DNA of 64,000 nucleotides, from NCBI GenBank assembly GCA_963815115.1, contig CAWFFN010000012.1, positions 150,590 through 214,589 of the forward strand, read 5' to 3'. The translations under genes were made by a program, and so were the position numbers. The notes beneath the pieces are model-generated. The model had not been told where the DNA came from. It searched no databases and saw only the letters and a list, made by a program, of their open reading frames with translations. Origin of the DNA: an uncultured delta proteobacterium. Lineage in GTDB: Bacteria > Desulfobacterota > Binatia > DP-6. Each line of letters starts with the position of its first letter. Within the stretch, counting starts at the first letter, position 1. Below, in pieces: positions 1 through 64,000 of this stretch.

Positions 1-1401
1 GTCTACGAGCATGCCCCCGCGAACGAGGCTCTGGGCACGGTGCGCGCGTTCGAGGATCTGCCGCTGTTCTCCGGCCGCTCCACGCTCGAGGGCCTCTACA
101 TGCAGGGCTCTCCGACGTCGCCGTTCGTGTTCTACATCCAGTCGGAGATCTCGGAGGCGCAGTCCTGTCCGTTCCCCGACTGGCACTGCACCCGCTTCGA
201 CCTGGACCGCGGCCTCGACCATCTCCGCATGCTCAACGTCTCCCACTTCATCGTCCGCAGCGACGCGGTGAAGAAGGCGGCAGCGAAGCACCCCGGCTTG
301 CAGCACGAGGCCGACGTCGGCCCGTACGTCATCTACCGCATCCTCGGCAACGACGGCCGCTACGCCGTGCCGCTCACGGAGGCGCCGCAGCTGATCCTGG
401 GCAAGGACTGGAAGGACGTCTCGTATCGCTGGTTTCGCAGCGCCCGCCCGGACTCGGTGATCCCGGTCTTCGCGGAGAGCGTGACGCCGGAGGAGCAGGC
501 GCTGTTCGGCGGGACGTCGACCGACCTCCCGGCCGACATGCCGCACCGCTCGCTCGGGCCTCCTGCCGAGCTCACGGAGCACATGGCGGCGCAGGACCGC
601 ATCACCATCGACGGGACGCGTCCCGGTCAACCGGTCCTGATCCGCATCTCCTACCACCCGCGCTGGAGGGCGCTCACGGGCGAGAAGATCTGGCTCGCGG
701 GTCCGAGCTTCATGCTGGTCTTCCCGCGCGGCGACCGCGTCGAGCTGGAGTTCGGCAGCGGGCCGCCGGTCGTCCTGGGGCACGTCCTGACCGCGGTCGG
801 ACTGCTCGTCTTCCTGCTCGCCGTGCTCCCCAGCCGCCGGAGGCTCGGCGCGCTGCTGGCGGAGACGGGGGGGCGCGTCGGCTCCCTCGCGCCGGCGCGC
901 TGGGTCGTCGAGCCGATCAAGCGCACCGCGGCCTGGGGACCGGGGAGGCGTCGCGCAGCCCTGGCGCTCGCCATCGCGGTCAGCGTGGCGGTGGTCGGAT
1001 TCGCGACCGTCGTCAAGCGCAAGGTGCCCGCCGATCAGGTCTATCTGAAGGGCCAGGCGCTGTTCAACGCCGGGAAGATGGCGGAAGCGCGGCCGTACTT
1101 CCAGGAAGCCCAGCGCATGGCGCCGCTCTCGACGACGGCGATCCATTCGGCATACTTCGAAGGCATCACCTACATCCGCGAGAACAAGTGGAAGGAAGCG
1201 GAGGACGTCTTCACGCGGCTGGTCGCTCGCTTCCCGGACGGCCTGAACGCGCCCGAGGCGCAGTACCACGTCGGGCTCTGCCGGCAGCAGCGCGGCGATC
1301 GCGCGGGCGCGATCGCGGCCTGGGAGGAGACGCGCACGCGCTTCCCGGACAGCCCGTGGGCGGGGCACGCGAGCGAGCGGCTCGCCGAAATCCGCCGATG
1401 A
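1..1401 (+). CDS. Membrane protein with C-terminal TPR domain, 5'-truncated by the window edge; first gene of the envelope sugar-modification operon
   Basis: Frame 1 is open from base 1. The protein-like sequence has TM segments (LTAVGLLVFLLAVL; ALALAIAVSVAVVGF) followed by TPR-like repeats (YLKGQALFNAGKMAEARPYFQEAQ...). Its stop overlaps the next start (ATGA). Confidence 0.55.
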   Translation, partial: VYEHAPANEALGTVRAFEDLPLFSGRSTLEGLYMQGSPTSPFVFYIQSEISEAQSCPFPDWHCTRFDLDRGLDHLRMLNVSHFIVRSDAVKKAAAKHPGLQHEADVGPYVIYRILGNDGRYAVPLTEAPQLILGKDWKDVSYRWFRSARPDSVIPVFAESVTPEEQALFGGTSTDLPADMPHRSLGPPAELTEHMAAQDRITIDGTRPGQPVLIRISYHPRWRALTGEKIWLAGPSFMLVFPRGDRVELEFGSGPPVVLGHVLTAVGLLVFLLAVLPSRRRLGALLAETGGRVGSLAPARWVVEPIKRTAAWGPGRRRAALALAIAVSVAVVGFATVVKRKVPADQVYLKGQALFNAGKMAEARPYFQEAQRMAPLSTTAIHSAYFEGITYIRENKWKEAEDVFTRLVARFPDGLNAPEAQYHVGLCRQQRGDRAGAIAAWEETRTRFPDSPWAGHASERLAEIRR

Positions 1402-2276
1402 AGGTCGTGTTTCATGCCGACGATTTCGGCCTGACCGCGGCCATCAACGACGGCATCCTCGAAGCCTACGAGCGCGGCGTCCTGCGCAGCACCTCGCTCA
1501 TCGTGACGGCCGAGGCGGCGGCGCACGGCGTCGCGGCTGCCAGGACGGCTCCCGGGCTGGACGTCGGAGTCCATCTCACCCTGGTCGAGGAGCGTCCCGT
1601 GCTTCCGCCCGAGCGCGTCCCGACTCTCGTCGCCGGCGACCGGTTCCTGCCGACCCACGCCGCGGTCGGCGCGCGCTTCCTGACGGGACGCTGGCGGCCC
1701 GCGGAGGCACGCGCCGAGCTCGCCGCGCAGCTCGAGCGATTCGCCGCATCGGGCCTCGTGCCGTCTCATCTCGACGGGCACCAGCACCTCCACCTCCTGC
1801 CGGGCGTGCTGCCCTTCGTCGTCACCGAGGCGCGACGGCGCGGCATCCGCTTCGTGCGCACGGCGCTCGGGGACGCCGCCTCCCGACCCGCGCAGGCGGT
1901 GCGTGCCCTGACCCTGCACGCCACCAACGCCGTGTCGCGGCTCGCGTCGCGCGGCGTGGCTCCGGCGGAGCGCCGCGGCCTGATCCCGTTCCGGACCATC
2001 GGGTTCCTGCATGCCGGTGGCGGCATGACGCTCGCGGATCTCCTCGCAGCGCTCGACCGAGTCGGGCGGCGATCGCCGGCCGAGGTCGTCGAGGTGATGC
2101 TCCATCCCGGCCGGCGCGACGCCGAGACCGAGCGGCGCTACCGGCACTGGGGATATCGCTGGGAGAACGATCTCGCCCTCCTGCTGGACGCGAGGCTGCC
2201 GGATGCCCTCGCGCGGCGCGGAATCGAATGGACGTCCTTCCGCGCCCTCGCGACCGCCAGCGAGCTTCGCTCGTGA
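1398..2276 (+). CDS. YdjC/ChbG-family carbohydrate deacetylase (HpnK-like)
   Basis: N-terminus MKVVFHADDFGLTAAINDGILEAYERGVLRSTSLIV and the HLDGHQHLH motif are typical of YdjC/HpnK deacetylases. 4-nt ATGA overlap with the upstream gene. Confidence 0.8.
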   Translation: MKVVFHADDFGLTAAINDGILEAYERGVLRSTSLIVTAEAAAHGVAAARTAPGLDVGVHLTLVEERPVLPPERVPTLVAGDRFLPTHAAVGARFLTGRWRPAEARAELAAQLERFAASGLVPSHLDGHQHLHLLPGVLPFVVTEARRRGIRFVRTALGDAASRPAQAVRALTLHATNAVSRLASRGVAPAERRGLIPFRTIGFLHAGGGMTLADLLAALDRVGRRSPAEVVEVMLHPGRRDAETERRYRHWGYRWENDLALLLDARLPDALARRGIEWTSFRALATASELRS

Positions 2277-2294
2277 GCCTGCCGCATCGGTGCC

Positions 2295-3389
2295 GTGATG
2301 GCTGAGCGCTCGTGGAGCACCCGGAGCTACGTCCCCGCCGATGTGGACGGCATCCTCGCGTTGCGCCGGGCGGTCTTTGGCGACCTCGACCGCGTGCGGC
2401 TGAAGCCCGACATCTGGCGCTGGCAGTTCGTCGACAACCCTGCCGGCGCCGGCTACGTCCGGCTCGCCGAGCGCGACGGGACGATCGTGGGTCAGTACGC
2501 GGCGATCCCCACCCGCTTCCGGCTGAACGCCGGGGCAGGGGAGGAGCGGATCTTCGCGATGTCCTGCGACACCATGACCCATCCCGACTACCAGCGGCAG
2601 GGCATGTTCGTCACGCTGGCCCAGGAGCTCTACGCCGAGCTCGCGGATCAGCACGGGGTGTCCACCGTGTGGGGATTCCCCAACGCCGCCTCGCACCCCG
2701 GATTCGTCGGCCGTCTCGGCTGGTTCGACATCCACGTGTTCCCCACCCGCGTGAAACCCATCCGCAGCGCGCCCGTGTTCAAGCGCTACCTCCGCTGGGG
2801 CGTGCTCTCCGGGGCGCTGGGCGCGCTCGCCGACCGCGCCTACCAGCTCGCCACCCCTCGTGTCGCGCCGCCTCGGCGCTGCGAGATCCGCCCGCTGGCG
2901 TCGTTCGACGAGCGCTTCGACGCCCTCTGGCTGCGCCATCGAGCGCTGGCGCCGATCGTGCAGGTCCGCACCCGCGACCATCTCAACTGGCGCTACTGCG
3001 CGGTGCCGGAGTTCGGCTACCGTCCGTTCGCCGTCTTCGTCGGCGGCGCGCTCGAGGGCTACGTCGTGGTCCGCACCCTGACGCTCTTCGATCTTCCCTT
3101 CGCGGCCATGGTCGATCTCTTTCCCTGCCCGGTGGTCGACGCCGAGATCACGCGCGAGGTGCTGAGCTTCGCGCAGATCGAGGCGGAGCGCGCGGGCGCG
3201 GCGTTCCTGACCGCGTTGCTGCCGCCCGCGCACGCCTCGCATCTCACTCGCTTCGGCTTCCTGAAGGTCCCCGGCTTCCTGAACCTCCGGCCCTGGTATC
3301 TCGGCGCGCGCTGCCCGGCGGCCGACCAATCCCTGCTGCGCGACATCGACCACTGGTACGTCACCTATGGCGACGCCGACATCGTCTGA
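2295..3389 (+). CDS. GNAT-family N-acetyltransferase (~364 aa, extended)
   Basis: Acetyl-CoA-binding-like motif DYQRQGMFVTLAQELYAELADQHGVSTVWGFPN. Protein-like composition, unlike the overlapping R/P-rich shadow ORFs. Confidence 0.65.
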   Translation: MMAERSWSTRSYVPADVDGILALRRAVFGDLDRVRLKPDIWRWQFVDNPAGAGYVRLAERDGTIVGQYAAIPTRFRLNAGAGEERIFAMSCDTMTHPDYQRQGMFVTLAQELYAELADQHGVSTVWGFPNAASHPGFVGRLGWFDIHVFPTRVKPIRSAPVFKRYLRWGVLSGALGALADRAYQLATPRVAPPRRCEIRPLASFDERFDALWLRHRALAPIVQVRTRDHLNWRYCAVPEFGYRPFAVFVGGALEGYVVVRTLTLFDLPFAAMVDLFPCPVVDAEITREVLSFAQIEAERAGAAFLTALLPPAHASHLTRFGFLKVPGFLNLRPWYLGARCPAADQSLLRDIDHWYVTYGDADIV

Positions 3390-4083
3390 CGCCCGCACCC
3401 CCTTCACCGTCGGCATCCCGGTGTACAACGAGGAGGCGATCCTGGTCCCCAACACCGAGCGCCTGCTCGCCTACCTCGACCGCTTCGGACGCCAGTACGA
3501 GGTGCTCATCGGGTCCAACGGCTCGACCGACTCGACGACGGCGCTCGGCATCGACCTGACCCGGCGCTTCCCGCAGGTCGCGTTCTTCCACGTGCCGGAG
3601 CGTGGCGTGGGGCTGGCCTTCCGCGAGTTCATTCGCCAGGCACGCTATCCCCTGCTCGTCTCGGTCGACATGGATCTCTCCATCGACCTCGACTTCGTCA
3701 AGCGCGCCCTCACCCTGCTCGAGGATCACGACATCGTCGTCGGCTCGAAGAAGCTCGGGAAGCAGAAGCGGTCGTTCGTGCGGCGCGTCGCGTCCGACAC
3801 CTTCCTCCGCATTGCCCGCGTGCTGCTCGGCATCGACTACGACGACTACTCGATCGCGGCCAAGGGCTACCGCGTCGAGACCGTGCGCCGCTTCGCGGAT
3901 CGCATCAACGAGGGCTCGTCGTACGTCATCGAGATGTGCTTCCTCACCAAGCGGGCCGGCGGACGGATCGTCCAGATCCCGGTGGAATGCGAGGACTGGC
4001 GCAAGTCGAAGTTCAACCTGGTGCACGAGGCGTTGTACAAGTACACCCATCTCGTCGGGCTCTGGCTGCGCGGGGGGCGATGA
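3367..4083 (+). CDS. Family-2 glycosyltransferase (polyprenyl-phosphate sugar synthase-like, DPM1/ArnC-like)
   Basis: FTVGIPVYNEEAILVPNTERLLAYLD...YEVLIGSNGSTDST...SVDMDLS are GT2 hallmarks (DxD-like region). Size 238 aa. Confidence 0.8.
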   Translation: MATPTSSDARTPFTVGIPVYNEEAILVPNTERLLAYLDRFGRQYEVLIGSNGSTDSTTALGIDLTRRFPQVAFFHVPERGVGLAFREFIRQARYPLLVSVDMDLSIDLDFVKRALTLLEDHDIVVGSKKLGKQKRSFVRRVASDTFLRIARVLLGIDYDDYSIAAKGYRVETVRRFADRINEGSSYVIEMCFLTKRAGGRIVQIPVECEDWRKSKFNLVHEALYKYTHLVGLWLRGGR

Positions 4084-4493
4084 GCGACGCGGCGCTCGAG
4101 GCCGAGGCTCGCATCTTCGGCCGCTACCTGGTCGGCCGCCCGCCGGAGCCGGCGCTCGTGGCGCGCTACGGCGCGGCTTGCCGGACGCTCTGGCCGTCAC
4201 CGCCCGGGCCGCGCGACGCGGCCGTGCTGGCGTTCGTGCGGCGGCGTCCCTGGAGCATCGGGCCGCTCGACGCGGCTGCCGCGCTGCTCGACCCCGGCGG
4301 TCTCCTGCGCAGCAAGGTGCTGGTGATGAGCGCCCTGCTCGAGGCGACGCCGGCCCACGCGGACGACTTCCTGCCGCGCGCGGCGTCGACCCCGGCACTG
4401 CTCTGGCGGCTGGCGGCGTCGGGCGCCGTCGCGGTCGCCCAGGCGGCCGCCGGCGTATTGCTCTATCGGCTCGCCGCCCGCGCGCGCGCATGA
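4080..4493 (+). CDS. Hypothetical small protein (137 aa)
   Basis: ATGA-coupled at both ends (upstream stop 4081-4083, downstream start 4490). Composition is borderline. Confidence 0.45.
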   Translation: MSDAALEAEARIFGRYLVGRPPEPALVARYGAACRTLWPSPPGPRDAAVLAFVRRRPWSIGPLDAAAALLDPGGLLRSKVLVMSALLEATPAHADDFLPRAASTPALLWRLAASGAVAVAQAAAGVLLYRLAARARA

Positions 4494-6094
4494 CCGACGT
4501 GATCGTCGTCGGCTCGGGCCCGGGAGGGACCAACGCCGCGGCCCGCCTCGTCGAAGCGGGCCGCAGCGTGCTGATGCTCGACTTCGGGAACCGTGACGCG
4601 CGCTATGCCGATCTCGTTCCCGACCGGCCGTTCCTCCAGATCCGCCACGAGGACCGGGAGCAGCATCGCTATCTCCTCGGCGAGACGTTCGAGGGCATCC
4701 CCTTCGGCGCCGTACGGGTCGGCGCGCAGCTGACGCCGCCGCGCAGCTATGCCCTGGCCGACGCGCCCGAGCGCATGCCGGTCGACGCGCCGGGCTTCGC
4801 GGTCTCGATGAGCCTGGCACGCGGCGGGCTCGGGGTGGCGTGGGGAGCCGGGGTGTTCCCGTTCTCCGACGACGAGCTGCGCGCGATGCATCTCGACCTG
4901 GCGACGATGCAGCCGCACTACGACGCCGTCGCGGCGCGCATCGGCGTGGCGGGCGCGCGGGACGACCTGCTGCGCTTCTACCCCCCCAGCCCGGACATGA
5001 TGCCGGCGCTCGACGCCGACACCAACGGCACGATCGTGCTCGAGCGCTACCTGCGCCAGCGTGCCCGGCTCAACGCCGACGGGTTCTTCCTCGGCCGGCC
5101 GCGCATCGCGGTGTGCTCGGAGCCGTTCCGGGGGCGGCTGGCGTACCCCTACTACGACCTCGATTTCTGGTCCGACCCCGGGCGCAGCATCTACCGCCCG
5201 ATGTGGACCCTGGACGAGCTCGAGCGGAAGCCCGGCTTCACCTATCGGCCGCGCTGCCTCGTTCGCGGCTTCGTGGAGGACGGGGCGGGTGTGCGCGTCG
5301 AGGCGACGCACGCCGACACCGGCGCGCGCGAGCGCCACGAGGCGCGGGCCCTCGTGCTCGCGGCCGGGACCTTTGGCACCGCCCGTCTGGTCCTGCGCTC
5401 GCTCGAGCGCTACGACACGCCGGTGCCGCTGGTCTCGAACCCCTACACGTACGTGCCGACGCTGAACCTCGGCATGATCGGGCGGCCGACGCGCGACCCG
5501 CGCTCGAGCCAGGGCCAGCTGACGGCAATCCTCGAGCGCCAGGAGCCGTGGCATCGCCTGGTGCAGGCGCAGGTCTTCTCCTATCGCTCGCTCCTGACCT
5601 TCAAGCTCATGAAGGAGCTGCCCCTCGCGGCGCGCCAGTCGCGCCGCATGCTCCAGGTTCTCATGCCGTGCTTCGCCATCCTCGGGATTCACCACGAGGA
5701 CCGGCCGGGCGCCGCCAAGACGTGCACGCTCCGGCGGGGCCCGGGCGACGGTCCGGACACGCTCGCCATCCGCTACCAGCCCAGCGAGGAGGAGGAGCAC
5801 ATGCAGCGGGAGGACGAGAGAGCGCTGCTGCGCTGCTTCCGGCGGCTCGGCTGCCTGCCGCTCAAGCGCATCCGGCCGGGACACGGCTCCAGCATCCACT
5901 ACGCCGGGACGTTCCCGATCACGGCCGAGGACCGCCCGCTCACCTGCGACCACGACAGCCGGCTGCGCGGCACCCGCGCCGTGTACCTGGCGGACGGCTC
6001 GGTCTTTCCCTGGCTGCCGCCGAAGGGCCTCACCTTCAACATCATGGCGAACGCCGATCGCGTCGGTGCCATCGTCGCGGAGCGGCTGCAATGA
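4490..6094 (+). CDS. FAD-dependent oxidoreductase, GMC family-like
   Basis: N-terminal Rossmann MTDVIVVGSGPGGTNAAARLVEAGRSVLMLD and C-terminal HYAGTFPI...ADGSVFP motifs are typical of GMC oxidoreductases. Start overlaps the upstream stop. Confidence 0.75.
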   Translation: MTDVIVVGSGPGGTNAAARLVEAGRSVLMLDFGNRDARYADLVPDRPFLQIRHEDREQHRYLLGETFEGIPFGAVRVGAQLTPPRSYALADAPERMPVDAPGFAVSMSLARGGLGVAWGAGVFPFSDDELRAMHLDLATMQPHYDAVAARIGVAGARDDLLRFYPPSPDMMPALDADTNGTIVLERYLRQRARLNADGFFLGRPRIAVCSEPFRGRLAYPYYDLDFWSDPGRSIYRPMWTLDELERKPGFTYRPRCLVRGFVEDGAGVRVEATHADTGARERHEARALVLAAGTFGTARLVLRSLERYDTPVPLVSNPYTYVPTLNLGMIGRPTRDPRSSQGQLTAILERQEPWHRLVQAQVFSYRSLLTFKLMKELPLAARQSRRMLQVLMPCFAILGIHHEDRPGAAKTCTLRRGPGDGPDTLAIRYQPSEEEEHMQREDERALLRCFRRLGCLPLKRIRPGHGSSIHYAGTFPITAEDRPLTCDHDSRLRGTRAVYLADGSVFPWLPPKGLTFNIMANADRVGAIVAERLQ

Positions 6095-6969
6095 GTGCCG
6101 CCGCGAAGGTGGTCGCCGTGACCGGCGCCTCCGGATTCATCGGCGGCGCACTGTGCCGGATGCTGGCCGGCCGCGGCTGGGAGGTTCGCGCGCTGGTGCG
6201 CTCACCGGAGCGCTTCACGGGCGTCCCGGGCGTGCGTCCCGCGCGCTGCGACCTGCCGGACTCGATCGACGAGACGGCGCTCGCCGGTGCGGCGGCCGTC
6301 GTGCACTGCGCCTACGCCACGCGCGAGACCGACCTCGAGCGGGCGCGGCGGGTGAACGAGGACGGCACGCGCGTGCTCCTGGAGAGAGCGCGCCGCGCGG
6401 GCGCGCGCGTGGTGTTCGTCTCGACGATCGCCGCCGCCGCGGACGCGCCCAGCTACTACGCGCGCAGCAAGCACGCCCTCGAGGAGCTCTTCGACCCGGC
6501 GCGCGACGCGATCGTGCGTCCCGGCCTGGTGATCGGCCCGGGCGGCCACGGGCTCTTCCAGCAGCTGCTCGACAACATGCGCCGGCTGCGCGTCGTTCCG
6601 CTGTTCGGCGGGGGCCGCCAGCCCCTGCAGACCGTGCACGTGGACGATCTGTGCGAGGCCATCATCCGCGTCCTGGAGCGCGACCTGAGCGGCGCCTACA
6701 ACGTCGCGGAGCCGGATCCGCCGACGCTCGGTGCGTTCCTGCGCACGATGGCGGCGAGGCTCGGCATCCGCTGCGTGTTCGTGCCGCTGCCGTTCGCGCC
6801 CGTCCTCGCCGGCGTGCGGGCGCTGGAGGGGATGCGCGTGCCGTTTCCTCTCAGGTCGGAGAGCCTCCTCGGGTTGCAAGGGCTGCGGCGCGTCGCCGTC
6901 GACGACGATCTCCGCCGCCTCGGACTCCGGGTGCGTCCCGCGGCGGAGAGCCTCGCTTCGGTGGATTGA
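6091..6969 (+). CDS. NAD-dependent epimerase/dehydratase
   Basis: VVAVTGASGFIGGALCRML Rossmann motif and a YxxxK region (YYARSKHALEE). ATGA overlap with the upstream gene. The last 131 nt are repeated at 10014-10146. Confidence 0.8.
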   Translation: MSAAAKVVAVTGASGFIGGALCRMLAGRGWEVRALVRSPERFTGVPGVRPARCDLPDSIDETALAGAAAVVHCAYATRETDLERARRVNEDGTRVLLERARRAGARVVFVSTIAAAADAPSYYARSKHALEELFDPARDAIVRPGLVIGPGGHGLFQQLLDNMRRLRVVPLFGGGRQPLQTVHVDDLCEAIIRVLERDLSGAYNVAEPDPPTLGAFLRTMAARLGIRCVFVPLPFAPVLAGVRALEGMRVPFPLRSESLLGLQGLRRVAVDDDLRRLGLRVRPAAESLASVD

Positions 6970-6984
6970 AGGGCGGAGCTGGGC

Positions 6985-9885
6985 TCAACCCTCGTGCCCG
7001 AGGCAGCCGGGCATGAGCTGGAGCTGGAGCGTATCGACCTGGTGCAGGTGCGCCACCGCGAGGTAGTCCCCCTGCGCGGCGAGCGCCGAGGTGCCGGTCG
7101 TCCCGAGCGCCAGGAGCTTGGTCAGGTTCTCCCGCACGAGCAGCTTTCCGGTCTCGTCCTGGATCGAGAGCCGTGCCGCCTGCGGCGAGAGCGTCGCGAC
7201 CCATCCGTTCCCCACGGCGATCGGTGAGCAGTCGCCCAGCCGGACTCCCCAGCCAGGCGACACCACCGCCGGGAAGCGCCGCACGATCGTTCCCGAGCCG
7301 GTATCGAGGACCTGGATCTCCTGCTCGGCCGAGGCGAGGAAGAGCAGGTCCCCGCTGGCGGCGATCCCCGTCCATGCGCCTTCCGGCAGGGGCCACGGGG
7401 GCGCGGGAGCGGCGCTCAGCCGGCCGCTGAGAGCGTCGACGGCCCACCAGGTATCGCGCGCGAACGCGGCGCATGCGTGTCCGATGCTGTCGGGCAGTGC
7501 CGGCACCTGCGTGCGGGCGGCCAGAGCCCCCTTCCCGATGCGCGTCTCGCCGCCATGACGGTCGAGCAGCCGCACCACCGGTGCGCTGCCGTCCCGGGTG
7601 TCGACGCCCATCGCGACCGGCTCCTGGACCGTGAACTTGTGCGGGCCCACGCTCACGAAGTCGTAGCTTCCGACGATCCAAACGGGGACGGCACCCTGCC
7701 CGGGCAGGCTGCCGAGAGAGAGCGCATCGTTGGCCTGATTGCTCGATCCCCTCTTCACCAGGTTCGCGCACCCCCGTGCGGCATCGAGGCTCAGGAACTG
7801 CTCGAGGGCGTTCCGTGTCTCGGGCCACCTCGAGCGCGGCGTCCGGATCTGGAGGGGAGGAACGCCTTCCTCCGCGGGCCGTTGCCCCGCGACCCCGAGC
7901 GGCGGCTCGGCCAGGCTGACCGGCGTTCCGCCCGCGGCCTGAAGTCGGTTGGCGAGCGCGAGCTCCCAGCGGGTAGGGTGCCTGAACTCCCAGACGATGG
8001 TCTCGGCATCGCCGGTCCGGATCTGCGCGTCGAGATAGGTGAGCGGCGACTTGACGTCGGAGGCATACAGCCTGAGCACGCTCGGGAGCGAGGTCTCGCG
8101 GTCGACGTTGCGGAGCGCCGAGTACAGATCGATGAACCGCTCCGGCTTGCCAGCGCCGAGCGCCGCCAGCTTGCCGTACAGGCGAAGCCCCCCCGGCGCG
8201 GTCGGATTCTCGCGCTGCTCGTCGCTGTCCACGAGCACGACCGAGCTCCCGCCCGCGATCTCGTGCCCCCAGCGCCGGCCGTCGCGCGCGCATCCGAGGC
8301 ACGTGATGCCGTCGCCGAAGCCGCTCTCGCCGAAGGGGATCTTCGTTCCGTGAGCCGGGGGCAGGGCGGCGTACAGCAGGCCCAGGCCGCCACCGGACCA
8401 TGCGGCGAGCGCCAGGACCGCACCAGCGAACACCGTGCGCCGCGCGCCGGGCGATACCTCGACGAGGGGACGCATGCGGGCGAGGACGACGCCGCCGTGC
8501 GCGGCGAGGGCGCACCATGCCAGGTCGAAGATCAGGAAGCGCCGCGCGGTGGCCGCGCTGAGGACCGGCAGGGCGAGACCGCCGAGCGCGAGCGCGATCC
8601 AGAGATACCAGGCTCTGAGCGCTCGCAGCCTGGCGAGGCCGATGAGCCCCAGGAGAACCACCGGCAGGAGGCACAAGCCTCCGTGCGCGAAACCCGGGTC
8701 CAGCGCCGTCCCCGGACCCGTTGCCGGTCGTTCCCAGAGCGCGTTCAGATCCTCCGCTCGTCCGTTCCAGAAGTACGTCCGCAGCGTCGGCGCCAGCTGT
8801 TGGCGCAGGTTGTCGTGGATGCTGCCGAGCAGCGTGCCGTAGATCACCTCGGAGCGGTTTCCGACATAGCCGGGATAGCGCGGCCACAGCGATGCCAGCG
8901 TCGGCATTCCCACGGCGAGCACGCCGGCGGCCACGAACCCCGATCCCAGGCACAGTGGAAGCACCACCCACTGGCGGCGCACGGATCCCGCCGCACGCAT
9001 CCCCGCGAGCAACGCCAGGAGCGAGAGCGGGATCGCGACCCGCGCGGCGTAGTAATGGTAGACTGACGTGCACGCGACCACACCGGCCAGGAGCGCCAGC
9101 GCGATGCTCCGCGCGCATCCCGCCGCGCGCATCCCCGCGAGCAGCGCCAGGAGCGAGAGCGGAATCGCGACCCGCGCGGCGTAGTAGTCATAGACCGACG
9201 TCCACGCGACCACACCGGCGAGGAGCGCCAGCGCGACGCTCCTGCGCGAGCCGGCGCGATGGGCGAGCCAGAGGACGAGGAGCGTGTGGGGAACCGCCGC
9301 GATCTGCAGCCCGCCGAGGCGTGCCCAGGTGATCTGCAACGGGGAGACGGCGACCAGTCCCGCGAACGCGAGGCCGAACGCCGGCGACACGACCGCCCGC
9401 CCGACGAGCCAGGCCAGCACGACGGCGAGGATCCCGCACAGGCTCCCGATGTACTGCGGCAGCTCGAGCGACGGTCCCAGGGTGGCGACGGCGAGCGCGT
9501 TCACCGGCACCATGACGGCGGATTCCTGGGGCCAGTTCACCTGCGTCGAGGAGAGCACCGTCCTCCAGCGGTCCCACAGGCCGCCCTTCACGAGCAGTGT
9601 GGCGGCGTCCACCACGCCCGCTTCGGGGAAGAACAAGCGCGGCTGGTGCTCGGAGGTCGCGAAGAGGGTCCGCAGGAGTGCGGCGAGCACGACGATGCCG
9701 AGGAGGAGGCCCAGCTCCTGGCGCCGCGGGATGGGAGGGATCGCGGGGACCGGCCGGCGGCGCCCCCGGATCGACGCCACGACGATCGCGAGCACGATCA
9801 GGGCCCCGAGCACGATGAGCCCTCGCTCTGCGCGGCCCGAGAGCTCGAGCCAGCGCAGCGCGCCGACCGGGACAGGCGGCTGCAC
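6985..9885 (-). CDS. GT-C fold membrane glycosyltransferase-like protein (GT39/ArnT/PMT-like N-terminus, large periplasmic C-terminal domain), paralog 1 (966 aa)
   Basis: Multi-TM N-terminal half resembles the ArnT/PMT lipid-carrier-dependent glycosyltransferase architecture. About 500 aa of hydrophilic C-terminus. About 90% identical to the downstream paralog. Confidence 0.65.
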   Translation of the reverse strand: MQPPVPVGALRWLELSGRAERGLIVLGALIVLAIVVASIRGRRRPVPAIPPIPRRQELGLLLGIVVLAALLRTLFATSEHQPRLFFPEAGVVDAATLLVKGGLWDRWRTVLSSTQVNWPQESAVMVPVNALAVATLGPSLELPQYIGSLCGILAVVLAWLVGRAVVSPAFGLAFAGLVAVSPLQITWARLGGLQIAAVPHTLLVLWLAHRAGSRRSVALALLAGVVAWTSVYDYYAARVAIPLSLLALLAGMRAAGCARSIALALLAGVVACTSVYHYYAARVAIPLSLLALLAGMRAAGSVRRQWVVLPLCLGSGFVAAGVLAVGMPTLASLWPRYPGYVGNRSEVIYGTLLGSIHDNLRQQLAPTLRTYFWNGRAEDLNALWERPATGPGTALDPGFAHGGLCLLPVVLLGLIGLARLRALRAWYLWIALALGGLALPVLSAATARRFLIFDLAWCALAAHGGVVLARMRPLVEVSPGARRTVFAGAVLALAAWSGGGLGLLYAALPPAHGTKIPFGESGFGDGITCLGCARDGRRWGHEIAGGSSVVLVDSDEQRENPTAPGGLRLYGKLAALGAGKPERFIDLYSALRNVDRETSLPSVLRLYASDVKSPLTYLDAQIRTGDAETIVWEFRHPTRWELALANRLQAAGGTPVSLAEPPLGVAGQRPAEEGVPPLQIRTPRSRWPETRNALEQFLSLDAARGCANLVKRGSSNQANDALSLGSLPGQGAVPVWIVGSYDFVSVGPHKFTVQEPVAMGVDTRDGSAPVVRLLDRHGGETRIGKGALAARTQVPALPDSIGHACAAFARDTWWAVDALSGRLSAAPAPPWPLPEGAWTGIAASGDLLFLASAEQEIQVLDTGSGTIVRRFPAVVSPGWGVRLGDCSPIAVGNGWVATLSPQAARLSIQDETGKLLVRENLTKLLALGTTGTSALAAQGDYLAVAHLHQVDTLQLQLMPGCLGHEG
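8995..9260. repeat. In-frame tandem duplication (~130 bp x2) inside paralog 1
   Basis: Two adjacent near-identical DNA units starting ccccgcgagcARcgccaggagcgagagcgg at ~9001 and ~9133. They encode the repeated 43-aa segment ALALLAGVVAWTSVYDYYAARVAIPLSLLALLAGMRAAG and account for the 966 versus 923 aa length difference. Confidence 0.8.
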
Positions 9886-10013
9886 GTCGTGTCTTGTGCG
9901 CGCCGGCGCCGAATGCTGTCAAGAAGGAAGCGGAACGTTCATGCTCGCGCACGGCGTGCCACCGCGAGCAGGCTCGCTCCGACGTTCGGCGCGGAGAGTC
10001 ACGCCCGCGTGCG

Positions 10014-10146
10014 AACGCCGTTTCCTCTCAGGTCGGAGAGCCTCCTCGGGTTGCAAGGGCTGCGGCGCGTCGCCGTCGACGACGATCTCCGCCGCCTCGG
10101 GCTCCGGGTGCGTCCCGCGGCGGAGAGCCTCGCTTCGGTGGATTGA
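10014..10146 (+). pseudogene. Duplicated 3' remnant of the NAD-epimerase gene (encodes the last ~44 aa, ...PFPLRSESLLGLQGLRRVAVDDDLRRLGLRVRPAAESLASVD)
   Basis: Nearly identical to 6838-6969. No upstream coding body. Confidence 0.7.
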
Positions 10147-10160
10147 AGGGCGGAGCCGGC

Positions 10161-12932
10161 TCAACCCTCGTGCCCGAGGCAGCCGGGCATGAACTGGAGC
10201 TCGAGCGCATCGACCCGGTTCCGGTGCCCGACGGCGAGGTAGTTCCCGTCAGCGGCGAGCGCGGAGGTGCCCGTCGTTCCGAGCGACAGCAGCTTCGTCA
10301 GGTCCTCGCGCACGAGCAGCTTTCCGGTCTCGTCCTGGATCGAGAGCCGTGCCGCCTGCGGCGAGAGCGTCGCGACCCATCCGTTCCCCACGGCGATCGG
10401 TGAGCAGTCGCCCAGCCGGACTCCCCAGCCAGGCGACACCACCGCCGGGAAGCGCCGCACGATCGTTCCCGAGCCGGTATCGAGGACCTGGATCTCCTGC
10501 TCGGCCGAGGCGAGGAAGAGCAGGTCCCCGCTGGCGGCGATGCCCGTCCATGCGCCTTGCGGGAGGGGCCACTGCGGGGCGGGAGCGGCGCTCAGCCGGC
10601 CGCTGAGAGCGTTGACGACCCACCAGGTGCCGTGCGCGAACGCGGCGCACGCGTGTCCGATGCTGCCGGGCAGTGCCGGCACCTGCGTGCGGGCGGCGGG
10701 GATCCCCTTCCCGATGCGCATCTCGCCCCCATGGCGGTCGAGCAAACGCACCACGGGCGTGCTGCCGTCCCGGGTCTCGACGCCCATCGCGACCGGTTCC
10801 TGGACCGTGAGCTTCAGCTTGCCCAGGCTCACGAAGTCGTAACTTCCGACGATCCACGAGGGGTTGGCACCCTGCCCGGGCAGGCTGCCGAGCACCGAGA
10901 GCGCATCGTTGTCCTGATCGCTCGATCCCCGCTTCACCAGGGTCGCACAGCCGCGATCGGCATCGAGGCTCATGAACTGCTCGAGAGCCGCGCGTGCCTC
11001 GGGCCACCTCGAGCGCGGCGTCCGGATCTGGAGGGGAGGAACGCCTTCCTCCGCCGGTCGTTCCGCCCCGACCCCGAGCGGCGGCTCGGCCAGGCTGACG
11101 GGCGTTCCGCCCGCTGCCTGGAGCCGATTGGCGAGCTCCAGCTCCCACCGCGTCGGATCCCTGAACTCCCACACGACGGTCTCGGCATCGCCGGCCCGGA
11201 TCTGCGCGTCGAGATACGTGAGGGGCGACGCGACATCGTCGGCGTAGAGCCGGCGCACGCTCGGGAGCGCAGTCTCGCGGTCGACGTTGCGCAGCGCCGA
11301 GTACAGATCGATGAACCGCTCCGGCCTGCCGGCGCCGAGCGCCGCCAGCGTGCCGTAGAGACGAAGCCCCCCCGGCGAGGTGGGATTCTCGCGCTGCTCG
11401 TCGCTGTCCACCAGCACGACCGAGCTGCCGCTCGCGATCTCGTGCCGCCAGCGCCGGCCGTCGCGCGCACATCCCAGGCACGTCAGCCCGTCGCCGAAAC
11501 CGCTCTCACCGAAGGGGATCCTCGTTCCGTGGGCCGGCGGCAGGGCGGCGCACAGCAGACCCAGGCCGCCTCCGGACCACGCGGCGAGCGCAAGGACCAC
11601 GCCCGCGAACAGCGTGCGCCGCGCGCCGGGCGATGCCTCGACGAGGGGACGCATGCGGGCGAGAACGACGACGCCGTGCGCAGCGAGGGCGCACCATGCC
11701 AGGTCGAAGATCAGAAAGCGCCGCGCGGTGGGCGCGCTGAGGACCGGCAGGGCGAGGCCTCCGAGCGCGAGCGCGATCCAGAGATACCAGGCTCTGAGGG
11801 CTCCAAGCCTGGCGAGGCCAACGAGCCCCAGAAGGGCAACCGGAAGGAGACACAATCCGCCGTGGGCGAACCCGGCGTCGAGCGCCGTCCCGGGACCGGT
11901 GGCCGGCAGCTTCCAGAGCGCGTTCAGGTCTTCCGCTCGCCCGGTCCAGAAGTACGTTCGAACCGCCGGGACCAGCTGCTGTTTCAGGTTGTCGTGGACA
12001 CTGCGGAGCACCTCGCCGTACGTCTCCTCGGAGCGGTTGCCGACATAGCCGGCATAGCGCGGCCAGAGCGATGCCAGCGCCGGCATTCCCCCGGCGAGGA
12101 CGCCGGCGACCGCGAAGCCCGATCCCAGGCACAGTGGAAGCACCAGCCACTGGCGGCGCACGGATCCCGCCGCGCGCATCCCCGCGAGCAGCGCCAGGAG
12201 CGAGAGCGGAATCGCGACCCGCGCGGCGTAGTAGTCATAGACCGACGTCCACGCGACCACACCGGCGAGGAGCGCCAGCGCGACGCTCCTGCGCGAGCCG
12301 GCGCGATGGGCGAGCCAGAGGACGAGGAGCGTGTGGGGAACCGCCGCGATCTGCAGCCCGCCGAGGCGTGCCCAGGTGATCTGCAACGGGGAGACGGCGA
12401 CCAGTCCCGCGAACGCGAGGCCGAACGCCGGCGACACGACCGCCCGCCCGACGAGCCAGGCCAGCACGACGGCGAGGATCCCGCACAGGCTCCCGATGTA
12501 CTGCGGCAGCTCGAGCGACGGTCCCAGGGTGGCGACGGCGAGCGCGTTCACCGGCACCATGACGGCGGATTCCTGGGGCCAGTTCACCTGGGTCGAGGAG
12601 AGCGCGACCTTCCAGCGGGTCCACAGGCCGCCCTTCACGAGCAGTGTGGCGGCGTCCACCACGCCCGCTTCGGGGAAGAACAAGTGCGGCTGCTGCTCGG
12701 AGGTCGCGAAGAGGGTCCGCAGGAGTGCGGCGAGCACGACGATGCCGAGGAGGAGGCCCAGCTCCTGGCGCCGCGGGATGGGAGGGATCGCGGGGACCGG
12801 CCGGCGGCGCCCCCGGATCGACGCCACGACGATCGCGAGCACGATCAGGGCCCCGAGCACGATGAGCCCCCGCTCTGCGCGGCCCGAGAGCTCGAGCCAG
12901 CGCAACGCGGCGACCGGGACAGGCGGCTGCAC
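10161..12932 (-). CDS. GT-C fold membrane glycosyltransferase-like protein, paralog 2 (923 aa)
   Basis: Same architecture as 6985-9885. Lacks the internal 43-aa duplication. Confidence 0.65.
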   Translation of the reverse strand: MQPPVPVAALRWLELSGRAERGLIVLGALIVLAIVVASIRGRRRPVPAIPPIPRRQELGLLLGIVVLAALLRTLFATSEQQPHLFFPEAGVVDAATLLVKGGLWTRWKVALSSTQVNWPQESAVMVPVNALAVATLGPSLELPQYIGSLCGILAVVLAWLVGRAVVSPAFGLAFAGLVAVSPLQITWARLGGLQIAAVPHTLLVLWLAHRAGSRRSVALALLAGVVAWTSVYDYYAARVAIPLSLLALLAGMRAAGSVRRQWLVLPLCLGSGFAVAGVLAGGMPALASLWPRYAGYVGNRSEETYGEVLRSVHDNLKQQLVPAVRTYFWTGRAEDLNALWKLPATGPGTALDAGFAHGGLCLLPVALLGLVGLARLGALRAWYLWIALALGGLALPVLSAPTARRFLIFDLAWCALAAHGVVVLARMRPLVEASPGARRTLFAGVVLALAAWSGGGLGLLCAALPPAHGTRIPFGESGFGDGLTCLGCARDGRRWRHEIASGSSVVLVDSDEQRENPTSPGGLRLYGTLAALGAGRPERFIDLYSALRNVDRETALPSVRRLYADDVASPLTYLDAQIRAGDAETVVWEFRDPTRWELELANRLQAAGGTPVSLAEPPLGVGAERPAEEGVPPLQIRTPRSRWPEARAALEQFMSLDADRGCATLVKRGSSDQDNDALSVLGSLPGQGANPSWIVGSYDFVSLGKLKLTVQEPVAMGVETRDGSTPVVRLLDRHGGEMRIGKGIPAARTQVPALPGSIGHACAAFAHGTWWVVNALSGRLSAAPAPQWPLPQGAWTGIAASGDLLFLASAEQEIQVLDTGSGTIVRRFPAVVSPGWGVRLGDCSPIAVGNGWVATLSPQAARLSIQDETGKLLVREDLTKLLSLGTTGTSALAADGNYLAVGHRNRVDALELQFMPGCLGHEG

Positions 12933-13052
12933 GTCGTGGCTTGTGCGCCCCGGCGCCGAATGCTGTCAAGAAGGAAGCGGAACGTTCATGCTCGCGCACG
13001 GCGTGCCACCGCGAGCAGGCTCGCTCCGACCGGCAGCGGTACGCCAGCCGGG

Positions 13053-13472
13053 TCAGGGGGCGCCGCTCTTCCCGCCGTCGCCGAGCAGCCGCGCTCGCGT
13101 CCCCGCGACGTCGACGAGCGGCTGCTTGCGCAGGCGCTCGACCTCCGCCGCGGTGTACGGGGTGAAGTCCGCGGGCACGTGGGCGTGATCGAAGCGCTCC
13201 AGCAGCCAGTTGAGCACCGCGGCCAGCGCCGCGTCGTCGAGCGGCGCCTGCGCGACGCCGGGCACGCGCGCGAGGTAGTCGCGGCCGCCCGGCGCGGCGA
13301 GGAAGCGCGCGACCGACCCCTGCAGCGCGGGAACGCTGCCGGGCGTGCTCGTGCCGTCGGCGCGGTGGCAGCCCTCGCAGTTGAGCGTGTAGTCGAGCGC
13401 CGGTCCGCTCGCCGCGCCGGCGAGCGGCGCGATCCCGACGACGGCCGCCAGCGCGGCGCCAGCGCGCCACAT
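13053..13472 (-). CDS. Monoheme c-type cytochrome (signal peptide plus CEGCH heme-binding motif)
   Basis: CXXCH motif after a signal peptide (MWRAGAALAAVVGIAPLAGAAS). Lies 4 nt downstream of mauA on the same strand. Confidence 0.7.
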   Translation of the reverse strand: MWRAGAALAAVVGIAPLAGAASGPALDYTLNCEGCHRADGTSTPGSVPALQGSVARFLAAPGGRDYLARVPGVAQAPLDDAALAAVLNWLLERFDHAHVPADFTPYTAAEVERLRKQPLVDVAGTRARLLGDGGKSGAP

Positions 13473-13475
13473 CGG

Positions 13476-14025
13476 CTACGACTTCGTCGCCACGCCCAGC
13501 ACGACTGCGACCGAGCAGTTGACGGCGCGGCTCTTGGTACCGAAGCACCACAGCAGGTCGTTGTTCCTGGAGGTGTAGTACACGGGCCGCTCGCCCTCGG
13601 TACGCGAGCAGCGGCATCGCATGCAGAGGGACTGCCCGCAGCAGTCGTTGTACGAGATGATGTAGTCCTTGCCGTCGCCGGGATGGCGGCACGTGCCGAT
13701 CCAGGTGACCGGCGACATCTCCGTCCCCGGCGGGCAGGTGTTCTGCGAGCCGCCGCAGCACGAGCACAGGAACCCGTCGATGGCGCAGTGGCGCCAGTAG
13801 CTGCAGCTCTGGGGATCGCCCGCCGGGGCCTCGAGGCGGGCATCGTCGGGCGCCGGGACCCGCGACTCGTCATCCGCCGCGCGTGCCACCGGCAGCAGCG
13901 GCAGTGCCGCGGCGCCGACCAGCGCCGCACCGGCGCGCGCGAGCACGCTCCGGCGCGACGTGCGCCGCGCGAGCGCGCGGGCGCTCCGTTCCACCAGGCG
14001 ATCCATCCAGCCGCGCCCGTCGTTC
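13476..14025 (-). CDS. mauA: Methylamine/aralkylamine dehydrogenase light (small, TTQ-bearing) subunit
   Basis: Strong match to MauA signature blocks: SYWRHCAIDGFLCSCCGG...CPPGT...YNDCCG...ERPVYY...LLWCFG. Tat-like leader RRSVLARAGAALVGAAALPL. Start overlaps the mauD stop. Confidence 0.85.
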
Positions 14026-14644
14026 ATCGCCGTGCGACCTCCGTGCGCTCCTCGACGCCGCGCAGGAACTCCTGGATCGAGGCGACGCCCCGCTCCTGCG
14101 CCTCGAAGAGGCTCTCCAGGTGCTCGCGCGTGTTCACCAGACCCTTGGCGCGCACCGTGCCGGAGCCGTCGACGAGCGCGGCATAGGGCAGCTTTCCCAC
14201 CTGCCATCGCATGCCGAGCTCCGGCGACAGCAGATACGGGAACGCATCCAGGCGCTCGGCACGCACGAACGCCTCGTGCTCCGCGCGCGGACCGTCACTC
14301 GCGAGCACGAGGTCGAGCCACGCCGTCTCGCGCCGGGCGATGCCGCGCAGCGCAGGCAGGAGCGTCTTGCAGACCGGGCAGGTGGGCGACAGGAAGAAGA
14401 GGAGGGTGCTCCGGCCGTCGTCGCGCGGGGCGCCGATCTCGTGCAGGCGGGCGCCGAGATCCTCCGCCTGGATCACGGGCGCCGCCGCGCCGACCGTCGG
14501 ACCGCGTCCGAGGAGCAGCGCGCCTGCCGGCGCCACGCGCTCATAGAGGACGCCGATCTGGCGGGTGAGGGCCACGACCACGCAGGCCAGCACCACGACG
14601 GCGATCCACAGCACGATCGTCGAGACCACGAGCGCCTGCGTCAC
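14024..14644 (-). CDS. mauD: MauD, thioredoxin-like methylamine utilisation protein
   Basis: N-terminal TM helix plus thioredoxin-fold with CPVC motif (LLFFLSPTCPVCKTLLPAL). GTG start overlapping the mauE stop (GTGA). Only the C-terminal 207 codons of the 888-aa ORF 14024-16690 are protein-like. Confidence 0.75.
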   Translation of the reverse strand: MTQALVVSTIVLWIAVVVLACVVVALTRQIGVLYERVAPAGALLLGRGPTVGAAAPVIQAEDLGARLHEIGAPRDDGRSTLLFFLSPTCPVCKTLLPALRGIARRETAWLDLVLASDGPRAEHEAFVRAERLDAFPYLLSPELGMRWQVGKLPYAALVDGSGTVRAKGLVNTREHLESLFEAQERGVASIQEFLRGVEERTEVARR

Positions 14645-15177
14645 GCGGCCTCCTGCAGGCGCGCGAGCGCGGGACCCGCGGCGAGGAGGTGATCGCTGGC
14701 CCTCCAGCAGGCCGCGAACGCCGCGGTCGCGGCCACGACCGTGAGCGGGTCGATCCACACCATCGGACGGGGCTGCACCGGGGCGAGAGCGGCGAGCGCG
14801 ACCGCCACCGCCACCAGCGCCAGGTTGCGCACCACCAGCCAGCCGCTGATCGGACGCCGCATCGCCGGTCCGGTGCAGCCGCAGTCGAGATGGCGCCGCC
14901 CGCGCGCGAGGTTGACGGCGATGGCGCCGGCGTACAGCGCGAGCAGGGCGGCTGCGCCGGCGAGTCCCCACCGGCGCGCGACGAGCAGGGCGGCGACGAC
15001 GGCCCCCTCGGCCACCACGAGCACCGTCGCGCCGGGCGAGACGAGCGGACGCGGCAGCAGCCGGTAGTCCTCGACCGTCGCCCGGAAGCGCGCGACGTCG
15101 CGCACCTTGTGCCCCGTCGCGGACAGGAAGAGGAGCGCGAGCGCGACACGCACGGTCACGTCGACGACCGGGTCCAT
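14641..15177 (-). CDS. mauE: MauE, methylamine utilisation membrane protein
   Basis: ~178 aa polytopic membrane protein in the position between mauB and mauD expected from known mau clusters (order mauB-mauE-mauD-mauA). Confidence 0.75.
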   Translation of the reverse strand: MDPVVDVTVRVALALLFLSATGHKVRDVARFRATVEDYRLLPRPLVSPGATVLVVAEGAVVAALLVARRWGLAGAAALLALYAGAIAVNLARGRRHLDCGCTGPAMRRPISGWLVVRNLALVAVAVALAALAPVQPRPMVWIDPLTVVAATAAFAACWRASDHLLAAGPALARLQEAA

Positions 15178-15180
15178 GGC

Positions 15181-16419
15181 TCAGGGCGCCACCAGCAGGC
15201 CGCCCGCGAGCCCCGGCTCCGAGACCTCCCGCAGGACCTTGCCCGTCATGGCATCGTGGATCGTGAGCGTCGGCGGCAGCGAGGCGGAGGCGACCAGCAC
15301 CGGATGCTCGTCCTGCGTCACCAGGATGCGCTCGATTCCCGGATTGGGCACGACCTTGTCGAGGAGCCAGCGCTCGATGCGGCCCGTCGTCCGGCTGCGG
15401 TCGATCGAGGCCTGCAGGCCGACGAAGCTGACCACCGGGTTCAGCATCGAGACGCGCTGCACCCGCGTTCGCGTTCCCACGTCGTACACCCAGACCTCGG
15501 TGCCCGGCGCCTTGTGCGAGTCGGGGCCGCCCTGGTGCACCAGGACATAGAGGCGTCCCGAGGCCTGGTGCAGGGCGAGAAGCTGACCGCCGCCGATGCG
15601 CCACGAGGCAGAGCGATCCTGGTCGTCGAGGAGCGGCCAGGTGTCGCCGAAGCGCACTGTCTCGCCCGACACGTCGACGGGATGGACGACCCCGTCGAAG
15701 GACACGAAGAACCACGTGCCGCCGCGCCGGACCGCCTTCTCGGTGATCGGGTCCTTCTGGGCGTCGAAGAAGGGCTCGGTGCGTGCCGGTGTTGCCGTGC
15801 CGCTCGCCTCGTCGAGAGTCACCGTGAGCGCCCCGCCGTTGGCGCACAACATGAGGAAGCGCCGCGGACCGGCGCCGTAGACGAGGCTGCACCCCGGGGT
15901 GGGCACCTCGGTGACGAAGCGCCGCGCCTGCACGTCGACGATCGAGAGCGAGGTGACGGGAGTCAGGTTGAACACCGCGAGGAAGCGGCCGTCGTCGGAC
16001 AGCGCGCTGGACGCGTTGCCCGGGTAGTACTCGGCGCGCCGGGGCGGGATCTGGATCTCCTGGAGCGGCGCCAGGGTGCGCGCGTCGTAGACCGTCACCA
16101 CGTCCGTGCGATCGCCGCGCACGCCGCGGCTGTAGTAGGTCTCGGAGAGGTAGATCTCGCGGTGGTCGGGCGAGAAGAGGGGTAGGATCGCGAAGCCGAC
16201 GCCGGGCGTGCCCGACGTGATCTGGCCGAGCAGCTCGCCCTTCCCGCCGTCGAAGAGGGCCGTGCGGTGCAGGATGATGTCGCTCAGCCAGAACCAGTGC
16301 GGCCCGGGTCGTTCGGGCAAGGTCGCCGCCTTGCCGATGGTCTCCGGCTCCGGGGCCGCGCCCGCGAGCCCGACGGCGAAGCACCCGGCGAGGAGTGCCA
16401 CCGGAAGGCGGCGTCGCAT
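15181..16419 (-). CDS. mauB: Methylamine/aralkylamine dehydrogenase heavy (large, beta-propeller) subunit
   Basis: ~410 aa secreted protein (MRRRLPVALLAGCFAVGLAGAAP) with beta-propeller-like repeat content. Position immediately upstream of mauE. Confidence 0.8.
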   Translation of the reverse strand: MRRRLPVALLAGCFAVGLAGAAPEPETIGKAATLPERPGPHWFWLSDIILHRTALFDGGKGELLGQITSGTPGVGFAILPLFSPDHREIYLSETYYSRGVRGDRTDVVTVYDARTLAPLQEIQIPPRRAEYYPGNASSALSDDGRFLAVFNLTPVTSLSIVDVQARRFVTEVPTPGCSLVYGAGPRRFLMLCANGGALTVTLDEASGTATPARTEPFFDAQKDPITEKAVRRGGTWFFVSFDGVVHPVDVSGETVRFGDTWPLLDDQDRSASWRIGGGQLLALHQASGRLYVLVHQGGPDSHKAPGTEVWVYDVGTRTRVQRVSMLNPVVSFVGLQASIDRSRTTGRIERWLLDKVVPNPGIERILVTQDEHPVLVASASLPPTLTIHDAMTGKVLREVSEPGLAGGLLVAP

Positions 16420-16541
16420 GGCCGTCCGTCTCACCGAGGACAGTCCGAGAGGCACGAGGCGGGCGTATAGCATGCACGACCCGTCGCGGAACACGGCCGA
16501 CCTTGACCGGCCTCGTACGGCATCCACATACTCCGATCGCG

Positions 16542-17168
16542 GTGCGCTGGGAGACCTGGAGCCTGTTTCTCGTCACCGAGACGCTTCTCTGCCTCACGCC
16601 GGGGCCGGCGGTGCTGTTCGTGCTGTCGCAGGGGCTGGGCCGGGGCACGGCGGCGTCGATCCGGGCGAGTCTCGGCATCCTCGCCGGCAACGCGCTCTAC
16701 TTCCTGCTCTCCGCGACGGGGCTGGGAGCGATCCTCGTCGCCTCGTACGACCTCTTCTTCTGCATCAAGTGGGCCGGCGCAGCCTACCTGGTCTGGCTCG
16801 GGCTGCGCGCGCTCCGCGCCACGGGCACCGTGCTGGCGGTGAAGCCGGCGACGGGTGCAGCCGAGTCCCGTCACGTGTTCGCACGCGGCTTCGCCGTCCA
16901 GGCAGCGAACCCGAAGGCCATCGTCTTCTTCACCGCGCTGCTCCCGCAGTTCATCGATCCCGCGGGGAGCGTCCCGCTCCAGGTGGGCATACTCGCGCTC
17001 ACCAGCATCGCGGTCGAGTTCGTGGTCCTGGCGACCTACGGCATCTTCGCCGGTCGCGTCTCGCGGCTCGCGGCGGAGCCCCGGGTCGCGGCATTCCTCG
17101 AGCGCGCCGCCGGCGTGCTGCTGATGGGCGCCGGACTGCGGATGGCCGCGCTGCGACGGGCGGGGTGA
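16542..17168 (+). CDS. LysE/RhtB-family amino-acid exporter
   Basis: TPGPAVLFVLSQG...ANPKAIVFFTALLPQF are hallmarks of the LysE family. GTG start inferred; the ORF frame is open from 16395. Confidence 0.7.
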   Translation: MRWETWSLFLVTETLLCLTPGPAVLFVLSQGLGRGTAASIRASLGILAGNALYFLLSATGLGAILVASYDLFFCIKWAGAAYLVWLGLRALRATGTVLAVKPATGAAESRHVFARGFAVQAANPKAIVFFTALLPQFIDPAGSVPLQVGILALTSIAVEFVVLATYGIFAGRVSRLAAEPRVAAFLERAAGVLLMGAGLRMAALRRAG

Positions 17169-17175
17169 CCGGCGC

Positions 17176-17994
17176 TCAGCCCGCGGCACGCGCGCGCTCG
17201 CGCGCAGCGGCGATGACGGCGGGGGGCACCGGGTCGAAGCGAGCCGCGCCCCGGCGAAACAGGCCGGGCGCGAGCAGGCGGAACCACCAGGCGAGTCGCA
17301 GCGCGCCCGGCACCCAGACCTCGTGGCGGCGGTGCTCGATGGCGCGCAGGATCGCTCCCGACACCGCGCCGGGCGGCAGCTTTCGGCCCCGGTAGGCCGT
17401 CGGCTCGTCGGTCTTGTGCCAGATCTCGGTGTCGATGGGCCCGACGTGAACGACCGTGGCGTGAATGCCCGAGCCCGCCAGATCGAGCCACAGCCCCTCG
17501 GTGAATCCGGTGAGCGCGAACTTGGACGCCGCGTAGACGGTCTCGCGTGGCGGCGGGAGCTTCCCCGCCAACGACGAGACGTTGACGATCCAGCCCTCGC
17601 CCCGGCGGAGCATCGCCGGCAGCGCAGCGAGCGTGAGGAACGCGGAGGCGAGGAAGTTGACCCGCAGCACGTACTCCACCTCCTCGGCATCGAGGTGGTA
17701 GAGCTGCTTGTGCTTCGACACGCCGGCGTTGTTCACGACGATGTCGATGCGTCCGAAGCGCGCGACGGCACGTGCCGCCATGCCCTCGACGAAGGCGCGC
17801 TCGGCGACGTCGCCGGCGAGCACCTCGACGGGCACGCCGTGCGCGCCGCACTCGGCCGCGGCCTCCTCGAGCAGCTCGCGGCGGCGCGCCGAGAGCACCA
17901 GCGTCGTGCCGCGCGCCGCCAGATCGAGCGCCACCCGGCGGCCGATGCCGGAGGATGCCCCGGTGACGATGGCGACGCGGCCGCGGTAGTCCAT
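17176..17994 (-). CDS. SDR-family oxidoreductase
   Basis: VAIVTGASSGIG Rossmann motif, NNAG, and YAASKFAL catalytic region. Confidence 0.8.
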   Translation of the reverse strand: MDYRGRVAIVTGASSGIGRRVALDLAARGTTLVLSARRRELLEEAAAECGAHGVPVEVLAGDVAERAFVEGMAARAVARFGRIDIVVNNAGVSKHKQLYHLDAEEVEYVLRVNFLASAFLTLAALPAMLRRGEGWIVNVSSLAGKLPPPRETVYAASKFALTGFTEGLWLDLAGSGIHATVVHVGPIDTEIWHKTDEPTAYRGRKLPPGAVSGAILRAIEHRRHEVWVPGALRLAWWFRLLAPGLFRRGAARFDPVPPAVIAAARERARAAG

Positions 17995-18000
17995 GGTCAC

Positions 18001-18029
18001 CTCGACCCGAGACTTCGTCTCGGGTCGAG
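18001..18029 (-). promoter_or_regulatory. Perfect 13-bp-stem hairpin/palindrome (ctcgacccgagac-ttcg-gtctcgggtcgag) directly abutting the SDR start and overlapping its GAGG Shine-Dalgarno
   Basis: Seen directly in sequence. On the mRNA strand the 3' arm ends ...GGGUCGAG followed by GUGACC AUG. Confidence 0.5.
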
Positions 18030-18181
18030 AGCGGAGGCGAGCGTGTAGCGTCGGGTGGATCGTGCGGACGCCGTGCCGCGGCCGGCAGAGCCGGCGCGGC
18101 AGACTTGGCACAGTCGATGGCTCCAGCTCCGACATGATTGCCGCGGCGGCTTTGCCGCTCGCGGCACGACGTTCCTACTGT

Positions 18182-19738
18182 TCATCGCGTTGAACTCTCG
18201 CTTCTCGATCGCAGCGCCTGCTTGTCCACCTTGTACATGGCCGTCACGGGAAGGTCCGCCAGCAGCGTCAGCCCGTCGGGCCGCTTGAAGCTGGCCAGCT
18301 CGGCCCCGACGAAGGCGCGCAGCTCGGCGAGCGTCGGGGGCTCGGCGGGCTCGCGCGGCACGACGAAGGCCCAGCCGACCTCGCCGAAGACCGCGTCCGG
18401 CACGCCGACGATGGCGGCGCGCGCCACCTTCGGGTGCCTGGCGAGCAGGTCCTCGATCTCGTTCGGGTAGACGTTGAAGCCGCCGCGGATGAACATCTCG
18501 CTCTGGCGTCCGCGCAGGTGGAGATAGCCGTCGCCGTCCAGGAAACCGAGGTCGCCGGTGCGGATCCAGCCCTCCGGGTCGATCACCGCGGCCGTCGCCT
18601 CCGGATCGTTCCAGTAGCCGCGCATGGTCGCCGGCGAGCGCACCTGGACTCCGCCCACCGAGCCGGCCGGCAGCGCCCCGCCGTCTTCGCCCGCGATGCG
18701 CATCTCGACACCGGGGGTGGGCTTGCCGACGGTGGTGGCGAGACGCTCGGGCGGATCGTCCGGCAGCGACGCGGTGGCGATGCCCACCTCGGTGGACGAG
18801 TAGCGCACGCTCACCTCGACGCGCAGCTCCTCCTGCACCCGCCGGATCAAGTCGGGAGACGAGGGCGCGCCGCCGAGGAGGACCTGGCGCAGCGAGCGCA
18901 GGTCGCGCCGCGGGCGGTCGGGATGGTCGAGGAGCATGATTGCCTGGGTCGGAATCGCGCCGATGTGGGTGAGCCGCTCGCGTTCGATGGTCTCGAGGAC
19001 GGCGGCCGGATCGAAGGCGTCGTGGATCAGGGCGGCGCCGCGGTTGCCGATCTGGACGGCGATGCGCGCCATGGTCCCGACGTGCGCGAAGGAGAGCCCC
19101 GCGGCGAGGTGCAGGGGAGCGCGCCCGACCCGCCCCGTGTGCCGCCGCGCCTCGATCTCGGCCAGCGCGAGCAGGCTCGCATGGGCGTACCAGGCGCCCT
19201 TGGGCGCGCCGGTCGTCCCGCTGGTGAAGACGATCGCCGCCGGCGCCCCGGCCGGCACGTCGCGTTCCGCCACCGCCGCCGCCGGGCCCGCGATCCGCTG
19301 CACGGTCTCGCGCGTGCCGTTCCGCACGTCGTCCGCCCGGAGCCACAGGACATCGTAGCGCGCCGGCAGCGCATCGACCATGGTGCGGAAGTCGGCGTCG
19401 TGCCAGCGCTCGACGGCGAGAAGCAGGCGCGGGCGTGCCCGCGCCAGGATGTGGCCGATCTCGGTGCGCCGGTAGCGCGCGTTGATGCCGGCGGTGACGG
19501 CGCCGAGCCGCGCCGCGGCCAGGTAGGCGACGAGGTAGAGCGGCGTCGAGGGGAGGAGCAGTGCCACCACGTCGCCCGCCTGCACGCCCCGCGCGGCGAG
19601 GCCGGCAGCGAGGCGGTCGGCGAGCGCGTCCCAGTCGCGGTAGGTGAGGCGCTCGGTGCGATAGCGGAACGCCTCCGCGTCGGGCGTCTCGCGGGCGGAA
19701 CTGCGCAGCAGGGCGCCGAGGGTTGGATGGGGGGCCAC
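18182..19738 (-). CDS. AMP-dependent synthetase/ligase (acyl-CoA synthetase family)
   Basis: TSGTTGAPKG AMP-binding motif and C-terminal GDLGFLDGDGYLHLRGRQSEMFIRGGFNVYPNEIE. Confidence 0.8.
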   Translation of the reverse strand: MAPHPTLGALLRSSARETPDAEAFRYRTERLTYRDWDALADRLAAGLAARGVQAGDVVALLLPSTPLYLVAYLAAARLGAVTAGINARYRRTEIGHILARARPRLLLAVERWHDADFRTMVDALPARYDVLWLRADDVRNGTRETVQRIAGPAAAVAERDVPAGAPAAIVFTSGTTGAPKGAWYAHASLLALAEIEARRHTGRVGRAPLHLAAGLSFAHVGTMARIAVQIGNRGAALIHDAFDPAAVLETIERERLTHIGAIPTQAIMLLDHPDRPRRDLRSLRQVLLGGAPSSPDLIRRVQEELRVEVSVRYSSTEVGIATASLPDDPPERLATTVGKPTPGVEMRIAGEDGGALPAGSVGGVQVRSPATMRGYWNDPEATAAVIDPEGWIRTGDLGFLDGDGYLHLRGRQSEMFIRGGFNVYPNEIEDLLARHPKVARAAIVGVPDAVFGEVGWAFVVPREPAEPPTLAELRAFVGAELASFKRPDGLTLLADLPVTAMYKVDKQALRSRSESSTR

Positions 19739-19932
19739 GGGCTAGACTTAGCCGACCCGGGGGCGCTGAGCGAGAAACGCGCCTTCTCTGTCTGTAACCC
19801 GGGCTAGAGGCTCGGCAGCCTTGGCGGTCATGTGCCCGCCGTCGCATGTTTCACCACCCTGGACGGCGCGCGGTTGCTTCGAGGATAACGACTGCGAGTC
19901 ACAGGCCCCAATTCCCGCGAAGGAGAGGACAG

Positions 19933-21570
19933 ATGGTCGAAACGAAGCGGAAAGGAGCGGCGGCCCGAAGGCCATGCCTCCCGGCGTCGGTCGCGGCGGG
20001 CATCCTGGTGCTCGCGGCGGGCGCCGCGTGGGCGCAGGGGCTCACCGGCATGCTCCCCTTCTTTCCCCCGGGGGAGGAAGTCACGGACGCGGTGAAGGCG
20101 CACTACCACTTCAAGGTGGTCGCCAATCAGAGCCCCGGCGGAAAGATCCTCTTCGGATCGAATCGATTCTACGGAACGGGCCCGGAGACCTACCTCACCG
20201 AGAACAACTTCTACAGCAACGGGCTGCTCTACGCCGACGAGGTCTGCACGAGCTGGCCGCTCGAGGGAATGCCGACCTTTGCGGTGACGACCCTGCGGGT
20301 GGCCGTGCCCGACTACAACCTGCACGGGAAGACCGGCGCCAGGACCTTCGCGCCGGCGGACTTCCCGCGTCAGAGCTACAACATCGACACGGCCACCGGC
20401 GCGCCCAAGACCGACATGATCTCGCAGTTCGACCTGACCGGCCGGGAAGGCACGGTGGAGATCAGCCGTGGAGACATCGTGACGGACCACACGGGATGGA
20501 AGTGCTCGGGTCCGCTCGATGCGAGCGTCTACCGGCAGTGGAACGTGGTCGTCACCGTCGACGGGGTCTCGTATCCCGTGGCGTTCGCCCTCCCGGACGA
20601 CGGCGCCCACTACTTCACACCGTACGAGATACTCAACTTCTATACCGAGTTCTTCCAGCATCCCGGGCTCTTCAAGGTGCACTTCTGGAAGCTCGAGGTG
20701 CAACGCGAGAATTCCACCACGTGGATCCCGTTGCGCTGGTTCCGCGTGCACAACGATGCACCCACCAACACCGAGTGGGGCGTTCGGATCACCACCGACG
20801 ACGGCATCCGGGTGCTCGAGGTGAGCAACGACGCTCCTGCCGATTTCTTCGGTGACGGGGCGACCTTCATGCTTCCAACACCCGTGTGCGGTGACGGAAT
20901 CGTGGACGGTAGCGAGCAGTGCGACGATGGCAACACGCTGGACGGCGACTGCTGTTCCTCGACCTGCCAGTTCGACCCGGCGGGTTCGGCGTGTACCGAC
21001 GGCGTCATCTGCACCGAGGACGCATGCGACGGGGCCGGGACATGCACGCATCACGTGCCCCCGGTGGCGGGCTGCGACGGACCGCAAGCGACGAAGGCCA
21101 CGCTGACCTTGAAGAAGAATGCGAGGAGTGCGACCGCGGACGCGCTCGAATGGAAATGGGTGAGCGGTGGGCCCTTCGACGCTGGCGCGCTCGGCACACC
21201 GGCGACCACGACGGACCTGACTCTCTGCGTGTTCGATCAGACCGGCAAAGCGGTCGCCGCGACCGCGCCCGCGGGCGGCCAGTGCGCCGGGAAGCCATGC
21301 TGGCGCACGAGCGCGACGACCGTGAAGTACTCGGACAAGGCCCTCACTCCCGACGGCCTTCAGAAGCTGCAGGGCAAGAGTGGAGCGGCCGGGCGGGGAA
21401 AGCTCGAGGTCAAGGGGAAGGGTGCCAGCCTCCGGATGCCGTCGCTCGGGCTCACGACGCCGGTCACCGCGCGCCTTCTGCGTGGCGACGGCCCGGGATG
21501 CTGGGAGGCGACCTTCGCGTCCCACGTGCAGAAGAACCTTCCGACCGAGTTCAGGGCCAAATCGGAGTGA
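19933..21570 (+). CDS. Secreted protein with C-terminal Myxococcus cysteine-rich repeat
   Basis: Good SD (AAGGAGAGG) 5 nt before the ATG. Signal peptide present. Motif CGDGIVDGSEQCDDGNTLDGDCCSSTCQFD matches the Myxococcus cysteine-rich repeat. Confidence 0.7.
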   Translation: MVETKRKGAAARRPCLPASVAAGILVLAAGAAWAQGLTGMLPFFPPGEEVTDAVKAHYHFKVVANQSPGGKILFGSNRFYGTGPETYLTENNFYSNGLLYADEVCTSWPLEGMPTFAVTTLRVAVPDYNLHGKTGARTFAPADFPRQSYNIDTATGAPKTDMISQFDLTGREGTVEISRGDIVTDHTGWKCSGPLDASVYRQWNVVVTVDGVSYPVAFALPDDGAHYFTPYEILNFYTEFFQHPGLFKVHFWKLEVQRENSTTWIPLRWFRVHNDAPTNTEWGVRITTDDGIRVLEVSNDAPADFFGDGATFMLPTPVCGDGIVDGSEQCDDGNTLDGDCCSSTCQFDPAGSACTDGVICTEDACDGAGTCTHHVPPVAGCDGPQATKATLTLKKNARSATADALEWKWVSGGPFDAGALGTPATTTDLTLCVFDQTGKAVAATAPAGGQCAGKPCWRTSATTVKYSDKALTPDGLQKLQGKSGAAGRGKLEVKGKGASLRMPSLGLTTPVTARLLRGDGPGCWEATFASHVQKNLPTEFRAKSE

Positions 21571-21587
21571 GGCTCGATGGCGCCTGC

Positions 21588-22544
21588 ATGGCCGGATACC
21601 GAAAGGCGTTGCCCCAGCTCGGTGGAGACCTCTACCTGACCGACGGCGGCATCGAGACCACGCTCATCTTCCACGAAGGCCTGGAGCTTCCGGACTTCGC
21701 CGCGTTCGATCTCCTGCGGACGCCGGAGGGCGAGGCGGCGCTGCGCAGGTACTTCCGGACGTACGCCGAGCTCGCGCGGCGCTTCGGCACCGGCCTGATC
21801 CTCGAGAGCGCCACCTGGAGGGCCAGCGCGGACTGGGGAAGCAGGCTCGGCTACACCGCCGAGGCGCTCGCCGATGCGAACCGTCGCGCGATCGCCCTGC
21901 TCGAGGAGGTGCGCGACGAATTCGGCACCGATCGGACGCCCGTGGTCGTCAGCGGATGCCTCGGGCCACGCGGCGATGGCTATGTCCCCGGTCGTGCCAT
22001 GTCGGAGCGGGAGGCGGAGGCCTACCACGGGGAGCAGATCGCGACGTTCGCCGGCTCCGCCGCCGACATGGTGTGCGCCATCACCATGAACTACGCCGAG
22101 GAGGCCGCGGGCATCGCGCGAGCGGCGCGGCGCGCGGCCGTGCCCGTCGCCATCTCCTTCACGGTGGAGACCGATGGCAAGCTTCCGACCGGGCAGACGT
22201 TGCAGGCGGCCATCGAGCAGGTCGAGGGCGCCACGTCGGGCAATCCCGCCTACTACATGATCAACTGCGCGCACCCGACGCATTTCGAGACGGTGCTGCC
22301 CGAGCGGGAGCCCTGGGTGCAGCGGATTCGCGGTCTCCGCGCGAACGCCTCGCGCATGAGCCACGCCGAGCTCAACGAATCCCTCGAGCTCGACATCGGT
22401 GACGCGGCCGAGCTCGGGCAGGACTACGCGCGGCTGAGGAAGCGGCTCGCGCATCTCAACGTGATGGGAGGGTGCTGCGGCACGGATCACCGGCACATCG
22501 AGCAGATCGCGTCGGCCGTCCTGCCGCTCTTCCGGAGTGCCTGA
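21588..22544 (+). CDS. Homocysteine S-methyltransferase family protein
   Basis: LTDGGIETTLIF near the N-terminus and MGGCCGTDHRHIEQI near the C-terminus are typical of MmuM/BHMT-type zinc methyltransferases. Confidence 0.8.
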   Translation: MAGYRKALPQLGGDLYLTDGGIETTLIFHEGLELPDFAAFDLLRTPEGEAALRRYFRTYAELARRFGTGLILESATWRASADWGSRLGYTAEALADANRRAIALLEEVRDEFGTDRTPVVVSGCLGPRGDGYVPGRAMSEREAEAYHGEQIATFAGSAADMVCAITMNYAEEAAGIARAARRAAVPVAISFTVETDGKLPTGQTLQAAIEQVEGATSGNPAYYMINCAHPTHFETVLPEREPWVQRIRGLRANASRMSHAELNESLELDIGDAAELGQDYARLRKRLAHLNVMGGCCGTDHRHIEQIASAVLPLFRSA

Positions 22545-22628
22545 CGAGCGGGTCGCGTGGCCGAGACGTTGCGCGCCCCGCGCCGTCCATGACACAGAAC
22601 GGGTCAGACTTTTCGAAGGCGATCGGCC

Positions 22629-23909
22629 ATGGCGGTGGCACGCATCCAGTTCCCTCATCACTACCGGGCGCTCGATCCGGCGATTCGCCGCGAGCTCGTC
22701 GACCACGCCGCCGCCGACGGCTTCCCGCTCTCCGGCATCCTCTACCGGCCGCCGCGGGGCGAGCGGGACACGGTCGTCGTCGCGATGCATCCGCGCGTCG
22801 ACTTCGCGCGACACTACCTGGCGCCGCGGCTGGCGGCTGCGGGCTACGCCTTCTTCGGCACGGCCTCCCGCTACCTGAACAACGACGCCGACATGCTGCA
22901 CGAGCGCGTGCTGCTCGACGTCGCGGGCACGGTCGGGCATCTGCGCGAGAGCGGCTTCCGGCGCGTCGTCCTGCTCGGCAACTCCGGCGGCGGATCGCTC
23001 TTCGCCTTCTACCTCGAGCAGGCGGAGAAGCCGCCGGCCGAGCGGCTCCGTCGCGCCCCGTCCGGCGACGCGGTGCCGCTCCCCGAGACCGATCTCCCGC
23101 CCGCGGACGGCCTGGTGCTCCTCGCGGCGCACCTCGGCGAGGGCCGCTTTCTCCTCGACCGCCTCGACCCGTCCATGGTCGACGAGGCGGACCCGGTGGC
23201 GACCGACCCGCGTCTCGACATGTACGATCCGCGCAACGGCTACCGGCCGATGGACGAGGGGCCGTCGTCGTACGCCGCCGACTTCCTCGCCGAGTTTCGT
23301 GCCGGGCAGCGCGCCCGCTGCCGGCGGCTGGACGCGCGCGCCCTCGAGTGGTGCGAGGAGGCGCGCTGGCATCGGCGCCGTCTGGGCGTCGCGGACGACG
23401 TCGCGCGCATGTCCGCGGCCGAGCGCTCCCGCCTGGCTCGACTCGCGCTCCAGCGGCGGTACTTCCTGATCTATCGCACGCTCGCCGACCCGCGCTATCT
23501 GGATCCGGCGCTCGACCCGTCGCAGCGCCCGCTGGGCTCGATCTTCTCGTTCGGCCGCGATCCCGTGGTCGGCAACTACGGCGAGGGTCTGGCCCGGACG
23601 ATGAGCGCGCGCGGCTGGCTCTCCACCTGGTCCGGTCTCGCGTCGAATGCCGCGCTCGAGCGCACGCTGCGCGGGGTCACGGTGCCGACGCTGGTCGTCT
23701 GCGCGCTCGCCGACATGGACATCTACCCCGGCGAGTGCCGTTCCAGCCTCGACGCCTCGGGGGCGCAGGACAAGCAGTGGGCGGAGCTGCCCTGGGCCGG
23801 CCACTACCTCTACCCGGCCGGGCCGGCGGGCGCCGAGCTTCCTCATCCGCAGGACCGCGTCGCCGACGACGTCGTGCTGCCCTGGCTGCGGCAGCGCTGG
23901 CCGCTCTAG
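22629..23909 (+). CDS. Alpha/beta-hydrolase fold protein
   Basis: GNSGGGS nucleophile-elbow-like motif. ~426 aa. Confidence 0.6.
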   Translation: MAVARIQFPHHYRALDPAIRRELVDHAAADGFPLSGILYRPPRGERDTVVVAMHPRVDFARHYLAPRLAAAGYAFFGTASRYLNNDADMLHERVLLDVAGTVGHLRESGFRRVVLLGNSGGGSLFAFYLEQAEKPPAERLRRAPSGDAVPLPETDLPPADGLVLLAAHLGEGRFLLDRLDPSMVDEADPVATDPRLDMYDPRNGYRPMDEGPSSYAADFLAEFRAGQRARCRRLDARALEWCEEARWHRRRLGVADDVARMSAAERSRLARLALQRRYFLIYRTLADPRYLDPALDPSQRPLGSIFSFGRDPVVGNYGEGLARTMSARGWLSTWSGLASNAALERTLRGVTVPTLVVCALADMDIYPGECRSSLDASGAQDKQWAELPWAGHYLYPAGPAGAELPHPQDRVADDVVLPWLRQRWPL

Positions 23910-23918
23910 CAGCGCATC

Positions 23919-25088
23919 GTGCGTGCTCGCGCCGCCGCCGTCGTCGGCATCGGTCAGTCCGCGTTCTCGAAGCATCTCGGCATGAGCGAGGCCGAGGTCG
24001 CGGCCACCGCGATCCGGGCCGCGCTCGACGATGCGAGCCTCACGCTCCGCGACGTCGACGGGCTCTGCCTCTACGACATCGAATCGACCACGGTCGGTGA
24101 CGTGGCGGCGCTCCTCGGGCTCGACGGCATTCGTTTCTTCTCGACGCACAGCCACGGCGGCGGAGCCTACTGCGCGGTGGTGCTGCACGCGGCGGCCGCG
24201 CTGGCCGCGGGCCACGCCTCGGTGGTGCTCGCCTTTCGCGCCCGCAATCGCGGGAGGGGCTCGTCGTACGGGAAGCGCTCCAACCAGGGCGGCCGGCCAT
24301 GGGAGAAGATCGCGCCGCGGATCGCCGGTTTCTACCAGTGGCAGGTGCCCTTCGGCATCGTCTCGCCGGTGCAGGAGATGGCGCTGATCGCACGGCGGCA
24401 CATGCTCGATCACGGCACCACGGAGGATCACCTCGGCGAGGTGGCGTGCGCCGCGCGTAGCCACGCGGCACGCAATCCCCATGCGTTGCAGCGCGAGCCG
24501 ATGACGCTCGCCGACCACCACGCCTCGCGTTTCGTCGCCGAGCCGCTCAGGCTGCTCGACTGTTGCCTCGAGAGCGACGGCGGCTGCGCCGTCGTCCTCA
24601 CCACGGCGGAGCGGGCGCGCGATCTGCCGCAGCGTCCCGCCCACGTCCTCGCCGGGGCCCAGTGCGTCGGGCCGGCGCACCACCATCCACACGACTGGTT
24701 CGTCTTCGATCGCCGCCGCTGGATGGCGGCCGCAGCCGAGCGCCTGTGGGGTACGGCGGGCGTCCGGCCCGACGACGTCGACGCCGCGATGCTCTACGAC
24801 CACTTCACGCCCATGGTGCTGATCGCGCTCGAGGACTGGGGGTTCTGTGCAGCCGGCGAGGGCGGGCCCTTCGTCGAGGGCGGTGCGCTGCGCGGCCCGG
24901 ACGGGCGCCTGCCGGTGAACACCCACGGCGGCCAGCTCTCCGAGGCCTTCATCCACGGCTTCAACAATCTGACCGAGGCGGTGCGGCAGGTACGGGGGAC
25001 GTCGACCTGCCAGGTGCCGGGCGCCGAGCTGGTCTTCGTGGCGGCGGCGTCGAGCGATCCCTACGGCGCCCTGCTGCTCTGCCGGTGA
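23919..25088 (+). CDS. Thiolase-like protein (SCP-x/lipid-transfer-protein type thiolase)
   Basis: Thiolase-fold motifs (VVGIGQSAF...; C-terminal NTHGGQLSEAFIHGFNNLTEAVRQVRG). Followed by a GTGA-coupled DUF35 partner. Confidence 0.75.
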   Translation: MRARAAAVVGIGQSAFSKHLGMSEAEVAATAIRAALDDASLTLRDVDGLCLYDIESTTVGDVAALLGLDGIRFFSTHSHGGGAYCAVVLHAAAALAAGHASVVLAFRARNRGRGSSYGKRSNQGGRPWEKIAPRIAGFYQWQVPFGIVSPVQEMALIARRHMLDHGTTEDHLGEVACAARSHAARNPHALQREPMTLADHHASRFVAEPLRLLDCCLESDGGCAVVLTTAERARDLPQRPAHVLAGAQCVGPAHHHPHDWFVFDRRRWMAAAAERLWGTAGVRPDDVDAAMLYDHFTPMVLIALEDWGFCAAGEGGPFVEGGALRGPDGRLPVNTHGGQLSEAFIHGFNNLTEAVRQVRGTSTCQVPGAELVFVAAASSDPYGALLLCR

Positions 25089-25501
25089 GCATCGTGCCCG
25101 ACGTCCTGCCCCCGCTGCCCGAGCCCGGACCCGACTCCCGCGAGTTCTGGGAGGGGTGCCGGCGCCACGAGCTGCGCGTGCAGCGGTGCGCGGCCTGCCG
25201 CCGCGCCCGGTTCGCGCCCCGGCCGGCGTGTCCGTGGTGCGGATCGCCGCGGGTCGCATGGTTCACGGCCAGCGGCCGCGGGCGCGTCTTCACCTGGACG
25301 GTCGTCCACCGCCCGACGCTGGCCGCGTTCGAGCCGCTCCTGCCGTATGCCGCGGGGCTGATCGAGCTCGAGGAGGGCGTGTTCATGGCGGGGCAGATTC
25401 GCGGCTGCGCGCCGCGGCAGGTGCGTGCCGGGCTGGAGGTGCGAGTGGAGTTCGACGACGTCACCGCGGACGTGTCGTTGCCGCACTGGCGGGCGGTGTG
25501 A
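25085..25501 (+). CDS. DUF35 OB-fold/zinc-ribbon protein (thiolase partner)
   Basis: Cys4 ribbon (CAACRRARFAPRPACPWCGS) followed by an OB-fold-like segment. GTG start overlapping the thiolase stop. Confidence 0.7.
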   Translation: MSIVPDVLPPLPEPGPDSREFWEGCRRHELRVQRCAACRRARFAPRPACPWCGSPRVAWFTASGRGRVFTWTVVHRPTLAAFEPLLPYAAGLIELEEGVFMAGQIRGCAPRQVRAGLEVRVEFDDVTADVSLPHWRAV

Positions 25502-26523
25502 CGCCGGTCGTCGTCGGCATCGGCGCGACCCCCTTCGTTCGCCGCAGCGGTGCGAGTGCGGCGGGCCTCGCGGCGCGCGCCATCGTCGCGGCGGTGCGGG
25601 ATGCGCGGGTCTCGTTCGAGGACATCGACGGGATCGTCCGCTTCGATCGCGAGGGCGCCTGGGAGTACGACTTCCCCGGCGTGATGCGCCTGCGGGCGCT
25701 CGACTACTACGGCGCCGTTCCCGACGGGCCGGGCAGCGCTCCGGCGCTGCTGCGGCTCGCCGCGATGGCGGTCTCGCAGGGCCTGGCCCGGGTGGTGGTG
25801 GGCTATCACGCCCGCGCGGGAGCCCGTCCGGAGGATGCCGACGCGGTGCGAGCCGCGGCGCTGCTCGCGCGCCGGCGGGCACCTCGCGTGGCAGCCGTCA
25901 CGCTCGCCCTGCGGCGGGCGGCGGTGCGCAACCCGGCGGCCGTCCTGCGCGCACCGCTCACCAGGGCGGCGCACGCCCGCAGCCCTCATCTGGCGGCTCC
26001 GCTCCGCGAGGCCGACGCGGCGCCGCCGTCGGCCGGCGGCTGTGCGTTCGTGATGGCCGCACTCGAGCGTCCCGGCCCCCCGTGGCGGAAGCCGGTGCGG
26101 GTGCTCGGATCGATGCAGGCCGCCATCCCGAGCGCGTCGCGGCATCTCGAGGCGTGGCTCGAGAGCCGGCGTCGGGGCGTCCTCGAGGCCGCCGCGCGGC
26201 GTCTCTACGGCGACGCCGGCATCGGGCCGCGAGAGGTCGACGTCGCCTGTCTCTACGCGGCGCCGAGCGCGCTGGTGCTGCCCGCACTGGACGACTACGG
26301 GATCGGAGATCGCAACGGCCCCGGGCTGCCTCGCCGCCCGCGCGTGAACCCGCACGGCGGGCAGCTGGCGGAGGCGGCACTCGACGGCATCAACGACCTG
26401 CTCGAGGCGGTCCGACAGCTGCGCGGGGAGGCCGCCAGCCAGGTGCGCGGCGCGCGCGTGGCCCTGGTGGCCGGGTCGCCGCTCGAGCCCACCTCGGCGG
26501 TGCTGCTGGGAGCGCCCCCATGA
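25498..26523 (+). CDS. Second thiolase-like protein (divergent, Ala/Arg-rich)
   Basis: GTGA-coupled. C-terminal NPHGGQLAEAALDGINDLLEAVRQLRG mirrors the upstream thiolase C-terminus. The middle region is low-complexity. Confidence 0.55.
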   Translation: MTPVVVGIGATPFVRRSGASAAGLAARAIVAAVRDARVSFEDIDGIVRFDREGAWEYDFPGVMRLRALDYYGAVPDGPGSAPALLRLAAMAVSQGLARVVVGYHARAGARPEDADAVRAAALLARRRAPRVAAVTLALRRAAVRNPAAVLRAPLTRAAHARSPHLAAPLREADAAPPSAGGCAFVMAALERPGPPWRKPVRVLGSMQAAIPSASRHLEAWLESRRRGVLEAAARRLYGDAGIGPREVDVACLYAAPSALVLPALDDYGIGDRNGPGLPRRPRVNPHGGQLAEAALDGINDLLEAVRQLRGEAASQVRGARVALVAGSPLEPTSAVLLGAPP

Positions 26524-27335
26524 GCGATGCGCTCGATCGGCTGACCGTCGGACACTACATGCTGCGGAACTGGTCGCTCGAGGAGGACGTGCGCCACTTG
26601 GGGCGCCTCGGCTTCCACTCCATCAGCCTCGCCAGCACCAAGCTGGCGGCGTACGGGCCGGCGCGTGCCGTGCGGCTGCTGCGGGGGTCGGGACTGCGGG
26701 TGGCGCATCTCGGCTCCTACGGGCGCTTCGGTACCGAGGCCCGGACGATCAGGCGCGGCCTCGACGAGGTACGCCGTGCGCTCGGCTGGCTGCACGCGCT
26801 CGACGGCGACGTGCTGGTCGTGATCAGCGGCGGGCGCGGCGGCGCGCCGTGGGAGCAGGCGGCGCGCGCCTATGCCGACGCGTACGCCGCGCTGCTTCCC
26901 GAGGCGACCGCGGCCGGCGTGCGGCTCGCCATCGAGGTGATCCACCCGTTGCGGCAGGACCTGTCCTTCATCAGCACGCTCGACGACGCGCGCGAGATCG
27001 CCGTGCAAGCAGGCCGCCGGGGCGGCTACGTGCTGGACTTCTGGCACTCCGGCTGGGAGCGCGGGCTGCTCGCCGCCATCCGCCGCGACGCCGCGCGACG
27101 CATCCACGCGGTTCAGGTTTCCGACTACAAGCGCCTGACGATGCGCACGCTCGACCGCGCCCTGCTCGGCAAGGGCATCCTTCCGCTCGGGGCGATGGTC
27201 CGCGCGCTCGAGGAGGGCGGCTACCGGGGCTGGTACGAGGCCGAGATCATCAGCGACGACGTCGAGCGGATGGGGTACGAGCGCGTGCTCAGACACACGC
27301 GCAGCGCGATGGCGCGCCTGCTGTCCGCTGCCTAG
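26520..27335 (+). CDS. Sugar-phosphate isomerase/epimerase (xylose-isomerase-like TIM barrel)
   Basis: ATGA-coupled. AP-endonuclease-2/TIM-barrel-like pattern (HLGSYG...LAIEVIHP...DFWH). Confidence 0.65.
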   Translation: MSDALDRLTVGHYMLRNWSLEEDVRHLGRLGFHSISLASTKLAAYGPARAVRLLRGSGLRVAHLGSYGRFGTEARTIRRGLDEVRRALGWLHALDGDVLVVISGGRGGAPWEQAARAYADAYAALLPEATAAGVRLAIEVIHPLRQDLSFISTLDDAREIAVQAGRRGGYVLDFWHSGWERGLLAAIRRDAARRIHAVQVSDYKRLTMRTLDRALLGKGILPLGAMVRALEEGGYRGWYEAEIISDDVERMGYERVLRHTRSAMARLLSAA

Positions 27336-27829
27336 GGCGCGCAGGCGGAGCTGGTCTCCAGCTCGCAGCGCGACGTGCAGCAGTCGCCGTCCAGGGTGTT
27401 GCCGTCGTCGCAGTCCTCGCCGGCGTCGCGATGACCGTCGCCACACGTCGGGATGCGACGCGCGTGGAAATGCAGGGCGCCCGTGCTCGCACGCACCACG
27501 CCGCTCATGACGTCGCAGGCGGCGTCGATCCGGGCCCGGACTCGCCGCGAGTCGGTGCCGCACGAGGCCCACGCGGTGCGCAGCCTGGTCCCGTCCCGGC
27601 CCTCGTGCACGACCGTCATGGCCGCGGGCGCGCAGCCCGTCGCCAGGAGCACGATGCCGCCGCGCAGCTCGATCAGACCTGCCGGGCCACCTATCGGGAC
27701 ATCAGGGCCGCCATCGACCACGAATCGCCCGAGAGCGCAGGGGCGCCCGAAGCGGGCGGTGAGGAGCGGCGACAGCGCCGCGGCCACGTAGAGCGCGGCC
27801 AGCGCCCGCAGGATCCGTGCCCGCGACAT
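27332..27829 (-). CDS. Small secreted protein with Myxococcus cysteine-rich repeat
   Basis: Signal-like N-terminus (MSRARILRALAALYVAAALSPLL). C-terminal CGDGHRDAGEDCDDGNTLDGDCCTSRCE is a second copy of the repeat class seen in the 19933 gene. Confidence 0.55.
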   Translation of the reverse strand: MSRARILRALAALYVAAALSPLLTARFGRPCALGRFVVDGGPDVPIGGPAGLIELRGGIVLLATGCAPAAMTVVHEGRDGTRLRTAWASCGTDSRRVRARIDAACDVMSGVVRASTGALHFHARRIPTCGDGHRDAGEDCDDGNTLDGDCCTSRCELETSSACAP

Positions 27830-27882
27830 CGTGCCGCAAGCATAGGCTCCTCGGCACACATCGATTCAATGGGGTTGACTGA

Positions 27883-28962
27883 TCAGCGCGGCTCGAAGAC
27901 GGTGACGTCGATCCCGCGCTCGGAGAGCGTTCGCCTGACGTCCCCGTCGAGCAGCTGCCTGGCGGCCTCGTTCTCCTTCAGGGTCGCATCCCAGTGCGCG
28001 AGCCCCAGGCCGCGCACCCAGCGATAGGCGTGGTCCGGTGGCGCCAGCTGGTCGATCGGGGGCACGCGGTGGGCCACCTCCTCGAAGGCGCCGGGCGGCG
28101 GCATGAGGCGGAAGATCTCGTGCACCTGCTCGATCCGGTCGCAGAAGTGCATGTGGTCCGTGTTGTTCATCACCACGAGCTTCTTCCATCGGGACGGCGT
28201 CCGATCGAACAGGTCGTGCATCCCGCCGAGCGGGAGCAGCGAGTCGCGCTCCGCGACCAGGAACAGGGTCGGGACCTCGCGTCCCCAGCCGAAGTCGAGA
28301 GCCTCGTGCAGCGCCGGGACGGGTATCGGTGTCGCGCCCCCGGCGGGTGCGAGCGGAAGGGCCGCGCGGATGCGGCGATCCCGGGCCGTGACGACCAGCG
28401 TCGTCCATCCTCCGAAGCTGTGCCCGCTCATCCCGATGCGTTCCCGGTCGATGAGAGTGCCGAGGTCGCCGGAGAGCCCGTCGAGGAGCTGATCGAGGAG
28501 CACGCGGACGTCGGCGGGCCGTGCCACGGCGAAGGTACGCAGGGTGTCCCCGAAATCCGGCAGCGCGCCACCGGTCCGGGCCGTGAGGGTGGCCTGCATC
28601 ACGTCGAACACGGTGTTGCCGGTGTGATCGCAGGCCGCGACCACGTAGCCGTGGCTGGCGACGTGGGTGCAGAGGAAGGTGCTCTGCCGGCGATGGCCAC
28701 CGAAGCCGTGCGAGAAGAGGACCAGCGGATGCACCCCGGATCGCGGCGCGGCATCCCGCACCGCCTCCTGGGTGACGGGTGGAAGGCCCGGCAGCATCTC
28801 GTATGCATCCTGCCGGCCGTCCAGGTCGGCACCGGCGTGCGCGTCGGTGGCCGGGTACCATACCTCGACGGCCAGCGTGCGGTCGTCGCGCGTGCGGTCC
28901 CGCAACGTGAACGTTCGCACCCCGACCGGAAACGGGCCGCGAGCGAAGGGGTCGTAGGTCAT
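27883..28962 (-). CDS. Alpha/beta hydrolase (PAF-acetylhydrolase/dienelactone-hydrolase-like)
   Basis: GHSFGG nucleophile elbow plus downstream D and H candidates. Confidence 0.7.
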   Translation of the reverse strand: MTYDPFARGPFPVGVRTFTLRDRTRDDRTLAVEVWYPATDAHAGADLDGRQDAYEMLPGLPPVTQEAVRDAAPRSGVHPLVLFSHGFGGHRRQSTFLCTHVASHGYVVAACDHTGNTVFDVMQATLTARTGGALPDFGDTLRTFAVARPADVRVLLDQLLDGLSGDLGTLIDRERIGMSGHSFGGWTTLVVTARDRRIRAALPLAPAGGATPIPVPALHEALDFGWGREVPTLFLVAERDSLLPLGGMHDLFDRTPSRWKKLVVMNNTDHMHFCDRIEQVHEIFRLMPPPGAFEEVAHRVPPIDQLAPPDHAYRWVRGLGLAHWDATLKENEAARQLLDGDVRRTLSERGIDVTVFEPR

Positions 28963-29038
28963 TCGCCAACGGCTATGCGGGAGGGGGGCGGTGGTCAAGA
29001 CTCTTGACGCCGCAGTCCGCGGAGGAGAAAGGGAGGGC

Positions 29039-29770
29039 ATGGCAGCCCGGGCAGACGGCCCGTGTGCGGCGTGCGGTGTCGAGAACGCGGCCGATCACAA
29101 CTTCTGCAAGAGCTGTGGGACCCCGCTCAGCCTCGACGAGTCCGGCGACGAGCTGAAGCTCAACTTCGCCGAGCGCACGCGCGACCGCTGTCTCGACCTC
29201 CTGAAGGCGTACCCCGACAATCCCCGCGCCCACTTCGATCTCGGCCTCGCCTACTATCACCTCGGCCAGACGGGCAACGCGACGCGCGCCTTCGAGCGCT
29301 GCCTCCAGATCGAGGACGCCTATCCCGCCGCACACTTCCAGCTTGCGCTCTGCCACTACCGGCGCGGCGCGATGGGCGAGTGCGCGGCGGCGGCGCGCAA
29401 GGCGATCGAGCTGAACCCCTCCTCGGCTCCGGCGCACTTCCGGCTGGCCATCGCGCTCTTCCACCAGGCGCGGCTCGACGAGGCGGCGCGCGCCTTCGAG
29501 CGTACCATCGCAGTCGACCCGGAGTACGTCATCGGCTGGTACCACCTGGGCGTCATCCGCGAGCGCCAGAAGAACGTCGACGACGCGATCGCCTGCTTCG
29601 AGAAGGTCGTGGAAGCGAATCCCGACGATGCGTCGGCCCACTACCACCTCGGCCTGTGCTACGAGCATCAGGGCCTCGACGGCCTCGCGATCAGCGCGCT
29701 CTCGCGGGCGCTCGAGCTCGATCCGTCGGATACCGCCGCGGCCGCCGCCCTGCAGGAGCTCCAGCGCTAG
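29039..29770 (+). CDS. TPR-repeat protein with N-terminal zinc-ribbon (CAACG...CKSCG)
   Basis: SD GGGAGGG immediately upstream of the ATG. Repeated A..F..A/Y..LG TPR-like units. Confidence 0.65.
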   Translation: MAARADGPCAACGVENAADHNFCKSCGTPLSLDESGDELKLNFAERTRDRCLDLLKAYPDNPRAHFDLGLAYYHLGQTGNATRAFERCLQIEDAYPAAHFQLALCHYRRGAMGECAAAARKAIELNPSSAPAHFRLAIALFHQARLDEAARAFERTIAVDPEYVIGWYHLGVIRERQKNVDDAIACFEKVVEANPDDASAHYHLGLCYEHQGLDGLAISALSRALELDPSDTAAAAALQELQR

Positions 29771-31347
29771 ATATCGTCGCCGAGGCCGGGCTCGCGCTCT
29801 CCATGGCGAGCGGCCGCGATCGCCGCGGTGAAGAGCCCGCTCAGTATCCCCACGGCGACGAGACCGGCGAGGCCCACCCAGTCGCCTGCCGAGCGAGGAT
29901 GAATGAGGCTCGCCAGCGCCGGGCCGAGGGCGAGGCCAGCGTGGGGATCGCTCCGCATCGTCTTGAGCGCCCCGAGGGTGGCCACGAGAAGTCCGGAGGC
30001 CACGATCGCCACGATGCCGCCTGCGACGCCTCGCCCCACCAGCGCGGCGGTCCCGAGCGGCACGCCGCTCGCGGGCGGGTCGACCCGGAAGGTCGGCTCC
30101 CGGGTCCCGAGCGGGACGAAGCGGGCGAGCAGGATGAGCCCCGGCGCACCGGACGCGATGGTGAGCCAGAAGAAGGCTTTCCAGCCGACGGCGTCGACGA
30201 TGAACCCGCAGATCGGGCCCGCGATCAGCCGGGGCACCCCGAACAGGCTCGAGAAGAGCGCATACTGGGTCGCCGAGAAGCGCTTCTGGGTGAGCCGGAG
30301 CAGGAGCACGGCGAACGCGCCCGTACCCATGCCCGCGCACAGGCTCTCGAATCCCGTCGCCGCGTACATGAGCGGGCGATTCACCGGGCTGCCCGCCAGC
30401 AGCACGTAGCCCAGGCTGGCGAACGACTGCAGGAAGCCGAAGAGCCAGAGGCTGTGGCCGAGTCCGATGACGGTGGTGACGACGCCTCCGAGGAAGGTTC
30501 CTCCGAGGCTCGCCGCGAGGCCGATGGTCGCCAGCGCCACGCCGCGGTCGGTATCGCTGTAGCCCATGTCGACCAGGAACGGTCGTATCAGTGCCATCGC
30601 GAGGTTGTCGGCGAGCTTGTAGAGGACGACGAAGGCGAGGATCTCGAGCGCTCGATGGCGCGCCAGCAGCGCCAGGAAGGGCTGCCACACCGCTTCGCGA
30701 AGGCTGGCGGGACGCGCGGGTTGCTGGGCGGGCTCGGGCGCCAGCCAGGTGATGACGAGCATCGGCAGGTAGAGCAGCGCGAGTCCGATGTTCACCAGCG
30801 GCCAGGAGTACCGTCCGGCGAGGGTGATGGCCACGCCGCCGGCGACGAACATCGCGGCGCGGTAGAGCGCGGTCCGCGCGCCGACCGCCACGCCCTGCTC
30901 CTCGGGCAGCAGCACGTCGACGGCGTAGGCGTCGATGGCGATGTCCTGCGTCGCCGAGGCGAACGCGATCGCCAGGGCGAGCGCCCCGACGACCCACGGA
31001 GCGTCGGGATGATGTCCCACCCCCGCGAGCGCCAGCCCGAGGGCCAGCAGGACGAGCTGCGAGATCGCGGCCCAGCCCCGTCGCCGCCCGAGCCACGGGG
31101 GCTGATAGCGGTCGAGGAACGGCGACCACAGCACCTTGAGCGACCATGGCGCCTGGGCAAGCGTGATCAGGCCGACGAGTCGGATGTCCAGCCCGATCGA
31201 GCGCATCCAGTCCGGGATCGCGATCAGTACCAGGCCGAGCGGGAGCCCCGAGGAGAACGACAGGAGCACGACGGAGGCCGTTCGCCAGGAGCGCAACGCC
31301 TCCAGCAGGCCCCTTCGACCGTCGTGCGTCCCGGTCCCCTTCCCCAC
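29767..31347 (-). CDS. ampG: MFS transporter, AmpG (muropeptide permease) family
   Basis: SFSSGLPLGLV...LYKLADNLAMALIRPFLVDMGYS pattern characteristic of AmpG. Start uncertain (GTG at 31347 chosen; the ORF frame is open to 31674). Confidence 0.65.
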   Translation of the reverse strand: MGKGTGTHDGRRGLLEALRSWRTASVVLLSFSSGLPLGLVLIAIPDWMRSIGLDIRLVGLITLAQAPWSLKVLWSPFLDRYQPPWLGRRRGWAAISQLVLLALGLALAGVGHHPDAPWVVGALALAIAFASATQDIAIDAYAVDVLLPEEQGVAVGARTALYRAAMFVAGGVAITLAGRYSWPLVNIGLALLYLPMLVITWLAPEPAQQPARPASLREAVWQPFLALLARHRALEILAFVVLYKLADNLAMALIRPFLVDMGYSDTDRGVALATIGLAASLGGTFLGGVVTTVIGLGHSLWLFGFLQSFASLGYVLLAGSPVNRPLMYAATGFESLCAGMGTGAFAVLLLRLTQKRFSATQYALFSSLFGVPRLIAGPICGFIVDAVGWKAFFWLTIASGAPGLILLARFVPLGTREPTFRVDPPASGVPLGTAALVGRGVAGGIVAIVASGLLVATLGALKTMRSDPHAGLALGPALASLIHPRSAGDWVGLAGLVAVGILSGLFTAAIAAARHGEREPGLGDDI

Positions 31348-31454
31348 CGCGCGCTCGCTTAGCAGGGCCTCTCGGTCCGTGCGAACGCTTCCGGGCCTCC
31401 GACCTGCGCCTCTTTTCGGGAATGTGCGTTCTCTGGTAAGCCGCCCCTGCCGAG

Positions 31455-31468
31455 CGAACGATCGTTCG
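31455..31468. promoter_or_regulatory. Perfect 14-bp palindrome cgaacgatcgttcg in the AmpG/amidohydrolase divergent intergenic region, 16 nt upstream of the amidohydrolase ATG
   Basis: Seen directly. Candidate operator for a dimeric regulator. Confidence 0.45.
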
Positions 31469-31483
31469 TGCGACGGAGGACGG

Positions 31484-32671
31484 ATGGACACCCCGACCGA
31501 GCCCATGATCTCGAGCGATTCCCACATCGTCGAGCCCCCCGACCTGTGGGAGCGGTGGCTCGAGCCCGCGTTCCGTCCCTTTGCGCCCAAGCTGGTGAAG
31601 GACGACGAGGGTGGGGACGCCTGGCTGTACAACGACGGCGGGGCGCCCGCGCCGCTGGGGCTGGTCACCGTCACCCGTGACCGGCCGCGCGAGCAGCTGC
31701 GCTGGTCGGGGGCGCGCTACGCCACCATCAACCGCGGAAACTACGAGGGCGAGGCGCGGGTCGCGGAGATGCTGGAAGACGGCGTCGTGGCCGAGGTCAT
31801 CTACTCGCCCCAGCGCACCATGCGCCACTTCATGCAGGGGACCGAGGATGCGCTCCATCTCGCCGGCGTGCGGGCGTACAACGATTGGCTGGCGACGGAT
31901 TTCTGTGCCCGGGCTCCCGAGCGCCTGATCGGCATCGCGCAGATGCCGGCGATCGGCATCGAGCCGGCCATCGCCGAGATGCGCCGCGCCAAGTCGATCG
32001 GGTTGCGCGGCGTCCTCCTGTCGTCGTGGCCGAGCGGCAACCCGAGCCTCTCGCCCGTCGACGACCCCTTCTTCGCGGAGGCCGAGGCGCTGGGCATGCC
32101 GATCAGCCTGCACATCGGGCTGGCGTCGCGCACCAAGGCGTCGCCGAAGCCGAAGACGCCGATGGAGGAGAAGGCCGCGCGCGGCGAGGGAACGGGCGGC
32201 CGGCAGGTGTCGGTGCTCTCGGGCGCCGGACTCGACTCGATGCCGCTGCTGCTGGGCGAGATCATCCTCACCGGAGTGCACGATCGCTTCCCCCGGCTCA
32301 CCTTCGTCTCGGTGGAGGCGGGGATCGGCTGGGTGCCGTACTTCCTCGAGCAGATGGACGACCGCTACGAGCGCAACCGGCACTGGGCGAAGGTGAGGCT
32401 CGAGCGCACGCCGAGCTCGTACGTGCGGACGAACTGGCGCTTCACCTTCGTCATCGACCACTACGGGGTGAAGAACCGCCACGCGGTGGGGGTCGAGAAC
32501 GTGATGTGGTCCACCGACTACCCGCACCACGGCTGCGACTGGCCTCACTCGCGCCGCACGGTGGCTGCCATGTTCGAGGGTGTGCCGCCCGACCAGCGCC
32601 AGGCGATCACCTACGGCAACTGCGCTCGACTCTACGACGTCAGGGTAGGCGAGCCGGTCCCGGCCTCGTAG
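31484..32671 (+). CDS. Amidohydrolase-family (amidohydrolase_2/ACMSD-like) metal-dependent hydrolase
   Basis: SD GGAGGACGG before the ATG. MISSDSHIVEPPDLW N-terminus and WSTDYPHHG C-terminal motif are typical. Confidence 0.8.
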   Translation: MDTPTEPMISSDSHIVEPPDLWERWLEPAFRPFAPKLVKDDEGGDAWLYNDGGAPAPLGLVTVTRDRPREQLRWSGARYATINRGNYEGEARVAEMLEDGVVAEVIYSPQRTMRHFMQGTEDALHLAGVRAYNDWLATDFCARAPERLIGIAQMPAIGIEPAIAEMRRAKSIGLRGVLLSSWPSGNPSLSPVDDPFFAEAEALGMPISLHIGLASRTKASPKPKTPMEEKAARGEGTGGRQVSVLSGAGLDSMPLLLGEIILTGVHDRFPRLTFVSVEAGIGWVPYFLEQMDDRYERNRHWAKVRLERTPSSYVRTNWRFTFVIDHYGVKNRHAVGVENVMWSTDYPHHGCDWPHSRRTVAAMFEGVPPDQRQAITYGNCARLYDVRVGEPVPAS

Positions 32672-33002
32672 ACGGGTAGCGGCCGTCCCGGTCCCTTCAC
32701 GCGGATCTCGCCCCGCGAGGGCACGGGAGGCGACCGCGCACCCGGCGCCGCGTCCCGCCAGCGGCCACCATCCCGAGCGCCCGACCCCGAGCGCGACCCG
32801 GCCCCGGGGGGGCCCCCTCGGCGGACCGGCCGGCGCGGTCCCGCAAGGTGCCGCCGTCCCGGCAGCCGGGGCAAACCGCAAGGGTGCCGGCTGCGTAACT
32901 TCTCCCGTGACCACGGTACGGTCGCCGGCCTGGCGAACGAGGCAAGATTACGCGATGATCTTGGCGTCGTTTCGATCGATCTTGCACGCAAAGGAGCTAC
33001 CC

Positions 33003-36000
33003 GTGGAGAGGACCGCCGCGCCCGCCCCCGGCCCGGCTCCGGGAATCTCGGCAGGGTTCGGGCATGCCGCGTTCGTGGGGCGAGAGCGCGAGCTTGCCGA
33101 GCTGACGGGCGCGATCGATGCCGCGCGCGCTGGCCGGGGCGTCTTCTACCTGGTGAGCGGTGAGCCCGGGATCGGCAAGACACGGCTTGCCGAGCGGGTG
33201 GCCGAGGAGGCGACGTCGCGGGGATTCTCCGTCCTCTGGGGTCGCTGCTGGGAGAGCGGCGGGGCGCCCGCCTACTGGCCCTGGGTCCAGGTGCTCCGTG
33301 CGGCCTTGCGGGGGCGCGATCCGGCGACCCTCGCCGGCGCCACCGGGCGTGCGATCGCCGAGCTCGGTCAGCTCGTCCCGGAGATGGCCCACGGGCTGCC
33401 CGACCACGGGCATTCTTCGATCCCGGGTCCCATGGTCGACGGGCCCGACGAGGCGCGGGTGCGGCTGTTCGACGCCGTGCAAGCGGTCGTCGCCACCCTG
33501 GCTGCCGAGCGACCACTGGCCGTGCTGCTCGACGACCTCCACGCCGCCGACGATTCCTCGCTTCTCCTCCTCCAGTACCTCTCTCGCGAGCTCCAGCAGG
33601 CCCCCGTGCTCATCCTGGGAACGCACCGCGACTGGGAGATGCGGAAGGCACCGGCTCTCCGCCGGCTTCTCGGCGGCCTCGCCCGCGCCAGCCAGCATCT
33701 CCCCCTGCGCGGGCTCGAGGAGCACGACGTCGCACGGTTCGTGGAGGCAGACCGCGGGACGGTGCCCGCGCGCTCGGTCGTCTCGGCGGTGCATCGGGCC
33801 ACGGGTGGCAATCCCTTCTTCCTCCAGGAGATCGTGCGCGGGAATCCGGGGCGAGGCGAGCTCGAGGCTCCGGCACTTCCCTCGTCCGATGCCATCGGCA
33901 TCCCGATGCGGGTGCGCGAGATGGTGCGCCGGCGATTCGAGTCGCTCAGCGAGTGCTGCACCCAGACCCTGCCCGTCGCCGCGGTCCTCGGCCAGGAGTT
34001 CGACCGCGTCGTGCTCGGCCAGGCCTGCGATCTGCGCGGCGATCGGCTGCTGGGCATCCTGGACGAGGCCATCGGCGCGGGCGTGGTGCTCCACCTCGGC
34101 GGCCATCGCTACGGGTTCTCGCACGGGATCATCCGCGAGACCCTGCGCGAGGGCGTGCCGCCGGGCGAGCGCGCCGGGCTCCACGCGCGCATCGCCGAGG
34201 TACTCGAGCGGCGCAGCCCAGGCGATCCCGGTGCCCATCTCGGCGAGCTCGCCTATCACTTCGGCGAAGCCGCGCAGGGTGGCTCCGATCCCGCCAAGGC
34301 GATCAGATACGCGCGCCAGGCGGCGCAGCATGCCATGGTGCGGCTCGCGTTCGAGGAAGCCGTGTCCCTGCTGCAGCAGGCGCTGCTCGCGCTCGATCTG
34401 GATCCGAAGGGCGATCTGGCGCTTCGCGGCGACCTGCTGCTCGCCCTGGGCGAAGCCCAGCGGCGCGCGGGCGAGGCGGACGCGGCGCGCGCGACGTTCG
34501 CCCATGCCGCCGCCGTCGGCCGCCGCCTCGGCTGCTCCACCATGCTCGGCCGCGCCGCCGTCGCCTTCGGCGGCATCGGACGCGAGCGCATCAGCGCCGA
34601 CTACGACTGGATCGCGCTCCTCGAGGAAGCCCTCGCCGCGCTCGGGGGGGAGGACAGCGCGCTGCGCGTGCGGCTGCAGGCGTGCCTTGCGATGGCGCTC
34701 TACTGGTCGGACGGCCCCGAGCGCCGAGACGCGCTGAGCCGGGATGCCGTCGCGATGGCGCGCCGCCTCGGCGATCCCGCGACGCTCGCCTTCGCCCTGA
34801 ACTTCCGGCTGAAGGCGGTCTGGGGCCCCGGCGGCATCGAGGAGCGGCTCGTGTCCGCGAGCGAGATCGTGGCCCTCGCCCGCTCGAGCGGTGATCGCCG
34901 TCTGGAATTCGAGGGCCACCGATGGCGGGTCGTGTGCCTGCTCGAGCTGGGAGACATGGTCGCCGTCGATCGCGAGATCGCGGCCGTGGCCCGCATCGCC
35001 GAGGAGCTGCGCGATCCGCTCTATCGCTGGCACAGCATGGTGTGGCGCAGCATGCGGGCCGCGGTCGACGGCGACTTCGCGCGCGCCGAGGCCCTCGCCG
35101 GCGAAGCGCTGGCCGCCGGCGAGCGGGTGCAGAGCCACGTCTCCACGCCCGTCTACCTCGGCCAGCTGTTCGGGCTCCGCCTGCACCAGGGCCGGCTGGG
35201 CGAGCTCACCGACGTGCTGCGGGCGCTGGTCGACAGCGGCGTCAACGCCCCGGCGTATCGCTCGGGACTCGCGCAGGCGGCGGCCCAGCGAGGTGACCTC
35301 GCGCTCGCGCGGAGAGAGCTCGATTTCCTCGCCGCGGGCGGCTTTACCTGCCTGCCCACCGACTCGTCCCGCATGACCACGCTCGTCACGATCGCCGAGG
35401 TCGCGGCCACGGTGGGTGACGCGGAGCGTGCGGCGACGCTGATCGAGCACCTGCTGCCCTACGCACATCTCAACGTCGTGGTCGGGCCTGCCCTCGGCTG
35501 CTTCGGCGCCGTGGCGCGCTACCTCGGTCTGCTCGCCACGACGTGCGGGCGCTTCGAGCACGCCGAGCACTATTTCACGCATGCCCTGGCGCTCAACACC
35601 CGGCTCGGCGCGCGCGCCTGGGTCGCCCACACCCAGGCCGACTTCGCCGCGATGCTGCTCCGCCGCGGTGAGCCGGGCGATGGCGCGCGGGCCGCCGAAC
35701 TCCGCGCCGCAGCCCTGCAGGCAGCCGAGGCGCTGGGAATGCCGCTCGTGCTGCAGAAACTGTGCGCGCTCGACACCCCGCAGCTCCGGGTGCCCGGCGC
35801 CGAGCGGCTGCCATGCCGCATGGTCCACGAGGGCGATTTCTGGACGGTGTGCTTCGAGGGCGTGACGAGTCGGGTGCGTGACGCGAAGGGCATGCGCTAC
35901 CTGCGCCAGCTCTTCGCCCACCCCGGTCGAGAGTTCCACGTGCTTGCCCTCGTCGCCGACGTCGATGGGCGAGGCACGGAACCAGCTCAGGCGCCCGGCC

Positions 36001-36419
36001 GCATGACGCAGATCGCGCTCGAGCAGCTCGGCATGCATCGCGACGACGACGGCGCCACCGGCATGGTGCTCGACGCCCAGGCGCGGTCGGCCTACCGCAG
36101 CCGGTTGTTCGACCTCGAGGCCGAGCGCGACGAGGCGGAGGCGGCGAACGACCCGGGGCGCCGCGCGCGCGCCGAAGCGGAGATCGAGTTCCTGGGTCAG
36201 GAGCTGTCGCGCGCCTTCGGCATGGGCGGCCGTGCCCGCCGCGCGGGCTCGATGGCGGAGCGGGCCCGGGTGAGCGTCACGCGCGCCGTGCGAGCGGCGA
36301 TCGAACGTCTCGAGAAGGCGAACCCGACCCTCGGCAAGCATCTCGACACCACGATTCGCACCGGCACGTTCTGCTCCTACACCCCTGACCCGCGGGTGCC
36401 GCCCTCCTGGCAGCTGTAG
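33003..36419 (+). CDS. STAND-type NTPase (AAA_16 P-loop plus helical/TPR-like repeats plus conserved C-terminal domain), paralog 1
   Basis: FVGRERELAELTGAIDAARAGRGVFYLVSGEPGIGKTRL Walker A; LLDDLHAADDSS Walker B. GTG start with SD AAGGAG 6 nt upstream. An alternative ATG start lies at 32955. Confidence 0.65.
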   Translation: MERTAAPAPGPAPGISAGFGHAAFVGRERELAELTGAIDAARAGRGVFYLVSGEPGIGKTRLAERVAEEATSRGFSVLWGRCWESGGAPAYWPWVQVLRAALRGRDPATLAGATGRAIAELGQLVPEMAHGLPDHGHSSIPGPMVDGPDEARVRLFDAVQAVVATLAAERPLAVLLDDLHAADDSSLLLLQYLSRELQQAPVLILGTHRDWEMRKAPALRRLLGGLARASQHLPLRGLEEHDVARFVEADRGTVPARSVVSAVHRATGGNPFFLQEIVRGNPGRGELEAPALPSSDAIGIPMRVREMVRRRFESLSECCTQTLPVAAVLGQEFDRVVLGQACDLRGDRLLGILDEAIGAGVVLHLGGHRYGFSHGIIRETLREGVPPGERAGLHARIAEVLERRSPGDPGAHLGELAYHFGEAAQGGSDPAKAIRYARQAAQHAMVRLAFEEAVSLLQQALLALDLDPKGDLALRGDLLLALGEAQRRAGEADAARATFAHAAAVGRRLGCSTMLGRAAVAFGGIGRERISADYDWIALLEEALAALGGEDSALRVRLQACLAMALYWSDGPERRDALSRDAVAMARRLGDPATLAFALNFRLKAVWGPGGIEERLVSASEIVALARSSGDRRLEFEGHRWRVVCLLELGDMVAVDREIAAVARIAEELRDPLYRWHSMVWRSMRAAVDGDFARAEALAGEALAAGERVQSHVSTPVYLGQLFGLRLHQGRLGELTDVLRALVDSGVNAPAYRSGLAQAAAQRGDLALARRELDFLAAGGFTCLPTDSSRMTTLVTIAEVAATVGDAERAATLIEHLLPYAHLNVVVGPALGCFGAVARYLGLLATTCGRFEHAEHYFTHALALNTRLGARAWVAHTQADFAAMLLRRGEPGDGARAAELRAAALQAAEALGMPLVLQKLCALDTPQLRVPGAERLPCRMVHEGDFWTVCFEGVTSRVRDAKGMRYLRQLFAHPGREFHVLALVADVDGRGTEPAQAPGRMTQIALEQLGMHRDDDGATGMVLDAQARSAYRSRLFDLEAERDEAEAANDPGRRARAEAEIEFLGQELSRAFGMGGRARRAGSMAERARVSVTRAVRAAIERLEKANPTLGKHLDTTIRTGTFCSYTPDPRVPPSWQL

Positions 36420-36484
36420 GTCCGCAGCTGGCGTCAGCCCTCCACTCCGTTCAGGCCGCCTCGGTTGATCGTGGCGAGGCCGCG

Positions 36485-39400
36485 ATGGAATCATCCCGCT
36501 CCATGGCGTCACCGTCCGACGGACAAGGCGGAGGAGCCCGCGTCTTCGTCGGACGCGAGCGAGAGATCGCCGAGCTCGAAGCGCACCTGGCTGCCGCCGA
36601 GACGGGTCGCGGCGGGGTCGTGTTGCTCGGCGGGGAGCCGGGAATCGGCAAGACGCGTCTCCTCGACGAGCTCGGCGTGCGCGCCCGCGCCCGCGGGGTG
36701 CTCCCGCTCTGGGGCCGGTGCTGGGAGGAAGGCGGGGCGCCGGCATACTGGCCGTGGGTGCAGATGCTGCGCGCCGGTCTGCGGCACGACGACCCGGCGC
36801 ACGTCGCGGCCACGATCGGGAGCCAGGCGGTGCTCCTCGGAACGCTGGTTCCCGAGCTGCGAGCCGGCGCCCCGGCGGCGCGCGCCGCCCTGCCCGCGGC
36901 AGGGGTCGAGTCCGAGCAGCGGCGCTTCGCACTGTTCGACGCCGTCGCCTCCTTCTTCCGCGCCATCGCGGGTCGCAAGCGGGTGCTGGTCCTGCTCGAC
37001 GACGTGCACGCCGCCGACGGCCCGTCGCTCAGGCTGCTCGCCTTTCTCGCCCGCGAGCTGCACGACGCCGCCGTGCTGGTCGTCGGCGCGCATCGGCTGG
37101 TGGGGTCACGCGCCTCGCCGATCCTGACGGAGACCCTGGCGGAGACCGCGCGCGAGGGCGCCGCGGTTCAGCTCGGCGGTCTTCCCGAACGCGACGTCGC
37201 GCGCTTCATCGAGGTCCGGGCCGGCGTCCGTCCGGCTTCCGGGATGGTCGCCGACCTCTGCCGCCAGACCGGTGGCAACCCGTTCTTCCTGGACGAGGTC
37301 GTACGCCTGCTGATCGCGGACGGCCGGCTCACGAGGGCCGGTGGTCTCACCGGCGCACGGCTCGGCGTACCTGTCCGCGTTCGCGACACCATCGAGCGCC
37401 GGCTCGAGCCCCTGTCGGCCGAGTGTCGCGCGCTGCTCTGCGCCGCCGCCGTGGTCGGGCACGAGTTCTCCTTGCAGCAGCTGACCACGATCACGTGCAC
37501 GGCGCCCGCCGCCGCGCTCGGCCTGCTCGACGAGGCGCTGGCGGCCGGCATCGTCGGGCGTTCAGCGTCGGGCCGCGCCTTCCGCTTCGTTCACATCCTC
37601 TTCCGGGAGTTCCTCTACGAGAGCTTGCCGGACACCGAGCGCTCCGCTCTGCACGGTCGCTTCGGGAGTTTTCTCGAGCACCAGACCGGTACGCGTGCCG
37701 CGCCCGTCCTCGCGGAGCTGGCGCACCACTTCCTCGAGGCGGTGGAGGGGGGCGGCGACGTCGAGCGAGCGGTCCTCTATGCGCGCCGCGCGGCGGCGGA
37801 GGCGATGAGCCGTCTGGCCTACGAGGAGGCCGTGGGCCTCTGCGAGCGCGCCCTCGAAGCGCTCGCGCTCGGGACCTCGCCCGATGGCTCGACGCGCGCG
37901 GACCTGCTGATCGACCTCGGCGAGGCGCACCACCGAACCGGTGCGCTCCGAGCGGCGCGCAGCGCGTTCCGGGATGCCGCCGAGATCGCTCGCCACGCAG
38001 AGCCGGGGCGCTCGGGGCGTCTCCTCGCCCGTGCGGCGCTCGGATTCTCGGGGTTGGGACCCGAGGTCGGCCGGGTGGACGGCACCGCCGTGGCACTTCT
38101 CGAGGATGCGCTCGCGACCCTCGATCCGTCCGCCAGCGCGCTCCGCGCCCGGCTCCTTGCCCGGCTCGCGAGCGAGCTGACCTATGCCGCCGGCGACACG
38201 CGCCGCTACCAGCTGAGCGAGCAAGCCGTCGCCATGGCCGAGAGCGCCGGCGACCCGGCCACGCTCGGCTACACGCTGACGCAGCGGCTCGTCGTCTTGA
38301 TGGAGCCGGGCCACGTCGAGGAGCGACGGACGCTGGCGTCGGCGATCCTGTCCCTGGGCCAGCGCACGGGCGACCGGGAAATGGCCGCGGAGGGACGGGG
38401 CTGGCGACTCACCGCGCAGCTCGAGCGCGGCGATCTGGCGGGCGTCGATCAGGACCTCGACGCGCTCAACCAGCTGGCGGAGGAGACCCGCCATCCGCAC
38501 TACCGCTGGCTGGCGGCGATGTTCCGGGCCATGCGCGCGCTGCTCGCCGCGCACTTCGAGGACGCCGAGCGGCTCGCGGCCGACGCGCTGGCGATCGGCG
38601 AACGCGTGGGGGACCCGAACGCGCCGGTGGCGTACGGCTCGCAGCTCTACGTCCTGCGCTGGGGACAGGGGCGGCTCGCCGAGCTCGAGCCTCTCATGGC
38701 GGGCTTCGTCGCCCAGCACGCCTCGGCACCGGTGTGGGAGAGCGCCACGGCGCTGATGCACGCGCTGCTGGGACGCCCGAGCGATGCGCGCCCCCGCTTC
38801 GAATCCGCGTGCGACGAGTTCGTGTTCCTGCCACGCGACGTGACCTGGCTGCCTCATCTCGGCCTCCTCGGCGAGGCCTGTGCGATGCTCGGCGACTCGA
38901 AGCGCGCCGCCGTGCTTCATCCCCTGCTGGCGCCCTTCGCGGATCTGACCCTCATCGCGGGGCCGGGAGGGGCGTCGTTCGGGGGAGCGGCGCGCATCGT
39001 CGGCCTCCTCTCGGCCACTCTCGGACGTCAGGACGAGGCGATCGCACACCTCGACCACGCCGTCGAGGTGAACGAGCGGGCCGGCGCGCTCGCCTGGCTC
39101 ACCCAGTCGCTGCACGATCGTGCCGCGGCGCTGCTGGCGCGTGACGGCCCCCGGGATCGCGAGTCGGCGGCGGTCTCTCTCGCGCGGGCGCGAGCGCTCG
39201 CGCTGCGGCTCGGCATGCAGGGGATCGCAAAGGCAGCGGACGTGCTCGCACGCCGGCTCGACGAGGACGAGCCGGCGCCGGACAGCGCCTCCTCGCGCCA
39301 GGTCCTGCGCCGCGAGGGAGATCACTGGACCGTGGTCTACGAGGGCCGGGCGTGCCGGCTGCGCGATTCCAAGGGCATGCATCTCCTGGTGCACCTGCTG

Positions 39401-39661
39401 CGCCACCCCGGGCAGGAATTGCACGCCGCCTCGCTGGTCGCGGCAGCGAGCGGGGTGCCGCTCCAGGTCGCGATCGCGGACCTCGACCAGGCGGCATCGG
39501 AGCGGGCCCGGGTGAGCGTGACGCGAGCCGTGCACGGTCTCCTCGACCGGATCGCCATCACGCATCCCGCGCTCGGCGAGCACCTCGCCCGGACGGTGCG
39601 GACGGGGACGGTGTGCTCCTACGCTCCCGATCCGCGTCTCCCGAGCATCTGGGAGTCGTGA
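36485..39661 (+). CDS. STAND-type NTPase, paralog 2 (1058 aa)
   Basis: Same architecture (FVGREREIAELEAHLAAAETGRGGVVLLGGEPGIGKTRL; LLDDVHAADGPS). Shares the C-terminal block ...WTVxxEG...RLRDSKGM...RVSVTRAV...RTGTxCSYxPDPR. Confidence 0.65.
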   Translation: MESSRSMASPSDGQGGGARVFVGREREIAELEAHLAAAETGRGGVVLLGGEPGIGKTRLLDELGVRARARGVLPLWGRCWEEGGAPAYWPWVQMLRAGLRHDDPAHVAATIGSQAVLLGTLVPELRAGAPAARAALPAAGVESEQRRFALFDAVASFFRAIAGRKRVLVLLDDVHAADGPSLRLLAFLARELHDAAVLVVGAHRLVGSRASPILTETLAETAREGAAVQLGGLPERDVARFIEVRAGVRPASGMVADLCRQTGGNPFFLDEVVRLLIADGRLTRAGGLTGARLGVPVRVRDTIERRLEPLSAECRALLCAAAVVGHEFSLQQLTTITCTAPAAALGLLDEALAAGIVGRSASGRAFRFVHILFREFLYESLPDTERSALHGRFGSFLEHQTGTRAAPVLAELAHHFLEAVEGGGDVERAVLYARRAAAEAMSRLAYEEAVGLCERALEALALGTSPDGSTRADLLIDLGEAHHRTGALRAARSAFRDAAEIARHAEPGRSGRLLARAALGFSGLGPEVGRVDGTAVALLEDALATLDPSASALRARLLARLASELTYAAGDTRRYQLSEQAVAMAESAGDPATLGYTLTQRLVVLMEPGHVEERRTLASAILSLGQRTGDREMAAEGRGWRLTAQLERGDLAGVDQDLDALNQLAEETRHPHYRWLAAMFRAMRALLAAHFEDAERLAADALAIGERVGDPNAPVAYGSQLYVLRWGQGRLAELEPLMAGFVAQHASAPVWESATALMHALLGRPSDARPRFESACDEFVFLPRDVTWLPHLGLLGEACAMLGDSKRAAVLHPLLAPFADLTLIAGPGGASFGGAARIVGLLSATLGRQDEAIAHLDHAVEVNERAGALAWLTQSLHDRAAALLARDGPRDRESAAVSLARARALALRLGMQGIAKAADVLARRLDEDEPAPDSASSRQVLRREGDHWTVVYEGRACRLRDSKGMHLLVHLLRHPGQELHAASLVAAASGVPLQVAIADLDQAASERARVSVTRAVHGLLDRIAITHPALGEHLARTVRTGTVCSYAPDPRLPSIWES

Positions 39662-39667
39662 GCTGCT

Positions 39668-41281
39668 TCAGGCGCGCAAGCGCTGGCGCAGCAGGTCCTT
39701 GCGCACCTTGCCGGTGGCGTTGCGCGGCAGTTCGGCCATGACCTCGAGCTGTTCGGGGACCTTCTGACGCATCACCCCGCGTCCCTCCATGAAGGCACGC
39801 ACCTCGGCGAGGGAGAGGTCGCCCGCACCGGATGCCAGGACGACGCAGGCGCATACACGCTCGCCCGTGGACGCGTCGGGGATGCCCACCACCGAGACGT
39901 CGGCGATCTTCGGGTGCGCCGCCAGCTCGTCCTCGATACCCTTGGCAGAGAGGTTCTCGCCTTTCCGGATGATGACGTCCTTGCGCCGTCCCGTGATGCG
40001 CAGGTGACCGTCGGCGTCCGCCACGGCGAGATCGCCGGTGCGCAAGAAGCCGTCGGCGGTGAAGGCGTCGTTCAGTACCGCGTCCAGGTAGCCGACGGAG
40101 AGCTGCGGACCGTAGGCTTCGATCTCGCCCTCGACCCCCGGACCGACCGGGCGTCCCGACTCGTCGACGAGCCGGGCAATGGCTCCGGGAACGGGCCGGC
40201 CGTCGGTGCCGTCGAGCTTCTCCTCCGGATCTCCGTGGCGTCCCGAGCTGAACATCGGACACTCGGTCATGCCGTACGAGCGGAACGCAAAGGCGGCCAG
40301 ATGTCGCCGCACCCGGTGCATCAGCTCGGGTGAGACATCGGCAGCACCCGAGCCGCTGCTGCGGACCGACCGGACCTTCTCGGGAGACCAGTTCCTCGCA
40401 GCGAACATGCCCTGCAGGATGGCCGGGGGACCGCCTGCCGAGGTCACGCGATGGCGCTCGATGAGGTCGAGCGCCAGCTCCGGGTCGTAGGTCTCCATCA
40501 GGACGACGCTGGCGCCCGTGCGCAGGGGGAGCATCACGAACATCACGATGCCGCCGATGTGCGTGAGCGGAAACTGGAGCAGGCTCACGTCGTCGGGCGA
40601 GGGGGGAAACAGCCGGGTGTGGTAGTGCAGCACCGCGCCGAGGGTGGAGGGCGTGTGCAGGACGCCCTTCGGGTCTGCCGTCGTCCCCGAGGTGTAGAAG
40701 ATCGCGGAGACGTCGTGCGCTCCATGGGGCGACGGCGGCAGGGGCTCGGGGGGGTCGTCCTCGAGCGATTCGAGGGCATGCTGGCCGGGCGCCGGCTCGG
40801 CGCGAACCGTGACCACGTGCTCGAGCGAGGCGGTGGCCGCCTGGACGGCCCGGGCGAGCTCGCGATGATCAAAACCCCGCACGGTTCCCGGGACGACGAG
40901 CACCCGGGAGCCGGCCTGGTGGCATGCGAACCCGACCTCGCGCTCGCGGTAGATCGTGATGATCGGGTTCGAGATGGCACCGAGTCGATCGATGGCGGCA
41001 GCCAGGGCCGCCGACTCCATCCAGTTCGGCAGCTGCCAGGACACGACGTCGCCCTGCCGCACGCCGAGACGCGCCAGAGCGACGGCCATGCGCTGCGAAC
41101 GCGCGTCCACGTCCCGGAAGGAGAAGCGCCGGCCCCCGTCGCGCAGGCCCTCGACGAGATAGGTCCGGTCAGGATCGGTCCCCGCGCGCCTCCCGAGGAG
41201 GGTCGAGAGGCTCGGCTGCGGCCACTCGCCGCTGGCCTCGTGCCGGGCTCGACGCTCGTCGGGAGGCCGGGTAGGGCGCAT
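39668..41281 (-). CDS. AMP-dependent synthetase/ligase (acyl-CoA synthetase family)
   Basis: YTSGTTADPKG motif and C-terminal GDLAVADADGHLRITGRRKDVIIRKGENLSAKGIE. Confidence 0.75.
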   Translation of the reverse strand: MRPTRPPDERRARHEASGEWPQPSLSTLLGRRAGTDPDRTYLVEGLRDGGRRFSFRDVDARSQRMAVALARLGVRQGDVVSWQLPNWMESAALAAAIDRLGAISNPIITIYREREVGFACHQAGSRVLVVPGTVRGFDHRELARAVQAATASLEHVVTVRAEPAPGQHALESLEDDPPEPLPPSPHGAHDVSAIFYTSGTTADPKGVLHTPSTLGAVLHYHTRLFPPSPDDVSLLQFPLTHIGGIVMFVMLPLRTGASVVLMETYDPELALDLIERHRVTSAGGPPAILQGMFAARNWSPEKVRSVRSSGSGAADVSPELMHRVRRHLAAFAFRSYGMTECPMFSSGRHGDPEEKLDGTDGRPVPGAIARLVDESGRPVGPGVEGEIEAYGPQLSVGYLDAVLNDAFTADGFLRTGDLAVADADGHLRITGRRKDVIIRKGENLSAKGIEDELAAHPKIADVSVVGIPDASTGERVCACVVLASGAGDLSLAEVRAFMEGRGVMRQKVPEQLEVMAELPRNATGKVRKDLLRQRLRA

Positions 41282-41605
41282 CCGGCTCGCGTACCGGATC
41301 TGCAGGCCCGACGTCCACGAACGCCGAGGTCGGGGCGAGGAACGGTTGTACGGTCCGAGTTCACGCCTGCACCGCGTCATGCGAATCCCCCGCCCCCGGA
41401 CGCGTCTCTCGGTGATCGGGACCTGCCGCCAGTGCGGGGTGCGCTTCGGCTCCCGGCCCGAGTTCAGGAGCGACACGATCGCGTCCTTCCACGCCCACGA
41501 ATGCGTGTGCCCGGGCGGTAGCCGTAGCCTCGACGTAGTGATTCCACTCGGCCCGGTTAGAGAGATCCGGGTCGTCCGGGGCTCTGCGTGAGTCCCCAAG
41601 CGCTC

Positions 41606-41640
41606 GGCCCGCCGCTCGGATCCCCCTCCTGAGCGGCGGG
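41606..41640 (-). terminator. GC-rich hairpin (11-bp perfect stem gcccgccgctc/gagcggcgggc, 13-nt loop) ~80 nt downstream of the 41718 gene stop
   Basis: Seen directly. No U-tract. Confidence 0.3.
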
Positions 41641-41717
41641 CCGACGCGCTCCAAGCAGGTTTGGACGGTGGTCCCCGGGCTGGAGCGGCGGGGAGCCGCC
41701 CCTCCCCCGGCAGGTAC

Positions 41718-44372
41718 CTACGATCCGGGCCCGAGGCGTAACGGCCGGGTGCCCGTGACGTCCCAGCCGCCCTGCAGCTCGATGTACGCCTGGTCGACGC
41801 CGTCGCGTGGCAGGCAGCCCGCCCGCGTGCGCACCAGCGGAGCCATCTCGGCGACCGGAAGGGTGGTGACCGCCGGCGCCGGCAGTGGCGCGGTGGCCGC
41901 TCCGTCCTGCCCGGGATCGGCCAGGCCCGCCGAGACGTTGCCGGCCGTGAACACGGGGCCCGACTGCATGAGGCGGAGCGCCGAGTTGGCCTTGCCGCCG
42001 ACCGAGCGCGCGTAGGTCCCGAGGGTGAAGAGCGAGTTGACCATGTTGCCGCTCGAGTCCTCCTCGAAGCGCACTGCCCACATGGTCCAGTCGTCGACCA
42101 CGAGGTTGCGCACGTCGGCCATGACCTTGCCCGAGACCATGGGCCCGCGTGACCACTGCTTCTGCACCCAGGTGTGATGGATGGAGACGTCGGTGGTGTC
42201 CGCGTACTTGAGGAACAGCGAGCGCGTGTTGCCGGCGAGGAAGCAGTACTGCACGGTCACGTCGTGCGCGCCGTAGCCGATCGAGATGCCGTCGTCCCCG
42301 GAGCCGGTCGACGACACGTGGCTGAAGACGATGTTGTAGGCGGTCGGGTCCTGCGCCCGCAGGTTGTCGGAGCCGTCTCGCAGGTGGATGTTGCGGACGA
42401 TGACGTCGTGGCCGCGGACGTCGATCAGGTTGGCGAGCGCGCCGCTCGGCACGAACAGCGTTGCGCCGTTGCCCTCCACCGTGACGAAGCTGCCGTCGAG
42501 TCGCGGCAGCGAGCCGGTGATCGCGATCGGGAGCGTGGTCAGGAAGCGGATGATCGCATGCCCGCTCGAGGCCGCGTCGAAGGCCGCGCGGACCGCCGCC
42601 TCGGTGGGCTCGGTGACGCGCAGCTCGCGGCCTCCGGCTCCTCCCGGCGTCGACGAACCGAAGCCCTCGAACGCGTCGCGGTCGTTGTCGCTCGGCCCGC
42701 CCGGAGGCGGCGGCACCCCGCCGTCGCCCACGGTGATCGTCACCTGCGCGCTGGCGCTCGCCGTGCCCGTGCTGACGGTGACCCGCGCGACGTAGACCCC
42801 GGCCTTCTCGTAGACGTGCTCGATGACGGCGCCCGTCTCCGGCACGTCGCCCGGAGGCGGCAGCATCGGCGTCGGCGACGGAATCTCGCAGCCGCCGTCG
42901 GTGAGCTTCTTCAGTGCCTTGGCGAGGTTGTTGGTGGTGCCGTTGTCTGCCGGGAGGTCGGGGAAGCCACCGGCCACGGCCTGGGCGATCGACTCGCGTG
43001 ACCACTGCAGCGCGGCCGCATACCGCGCGCAGCCCGTGACGTCGTCCACGTCGTGGAAGAGGTAGATGCCGCCGAGGTCGTGCGCGATCTTCTGCAGGTA
43101 CCAGCGCGCGACCCGATCGATGCGATTCGTGCCCTTGGTGGTGATCGGTCCGGGCTGCTCGATCACGGTCAGGGGCACGAGGGCGAGAGCCACCGTCATG
43201 TAGTCCTGGACGGCGGCCTCGAAGTGGCCGTCGTCGCGCTCCGCCTTCGCGCTGGTATAGCCGTCACGCCCGGCCTCGAGCGCCGCGCCGGGGTCGCCTC
43301 CCGGTGCGGGGGCGGGGCTCGGCGTGCCGTCGCCGAAGTCCCAGGCGAAGGTCAGCGACTGTCCCTTGGGCCCGCTCGACGCACTCGCGTCGAACGTGAC
43401 GTCGAGCGGCGGAGGGCCGCCGAGCGTCGATGCCATGAGCTTCGCGGTGACCTTCCCCGGCGGTGGTGGCGGCGGCGGAGGTGGAGGTGGAGGTGGAGGA
43501 GGAGGAGGTGGTGGTGGCGGCTCCGGATCGAGCTCGCCGTCCGTCAGCGCGGGGCCGGCGGGTCCGGAGCCCGGATCGTCGGGAGCCCAGCTGCGGTGCT
43601 CATCCCATCCGCTTCCGCTGTTGCCATAGGCGCGCGAGCGCGCGTTGCCGTCCGCGAGGATCAGGTCGGCATGTCCGTCGCCGTCGACGTCGCCGATCCC
43701 CGGAGCGATGCGAGCGCTCCACGTGGGGCCATCCCACGCCTCGGCGCGGGTGAAGGGCGTCCCTCCGTCGCCGGTCCCGGTGAAGGCGAGCACCGTGCCT
43801 TCGTCCGTACCGACGACGAGATCGGTCCGGCCGTCGTCGTCGATATCGCCGAGCGCCGGACGCGCCTGGCGCGCGCCCGTCGACACGTTCCATCCCTTGC
43901 GGGCACGCCACGCCGGCACGCGGCGGCTGCCGACGTTCTCGAAGGCGGTGATGCCGCCGTCGGCGTCCCCCACCAGGAGGTCGGCGTCGCCGTCACCGTC
44001 GACGTCGCCCAGCGCGGGCGCGCCGCCGTCCTTGACCGGCGGATCCCAGTCGGTACGACGCTCCCAGCGCGGCACCTCGGTGGTTCCCGCATTGCGAAAC
44101 GCGAGCACGTCGTGCCCGTTCTCGCCCACCAGCGCATCGGCGACGCCGTCGCCGTCGAGATCGGCGATCGCCGGCAACGCGTACCCGGCGACGTCGGGCA
44201 GATCGGCGGACGGCACCCGCATCCAGGGCAAGCGTCCGGCGCGCGTCGTGAGCGCGGCGCTCCCACCTCCGGGCAGCCCGAGCCACAGGATCGCTGCGTG
44301 CGCGCTCGTCGCCGCGGCGACGAGAAGCACGAGCCCGGCTCCGGCTGCCACGGTCCTCCCGTGGCGTGTCAT
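41718..44372 (-). CDS. Large secreted protein: FG-GAP/VCBS repeats, 23xPro linker, PKD domain, C-terminal pectate-lyase-like beta-helix
   Basis: Signal peptide. Repeated DxDGDGxxDL(V)VG units. FAWDFGDGT PKD signature. C-terminal region with right-handed-beta-helix-like repeats. Confidence 0.7.
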   Translation of the reverse strand: MTRHGRTVAAGAGLVLLVAAATSAHAAILWLGLPGGGSAALTTRAGRLPWMRVPSADLPDVAGYALPAIADLDGDGVADALVGENGHDVLAFRNAGTTEVPRWERRTDWDPPVKDGGAPALGDVDGDGDADLLVGDADGGITAFENVGSRRVPAWRARKGWNVSTGARQARPALGDIDDDGRTDLVVGTDEGTVLAFTGTGDGGTPFTRAEAWDGPTWSARIAPGIGDVDGDGHADLILADGNARSRAYGNSGSGWDEHRSWAPDDPGSGPAGPALTDGELDPEPPPPPPPPPPPPPPPPPPPPPGKVTAKLMASTLGGPPPLDVTFDASASSGPKGQSLTFAWDFGDGTPSPAPAPGGDPGAALEAGRDGYTSAKAERDDGHFEAAVQDYMTVALALVPLTVIEQPGPITTKGTNRIDRVARWYLQKIAHDLGGIYLFHDVDDVTGCARYAAALQWSRESIAQAVAGGFPDLPADNGTTNNLAKALKKLTDGGCEIPSPTPMLPPPGDVPETGAVIEHVYEKAGVYVARVTVSTGTASASAQVTITVGDGGVPPPPGGPSDNDRDAFEGFGSSTPGGAGGRELRVTEPTEAAVRAAFDAASSGHAIIRFLTTLPIAITGSLPRLDGSFVTVEGNGATLFVPSGALANLIDVRGHDVIVRNIHLRDGSDNLRAQDPTAYNIVFSHVSSTGSGDDGISIGYGAHDVTVQYCFLAGNTRSLFLKYADTTDVSIHHTWVQKQWSRGPMVSGKVMADVRNLVVDDWTMWAVRFEEDSSGNMVNSLFTLGTYARSVGGKANSALRLMQSGPVFTAGNVSAGLADPGQDGAATAPLPAPAVTTLPVAEMAPLVRTRAGCLPRDGVDQAYIELQGGWDVTGTRPLRLGPGS
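43463..43531. repeat. (GGN)n simple repeat encoding the 23-residue polyproline tract (minus-strand coding)
   Basis: ggtggtggcggcggcggaggtggaggtggaggtggaggaggaggaggtggtggtggcggc. Confidence 0.9.
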
Positions 44373-44510
44373 CGGTGCGGCGCACGATGCACGCTTGGTA
44401 GCAAAGCTGCAATCGGACGAAGGTCGCAGGGAGCGCGCGACTGTCGACACGCGAGCGACGTCCGTACTATTGAAGTTCTGGTTACAGGACACTCGGGAGG
44501 GCGACACGTG

Positions 44511-45977
44511 ATGGCGGCCAGCAGCAGGATGCTAATCGACGGCGAGTGGGTGAACGCATCGAACGGCGCGACCTACACAGTGCTGAATCCGGCGACCGAG
44601 GAGTCAGTCGGTCGCGCGCCCGACGCGACCGTGGACGACATGCGCCGCGCGATCGCGGCGGCCCGCCGGGCCTTCGACGACGGCCCGTGGCCGCGCTCGT
44701 CACGCGACGAGCGCGCCCGCGCGCTGCTGCGCATCGCCGACGCGATGGAGCGCCGCAAGGAGGAGATGCGCCAGCTGCTGATCGCCGAGGCCGGTGCCAC
44801 CTGGGTGACGCACACGATGCAGGTGGAGACGCCCGTCGAGCACCTGCGTCACTGGGCGGAGATGGCGCGCTCCTTCGACTTCGAGGTGCCGCTGCCCGCG
44901 CGTGCCAGCCAGGGACCGATGGGGCCACAGATGAACTGCGGCGTGGTCTACCGCCAGCCGGTCGGCGTGTGCGCCATGATCCCGACGTGGAACTTTCCCG
45001 TCTACGTCAGCGTGCAGAAGCTCGGTCCGGCGCTGGCGACGGGCTGCACCATGGTCTTCAAGCCCTCGCCCTGGGGTCCCCTCATCAACCTCTTCCTGGC
45101 CGAGCTGGTCGCCGAGGCCGATGTCCCGCCCGGGGTGGTCAACTTCGTCACCGGCCAGGGCAACGACATCGCCGAGGCCCTGGTGAGCGATCCGCGCGTG
45201 GACAAGGTGAGCTTCACCGGCAGCGTCGCCACCGGCCGCAGGATCATCCAGGCATCGGCGGGGAACCTGAAGCGCGTCTTCCTCGAGCTGGGCGGCAAGT
45301 CGGTCGGCATCTATCTCGACAGCGACGGCATCGAGATGAACGCCATGATCGCGTCGGGACCGGCGATGTTCCACGCCGGACAGGGCTGCGCCATGGCGAC
45401 GCGCGTGCTCGTGCAGCAGGACGTGCACGATCGCTTCGTCGAGAACATGGTCGGCTTCGTGAACGGCATGGTGAAGATCGGCGATCCGGCCGATCCCGCG
45501 ACCATGCTCGGCCCCGTCATCCGCGAGGAGCGGCGGCAGAAGATCGAGGAGTACATCGCGGCCGGGAAGGCGGAGGGTGCGACGCTCGCCGCGGGTGGCG
45601 GTCGTCCCAAGGACATGCCGCGCGGCTACTTCCTCGAGCCCACGATCTTCTGCGACGTGCGCAACGACGCCCGCATCGCGCGGGAAGAGATCTTCGGTCC
45701 CGTCGTGTCGGTGATCCCCTTCAAGGACGAGGACGAGGCGGTGCGCATCGCGAACGACTCGAGCTACGGGCTGGGCGGCGCGATCTACGCCCGCGACACC
45801 GCGCGAGCCGTCGAGCTGGCGAAGCGCATTCGCACCGGCGTGGTGTGGATCAACAACGGCATCAACATGTTCGACGGACCGTTCGGCGGGTTCAAGGAGA
45901 GCGGGATCGGCCGCGAGGGCGGTCGCTGGGGGATGGAGGAGCACACCGAGGTGCAGCAGATCACGTGGAGGGCGTGA
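44511..45977 (+). CDS. NAD(P)-dependent aldehyde dehydrogenase
   Basis: Catalytic Cys context VFLELGGKS...; FKDEDEAVRIANDSSYGLGGAIYARD; SD GGGAGGG upstream. Confidence 0.85.
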   Translation: MAASSRMLIDGEWVNASNGATYTVLNPATEESVGRAPDATVDDMRRAIAAARRAFDDGPWPRSSRDERARALLRIADAMERRKEEMRQLLIAEAGATWVTHTMQVETPVEHLRHWAEMARSFDFEVPLPARASQGPMGPQMNCGVVYRQPVGVCAMIPTWNFPVYVSVQKLGPALATGCTMVFKPSPWGPLINLFLAELVAEADVPPGVVNFVTGQGNDIAEALVSDPRVDKVSFTGSVATGRRIIQASAGNLKRVFLELGGKSVGIYLDSDGIEMNAMIASGPAMFHAGQGCAMATRVLVQQDVHDRFVENMVGFVNGMVKIGDPADPATMLGPVIREERRQKIEEYIAAGKAEGATLAAGGGRPKDMPRGYFLEPTIFCDVRNDARIAREEIFGPVVSVIPFKDEDEAVRIANDSSYGLGGAIYARDTARAVELAKRIRTGVVWINNGINMFDGPFGGFKESGIGREGGRWGMEEHTEVQQITWRA

Positions 45978-45983
45978 GGGAGA

Positions 45984-46799
45984 TCAGTCCCGCGCCCGCA
46001 CCGTGAAGTGCTCGCCGTTCCATCCCAGCTCGACACGGTCGGGCAGGATCCGGACCACCTCGACGCCGTCGCTCGACGACTCGCCTTCGTGCAACGTCTC
46101 GAGGCCGCGGTTCTCGATCGCGAGGGCGACGGTGCGACGTCCCGGAGCGGGCGAGTAGAGCAGGAAGCTCAGGCGCACCGCCGGCGCCCCGGCCGGCGGA
46201 CGCCGGACCGCCGGCGGCTCGAGGTGCGTGTACGTCGTGGCCGGCGCCTCGCGCGGCACGGCAACGTTCGCTGCTGGTGGCGGGGGAGGCAGCGGGGGCG
46301 CCACGGCCTGCGCCCACGGCCGCGGATCGGTTGGCGACGGGGCGGGCACGGGACGCGCCGCCGCGAGCGCGTCAGGCCGGGACGCGTCCTCGGCGGGAGG
46401 GGTCTCGGCGTGGGACGGAGCGGTCGCCGGAGCCTCGGCCTGCGGTGGCGAAGCACTCGCGTGCTCCGCCGGCGGGCTCTGCGGGGGCGCCGGCTCCGGC
46501 GGGACGGCCGGCTGCGCAGCGGTCGCGGCGGGCTCGGGGGGCGCCGGTGGCGGAGCGACGGCCTCGACCACCGGCTGCTTCGCGGCGGGCTCGGCGGGCG
46601 CCTGGACGACGGCGGGCCCGCTGCCGGGGCGCGCACGCAGGAGCATCAGCGCGAGAGCCGCACCGGCGGCGAAGGCGCAGCCGACGAGCACCACCCCGCG
46701 CCTGCGGCGCGGCACGGGCACGGCGGCGGTGGCCACCGGCTCGACGACCGGCGGCCGGCTGCGCTCGAGCTTCTCGAGCGCGTCGAGAATCGAGCTCAC
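45984..46799 (-). CDS. GspB/ExeB-like protein (Pro/Ala-rich)
   Basis: N-terminus VSSILDALEKLERSR matches the MSxILDALxKxE GspB signature. TM helix. GTG start overlapping the ExeA stop (GTGA). Only the C-terminal 271 codons of the 703-aa ORF are protein-like. Confidence 0.55.
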   Translation of the reverse strand: MSSILDALEKLERSRPPVVEPVATAAVPVPRRRRGVVLVGCAFAAGAALALMLLRARPGSGPAVVQAPAEPAAKQPVVEAVAPPPAPPEPAATAAQPAVPPEPAPPQSPPAEHASASPPQAEAPATAPSHAETPPAEDASRPDALAAARPVPAPSPTDPRPWAQAVAPPLPPPPPAANVAVPREAPATTYTHLEPPAVRRPPAGAPAVRLSFLLYSPAPGRRTVALAIENRGLETLHEGESSSDGVEVVRILPDRVELGWNGEHFTVRARD

Positions 46800-48730
46800 G
46801 AGGAGTCTCCGATGACCTCGGAGAGCGTGGGACGCGGATAGCCGCCGGCGGCCGCGTACAGCGCGACTCGCGTCAGCCGCCCGACGATGCCGTCGGCGCT
46901 GACGTAGCGCGAGCGCTGGAAGTCGAGCACGGCGGACGCCGTGGCGGCGTCGTATTGTCCGCTCTCCTCTCCGCCGTACGCCCCGATTCGCTTGAGGAGG
47001 ACCTGCAGGCGGGTCACGCGGGCACCCCGCGCGTGTGCGCTGAGCGTGCCGGGGCCGAGCGCCTCGAAGTCGCGCGAGAAGACGTGCGCCTGGCCGTACC
47101 ACGCCCGCTCGAGCAGCTCCTGGCTCACCGCCACCGCCGGGCCGTCGCCGGCTGCCACCAGGGGCGCGCCGTCGCGCAGCCCGACCAGGGCAGCGTAGCG
47201 GGGTCCGCTGGTGCCGGGGAGCTGCAGCTCCAGCACCGCCGGCACGTCGAGCAGACGGAGCATGGCCGTGTTGCCTCTCAGCGCGAGGTGCTCGAGCCCG
47301 CGACGTTCGGCGATGTGCGCGAAATCGTCGGGCATGGTCGCCTCGTCGGCGGAGAGCGAAGGCACCTGCCACGCGTGCAGCACGATGTCCAGCGCGGCAC
47401 GCGCGCTGGCGGCCGAGTCGAGCGAGGCCAGCCGATGCTCGATCTCCTTCGTCGTGTCGGCCGAGGGGGGCGGTGGCGCGGCTTCGTGTGCAGCGACCGG
47501 CGCGATGTCCGGTGGGGGTGGCGCGGGCGGTCGCTCCTCGGCCGGGGATTGTTCGGTGGGGGGCGACGACCGGGAATCGTCGGCCGGCGGATCCGCCGCG
47601 GGCGCAGAGGCGGCCGCCACCTCGGTTGCGGGCGGATCGCCGTCGGACGGCGGCGTGGGCGCCGCGGCGACCGCGGGAGCTTCGGGGGGCGCCGCGGCGA
47701 CCGCCGCCGGCACCTCGGGTGCGGCGCTCGTTGCCGCTGGCGGCTCGGGCACCGTTCCCGCACCGGGTGGCGGCGCATCGGGCGTCGCCGCCTGCGGCAC
47801 GATCGGCCGGAACAGCGGCGCGACGCCGAACGTCCCCACCGCCGCGAGCCCCACCACGCCGACCGCGAGCGCGGCATTCGTCCACACCGCACGGGGCGCA
47901 GGCGCCGGGCGGCCCGGCAGCGGAAGAGTCGTCACCTCGCGGTAGGCGCGCCTGACCGACCGCAGGGTCACGGTCCGCCGCTCGGCCGCGAACGCGGCCA
48001 GCATGGCCCGGTGGCAGAGCATGTTGATGAGGCGCGGAACGCCGCGCGACCGGGCGTGGATGGCGCGCAGGGCCGGACGGGAGAAGACGTCGCACACCTG
48101 GCCCTCGCTGGCGATCTCCAGCCGGTGGCGGACGTAGGCCATCGTTTCCTGGCGATCGAGCGGACCGATGTGCCAGCGCAAGGTGATGCGCTGGTTCAGC
48201 TGCGCCAGCTCGGGGTGCGCCAGCAACGCGCGCAGCTGCGGCTGTCCCACCAGGATGATGCGCAGGAGCTTCTCCGTGGTGGTCTCGAGGTTCGAGAGGA
48301 GCCGCAGGTGCTCCAGCACCTCCATCGACAGCGCCTGGGCCTCGTCGACCACGACCACTGCCCGGCCGCCCGCTTCCCGCTGGTTCAGCAGATGACGGTT
48401 CAGGTGATCGATGAGGTCCTTCTTGCTCGTCCGCCGCGCCGGCAGCCCGAACTCGGTGTTGATCGTCTGGAGCAGCTCGAGCGGGGAGATCGTCGGGTTC
48501 ACGACGTATGCCACGCTCGACTCGGGCGCGAGCTCGCCGAGGAAGTGCCGGAGCACGGTCGTCTTCCCGGTGCCCACGTCGCCCGTGATGCAGACGAAGC
48601 CGCTCGACTCCGACAACCCCAGCCGGAGGTGCGCCAGCGCGTCGGCGTGCTTGCGCGAGAGGAAAAGATACCGGGGGTCCGGCGTCAGCCGGAAGGGTGC
48701 ATCCACCAGCCCGAAGAACCGCTCGTACAT
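46796..48730 (-). CDS. ExeA/GspA-like AAA ATPase with C-terminal peptidoglycan-binding domain
   Basis: MYERFFGLVDAPF...GDVGTGKTT N-terminus typical of ExeA/MshM. C-terminal PG_binding_1-like DAATASAVLDFQRSRYVSADGIVG. Confidence 0.75.
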   Translation of the reverse strand: MYERFFGLVDAPFRLTPDPRYLFLSRKHADALAHLRLGLSESSGFVCITGDVGTGKTTVLRHFLGELAPESSVAYVVNPTISPLELLQTINTEFGLPARRTSKKDLIDHLNRHLLNQREAGGRAVVVVDEAQALSMEVLEHLRLLSNLETTTEKLLRIILVGQPQLRALLAHPELAQLNQRITLRWHIGPLDRQETMAYVRHRLEIASEGQVCDVFSRPALRAIHARSRGVPRLINMLCHRAMLAAFAAERRTVTLRSVRRAYREVTTLPLPGRPAPAPRAVWTNAALAVGVVGLAAVGTFGVAPLFRPIVPQAATPDAPPPGAGTVPEPPAATSAAPEVPAAVAAAPPEAPAVAAAPTPPSDGDPPATEVAAASAPAADPPADDSRSSPPTEQSPAEERPPAPPPPDIAPVAAHEAAPPPPSADTTKEIEHRLASLDSAASARAALDIVLHAWQVPSLSADEATMPDDFAHIAERRGLEHLALRGNTAMLRLLDVPAVLELQLPGTSGPRYAALVGLRDGAPLVAAGDGPAVAVSQELLERAWYGQAHVFSRDFEALGPGTLSAHARGARVTRLQVLLKRIGAYGGEESGQYDAATASAVLDFQRSRYVSADGIVGRLTRVALYAAAGGYPRPTLSEVIGDSS

Positions 48731-48784
48731 CCCCGCCGACTGGTTCCTAGCACCGACGGGTCCGGGCCGCCACCGCGGCACGCG

Positions 48785-50026
48785 TCACGCGGCACGCCGC
48801 GCGACCTCCGCGAATGCCTGGTCGGTCACCTCCAGCACCCGGCCGACGTCCTCGTCGGTCAGCGCAGCGGACAGGAACCAGTTGTGATGGGGATGCAGGT
48901 AGACGCCGCGCGCGCAGCAGGCGGCGGCGAAGGCGCGGCTGCGCTCGAAGGAGCCCTGGTCGGCGACGAAGGTCAGGAACGGCAGGGCGGGTGGTCCCGT
49001 GTAGCGCACGGCCGTGCCGTGCGCCGCGGCCTGGCGCTCCATTCCGTCGCGCAGCCGCGTGCCGAGGCGTGCCATGCGGGGAATCGCGTCGCTGGCCTCC
49101 AGCTCCGCCAGGCAGGCGAGCGCGGCCGCCATCTCGACCGGGCCCGTCCAGTACGAGCCGGTGAAGAAGACCTTCTCGGCCGGGCGGCGCAGCGCATCGC
49201 GGCCGAGCGCGGCGGCGATCGGATAGCCGTTGCCGAGCGCCTTGCAGTAGCAGGTCAGGTCGGGCTGGACGCCCATGGCCTCGCCCGATCCCCGCAGATC
49301 GAGCCGGAAGCCGGCGCGCACGTCGTCCAGGATGAGCACCGCTCCGAGGCGGTCGCAGCGCCCGCGCAGGCCGGCGAGGAAGCCGGGGACGGGCAGCTCC
49401 TGGTCGTGGAACGCGTCGTGCCGGAAGGGCGACACCATGATGGCCGCCACGTCGCCGTCGTGGGCGTCGAGCGCGGCGTCGACGCTGCCGAGGTCGTTGT
49501 AGCGAAAGTGCGCGACGTGCGCGCGGTCCTCGTCCATCACGCCGGCGGGCATCGGAGAGCACCAGGGGTGGGTGCCGTGGTACGCGCCCTCGGCGGTGAG
49601 GACCTTGCGCCGCCCGGTGGCCGCACGCGCAACCTGGGTCGCCCACGTGCAGATGTCGGACCCGTTCTTGGCGAACACCGCCCACGCCGCCCACGGGGTG
49701 AGCGACACCAGACGCTCTGCCAGCTCGACCCACGCCGCCCCGGGGCCGTTGAAGCATCGGCCCGCCTCCTCCTGACGGCGTGCCGCCTCGTCGACCCGCG
49801 GGTGGTTGTGGCCGAGAACGATGGGGCCGTACGAGCACATCAGGTCGAGATACTCGTTGCCGTCGACGTCCCAGATGCGCGCGCCCGCGCCGCGCGCGAA
49901 GAAGTAGGGATAGGCCTCGGGGACCAGCATGCGCGGCGACTGGTGCCCGTAGATGCCGCCGGGCACGACGCGCAGCGCGCGCTCGAACAGGGCCCGGCTG
50001 TGGCGATGACGGCCGGGCTCGGTCAT
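48785..50026 (-). CDS. Class-III (PLP-dependent) aminotransferase, glutamate-1-semialdehyde aminomutase-like
   Basis: Class-III aminotransferase pattern with the PLP-lysine region YCKALGNGYPIAAALG. Confidence 0.8.
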   Translation of the reverse strand: MTEPGRHRHSRALFERALRVVPGGIYGHQSPRMLVPEAYPYFFARGAGARIWDVDGNEYLDLMCSYGPIVLGHNHPRVDEAARRQEEAGRCFNGPGAAWVELAERLVSLTPWAAWAVFAKNGSDICTWATQVARAATGRRKVLTAEGAYHGTHPWCSPMPAGVMDEDRAHVAHFRYNDLGSVDAALDAHDGDVAAIMVSPFRHDAFHDQELPVPGFLAGLRGRCDRLGAVLILDDVRAGFRLDLRGSGEAMGVQPDLTCYCKALGNGYPIAAALGRDALRRPAEKVFFTGSYWTGPVEMAAALACLAELEASDAIPRMARLGTRLRDGMERQAAAHGTAVRYTGPPALPFLTFVADQGSFERSRAFAAACCARGVYLHPHHNWFLSAALTDEDVGRVLEVTDQAFAEVARRAA

Positions 50027-50865
50027 GCCGGCGCCACGAGGTGGCGATCGAGAAAGGCGTCCATGGCCGCGTTCGCCCGCCGGTTCGCGTCGCCGCGCCA
50101 GTCGACCTGGAAGGCGTGCGGCGCGCCCTCGAGCAACAGGAGCTCGCTCGACTTGCCGGCGGCCTCCAGGGCGGCGTGCATGCGCTCCGACTCGTGCCAG
50201 GAGACGAGCGCGTCGGCGGTGCCGTGGATGAGCAGCACGGGCGCCGTCGCGTGCGCGGCGTGGGCAACGGGCGAGGCCACGCGCGTCCAGTCCGGATCCT
50301 CGACTCGCAGGCCGAGGAACGCGTCCACCATGCCGGAGCGCCGGCGGCCGAGATCGTAGGGACCGTAGTGCGCGACGACCGCCCGCACCGTCTCGGGCAC
50401 GTCACGCAGCTCCGGCGGGAGGTCCGGTGTGAGCTGGAGGATCTCCCTCGCCAGGTGCGCGAGCATGACGAGGTGCGCGCCGGCCGACAGGCCGATGAGC
50501 GCCAGCCGGTCGGGGTCGACGCCGAGCTGCCCGGCATGCGCTCGGACCCAGCGCAGCCCCCGCCGCACGTCGTCGAGCGGCGCGGGAAAGCGATGTGCCG
50601 GTGCGAGCCTGTAGGAGATGGCGATGGTCGCGATGCCGTGCCGCGCCAGGTGGAGCGCATTGCCGGCGGCCTGGCTGGGATCGCCCCGCATCCATCCCCC
50701 TCCGTGGACGAACACCACGGCCGGGACGGGGCCGGTCACCTCGAGAGGGCGATAGTGGTCGTAGCGCAGGGGGACGCCGTCCACCTCGGCGTAGACGACG
50801 TCGGTGGTCAGCTCGTGCACCGGCGAGCGCAGCGGGATTCCCGGAACCTGGCGCGGAAAGGTCAT
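50023..50865 (-). CDS. Alpha/beta hydrolase (esterase/lipase, HSL-like fold-3)
   Basis: HGGGW oxyanion motif and GLSAGAHL nucleophile elbow. 4-nt overlap with the aminotransferase start. Confidence 0.7.
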   Translation of the reverse strand: MTFPRQVPGIPLRSPVHELTTDVVYAEVDGVPLRYDHYRPLEVTGPVPAVVFVHGGGWMRGDPSQAAGNALHLARHGIATIAISYRLAPAHRFPAPLDDVRRGLRWVRAHAGQLGVDPDRLALIGLSAGAHLVMLAHLAREILQLTPDLPPELRDVPETVRAVVAHYGPYDLGRRRSGMVDAFLGLRVEDPDWTRVASPVAHAAHATAPVLLIHGTADALVSWHESERMHAALEAAGKSSELLLLEGAPHAFQVDWRGDANRRANAAMDAFLDRHLVAPA

Positions 50866-50879
50866 GCGGGAGGGCCTAG

Positions 50880-52320
<1,441 letters not shown>

Positions 52321-52332
52321 GGCGCGAGCTTC

Positions 52333-53823
52333 CTACGAGGCCATTCTCGCCAGCGCGTCTTCCCGAGGCACGTGCCGGAAAGCCTGCTCGGGTCCCATTC
52401 CCGCGAGCACCCGCGCCAGCATCGGGAGCGACCGCAGCACCAGCTCCGGATCGCGCGCCAGGCGCTCGGGGGGCTCGAGCATGTGAAACACGCGCAGCAG
52501 CCCGCGGAATACGACCGGGTCGACGCGCGTCGCCGGCAGCATGGCACGGTCGAGGAACCAGCCGAACGCCTGCTCCGCCATCACGGTCAGGTAGGCGAGC
52601 GCGTTGCCGGGTGGCGTGGCCGGAGCCTCACCCCGCGCACGCCGGTCGGCGGCGATCGCCGCGTCCACGAACGGCCGCACCTGGGTCTCGCTCAGGCGAT
52701 GCAGCAGGCACGCGGCGGCGACGGGATCGCGCGGATGCCGTCCGACGGCTTCGTCGAGGAGCGTGGCCTGGACCATCGCCTGGGAGCAGCCTCGGCCGTA
52801 GATCGGGTTCGAGTGGTACGCGGCGTCGCCGATCACGAGCAGGCCCGGCGCCACCGGGCCGTCGGCATCGACGAAGCGGCGCAGCCGGTTGCGCAGCTGT
52901 CCCATGACGAGGACCGGAGTGCCCGCGCCGCCGATCGGCGCCGACACTCCGCGCGCGCGCCAGGGCGCGATCTGCGGAAACGCGGTCACGAAGCGCTCGA
53001 AGCGTCGCGGGTCGGCGAGCTCCTTCAGCCCCGCGTCGTCGACCGGTGCTCCGACCGTGATCGAGAAGGTGTCGGCGTCGCCCGGGAAGACCGCGATCTT
53101 CACCCAGCCCAGGTCTCCGGCGACCAGACCCGTCGTGCCGCGCGGCACGCGGCCGCGCCGGAGCCGATAGAAGCGCGTGTAGTAGAAGATGCCGGTGTCC
53201 TGGCTGCGCTCGCGGGGCGACGGCGCGCCGAGGGCGGTGACCCACGTCGGCACCGGCGAGCGCCGGCCGAGGGCGTCGACCACGAGCGCGGCGGCGAGCT
53301 CGCTCCCGTCGGCCAGCCGCACGCCGCGCACCCATGGACGGCCGCCATCGCGGCTTTCGCCCACGAGTCCGGTGACGGTGACGCCCTCGCGCAGCTCCAC
53401 GCCGGGCTGGGCGAGCACGCTCGCGCACAGCGCCCACTCGAAGGTCGTCCGCCGGCACGCGAGGAGGACGACGTCCTCATCGGCGGGCTCCGGCCGGAAT
53501 CCCATCTCCGGCGGCGCCATGTCCGCCAGCGCGATCTCGCGCACCCCGCTCGCGCGCAGCCGATCCAGCACGTCCGGAAGATGAGCGAGCAGCACCAGCC
53601 GGAGCCGCGCCAGGAAGGCGTGCGAATGGCGAAGCTGTGGCACGCCACCGCGCCGCCACGTGGTGAAGGCCTCCTCGGCCGTCGTCACGTCGCCGCGGAG
53701 ATCGCGCTCGAGGACGATGACGCGCGGGAAGTGGCGCGCGAGCAGGCGGGCGGCGGTCAGGCCGGCAATCCCGCCGCCGAGGACGATCGCGGGCGCGGAC
53801 GGAACGGGCTCGAGGCTGGACAT
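52333..53823 (-). CDS. FAD-dependent oxidoreductase
   Basis: N-terminal GxGxxG: IVLGGGIAGLTAARLLA. Confidence 0.65.
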   Translation of the reverse strand: MSSLEPVPSAPAIVLGGGIAGLTAARLLARHFPRVIVLERDLRGDVTTAEEAFTTWRRGGVPQLRHSHAFLARLRLVLLAHLPDVLDRLRASGVREIALADMAPPEMGFRPEPADEDVVLLACRRTTFEWALCASVLAQPGVELREGVTVTGLVGESRDGGRPWVRGVRLADGSELAAALVVDALGRRSPVPTWVTALGAPSPRERSQDTGIFYYTRFYRLRRGRVPRGTTGLVAGDLGWVKIAVFPGDADTFSITVGAPVDDAGLKELADPRRFERFVTAFPQIAPWRARGVSAPIGGAGTPVLVMGQLRNRLRRFVDADGPVAPGLLVIGDAAYHSNPIYGRGCSQAMVQATLLDEAVGRHPRDPVAAACLLHRLSETQVRPFVDAAIAADRRARGEAPATPPGNALAYLTVMAEQAFGWFLDRAMLPATRVDPVVFRGLLRVFHMLEPPERLARDPELVLRSLPMLARVLAGMGPEQAFRHVPREDALARMAS

Positions 53824-53911
53824 TCCATCGAGTGATACGCGATCGCCCGGGCCCTGTCGCCCCCTGCGCGGCTTGAACGTGCCTGGCCCGTGCGCTTTGC
53901 TTCATGCGCGA

Positions 53912-54739
53912 ATGCCGAGCGTCCACGCCAAGAGCTTCGACCGGGTTGCGCACTGCTATGACGCCACGCGCGCGATGCCCGATGCCGCGCACGCCGGGGT
54001 CACGGCTGGCCTGGCGCGAGCGCTGCGCGCCGTCAGCCCGGCGCCGAGGCTGCTCGAGATCGGCGTCGGCACGGGCCGGATCGCCGTCCCGCTGGCCCGC
54101 AGCGGCGTCGACGTCGTCGGTATCGACGTCGCCCCCGAGATGCTCGCCCGCTTGCGCGCCCGACGGCCGGAGCTGCCGGTTCTGATCGCCGAGGCTGCAC
54201 GGCCGCCCTTTCGCGAGGCGAGCTTCGACGGGGTTCTCCTCGTGCACGTGCTGCACCTCCTGCCGGATCCCGAGCGAGCGTTGCACGCCGCCAGCGACCT
54301 GCTGCGCCCGCACGGCGTGATGCTCTACGGGCGCGAGGAGCGCGGCACGAGCCCGTTGCGCGGGGTCGCGGCGATCGTGCGAGCCATCGTGGCGGAGCTC
54401 TCCGGCGTCGACCTGCCGTCGCTGGGGTGGAACGAGCGCGCCATCGCCGCGTTCCGCGCACACGCCCGCGCGCGGGGCGCCGACCCGGCGGAATCGGTGC
54501 TGGCCCGCTGGCCGGAGCAGGCGACCGGCCGCAGCCTCCTCGACCACATTGCCGGGCGTATCTGGTCGAGCACCTGGGACATCCCGGATGCGGTGATGCC
54601 GGAGCTGTTGCGCCGGCTGGCGCCGCGCGTCGAGGCCCTCGTCGGCGACCTCGATCGTCCGCTGGAGTGGGAGACCACTTTCGTGCTGCTGGCGAGCCGG
54701 CCGGGAGCGCGAGTCGACCGGCCGCCCGGGCCGCGATAG
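53912..54739 (+). CDS. Class I SAM-dependent methyltransferase
   Basis: LLEIGVGTGRIAVPLA motif I, and IDVAPEML. Confidence 0.75.
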   Translation: MPSVHAKSFDRVAHCYDATRAMPDAAHAGVTAGLARALRAVSPAPRLLEIGVGTGRIAVPLARSGVDVVGIDVAPEMLARLRARRPELPVLIAEAARPPFREASFDGVLLVHVLHLLPDPERALHAASDLLRPHGVMLYGREERGTSPLRGVAAIVRAIVAELSGVDLPSLGWNERAIAAFRAHARARGADPAESVLARWPEQATGRSLLDHIAGRIWSSTWDIPDAVMPELLRRLAPRVEALVGDLDRPLEWETTFVLLASRPGARVDRPPGPR

Positions 54740-54751
54740 GCGGTGCCGCCG

Positions 54752-55426
54752 ATGGCGCGGAAGCCTCGCGAAGCGAGCGTGGAACGGTGGACGGTGCTCC
54801 ACTTCCCTGCCCTGGCGCGGGTCATCGTCGCCGCTATCCTGGGTCTGACCGCCTTCTGGTTCGCGTCGAGCCGGATGCAGATGGGGCTCGCGTTCCTCGT
54901 CGGATGGGACACCATCGCGGCGAGCGTCCTCCTGGCGGTGTGGCCGGTGATCGTGAGGCTCGACTGCGCACAGACGAGGGCGCTCTCCACGCGCGAAGAC
55001 GAGACTCGCGCCACGGCCGGACTGCTCGAGGTCGGCGCCTCCACCGTCAGTCTCGTGGGCGTGTTCTATGCGCTCGGGCAGGCGAGCCAGCTCCACGGCG
55101 TCGAGCGCATCGTGATGACGACGGCGGCCATGATCACGATCGTACTGTCGTGGCTGCTGGTCAGCACGGTGTTCATGCTGCGCTACGCCCACCTGCACTT
55201 CATGTCGAAGGTCGGAGGTCTGGATTTCCACGGCGACACGCCGCCCGACTATCTCGACTTCGCCTACCTGGCCTTCACCGTCGGCATGACCTACCAGGTC
55301 TCGGACACCGAGGTGCGCGACCCTGCCATCCGCCGTGCGGTGCTGCGGCAGGCGCTGATCTCCTACCTCTTCGGCGCGGTCATCATCGCGGCGACGATCA
55401 ACGTCGTGGCCGGCTTCGTGCACTAG
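54752..55426 (+). CDS. DUF1345-like integral membrane protein
   Basis: Polytopic hydrophobic profile. Conserved YLAFTVGMTYQVSDT segment. Confidence 0.6.
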   Translation: MARKPREASVERWTVLHFPALARVIVAAILGLTAFWFASSRMQMGLAFLVGWDTIAASVLLAVWPVIVRLDCAQTRALSTREDETRATAGLLEVGASTVSLVGVFYALGQASQLHGVERIVMTTAAMITIVLSWLLVSTVFMLRYAHLHFMSKVGGLDFHGDTPPDYLDFAYLAFTVGMTYQVSDTEVRDPAIRRAVLRQALISYLFGAVIIAATINVVAGFVH

Positions 55427-55971
55427 GCTGGTCGGATCTTCCCCGGAAATCCCTCGGCGAGGGCGCGCTCGGTGATCCGCATGACGAACCCCGTCTTCGC
55501 GTCCGCGTACGCCTGCCGCGAGTCGAAGGTCGCCGCGCTGTACGATGGCGCAAGTTCGCGCTTGAGCTCCTCGTACTCGCGGGCCACCTCGGAATGCGCC
55601 CGCAGGTAGTCCCGAAACGCCAGGGTCCGACGCTCCTCCGTCCCTCCCGATTCGACGACGTGCACGTGGTGGGTGTGGGGCCATGCGGCGGGCCGGTGGA
55701 AGAGGACGCAGAAGGAATCGTCCGGATGCGGCACGTGGACGTAGCCGAGCTGCACGATGCGGACCCGGTACGGTTCGAGAGGTTGCACCCGACGAACGGA
55801 AACCTGGATGTCGATGACGGGTTTCGCGGCGAGGCCGGGGACCGAGGTGGAGCCGTTGTGGTCGATGCGGATCGCGAGATCGCCCATCGCAGCCGCGAGC
55901 CGGTCACGCTCCGCGGAGAACGCCTCCGGCCACGCCGGATCGTACGGCACGATCTCCAGGGCTCCGGCCAT
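55423..55971 (-). CDS. GrpB-family protein (nucleotidyltransferase-fold)
   Basis: IVPYDPAWPEAF...IDHNGSTSVPGLAAKPVIDIQV is the GrpB signature. Confidence 0.75.
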   Translation of the reverse strand: MAGALEIVPYDPAWPEAFSAERDRLAAAMGDLAIRIDHNGSTSVPGLAAKPVIDIQVSVRRVQPLEPYRVRIVQLGYVHVPHPDDSFCVLFHRPAAWPHTHHVHVVESGGTEERRTLAFRDYLRAHSEVAREYEELKRELAPSYSAATFDSRQAYADAKTGFVMRITERALAEGFPGKIRPA

Positions 55972-56019
55972 GTGATGCTCGCGCTACCGCCCGTGCTCGA
56001 CCGCTCGCGGCGGCTCCGG

Positions 56020-57231
56020 CTACGAGATCGCGCCCGTCGCTTTGAGCTCGGCCATCTGCTCCCAGGTGAGCCCCAGCGACAGCAGCACCTCCTCGGTGTG
56101 CTGCGCCGCCTCGGGCGCCGGCCGCAGCGTCGGCGGCGTCTCGTCGAACTGCACCGGGCTGGCGACGAGCGTGAACGTCGTGCCGTCGCCGCGATCGACC
56201 TCCGGCAGGTAGCCGTTGGCGATCGCCTGCGGGTCGCTGCCGACCTCGCGCGCGCTCTGCATCGGCGCCCACACGCCTTCCACCTCCGCCAGCGTCTCGC
56301 GCCATTCCGCCAGCGTGCGCGCGGCGAAGGTCCCCGCCAGCTCCTGCACGCACTCCTTGCGGTTCATGAAGCGGGCCATGCCGCTCTCGTAGCGCTCGTC
56401 CGTGACGAGGTCCTCGCGGCCGATGTGGCGGCACAGGTCGGGCCAGAAGCGATCCGGCTGCAGCATGTTCAGGAAGAGCCAGCGCCCATCCTTGGTGCGG
56501 TAGCTGTTGACGATCGGGTTCGGCGACTCGGTGCGGTCGAACGCCGGCATCTCCTGCTCGGTGAGCCGTGTCATCACGATGTCGGGCGCGAGGATCCACA
56601 TCGCGGTGCCGAGCAGCGAGACGTCGATCAGCGACGCCTCGCCGGTGCGTTCGCGGCGGAAGAGGGCTGCGGCGATGCCGCCCGCGACCGTCATGCCGCC
56701 CGCCGAGTCACCGAACGCGGCCCGCTGCATGATCGGCGCGACGGCTCCCGGTGGGGTCAGGGCGTGGGCGATGCCGCCCCGTGACCAGAACGACGCGGCG
56801 TCGTAGCCGCCCTTCTCCGCGTCGGGCCCGCGCGCGCCCTGGCCGTGACCGCGCACGTAGATGATGCGCGGGTTCACCGCGCGGATGTCCTCGAGCTCGA
56901 TGCGAAGCTTCCGTCGCGCCGACGGCAGGAAGCTGGTGAGGAAGACGTCCGCCGTTTCCACGAGCCGGAGCAACGTCTCGCGCCCCGCCGGATTCGCGAG
57001 GTCGATCCCGACGCTGCGCTTGCCGCGGTTCGACTGCTCCATCATGAAGTTGACGCTGCCGGTCGGCGGAAAGAAGCCCGAGGTGACGAGACCGCGCAGC
57101 GGGTCGCCCGTCACCGGATGCTCGATCTTGATGACGTCGGCTCCCCAGTCGGCGAGCACCGCTCCGGCCGACGGGACGAACCACCACTGGGCGACCTCGA
57201 CGACGCGGATGCCAGTCAGGACCTGCTCCAT
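56020..57231 (-). CDS. CoA-transferase family III (CaiB/BaiF)
   Basis: LTGIRVVEVAQWWFVPSAGAVLADWGADVIKIE N-terminus typical of family III CoA transferases. Confidence 0.8.
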   Translation of the reverse strand: MEQVLTGIRVVEVAQWWFVPSAGAVLADWGADVIKIEHPVTGDPLRGLVTSGFFPPTGSVNFMMEQSNRGKRSVGIDLANPAGRETLLRLVETADVFLTSFLPSARRKLRIELEDIRAVNPRIIYVRGHGQGARGPDAEKGGYDAASFWSRGGIAHALTPPGAVAPIMQRAAFGDSAGGMTVAGGIAAALFRRERTGEASLIDVSLLGTAMWILAPDIVMTRLTEQEMPAFDRTESPNPIVNSYRTKDGRWLFLNMLQPDRFWPDLCRHIGREDLVTDERYESGMARFMNRKECVQELAGTFAARTLAEWRETLAEVEGVWAPMQSAREVGSDPQAIANGYLPEVDRGDGTTFTLVASPVQFDETPPTLRPAPEAAQHTEEVLLSLGLTWEQMAELKATGAIS

Positions 57232-57320
57232 GCCAGACAGTCGCTACCACGCCCGATCGGCCACAGGCCAGCGTTGCATGATGGCGAAGAACCGCCGACT
57301 CGTGCTAGCCAGACGGCCGC

Positions 57321-58262
57321 ATGGCTGCACCGCCGCGTCCCCTCAGCCGCCCGGTTCGCTTCTTCTTCATGAATCTCGGGACCCTGATCGGGATCATCGT
57401 CTACTTCAACATCTGCGGGCCCGCTCCGTACCCGCTCGGCGCCGTGACGCACGCGCTGCGAACCGCCCTGGTCGTCCACACGATCTACATGGCGATCGCG
57501 CGCTGGCTGGGCGAGATGAAGCAGTTCGACGTCACCCTGTGGCTCCTGCTGGCAGTCGGCACGGTGGCGACCTACGCCGGCGCGACGTCGATCCTCTGGG
57601 CCTACCAGCACTACTCCCCGGCCATCCTGTTCACGGCGTTCGGGCTCACCGCGCTGCTTCCGCTGCTCTTCGGCCGGGAGCCGTTCACGGTGTACTACGG
57701 CGTACGGCAGGCGCCCAGGTGGCAGCACCGCACGCCGGCCTTCCTGGAGATCAGCCGGGTCATGGCGGGCTTCTGGGCCATCGTCTTCTTCACCGCCGCG
57801 GCGCTCTGCTTCGCCCGACCCACCGACCCGATGTTCACGGCGGTGTACGCCAACCTGGTGATCCTCGGCATCGGGTTGACGGCGGGCTTCTGGCTCCCGC
57901 CGCTCTACCTGAGGCTGTTCCCGCCCGCGATGCCCGACACGGCGGAGCCGATCATCATGGGGATGCCTCTCGCCTTCGACCGCTCCGCGGCGGGCGACGC
58001 GCGCGCCGTGATCCAGTTCCGGGTGAGCGGCGACGAGCCCGGCGACTACTGGCTGCGGGTCGCCGACGGCCGCTGCGAGAGCTTCGAGGGCATGGCCCCG
58101 TCGGCCGACCTCACCGTGCACACCCCCGGCCATGTCTGGGTGGGCGTCGTGCGCGGCGACGTCGACGGCACCCAGGCGCTCATGGAGGAGCGCTACCGGG
58201 TGGAAGGCGACGTCGCCCTGCTGCTCAAGCTGAACGAGTGGTTCCGCACCAACGGGAAGTAG
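57321..58262 (+). CDS. Polytopic membrane domain fused to a C-terminal SCP2 (sterol-carrier-like) domain
   Basis: C-terminal AVIQFRVSGDEPGDYWLRVADGRCE...MEERYRVEGDVALLLKLNEWF matches SCP2-fold patterns. An alternative start lies at 57369. Confidence 0.55.
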   Translation: MAAPPRPLSRPVRFFFMNLGTLIGIIVYFNICGPAPYPLGAVTHALRTALVVHTIYMAIARWLGEMKQFDVTLWLLLAVGTVATYAGATSILWAYQHYSPAILFTAFGLTALLPLLFGREPFTVYYGVRQAPRWQHRTPAFLEISRVMAGFWAIVFFTAAALCFARPTDPMFTAVYANLVILGIGLTAGFWLPPLYLRLFPPAMPDTAEPIIMGMPLAFDRSAAGDARAVIQFRVSGDEPGDYWLRVADGRCESFEGMAPSADLTVHTPGHVWVGVVRGDVDGTQALMEERYRVEGDVALLLKLNEWFRTNGK

Positions 58263-58373
58263 GGTCGCGATGACGACGGACACGCCGCCGGCGATGTGAC
58301 GGCCGCGGGGGCTGGCCGCGAGCGCGAGGCGCGTGCTACGACGGCGCACCCCGCGTACGAAAGGATCCTCCCG

Positions 58374-59351
58374 ATGGATTTCGCTGTCCAGCTCGGCGGC
58401 ATCGAGTTCGGCCGGCTGCGCGACGTCGCGCAGACGGTGGAAGGGCTCGGCTTCCGCACCATCTACTTCCCCGATCATCTCGTCGCCGAGGGACCGGAGC
58501 GGCAGGCGATGGGCGTGCCGGCCTTCGATCCCATGCTGCAGGCCGCGATCGTCGCCGACGCCACCAGGAAGCTGCGCGTCGGCCACCTGGTGCTGTGCAA
58601 CCTGTTCCGTCATCCAGCGGTGACGGCACGCAGCCTCGCCACCCTCGATCAGCTGTCCGGCGGCCGGATGGTCGCCGGGTTGGGCTCGGGCTGGACGGAG
58701 ACCGAATTCCGCATGACGGGCATCCCGTTCCCGGAGATCGGCGAGCGGCTGCGCATGCTGGACGAGGCGCTCACCTGCATCCGCGGGCTCTGGGGTCGCG
58801 AGCCGTTCACGTTCGATGGCGAGTTCTACAAGTTCGCCGCCGCCGACCTCTCGCCGCGCCCGGTGCAGGACCGCCCGTCGATCGTGCTCGGCGGCAGCGG
58901 CAAGGGACTGCTGCGGATCGCTGCGAAGCACGCCGACGTCGTCAACATCGTGAGCGAGACCGGCCGGGCGGGGTACATCGCGCTCGCCAACGCGATCAAG
59001 CTCTCCAGCGACACCTTCCGCGACAAGGTCCGATTCCTGCGCGCCGAGGCCGCGCGCGCCGGACGGGACGGCAATGCAATCCGGGTGAGCGCGGTGCTGT
59101 TCACGGTGCAGCTCACCGAGTCGCGCGCCGCCGCCGTGGCGACCATCGAGAGCCTCGCGGGCATGTTCGGCGTGTCGCCCGCCGCGCTCCTGGCCTCGCC
59201 GCTCTTCCTCGTCGGCACCCCCGAGGACTGCGTCGAGGAGCTGCGCCGCCGACAGCGCGACTGGGACGTGTCCGAGTTCGTGGTGTCCGGGATGAACAAC
59301 GTGCCCGATCTGCTCGAGCGCTTCGGGCGCGAGGTCATGCCGCACGTGTGA
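58374..59351 (+). CDS. LLM-class (luciferase-like) flavin/F420-dependent oxidoreductase
   Basis: MDFAVQLGG...YFPDHL and GLGSGW motifs. Confidence 0.75.
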   Translation: MDFAVQLGGIEFGRLRDVAQTVEGLGFRTIYFPDHLVAEGPERQAMGVPAFDPMLQAAIVADATRKLRVGHLVLCNLFRHPAVTARSLATLDQLSGGRMVAGLGSGWTETEFRMTGIPFPEIGERLRMLDEALTCIRGLWGREPFTFDGEFYKFAAADLSPRPVQDRPSIVLGGSGKGLLRIAAKHADVVNIVSETGRAGYIALANAIKLSSDTFRDKVRFLRAEAARAGRDGNAIRVSAVLFTVQLTESRAAAVATIESLAGMFGVSPAALLASPLFLVGTPEDCVEELRRRQRDWDVSEFVVSGMNNVPDLLERFGREVMPHV

Positions 59352-59391
59352 GGCTCCCTGGCGCGGCGCTCTGGCGTGCGCGCCCCCGCGG

Positions 59392-60789
59392 TCAGCCGAC
59401 CGGGCCCTGACGACCGCCGAGCGCCGGCAGCAGCTCGCGCGCCAGGAGGCGGAGCGTGCCCGGTTCGCCCCGGTCGTGCAGGAAGAAGACGAAGCTTCCG
59501 ACCCCGAGCCGCCGCCGCTCCTCGATGCGGCGCAGGATCGTCTCCGGCGTGCCGCAGTAGCCGCCCGCTTCGAAGCCCCAGCCCGGTCCGGGGAAGCGCC
59601 GCGCGGCGACTGCGCGCGCCTCGTCGACCCGGTCCTCTCGCGCGACCAGCGCGAGCACAGCCTCCTCGGTCACGAGCAGGCTCGTCGGGTCACGTCCTGC
59701 GACCGTGCACTCCCGGCGCAGCACCTCGAGCTTCCGGGGTAGCTCGGCCAGGGCATAGGTCGGGCAGTTCCAGACGTCGGCGTGGCGCGCGACCAGCGGG
59801 AGCGTCCGCCGCTCCCCGGCGCCGCCGATGTGGATCGGCGGGTGCGGGCGCTGCAGCGGGCGGGGCAGGCTCGGCGCCGCGTCGAGCCGGTAGTGCCGGC
59901 CATCGAACGTGGGTGCGTCCTGGGTGAACAGGACGCGCAGGACCTGGACGGCCTCCGCGAGCTGCTCCGCGCGCGTGCGCTCGGAAGGAAAGGGCAGGCC
60001 GAAGCGCGCGAACTCTTCCGGGTACGAGCCCGTTCCGAGCCCGAGGTCGAGCCGCCCGCCGCTGGCGTGATCGAGCGTCACGGCCATCTTTGCGAGCAGG
60101 GCGGGATGGCGGAACCCGTTTGCCAGCACGAGGTGGCCTAGGCGGATGCGCTCGGTCACCGCCGCGAGCGCCGTCGCGGTGGTCCAGGCCTCGAAGGACG
60201 GCACCGCCGCGAGACCGGGCGGATAGAGGTGGTCCATGAACCAGACCGAGTCGATGCCCTCGCGGTCACACAGGCGCACGCGCCCGCGCAGCTCGTCCCA
60301 GGTGAAGCCGACCTGCGGCAGGTAGACGCCGACCTCGACGGCTCGCGCCGCAGCGGCGTCGGGCGCCGGCAGCGGTCTTCCCATGCTGATGCGATCCTCG
60401 ACGGCGTATCCCAGGCGCTCGTAGAAGCGGACGACGTCGCGATTCTCTCCTTCGATCTGCAGGTTGATCTTGGGACACCCGAGCTGGCGGAGTCGCTGCT
60501 CGGCCTCCTGGACGAGGGCCCGCCCGACACCGCGGCGCTGGTGCTCGGGTGCGACGGCGACCCGGTAGAGCCAGCCGCGGTGCCCGTCGTAGCCGGCGAG
60601 CGTGGTTCCCACCAGCTCGGCTCCGGCGGTGGCGACCAGGAACAGCTCGGGCTGGCGGCGGCGCCGGCGCTCGATGATCTCCTCGGGCGCGCGCCAGCGC
60701 GAGTCGTCGCCGAAGACGCGACGCCAGAGCGCCGCGACGGCGGAGCCGTCGGCGCCGCGAAACTGGCGGATCTCGAGGTCGTCGGCCAT
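59392..60789 (-). CDS. GNAT acetyltransferase fused to an LLM-class oxidoreductase
   Basis: One continuous frame. N-terminal GNAT (RVAVAPEHQRRGVGRALV). The LLM part has FMDHLYP...GLGTGS. Confidence 0.6.
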   Translation of the reverse strand: MADDLEIRQFRGADGSAVAALWRRVFGDDSRWRAPEEIIERRRRRQPELFLVATAGAELVGTTLAGYDGHRGWLYRVAVAPEHQRRGVGRALVQEAEQRLRQLGCPKINLQIEGENRDVVRFYERLGYAVEDRISMGRPLPAPDAAAARAVEVGVYLPQVGFTWDELRGRVRLCDREGIDSVWFMDHLYPPGLAAVPSFEAWTTATALAAVTERIRLGHLVLANGFRHPALLAKMAVTLDHASGGRLDLGLGTGSYPEEFARFGLPFPSERTRAEQLAEAVQVLRVLFTQDAPTFDGRHYRLDAAPSLPRPLQRPHPPIHIGGAGERRTLPLVARHADVWNCPTYALAELPRKLEVLRRECTVAGRDPTSLLVTEEAVLALVAREDRVDEARAVAARRFPGPGWGFEAGGYCGTPETILRRIEERRRLGVGSFVFFLHDRGEPGTLRLLARELLPALGGRQGPVG

Positions 60790-62189
60790 CAGCGCGCCCG
60801 CTCGGCGGCGGCATCGGCGGCGGCCTCGCCGCCCCGCACGCAGTCCGGGATGCCGACGCCGCGATAGGCGGCGCCGGCGAGCGCCAGGCCCGGCAGCGCG
60901 GCGACCCGGCTCTCGATGGCGCGCACCTGTTCCAGGTGCCCGACGGCATACTGCGGCATCGCCCGCCGCCAGCGCTCGACGCGTGTCAGGACCGGCTCGG
61001 CCACGATCCCCAGCAGCGCGCGTAGCTCGCCGCGCACGGTGGCGACGAGGGCGTCGTCGTCGAGCTCGGCGAGATCCGGACGGCGCGCTCCGCCGACGAA
61101 CGCGCGCAGCAGCTCGTGGCCGGCGGGGGCCCGTCCCGGGTACTTCCGGCTGGCGAAGGTGCAGGCGAGCAGCGGGCGGCCCTCGGCGAAGGGCACGACG
61201 AAGCCGAATCCCCGCAGCTTGTCCGCCACGCCCGCGGCAGGGAACCCGAGGGTCACCGTCGCCGAGGAGGCGTACTCGATCGCCGCCAGCCCGCGTGCGA
61301 GCTCCGCGTCCAGCGGTGCGACCAGGCCGGCGGCGACGTGTGCCGGCGCCGCCAGGATCACCGACTCGGCGTCGAAGGTCCGGCCTGCGGCCGAAACCCT
61401 CCAGCGCCCACCGTCGCGCGCCAGCGACTGGACCGCCGCCCGCGTGCGAACCACCCCTTCGGGCAGGCGCTTCGCGACCGCCGCGACGAGCGCTCCCATG
61501 CCGTCCGCCGGCGCGACGAAGAGCCCGTAGCGAGCGCCCGCGCTGCCGCCCTTCGCCGTGCCGGCCCGCCGCAGCCCCAGGATCACGCTGCGGTGGGCGC
61601 GCTCCATCTCGAGGAAGCGAGGCATGGTCGCGGCGAGCGAGAGGCGCTCCGGGTCGGCGGTATAGATGCCGCCCACCAGCGGATCGGCCACGCGTTCGAG
61701 GGCCTCGACGCCGAGCCGGCGCCGCACGAACGCGCCGAGGCTCTCGTCGGCACCGGCGCCGCCGCGTGGCAGCACGAGGTCGAGCGCCATCCGGGCCTTG
61801 CCCCGCAGCGAGAAGATGGGCGAGCGTGCCAGCGGCCACAGCGCCGTCGGCGCGAGCAGGAGGAATCCATCGGGAAGCGCGTCCAGCCGGCCAGCGTGGA
61901 CCACGTAGGTGCGGCGGTCGCCCTCGCGCGTGCCGACCAGCCGGTCCGCGAGCCCGACTCGCTCGCACAGGGAGAGACCCCACGGCTTGTCGGTGATCAT
62001 CGAGTCGGCGCCGAGCTCGAGCACGAAGCCGCCATGGCGCTCCGTGCCGAGGCTCCCGCCGAGGCGCGCGGAGCCTTCGAGAAGCACGACGTCGAGCTCG
62101 GCGCCGGCGCGCGCGTGCTCGACGAGCCGGTGCGCGGCGGCGAGGCCGGCGATCCCGCCGCCCACGACCACGACGCGCCGGGCAGTCAC
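60789..62189 (-). CDS. hemY: Protoporphyrinogen/coproporphyrinogen III oxidase (HemY/CgoX family)
   Basis: VVVVGGGIAGLAAAHRL FAD motif. Family-typical C-terminus. GTG start overlapping the ferrochelatase stop. Confidence 0.8.
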   Translation of the reverse strand: MTARRVVVVGGGIAGLAAAHRLVEHARAGAELDVVLLEGSARLGGSLGTERHGGFVLELGADSMITDKPWGLSLCERVGLADRLVGTREGDRRTYVVHAGRLDALPDGFLLLAPTALWPLARSPIFSLRGKARMALDLVLPRGGAGADESLGAFVRRRLGVEALERVADPLVGGIYTADPERLSLAATMPRFLEMERAHRSVILGLRRAGTAKGGSAGARYGLFVAPADGMGALVAAVAKRLPEGVVRTRAAVQSLARDGGRWRVSAAGRTFDAESVILAAPAHVAAGLVAPLDAELARGLAAIEYASSATVTLGFPAAGVADKLRGFGFVVPFAEGRPLLACTFASRKYPGRAPAGHELLRAFVGGARRPDLAELDDDALVATVRGELRALLGIVAEPVLTRVERWRRAMPQYAVGHLEQVRAIESRVAALPGLALAGAAYRGVGIPDCVRGGEAAADAAAERAR

Positions 62190-63097
62190 GCCGCGTGTTC
62201 CCGCACCACCTCGGCCAGCATGCGGATGAAGAGCGGGTGGTCGTTCACGGTGCCGGCGCGCGCATAGGCGAGGCCGTGGCGGGCCGCCGTGGCGCGCGCC
62301 TCGACGTCGAGGTCGTAGAGCACCTCGACGTGGTCGCAGACGAAGCCGATCGGTTCCACCACCACCGCTCGCGTTCCCTCGCCCGCGAGCCGCTCGAGCG
62401 TGGCGCTGATGTCGGGCTCCAGCCACGGGTCGCGCGGGCTGCCGCTGCGGCTCTGGTACGCGATCTCCCACGCCGGCGCGTCGAGCCGCTCGGCCACGGC
62501 ACGCGCGGAGGCCTCGATCTCCGCGGCGTAGGGCGAATGGTCCGCGGCGGCGACGGGGATGCTGTGCGCCGTGAACACGAGCCGGGCCCCGGCACGCGCC
62601 TCCTCGGGCAGGGCGGCGCGCGCGGCTCGCACCCGCTCCGCGACCGCCTCGACGAAGAGCGGATGGACGTGCCACGAGCGCACGTAGCTCACCGCCGGCG
62701 CGCGCGGTCCGAGCGCGGCGCGCCCCTCCTCGACGCTCTCCAGGTAGCGCTCGCGGCTCGACTCGGTGGCATGCGGTGCCAGGATCACACCCGTCGCCCG
62801 GCGTACGCCGTCGAGCGCCATCTGCGCCAGCGTCGTCGCGAGGTAGGGCTCCCAGTTGCGCATGCCGACGTAGACCGGCCGGGTGCCGAGCACGCGGCGG
62901 AGCGCCTCCGCCTGCCGGAAGGTGAGCTCGTTCAGCGGCGAGCGCCCGCCGATGCGCTCGTAGTGGTGCGCCACCTCTTCCAGGCGATCGGCCGGGATCC
63001 TGCGTCCGCGTGTGACGTTCTCGAGGAAGGGACGGATCTCCTCCGGACGCGTGGGCCCGCCGAAGGCGATCAGCAGGACGGCGTCGGCGGACGCCAT
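62186..63097 (-). CDS. hemH: Ferrochelatase
   Basis: AVLLIAFGGPTRPEEIRPFLENV is the ferrochelatase N-terminal signature. Confidence 0.8.
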   Translation of the reverse strand: MASADAVLLIAFGGPTRPEEIRPFLENVTRGRRIPADRLEEVAHHYERIGGRSPLNELTFRQAEALRRVLGTRPVYVGMRNWEPYLATTLAQMALDGVRRATGVILAPHATESSRERYLESVEEGRAALGPRAPAVSYVRSWHVHPLFVEAVAERVRAARAALPEEARAGARLVFTAHSIPVAAADHSPYAAEIEASARAVAERLDAPAWEIAYQSRSGSPRDPWLEPDISATLERLAGEGTRAVVVEPIGFVCDHVEVLYDLDVEARATAARHGLAYARAGTVNDHPLFIRMLAEVVREHAA

Positions 63098-64000
63098 CAG
63101 CGCGCCGACAGCTCGTGGACCGCGTCGACCAGCGCCCGCGCGTGGTCGACGGGCGTCGAGGGCAGGACGCCGTGACCGAGGTTGAACACGTGCCCGGGCC
63201 GCCCCGCCGCCTGGCCGAGAATCGCGGCGGCGCGCCGCCGGATCTCGGGGACGGGCCCGAGCAGCGCGACGGGGTCGAGGTTGCCCTGCACGGCGACGTC
63301 GTGCCCGATGCGTGCCCAGGCCGCGTCGAGATCGACCCGCCAGTCGAGGCCGATCACGTCGCCTCCCGCGGCGCGCAGGCACTCGAGGAGGCCCGCGGTG
63401 CCGGTGCCGAAGTGGATCACCGGCACGCCCGGACGGACCCCGCGGATCAGCGCTGCACGTGGGGCAGCACGTGGGCGCGGTAGTCGGCCGGCGCGAGGCA
63501 GCCGACCCAGCTGTCGAACAGCTGTACCGCCTGCGCCCCGGCGTCGATCTGTGCGTTCAGGTAGCCGGTGACCGCGCGCGCCAGCGCCCCGAGCAGGGCG
63601 TCCCAGGCGCCCGGATCCGAGAACAGGAAGCGCTTCGTCGTCGCCCAGTCGTCCGAGCGGCCGCCCTCGATCAGGTACGATGCGAGCGTGAACGGCGCGC
63701 CCGCGAAGCCGATCAGGGGGATCTCCGACCGGAGCGCGGCGCGCGCCCGGCGCACCGTCTCGTAGACGAAGGCGAGCGCCTCGGGCTCGAACTCGCGGAG
63801 GCGGTCGACGTCCGCCGCGGTGCGCAGCGGGCGGTGGATCACCGGGCCGTCGCCCGCCGCGAACTCGAGCCCGACGCCCATCGGCTCGAGCACGAGCAGG
63901 ATGTCGGCGAAGAGGATCGCCGCGTCGACGCCGAGCTGCTCGACCGCATTGACCGTCACCTCGGCCGCGGCGTCGGGCGTCTTGCACAGCTCGAGGAAGC
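63097..64000 (-). pseudogene. hemE: Uroporphyrinogen decarboxylase with an apparent -1 frameshift near 63447; 5' end beyond the window
   Basis: N-terminal part (...[20 protein letters not shown]...HVLPHVQR*) and C-terminal part ([18 protein letters not shown]...) are both HemE-like but lie in different frames, joined at cagcgc|tgatccgc. Confidence 0.7.

Follow-up and report, generated by a model that had tools for sequence, protein, structure and literature searches.

A duplicated gene for a large membrane protein

The stretch of DNA analysed here (the window, 64 kb in length) belongs to an uncultured soil bacterium, Candidatus Binatia, and carries two adjoining copies of a large membrane glycosyltransferase-like gene, GTC1 and GTC2, which were called by GC3 frame analysis (Table 1). 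Each gene is the main part of a longer direct tandem repeat, and copy 1 (6840-9983) and copy 2 (10017-13030) show 92.5% identity. Self-BLASTN gave two matches between them, 6840-9115 with 10017-12295 (90.2%, 2281 nt) and 9110-9983 with 12157-13030 (98.2%, 875 nt), and no further long repeats in the 64-kb window. The global MAFFT alignment of the copies has 3011 ungapped columns with 225 differences, and indels of 1, 3 and 132 nt. In comparison with relatives, the homology of copy 2 with a methyltransferase remnant reaches 13042. The preliminary description of this DNA had recognized a tandem segmental duplication with an orphan epimerase tail marking the junction, and the alignments confirm both; its repeat limits need a small correction, since the homology begins at 6840 and 10017 rather than at 6838 and 10014.

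Table 1. Features of the duplicated locus (positions in the window)
Feature	Position	Strand	Description
NAD-dependent epimerase/SDR gene	6091-6969	+	292 aa; GC3 frame; Pfam Epimerase E=1e-24
Repeat copy 1	6840-9983		3144 nt: epimerase 3' end, 15-nt spacer, gene 1, 98-nt U1; BLASTN and MAFFT
Gene 1 (GTC1)	6985-9885	-	966 aa; GC3 frame; AF2 pLDDT 88.8
Putative conversion tract 3	7133-7365		233 nt, propeller-coding, identical to 10309-10541; P<5e-5
Reversed-affinity tract	7884-7998		copy 2 and L001 gene agree, copy 1 odd; scan statistic P<5e-5
Putative conversion tract 1	8968-9543		identical to 12147-12590 save 132-nt indel; P<5e-5
In-frame internal tandem duplication	8978-9241	-	2 x 132 nt (44 aa, two helices); between the window copies, in gene 1 only
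Putative conversion tract 2	9647-9822		176 nt, identical to 12694-12869; P=5e-5
U1	9886-9983	-	about the last 45 nt of the methyltransferase gene including TGA, then methyltransferase-GTC intergenic region
Junction J	9984-10016		18-nt inverted segment, then 13-nt epimerase-derived piece; direct reading of sequence
Orphan epimerase tail	10017-10146	+	43 codons and stop; no start codon or 5' part
Repeat copy 2	10017-13042		tail, gene 2, U2; BLASTN and alignment with relatives
Gene 2 (GTC2)	10161-12932	-	923 aa, intact; GC3 frame; AF2 pLDDT 87.7
U2	12933-13042	-	methyltransferase 3' remnant and intergenic region

The GTC1 protein is composed, in this order, of a helical membrane domain with a GT-C-like fold, an alpha/beta domain and a beta-propeller. 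The best Foldseek matches of the model are STT3, PglB and AglB (E ~1e-7, probability 1.0, with TM-scores of 0.3-0.4 and a whole-chain rmsd above 11 Angstrom), together with WD40/BamB propellers. The multi-helix membrane domain may resemble those of ArnT/PMT_2 (GT39/GT83-like) and STT3/PglB/AglB proteins, whereas the C-terminal propeller architecture and the low TM-scores set the GTC proteins apart from ArnT, PMT and STT3. Pfam PMT_2 also remains below its threshold (scores of 17.5 and 19.6 bits; cut-off 26.1), the weak match covering residues 148-275. No NCBIfam model matched, searches of the PDB returned no sequence or profile match, and a precomputed PF13231 match exists for a few distant homologues. 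In family alignment A2, E57 is near-invariant and D410 is invariant. The earlier label 'GT-C' is weakly supported, by similarity of the predicted fold and not by a match above the Pfam threshold, and the protein would be a GT-C-like glycosyltransferase. The proteins belong to an uncharacterised family of ~900 aa whose members combine a GT-C-like membrane domain with a propeller and occur in Binatia, SAR324 and Acidobacteriota MAGs. The neighbouring GT2 has its best matches in ArnC and dolichyl-phosphate hexose transferases, all far below cut-off, and the context of the locus also includes a GMC oxidoreductase and SDR pair, YdjC and GNAT.

In mycobacteria, embC-embA-embB are tandem head-to-tail genes whose products are large glycosyltransferases of the membrane, each with a GT-C fold and a C-terminal domain in the periplasm, and they adjoin genes for the polyprenyl-phosphate sugar donor, including an oxidase and SDR epimerisation pair. 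The GTC pair is similar in that it encodes large membrane proteins with a GT-C-like fold and a periplasmic C-terminal part, arranged head to tail, with oxidase and SDR genes nearby. However, there is no detectable sequence relationship between the two systems, and the C-terminal part of the GTC proteins is made of the alpha/beta domain and propeller rather than carbohydrate-binding modules. Furthermore, the oxidase at the GTC locus is GMC-type, whereas DprE1 of the emb system is VAO-type, and the emb paralogues are of ancient origin and differ in function, whereas the GTC pair is 90% identical.

Gene remnants at the junction

The orphan tail corresponds to the final 130 nt of the epimerase gene, its source, with the stop codon included; it is 95.6% identical to epimerase residues 248-292 in tblastn, and 97% identical to the resident epimerase gene, a similarity that would require an extra conversion event if the duplication were old and had occurred in situ. 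The segments upstream of both GTC genes align with the 3' ends of intact methyltransferase genes in two relatives, L001 and L003. At a deletion joint (13043/13044), U2 is fused to the 3' flank of a cytochrome c gene, and the GT2 and methyltransferase genes found upstream of the GTC gene in relatives are missing from the window.

The copies meet at a novel junction, which single-copy relatives lack. On the plus strand, J comprises an 18-nt segment, whose first base is the C at 9983 and whose sequence is inverted with respect to the methyltransferase remnant, followed by a 13-nt epimerase-derived piece (CGCCCGCGTGCGA), the start of which is the same epimerase breakpoint as that of the tail in L001. 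L001, a relative assembled independently in another project, carries the same junction type in the order epimerase tail, 272-nt methyltransferase remnant and GTC1; its junction is spanned by TCA/CGCCGGCGTGCGA, of which J retains 16 of 17 bases. The single informative base in J is A, as in L001 and a further relative, L010, whereas the epimerase of the window has G. On the strength of the 13-17-nt match and the 18-nt inverted segment, the junction between the epimerase tail and the methyltransferase 3' remnant appears to be common to the window and L001.

By comparison, the single-copy order GT2-MT-GTC-<epimerase is found in L002, L003 and the P0002 contig, and distant relatives are single-copy too. 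The GTC2 protein (P0001, an exact match) is present in this assembly only. The window comes from a metagenome-assembled genome, and several haplotypes of the locus coexist in nature; like the restricted occurrence of GTC2, these points would fit an assembler that set two strain alleles of one gene end to end in a mixed population. Such an artefact is highly improbable: the unique rearranged sequence J lies between the copies, which end at gene fragments and not at the limits of sequence identity, the junction type recurs in another project, and the upstream side of copy 2 is linked to the cytochrome c gene by a separate deletion joint. In addition, neither reading frame is interrupted, and third codon positions account for most of the divergence between the copies. 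On this sequence evidence the tandem duplication appears to be genuine, with the copy number probably as assembled, for which the junction of L001 is indirect support; because both frames are intact, both genes are presumably functional.

Mosaic divergence of the two copies

Identity is not uniform along the unit, and the patchy pattern attributed earlier to gene conversion is upheld. In 20,000 permutations that scattered the 225 differences uniformly, the longest identical run reached 152 nt at the 99.9th percentile and 190 nt at most, whereas 444 aligned nt are identical at 8968-9543 across the 132-nt indel, 427 of them contiguous. Three tracts also stand out (P<=5e-5) in a permutation restricted to polymorphic sites, which controls site-to-site rate variation. 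Between the copies, dS in 50-codon windows takes values between 0 and 0.66; it is 0 within the tracts, where the same regions are 8-12% different from L002 and L003, and amounts to 0.031 in converted codons as compared with 0.277 in unconverted codons. GTC2 is a diverged paralogue with a unique state at 189 of 256 variable sites. The site patterns are clustered (copy 1 agrees with the L001 gene at 189 sites, copy 1 with copy 2 at 35, and copy 2 with L001 at 30) and, relative to the orthologue, discordant between segments. In the reversed-affinity tract, copy 2 differs from L001 at 4 positions, while copy 1 differs from L001 at 13 and from L002 at 7. Collectively, these data support copy-to-copy recombination (gene conversion), rather than selection, as the probable source of the identical patches. 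There are 120-nt windows in which copy 1 is equally distant from copy 2 and from the L002 orthologue, a pattern that would also fit import of one copy from another lineage.

The preliminary description had further proposed a recent duplication and diversifying selection on the periplasmic domain, and neither survives the analysis. The duplication is not recent because unconverted codons have a dS of 0.28, at least as large as that of the genes flanking the unit in the window and L001 (0.14-0.27), and the junction is also present in the independently assembled L001. Under the selective explanation, positive selection on the periplasmic domain would have kept the diverged segments different or increased their divergence, and the remainder, after a recent duplication, would be too young to differ. 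The amino-acid differences are indeed concentrated in loops and in two periplasmic domains, the alpha/beta domain and the propeller, and one 50-codon window has a dN/dS of 1.2. The reported ...NQAND... versus ...DQDND... difference is seen in the two translations. However, this sole window above 1 contains ~8 substitutions (1.8 synonymous and 6.2 non-synonymous changes) and sits in the membrane domain; no segment is convincingly above 1 in 50-codon windows of copy 1 against copy 2. The overall dN/dS between the copies is 0.32, and that of the unconverted parts is 0.29, not above the 0.28-0.35 obtained for this gene against its L002 orthologue. Moreover, dS itself is mosaic, beyond what selection at the protein level can produce. 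With the duplication also not being recent, positive selection is scarcely credible as the cause of the pattern, and the copies diverged under ordinary purifying selection with a dN/dS of ~0.3.

The 132-nt indel reflects the internal duplication of GTC1, which is also present in L001. The unit at 9241-9110 differs from the single unit of copy 2 by 2 nt; the unit at 9109-8978 differs from it by 10 nt and retains states common to outgroups. The homogenised 5' block has its edge precisely at the boundary between the units. Most likely, the duplication is a scar of out-of-register recombination between the copies; alternatively, it may represent a heterology at which branch migration halted.

Probable transfer and history of the unit

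The window and L001 are ~98.8% identical in GTC1 (dS 0.059) and ~93% identical in the flanks. In L001, the GTC unit adjoins an unrelated gene for a 582-aa membrane protein, and gene 1 contains two +1 frameshifts, which may be sequencing errors or signs of pseudogenisation. L010 represents an 'empty-site' contig that is 98-99% identical to L001 on both sides and has no 3203-nt unit. The unit of L001 is flanked by a 150-nt direct repeat, and the switch points between donor and recipient coincide, at L010 3314-3321. Because L010 is 99% identical yet without the unit, and L001 has the unit beside the 582-aa gene, the comparison suggests that the unit moved between lineages by homologous recombination, with a deletion in L010 as the formal alternative to an insertion in L001. 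The transfer would have run from the window lineage to L001. Four natural haplotypes are found: a single GTC gene, a single 582-aa gene, the 582-aa gene with GTC, and GTC with GTC.

The locus probably goes back to an old in-situ tandem duplication of a unit of ~3.2-3.3 kb, followed by partial homogenisation, trimming and export; the order, the direction and the recombination mechanisms given here are those that we infer. The duplicated unit would have run from the methyltransferase 3' end through the gene for the ~920-aa membrane protein into the convergent epimerase gene, of which it took in the final ~130-160 nt. An illegitimate join of the epimerase 3' region to the methyltransferase 3' region would have created the junction and the orphan tail. 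The copies would then have diverged to a dS of ~0.28 under purifying selection, while non-reciprocal homologous recombination repeatedly re-homogenised parts of the unit, namely the 5' ~900 nt (two blocks), the 233-nt propeller tract, the tail and the upstream segment, and so produced the mosaic. The 132-nt in-frame duplication may have arisen next in copy 1 at the edge of the 5' block, after which the window lineage would have trimmed the junction and deleted the upstream GT2 and methyltransferase genes. Finally, the junction and gene 1 would have left a window-like genome and entered an L010-like genome, where one crossover within the 150 nt of epimerase 3' homology would have given rise to L001.

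Alternatively, the copies could be xenologues, the gene 1 unit having been imported with a ready-made junction beside the resident gene 2 via recombination in the epimerase 3' region, as in L001. The divergence of the central 2 kb would then be that between lineages, and later conversion would account for the identical tracts only. The occurrence of the unit in a different background in L001, the empty-site relative and the far greater closeness of GTC1 than of the flanks agree with such an import, as do the L001/L010-type base in J, the copy 1-copy 2 distance close to the copy 1-L002 distance in several windows, and the near identity of the tail to the resident epimerase, which is expected from a recent target duplication. 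Nevertheless, a duplication or illegitimate join still had to create the junction once, and two transfers are required instead of one. In addition, gene 1 of L001 already has a 5' block, an internal unit and a 7884-7998 tract that are all of the copy 2 type; therefore, gene 1 and a copy 2-like gene would have co-resided before the window and L001 alleles split. Import is accordingly judged unlikely relative to an old duplication in situ.

Prokaryotic paralogues under gene conversion (concerted evolution) are among the subjects of a survey (PMC6053082). As in cases of the tufA/tufB type, the GTC pair consists of paralogues in one genome that are probably kept partly identical by RecA-type non-reciprocal recombination, with tracts of perfect identity in a diverged background and discordant segment-wise phylogenies. 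The GTC copies differ from those cases in being directly adjacent and homogenised only in part, in having converted tracts that extend to non-coding remnants of genes (the epimerase tail and the methyltransferase 3' end), and in one tract boundary that coincides with the 132-nt in-frame duplication.

The L001 unit, in turn, recalls the Campbell-type integration of excised duplication units, as with the amplification units of Streptomyces and other organisms. It also recalls the homology-facilitated recombination of foreign DNA that de Vries and Wackernagel reportedly described in 2002. The likeness lies in the 150-nt target direct repeat with the same switch point in both repeat copies, in the empty-site relative, and in an insert that is more donor-like than its flanks; a circular intermediate would fit these features. 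Unlike Campbell-type systems, the unit has no mobile-element genes, and its homology arm is an orphan gene fragment from the earlier duplication.

It is possible, though tentative, that the duplication gave birth to a self-contained, transferable cassette, consisting of the orphan epimerase tail, the methyltransferase remnant and the glycosyltransferase-like gene, which could loop out as a circle and, through one crossover within ~150 nt of epimerase homology, re-enter the genomes of other Binatia. Populations would then vary at this locus, which would serve as a slot for envelope-glycan transferases, maintained without mobile-element machinery, where a second membrane transferase is added beside the occupant, GTC2 or the 582-aa protein.

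The event is of a known kind and concerns a protein family that is uncharacterised. Its mechanisms, namely duplication, conversion between gene copies and exchange by homologous recombination, are textbook ones of ordinary bacterial genome evolution and hold no surprise for specialists. The value of the case is local, as a clean and well-bounded example from an uncultured phylum in which junction fragments permit a history to be reconstructed over four haplotypes. Annotators should read as gene remnants both the 'epimerase' ORF (10017-10146) and the segments of ~100 nt that lie upstream of the two GTC genes. The locus also flags the GTC family as one whose copy number and neighbours vary among close relatives, as expected for envelope-glycan diversity.

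Layout of the tandem copies

A single long repeat pair, split into two HSPs, was recovered from the 64 kb by self-BLASTN of the window. In a global alignment, copy 1 and copy 2 differ at 225 of 3011 ungapped columns, with indels of 1, 3, and 132 nt. Because the G+C content of the window is 72%, genes were placed by third-position G+C, not by ORF length; a plus-strand ORF at 6066-7016 was rejected as the epimerase frame, being in the wrong frame (the true one is that of 6091-6969) and encoding Arg-rich junk. The preliminary description had reported a tandem segmental duplication with an orphan epimerase tail, and all of its factual elements hold to within 3 nt according to self-BLASTN, alignment, and gene frames.

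Positions of genes, repeats, and predicted domains of the GTC membrane protein
Feature	Position	Strand	Details
Conserved gene set	1-6969		PTPS-related/TPR membrane protein, YdjC, GNAT, GT2, 146-aa membrane protein, GMC flavoprotein, SDR
SDR/epimerase	6091-6969	+	Pfam Epimerase, E=1e-24
HSP 1	6840-9115 vs 10017-12295		90.2%, self-BLASTN
HSP 2	9110-9983 vs 12157-13030		98.2%, self-BLASTN
Gene 1	6985-9885	-	966 aa
Orphan tail	10017-10146		repeats the epimerase gene's last 130 nt, stop codon included
Gene 2	10161-12932	-	923 aa
Cytochrome c	13053-13472	-
Methylamine dehydrogenase light chain	13476-14207	-
MauE	14641-15177	-
Methylamine dehydrogenase heavy chain	15181-16527	-
Helical membrane domain	about residues 1-465		AlphaFold2
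Alpha/beta domain	about residues 468-655		AlphaFold2
Beta-propeller	about residues 660-915		AlphaFold2

The ~100 nt upstream of each window copy consist of the last ~45 nt of a methyltransferase gene, intact in relatives, and its intergenic spacer; with the epimerase fragment at the other end, every copy thus has a gene fragment on either side. A Val codon (...NDALS-V-LGS...) is missing from copy 1 (7716-7718 / 10893-10895) and is present in copy 2, in more distant homologues, and in the gene of L001, a 252-kb contig from another project, syntenic with the window and about 93% identical to it. The close homologous protein P0005 has the same Val-codon deletion as copy 1. No tRNA genes were found within the window, and a promoter/terminator scan of 6700-13600 gave nothing informative.

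Mosaic identity, selection, and age

The copies share identical runs of 444 aligned nt (across the 132-nt indel), 233 nt, and 176 nt, compared with a maximum of 190 nt for the longest run in 20,000 permutations with uniformly placed differences. In a second permutation, restricted to sites at which the copies and two orthologues are polymorphic, the tracts at 8974-9539 (P<5e-5), 9664-9820 (P=5e-5), and 7143-7353 (P<5e-5) were still significant, and dS between the copies ranges from 0 to 0.66 per 50 codons. Compared with the single-copy orthologues on contigs L002 and L003, the identical regions show 8-12% differences and are therefore not slow-evolving. The patchy identity first noticed in the sequence is thus borne out, and a rate effect is not its cause.

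Among copy 1, copy 2, and L001's gene, 256 sites are variable; copy 2 alone stands apart at 189, the window copies agree at 35, and copy 2 agrees with L001 at 30. These three classes are strongly clustered along the gene. Over the 5' ~870 nt all three sequences are nearly identical. At 7884-7998, copy 2 and L001 agree (4 differences; scan statistic P<5e-5), whereas copy 1 has 13 differences from L001 and is L002-like (7 differences). The significant tracts, the clustered site classes, and this segment-wise discordance support the suggestion of gene conversion between the copies.

The 132-nt indel is an in-frame duplication within gene 1 that is common to the window and L001; it therefore predates the split of the two gene 1 alleles, and its interpretation as a window-specific conversion scar is ruled out. 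The first unit is of copy 2 type (2 differences), the second retains outgroup states, and the homogenised 5' block ends where the units join, at 9110. These data are compatible with recombination of the copies out of register, and also with an earlier internal duplication that, as a heterology, stopped branch migration. The extra 44 residues are modelled by AlphaFold2 as two helices at low confidence, with the remaining fold unchanged.

By the Nei-Gojobori method, dN/dS of copy 1 versus copy 2 is 0.32 overall and 0.29 in unconverted codons, as in the pairs with the L002 orthologue (copy 1, 0.35; copy 2, 0.28), and that of flanking genes is 0.12-0.29. The sole 50-codon window with dN/dS > 1 falls within the membrane domain and owes its value to ~8 substitutions. 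These values do not support the diversifying selection that had been proposed for the periplasmic domain. Nor is the duplication recent, as had also been assumed: dS in unconverted codons is 0.277, compared with 0.14-0.27 (window versus L001) and ~0.5 (window versus L002) in flanking genes, and the junction is shared with L001. From these comparisons, the duplication is old on the scale of these lineages.

Junctions, relatives, and probable exchange of gene 1

The single-copy layout in L002, L003, and the contig encoding the close homologue P0002 comprises cytochrome c, GT2, methyltransferase, GTC, and a convergent epimerase. In L001, the order is cytochrome c, GT2, methyltransferase, an unrelated 582-aa membrane protein, a 150-nt orphan epimerase tail, a 272-nt methyltransferase remnant, gene 1, and the convergent epimerase. 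The 33-nt spacer between the window copies (9984-10016) includes CGCCCGCGTGCGA, epimerase sequence from exactly the breakpoint of L001 and preceded by the same TCA. Beside it, 9983-10000 is an 18-nt perfect inverted copy of CGTTCGGCGCGGAGAGTC, methyltransferase-remnant sequence from beyond the segment upstream of gene 1, which L001 carries in direct orientation, 25 nt farther up its remnant. The inverted copy is a putative scar of a small inversion plus deletion of the template-switch type. We read the spacer as probably the same ancestral junction as that of L001, later trimmed in the window by what would have been a 20-nt deletion in the tail and a ~190-nt deletion with a small inversion in the methyltransferase remnant. 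The GT2 (310 aa) and the SAM-methyltransferase (about 250-265 aa) of the relatives are absent from the whole window, and a deletion joint at 13043/13044 fuses the 3' flank of cytochrome c to the methyltransferase gene's final ~60 nt. In the window, the methylamine dehydrogenase and cytochrome c genes lead directly into both GTC copies on the same strand.

Copy 2 has been seen only in this assembly, as would be expected if the tandem were a misassembly. This explanation is argued against by the unique rearranged spacer, by the separate deletion joint upstream of copy 2, by two intact reading frames that diverge mainly at third codon positions, and by the independent occurrence of the junction in L001. 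A scan of a genome-contig collection with copy 2 peptides returned no relative; the genomes of the window and of P0005 lie outside that collection.

Between the window (6985-9983) and L001 (9907-12903), gene 1 has an identity of about 98.8% (dS 0.059), compared with about 93% (dS 0.14-0.27) over the 15 kb flanking it, and the block of high identity begins at the gene 1 stop codon, which implies a recent exchange of gene 1 alone between lineages. Relative to both window copies, L001's gene has single-base insertions at 11548 and 12038, neither within a long homopolymer, that break the gene into two ORFs, 698 and 269 aa long; these could be due either to pseudogenisation after transfer or to assembly errors.

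L010, a 16-kb contig from a third project that is 98-99% identical to L001 on both sides, carries the methyltransferase, the 582-aa gene, and the convergent epimerase without GTC. The 3203 extra nt of L001 lie between direct repeats, 150 nt long, of the 3' region of the epimerase; the left repeat has the 3' end of L010 and the right the window-type 3' end, with the same switch point in both (L010 3314-3321). Such an insert bears the mark of one reciprocal crossover, for example an unequal crossover or the Campbell-type integration of a circle; the reverse event, a loop-out in L010, is possible. A reading of L001 as having its upstream GTC copy replaced by the 582-aa gene was dropped for insertion of the gene 1 unit after this empty-site contig. 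The 582-aa multi-pass membrane protein (L001 7787-9535; L010 1464-3209) occupies the GTC slot between methyltransferase and epimerase, has no Pfam or NCBIfam match, and has about 20 homologues, some labelled Binatia; it looks like the product of an alternative gene for the locus. It is not a diverged copy 2 but unrelated, with an hhalign probability of 0.2 against the GTC family profile.

Segments of copy 2 type are already present in gene 1 of L001, so the donor of the L001 unit most likely carried both copies. For this reason, we favour a history in which the duplication would have arisen in situ in the window's lineage and one unit would later have been exported; import of a gene 1 unit beside a resident copy 2 seems unlikely.

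Protein fold and gene neighbourhood

In Pfam the GTC protein has only a PMT_2 match below threshold, and it has no match in NCBIfam or in a PDB sequence-profile search. AlphaFold2 models from a 43-sequence alignment are of high confidence (pLDDT 87.7 and 88.8). In Foldseek, the N-terminal part best matches the GT-C oligosaccharyltransferases STT3, PglB, and AglB, and the C-terminal part best matches WD40/BamB propellers, with TM-scores of only 0.3-0.4. Because sequence matches are weak and these scores low, the models suggest the label 'GT-C' at the level of fold only. The window belongs to a Candidatus Binatia MAG, and single-copy members of the family are also present in MAGs of SAR324 and Acidobacteriota; a literature search for Binatota and glycosyltransferase found nothing relevant.

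The neighbours include a GT2 with weak matches to ArnC and dolichyl-phosphate hexose transferase, along with a small membrane protein, a GMC flavoprotein, an SDR, YdjC, GNAT, and a PTPS-related/TPR membrane protein. This gene content would suit a periplasmic glycosylation pathway using a lipid-linked sugar, and the oxidase and reductase pair beside a lipid-phosphate-type GT2 may be likened to DprE1/DprE2, which epimerise a lipid-linked sugar. The gene set of 1-6969 is common to L001, L002, and L010. On the other side, a methylamine dehydrogenase cluster (13053-16527, minus strand) directly adjoins the duplication. Methylotrophy has been reported for Binatia, and the cluster is consistent with it. 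In the mauE/mauD region, 14501-14750 has a 112-column gap against L001, whose MauE is called as a 419-aa fusion; the gap reflects either a genuine indel or noise in the assembly.

Among prokaryotic paralogues, concerted evolution is an established phenomenon (PMC6053082), and the present locus is another case of it. In the window, a membrane gene with a GT-C-like fold has undergone a tandem duplication that is old and has been partly homogenised by gene conversion, and this duplication sits at a structurally plastic, putative envelope-glycan locus.

Follow-up and report, generated by a model that had tools for sequence, protein, structure and literature searches.

A probable aau-type amine dehydrogenase operon with a cytochrome lacking the Met ligand loop in an uncultured delta proteobacterium

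Introduction

What kind of amine dehydrogenase is encoded by a B-E-D-A gene core that stands without mauG, mauF and amicyanin? The question is raised by a five-gene locus of an uncultured delta proteobacterium (GCA_963815115.1, CAWFFN010000012.1:150590-214589), in a stretch of 64,000 nucleotides that is referred to as the window and provides the coordinates used throughout. An earlier note, made from the sequence alone, had read the locus as an unusual minimal version of a mau cluster. This analysis argues that the five-gene operon very probably specifies a periplasmic TTQ-dependent primary-amine dehydrogenase of the aau type, rather than a stripped-down mau cluster. Both the layout and the enzyme are already known in kind; the odd part of the locus is a small cytochrome, termed CytX, which is without a Met ligand loop.

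Organization of the operon

All five genes reported in the earlier note were found where it had placed them, at 13053-16419 on the minus strand, and the Pfam and NCBIfam assignments of their products agree with its gene identities and with the order B-E-D-A. The features of the locus, starting with the five genes in their order of transcription, are as follows.

15181-16419, minus strand: heavy (alpha) subunit, aauB/mauB-like, 412 aa (PF06433, 137 bits)
14641-15177, minus strand: MauE-type membrane protein, 178 aa, with a DCGC motif (PF07291, 98 bits)
14024-14644, minus strand: MauD, membrane-anchored periplasmic thioredoxin-like protein, 206 aa, with a CPVC motif (TIGR02661, 204.6 bits; cutoff 188.6)
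13476-14027, minus strand: light (beta) subunit, aauA/mauA-like, 183 aa (PF02975, 162 bits)
13053-13472, minus strand: CytX, orf-2-type monohaem c-type cytochrome, 139 aa (PF00034, 24 bits; cutoff 21.3)
16420-16541, no strand: intergenic region between the heavy-chain gene and the divergent LysE-family exporter gene (gene calls)
16542-17168, plus strand: LysE-family exporter gene, divergent from the operon (PF01810, 131 bits)

Based on the gene coordinates, the B/E and A/cytochrome junctions are 3-nt spacers, and the E/D and D/A junctions are 4-nt overlaps. The monohaem cytochrome said to be coupled downstream of mauA is real, having one CEGCH motif and a PF00034 match, and the coupling itself stands; however, the distance of 4 nt given for it does not, as the junction reads TAG-CCG-ATG, a 3-nt spacer. 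Identical MauA (183 aa), MauB (412 aa) and cytochrome (139 aa) products are recorded in NCBI/ENA from one contig, and the gene boundaries are supported by these records. The operon promoter presumably lies within 16420-16541; a promoter scan recognized none for the operon, its single sigma-70-like match (16503-16532) being on the plus strand and directed towards lysE, and a search for an operon terminator identified none. An aldehyde dehydrogenase gene is not adjacent to the operon, the nearest being ~28 kb away.

The two subunits and the predicted enzyme

With subunits that belong to PF02975 and PF06433, and with MauE and MauD encoded between them, the product is predicted to be a TTQ-dependent amine dehydrogenase of the MADH/AADH superfamily. 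The N-terminus of the heavy chain, MRRRLPVALLAGCFAVGLAGAAPEP, resembles a signal peptide. Among solved structures, the heavy chain matches those of AADH and MADH with E = 1e-50 to 1e-35, the top match being the large subunit of Alcaligenes faecalis AADH (2h3x/2agl, 173 bits, versus 125 bits for the MADH heavy chains), and its identity to the two is nearly equal, at 34.1 % for AADH and 34.0 % for MADH. The light chain has a leader of the twin-arginine type (TSRRSVL) and carries 14 Cys in its mature form. When aligned with AADH and MADH light chains, the TTQ pair W109/W160 and the catalytic D128 are invariant, as are 12 of the 14 Cys, the exceptions being C91 and C138. The earlier note had made its assignment depend upon the TTQ-forming Trp residues of MauA, and both W109 and W160 are kept. 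A CSCCGG motif and an extra Cys135 are common to the light chains of the window and AADH and are absent from P. denitrificans MADH. Overall, the light chain is 50.6 % identical to A. faecalis AauA, compared with 44.5 % for P. denitrificans MauA; in the PDB search, its mature core matches AADH with 150 bits, versus 131-132 bits for mature MADH chains. The top light-chain match overall is the full-length precursor of P. versutus MADH (3c75_L, 170 bits), which owes its higher score to an alignment that includes the leader. By sequence, the enzyme falls nearer to AADH than to MADH, and specificity is not something that the sequence fixes; because identity of the heavy chain to AADH and MADH alike is only 34 %, the label 'aromatic', which for EC 1.4.9.2 refers to primary amines such as phenylethylamine, tyramine and tryptamine, cannot be transferred to its substrate.

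Homology suggests how such an enzyme would be assembled and would work. The heavy subunit would adopt the beta-propeller fold of solved AADH and MADH, and the light subunit would be exported via its twin-arginine leader, its 14 Cys being paired in a process assisted by MauE in the membrane and by the thioredoxin-like MauD. A disulfide-forming role has indeed been proposed for MauE (bioRxiv 10.64898/2026.03.05.709764). TTQ would arise through the dioxygenation of Trp109 and its cross-linking to Trp160. A primary amine would bind the quinone as a Schiff base and Asp128 would take the proton, with the release of aldehyde and ammonia and the passage of two electrons, singly, to a periplasmic carrier. 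All of the operon parts and catalytic residues are present.

Comparison with the aau and mau clusters

The AADH of A. faecalis is the best solved-structure match for both the heavy chain and the mature light-chain core. The A. faecalis aau cluster, the subject of Chistoserdov's 2001 article in Microbiology (147:2195), reportedly comprises orf-1, aauB, aauE, aauD, aauA, orf-2, orf-3, orf-4 and hemE; examined here, the locus reads ALDH, orf1, aauB, aauE, aauD, aauA, orf2, AraC, orf4, hemE. It has the same order as the window (heavy chain, MauE, MauD, light chain, small monohaem cytochrome), a light chain that is likewise 183 aa long, with identical W109/W160/D128 numbering and the same 14-Cys pattern, and an orf-2 product with the VPG deletion that is described below for CytX; moreover, it too is without MauG, MauF, MauJ and amicyanin. 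Yet identity between the two systems is only 51 % for the light chain and 34 % for the heavy chain, and the window is without the flanking aldehyde dehydrogenase, orf-1 (Phenol_MetA_deg) channel and AraC regulator of A. faecalis, an aldehyde dehydrogenase gene also adjoining the operon in Cupriavidus. The electron acceptor in A. faecalis is azurin, whereas the window operon has CytX as the predicted redox partner; structures of the AADH-azurin complex exist, with the entries 2h47 and 2iaa among the PDB matches. The hosts differ as well, A. faecalis being a betaproteobacterium and the window coming from a high-GC lineage near Binatia or Myxococcota metagenome-assembled genomes (MAGs). In species genomes, the light chains most similar to that of the window come from a 'delta proteobacterium' MAG (84 %) and from MAGs of Candidatus Binatia (83 and 79 %), and the label 'Myxococcota-like' given earlier to the host is uncertain.

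The canonical mau clusters of P. denitrificans and Methylobacterium, which run mauR-F-B-E-D-A-C(amicyanin)-J-G-M-N, share with the window the B-E-D-A core, the subunit folds, the TTQ tryptophans, the catalytic Asp and MauE/MauD-assisted folding of the light chain. However, the window is without their MauF, amicyanin, MauJ, MauG and MauM/N, the MADH light chain has 12 Cys versus the 14 found here, and CytX is absent from MADH clusters. Within the 64-kb window, tblastn with the P. denitrificans MauG, MauF, MauJ and amicyanin gave no match, nor did an azurin query; Pfam scans covering 42 of the 57 called genes, with every gene at 3367-32671 around the operon among them, returned neither PF03150 nor a cupredoxin; and, among the called genes, a CXXCH motif occurs only in the cytochrome. 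The local absence of MauG, MauF and a cupredoxin, as had been claimed, is thereby borne out, and mauG, mauF and amicyanin genes are found nowhere in the 64 kb, the span for which the absence of mauG, azurin and cupredoxin genes holds, with more distant copies being possible.

What had been called an unusual minimal cluster is, rather, the standard layout of a clade that includes the characterized A. faecalis AADH. Across the 80 nearest genome loci, which were picked by their similarity to the window light chain and so do not give the frequency of the layout across all TTQ enzymes, CytX is present in 75 and the intact gene order in 54, and MauG, MauF, MauJ and amicyanin are found in none (0/80, within 10 kb). 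The survey queries do detect MauG, MauF and MauJ in the control mau loci L009, L094 and L095, with amicyanin completing the set in L009 and L094 and being absent from L095; a scan of the loci other than L094 and L095 found no MauG-sized di-haem ORF outside L009. The layout is annotated on plasmids of Cupriavidus, Pseudomonas aeruginosa RW109 (as aauB-mauE-mauD-aauA-cycA-cycA), Novosphingobium, Haematobacter, Paracoccus SMMA_5 and Chimaeribacter, and it is present in every annotated plasmid of the aau type that was inspected. The position of the MauE gene is conserved in relatives, and four metagenomic relatives, with light chains 78-83 % identical to that of the window, keep the five-gene module within differing flanks. 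In a quick neighbour-joining tree of 102 light-chain cores, built without support values, three MauG-type MADHs split from the other 99. The window and A. faecalis AADH fall among the 99, all of which are CytX-linked except for five (four B-A-only loci and one truncated contig). Hence, the MauA phylogeny that the earlier note had proposed puts the window light chain with the CytX-linked AADH clade and away from MauG-type MADH. Across that whole clade, A. faecalis AADH included, B-E-D-A is as a rule accompanied by a cytochrome of the orf-2 type, and MauG, MauF, MauJ and amicyanin are lacking.

The cytochrome CytX

CytX has a signal peptide, a single haem motif (C32-E-G-C35-H36) and no Met after Met1, and it is 41 % identical to A. 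faecalis orf-2, which scores 132 bits on the CytX family HMM. The family profile matches cytochrome c552 of Thermus thermophilus (1c52) with E = 3e-23, in two pieces that skip residues 50-69. CXXCH and GGREYL motifs are found in both proteins, as are a C-terminal helix of the pattern FxPYTxxEVxxLR and the haem-propionate Arg. The electrons of c552 go to terminal oxidases. The two proteins differ in that residues 50-69 of c552, a 20-residue loop with the axial Met69, are replaced in CytX by Pro-Gly (V70-P71-G72), with no conserved substitute ligand. The VPG lies exactly 7 residues past GRxY in 84 of 88 collected CytX sequences and in a shifted register in two more; the loop deletion is found in 86, the remaining two being of the Cyt1 type. 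The 88-sequence family alignment has no conserved column of Met, His, Lys or Cys after the haem His, and Met is wholly missing from the domain in 20 of the sequences, window CytX included. For the AF2 model of CytX (pLDDT 73), structural matches were to c552 structures only (Foldseek TM 0.62-0.66), the model being poor near the haem site, with pLDDT <55 at residues 1-50.

CytX most probably serves as the dedicated redox partner of this operon. That this partnership takes the form of electron acceptor, or first carrier, for the TTQ enzyme has about an even chance of being right. More doubtfully, CytX might act, instead of or beside an acceptor role, as a catalyst of TTQ maturation, i.e., as a single-haem replacement for MauG; the stricter version, in which it is not the acceptor at all and is the maturation catalyst of MauG-less clusters, is similarly tentative. 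A five-coordinate c-type haem would, with O2 or H2O2, oxidize the precursor light chain in place of MauG, carrying out the second hydroxylation, the cross-link and the oxidation, and the electrons of the mature enzyme would go to a different carrier, for example azurin, a canonical c552-like cytochrome or a cytochrome c4. If true, CytX would be the missing TTQ-biogenesis oxidant of the AADH-type clade.

The deleted Met69 loop, with no substitute ligand column, is in line with this role, as Met69 is the distal axial ligand of c552 and its removal leaves a five-coordinate haem (PMC10635480). In keeping with it also, the acceptor named in the entry for aralkylamine dehydrogenase (EC 1.4.9.2) is azurin rather than a cytochrome (PMC9547800), and more conventional acceptors exist in some loci: a Met-bearing c552-like cytochrome lies between aauA and CytX in at least 10 of the 80 genome loci and in four plasmid clusters, and a c4-type di-haem cytochrome follows CytX in several loci. 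However, CytX is the sole redox protein of the operon in the window and its closest relatives, where it occupies the classic acceptor position. Most of its invariant residues (GRxY, D80, N88, E110, R115 and R126) are shared with c552 and are thus structural rather than a new catalytic set, and the low pLDDT of the AF2 model falls on the very region at issue, the haem site.

Distribution can be read in two ways. Among 72,556 plasmids, all 15 CytX matches lie within ~1.3 kb downstream of a light-chain gene, each of these light-chain genes being MauG-less, and CytX occurs nowhere else, whereas 16 other light-chain plasmids are without it (15 of 15 among the matches listed are annotated as amicyanin-type mauA). 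Beyond B, E, D, A and CytX, moreover, there is no gene family common to more than 28 of the 90 compared loci. The complementary pattern nevertheless fits a replacement of amicyanin equally well, because amicyanin and MauG are both absent, and the absence of MauG was established within 10 kb of the loci, with genomic copies elsewhere being possible. Any analogy with MauG (PF03150) would be functional only; both are haem proteins, and CytX is present where MauG is absent, but MauG has two haems and ~387 aa, CytX has one haem and 139 aa, and there is no sequence or fold relationship between them.

Relation to methylamine dehydrogenase

The operon could, finally, be one part of a split canonical mau system; the enzyme would then be a true methylamine dehydrogenase, with its mauG, mauF and amicyanin genes at other sites in the genome. 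Pfam does name both subunits as methylamine dehydrogenase chains, MauD scores above its MauD equivalog cutoff, and the missing genes are missing from a window of 64 kb only. Such an arrangement is improbable, however, as both subunits fall below the NCBIfam cutoffs for MADH equivalogs, the heavy chain by a wide interval (TIGR02658, 138.9 versus 454) and the light chain by a smaller one (TIGR02659, 179.5 versus 196.85). The closer match of the heavy chain and mature light-chain core to AADH, the placement of the light chain in the CytX-linked clade and the lack of MauG, MauF, MauJ and amicyanin near any of the 80 loci argue in the same direction, and canonical clusters keep the genes for these four proteins adjacent. 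Canonical MADH (EC 1.4.9.1) is disfavoured as an identity for the enzyme on the missed TIGR02658/TIGR02659 cutoffs and on the absence of amicyanin, MauF, MauJ and MauG from the 64 kb.

Compared with an aau-type dehydrogenase, a decaying or silent remnant without function is very hard to credit: while no promoter or terminator was recognized and no aldehyde-handling gene adjoins the operon, the five ORFs are intact, with coding-type codon usage and translational coupling, the catalytic and cofactor residues are invariant, and relatives with unrelated flanks retain the five-gene module and have light chains 76-84 % identical to that of the window, a conservation that indicates purifying selection.

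Composition of the operon

Owing to a G+C content of approximately 72 %, raw ORF lists for the window are crowded with spurious frames; the genes of the operon were delimited by a codon-usage gene call, which gave five consecutive genes on the minus strand. Based on Pfam and NCBIfam assignments, these are the genes that the earlier note had listed:

15181-16419/16401, minus strand, heavy chain (PF06433, 137 bits)
14641-15177, minus strand, MauE (PF07291, 98 bits)
14024-14644, minus strand, MauD (TIGR02661, 204.6 bits, above the cutoff of 188.6)
13476-14027, minus strand, light chain (PF02975, 162 bits)
13053-13472, minus strand, cytochrome c, here CytX (PF00034, 24 bits; one CEGCH motif)

The heavy chain and mauE are separated by a 3 nt spacer, the next two junctions (mauE/mauD and mauD/light chain) are 4 nt overlaps, and the light chain is followed by a 3 nt spacer before the cytochrome (TAG-CCG-ATG); such junctions are consistent with a single translationally coupled operon. 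NCBI/ENA records contain the 412-aa, 183-aa and 139-aa products in exactly this form, all on one contig. Upstream of the operon lies a divergently oriented gene for a LysE-family exporter, and a promoter and terminator scan returned no match for the operon.

The local lack of mauG, mauF and amicyanin, which had been read from the sequence, was borne out by three kinds of search. Queries for Paracoccus denitrificans MauG, MauF, MauJ and amicyanin, which do recover their targets in three canonical control clusters, gave no tblastn match within the window, and neither did an azurin query; among the called genes of the 64 kb, CXXCH occurs in the cytochrome of the operon only; and Pfam, run on 42 of the 57 called genes (all those within approximately 10 kb of the operon among them), found neither PF03150 nor a cupredoxin. 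The window extends 13 kb and 47 kb beyond the operon on its two sides, so the missing genes do not lie just outside the window in the same operon.

An enzyme of the aromatic amine dehydrogenase type

The operon encodes every part of a TTQ amine dehydrogenase, with its catalytic residues intact. The light chain has the same length (183 aa) as that of the aromatic amine dehydrogenase (AADH; aau genes) of Alcaligenes faecalis, and the tryptophan pair that forms TTQ, on whose conservation the earlier reading depended, is kept at identical positions (W109 and W160), as is D128. Judged by sequence comparison, the enzyme is of the AADH type rather than the methylamine dehydrogenase (MADH; mau genes) type. 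Both subunits score below the NCBI equivalog cutoffs for amicyanin-dependent MADH (heavy chain, 138.9 versus 454; light chain, 179.5 versus 196.85). Against solved structures, the heavy chain scores 173 bits with A. faecalis AADH and 125 bits with MADH, and the mature light-chain core scores 150 bits with AADH and 131-132 bits with mature MADH chains; the best light-chain match overall is the full-length Paracoccus versutus MADH precursor (3c75_L, 170 bits), which ranks first because the leader also falls in its alignment. Additionally, the light chain has the 14-cysteine pattern of AADH (CSCCGG plus an extra Cys at 135), as opposed to the 12 Cys of MADH. For the light chain, identity is 50.6 % with AADH and 44.5 % with P. 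denitrificans MADH, and for the heavy chain it is 34 % with either, values that are only moderate, so that substrate specificity is not transferable from either enzyme.

A neighbour-joining tree of 102 light-chain cores, which is a quick tree without support values, places three MauG-type MADHs on one side and the 99 others, including those of the window and of A. faecalis AADH, on the other. All of these 99 are CytX-linked, except for four loci that have heavy- and light-chain genes only and one truncated contig. The operon belongs, with AADH, to a CytX-linked clade that lacks MauG.

By analogy with solved AADH and MADH, the products would form a periplasmic alpha2-beta2 complex, with MauE and MauD helping the beta subunit to form its disulfides; for MauE, a disulfide-forming activity has been proposed (bioRxiv 10.64898/2026.03.05.709764). 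W109 and W160 would be converted to TTQ, D128 would act as the base in Schiff-base catalysis, and a periplasmic carrier would then take the electrons one by one.

Distribution of the gene layout

The earlier claim that the arrangement is unusual does not hold, as the same layout occurs in A. faecalis, in annotated plasmids and in most of the nearest relatives. The A. faecalis locus, retrieved via its light chain, reads aldehyde dehydrogenase, orf-1, aauB, aauE, aauD, aauA, a 166-aa ORF, an AraC regulator, orf-4 and hemE, an order that reportedly agrees with Chistoserdov's 2001 description of the aau cluster; the 166-aa product (orf-2) and the window cytochrome share 41 % identity. Heavy chain, MauE, MauD, light chain and cytochrome without MauG, MauF or amicyanin are likewise found on annotated plasmids of Cupriavidus pinatubonensis, Pseudomonas aeruginosa RW109 (annotated aauB-mauE-mauD-aauA-cycA-cycA), Novosphingobium EMRT-2, Haematobacter, Paracoccus SMMA_5 and Chimaeribacter. 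Four metagenomic relatives (light chains 78-83 % identical) also keep the five-gene module, each amid unrelated flanking genes.

In 185,579 species genomes, >600 light-chain matches were found, and a protein collection contained 4317 light-chain homologues; metagenomic assemblies (JGI, ENA, Logan) are likewise rich in members of this enzyme family. The survey took the 80 loci of the >600 that most resemble the window, and the following shares apply to this selection; the 80 come from Binatia, Myxococcota, ‘delta proteobacterium’, many Gammaproteobacteria, Spirochaetes and one Planctomycetota MAG. CytX is present in 75 of the 80, and 54 have the intact order of heavy chain, MauE, MauD, light chain, extra cytochrome (where present) and CytX. 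Within 10 kb, none of the 80 encodes MauG, MauF, MauJ or amicyanin, and a di-haem ORF of MauG size is also lacking. Across a large and widespread clade, clusters normally lack mauG, mauF and amicyanin. The operon of the window, whose uncultured high-GC host lineage is related to Binatia or Myxococcota MAGs, adds a further aau-type TTQ amine dehydrogenase to it.

When the ORFs flanking 90 loci were clustered all against all, no further conserved partner gene emerged. The largest families were TonB-dependent receptors (28), aldehyde dehydrogenases (18), AMP-ligases (17), a possible transcriptional-regulator family (15) and short-chain dehydrogenases (SDR; 14), counts judged to be near chance level for families this common; the clustering is blurred by the long spurious ORFs that high-GC DNA yields. 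In the window, an SDR (17176-18000) and an AMP-dependent acyl-CoA ligase (18182-19738), both on the minus strand, lie upstream of the operon past the LysE gene; their recurrence in 14-17 of the 90 related loci was not judged clearly above chance for such abundant families.

Some loci carry an additional pair of subunit genes (B, heavy chain; A, light chain), in the order B-A-B-E-D-A-CytX (L027, L036, L043, L074) or B-A-B-A-CytX (L067), and in others B-A stands alone (L014, L077, L081, L083). Since these second pairs come without a MauE, MauD or CytX of their own, the three proteins are suggested to be accessory components shared by paralogous enzymes.

CytX, a c552-like cytochrome without a methionine loop

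The operon itself is ordinary; the lead of interest is a cytochrome whose Met loop has been deleted and which is strictly tied to MauG-less TTQ clusters. Among 72,556 plasmids, CytX occurs in 15, each time at most approximately 1.3 kb downstream of a light-chain gene; it is absent from the other 16 light-chain plasmids, and all 15 of these that were listed have an annotated amicyanin-type mauA.

Of 88 sequences gathered as CytX, 86 are of the CytX type and two (L041_1, L072_1) are Met-bearing, c552-like paralogues. Invariant or nearly so are Y28, C32, G34, C35, H36, P48, R64, V70-P71-G72, D80, A84, N88, E110, R115 and R126, and the family alignment has no column past the haem histidine in which Met, His, Lys or Cys predominates. 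The window CytX has no methionine beyond Met1, and the domain is devoid of methionine in 20 of the 88 sequences. The family profile matches Thermus thermophilus cytochrome c552 (E = 3e-23) in two pieces (1c52 residues 10-49 and 70-128), and c552 residues 50-69 are shrunk to Pro-Gly in CytX. The iron ligands in c552 are His15 and the distal Met69, and an M69A mutant is five-coordinate (PMC10635480). From these alignments, the CytX haem apparently lacks a sixth ligand. An AF2 model of CytX (mean pLDDT 73; >85 over residues 51-130) matched only c552 structures in the PDB (TM 0.62-0.66). As substitute ligands, His96 and His98 were rejected because they are not conserved, Tyr28 and Tyr66 because Phe alternates at these positions, and Asn88 because c552 has it too.

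The redox partners around the conserved core differ between clusters. A second c552-like cytochrome with a YNGxMP loop is encoded in at least 10 of the 80 genome loci and on Cupriavidus, Pseudomonas, Haematobacter and Paracoccus plasmids, always between aauA and CytX. Small di-haem ORFs (approximately 190-225 aa from stop to stop) lie beside several clusters, after CytX in L055, L062, L087 and L088, and also in L014, L029 and L053; their size and haem-motif spacing would make them c4-like. Locus L004 and the P0042 contig have a separate monohaem cytochrome upstream of the heavy-chain gene.

Possible roles of CytX

Since CytX is the only redox protein of the operon in the window's subclade, a role as a dedicated redox partner or first electron acceptor is favoured, and we put this at about an even chance. 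A distinctly less probable role, though one with several points on its side, is that of the oxidant that matures TTQ in place of MauG: CytX has seemingly lost its sixth ligand, other clusters encode extra conventional cytochromes, and the acceptor given for EC 1.4.9.2 is azurin (PMC9547800). The complementary distribution of CytX and the canonical genes cannot tell the acceptor from the maturation role, because amicyanin and MauG vanish together. Any other role takes up the remaining probability. We know of no explanation for TTQ formation in AADH-type enzymes without MauG, and the question of how TTQ is made is sharpened by the finding that the sole conserved extra gene of MauG-less clusters encodes a cytochrome with an apparently lost sixth haem ligand.

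Surroundings of the operon

Two tandem paralogues on the minus strand (6985-9885 and 10161-12932; 966 aa and 923 aa, 85 % identical) follow the cytochrome. Their hydrophobic-looking N-terminal region weakly matches PMT_2 (glycosyltransferase-like), the remainder has no Pfam match, and the first copy (6985-9885) has an internal duplication of approximately 42 aa. The pair looks like a recent tandem duplication of a membrane protein, and it was rejected as part of the operon because relatives' clusters lack it and a gap of 120 nt separates it from the cytochrome.

On the plus strand, 33003-36419 and 36503-39661 encode adjacent proteins of 1138 aa and 1052 aa. Both have AAA_16 at the N-terminus, and TPR_12 is matched by the second besides; the two may be tandem STAND-type regulators. 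A loose group of amine-catabolism-like genes (44529-53823), approximately 28-37 kb from the operon, includes an aldehyde dehydrogenase (510 bits), a class-III aminotransferase, a Peptidase_C26 protein read as a putative PuuD-like gamma-glutamyl hydrolase, and a DAO-type flavoprotein; these enzymes might act on the aldehyde product or on other amines.

DUF4215-repeat proteins are encoded at 20008-21570 and 27332-27829. This cysteine-rich repeat is common in Myxococcota-like lineages, and in that respect fits the Myxococcota-like origin that had been guessed; against it, the nearest light-chain relatives are Binatia MAGs.

Close to the end of the window, possible haem biosynthesis genes lie on the minus strand (60789-63998): an Amino_oxidase-family flavoprotein that may be protoporphyrinogen oxidase (hemY), a ferrochelatase (PF00762, 298 bits) and, last in the window, two ORFs whose N-terminal sequences suggest hemE. 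The aau-type clusters of A. faecalis and Haematobacter are likewise followed, at a distance of a few genes, by hemE or hemC.
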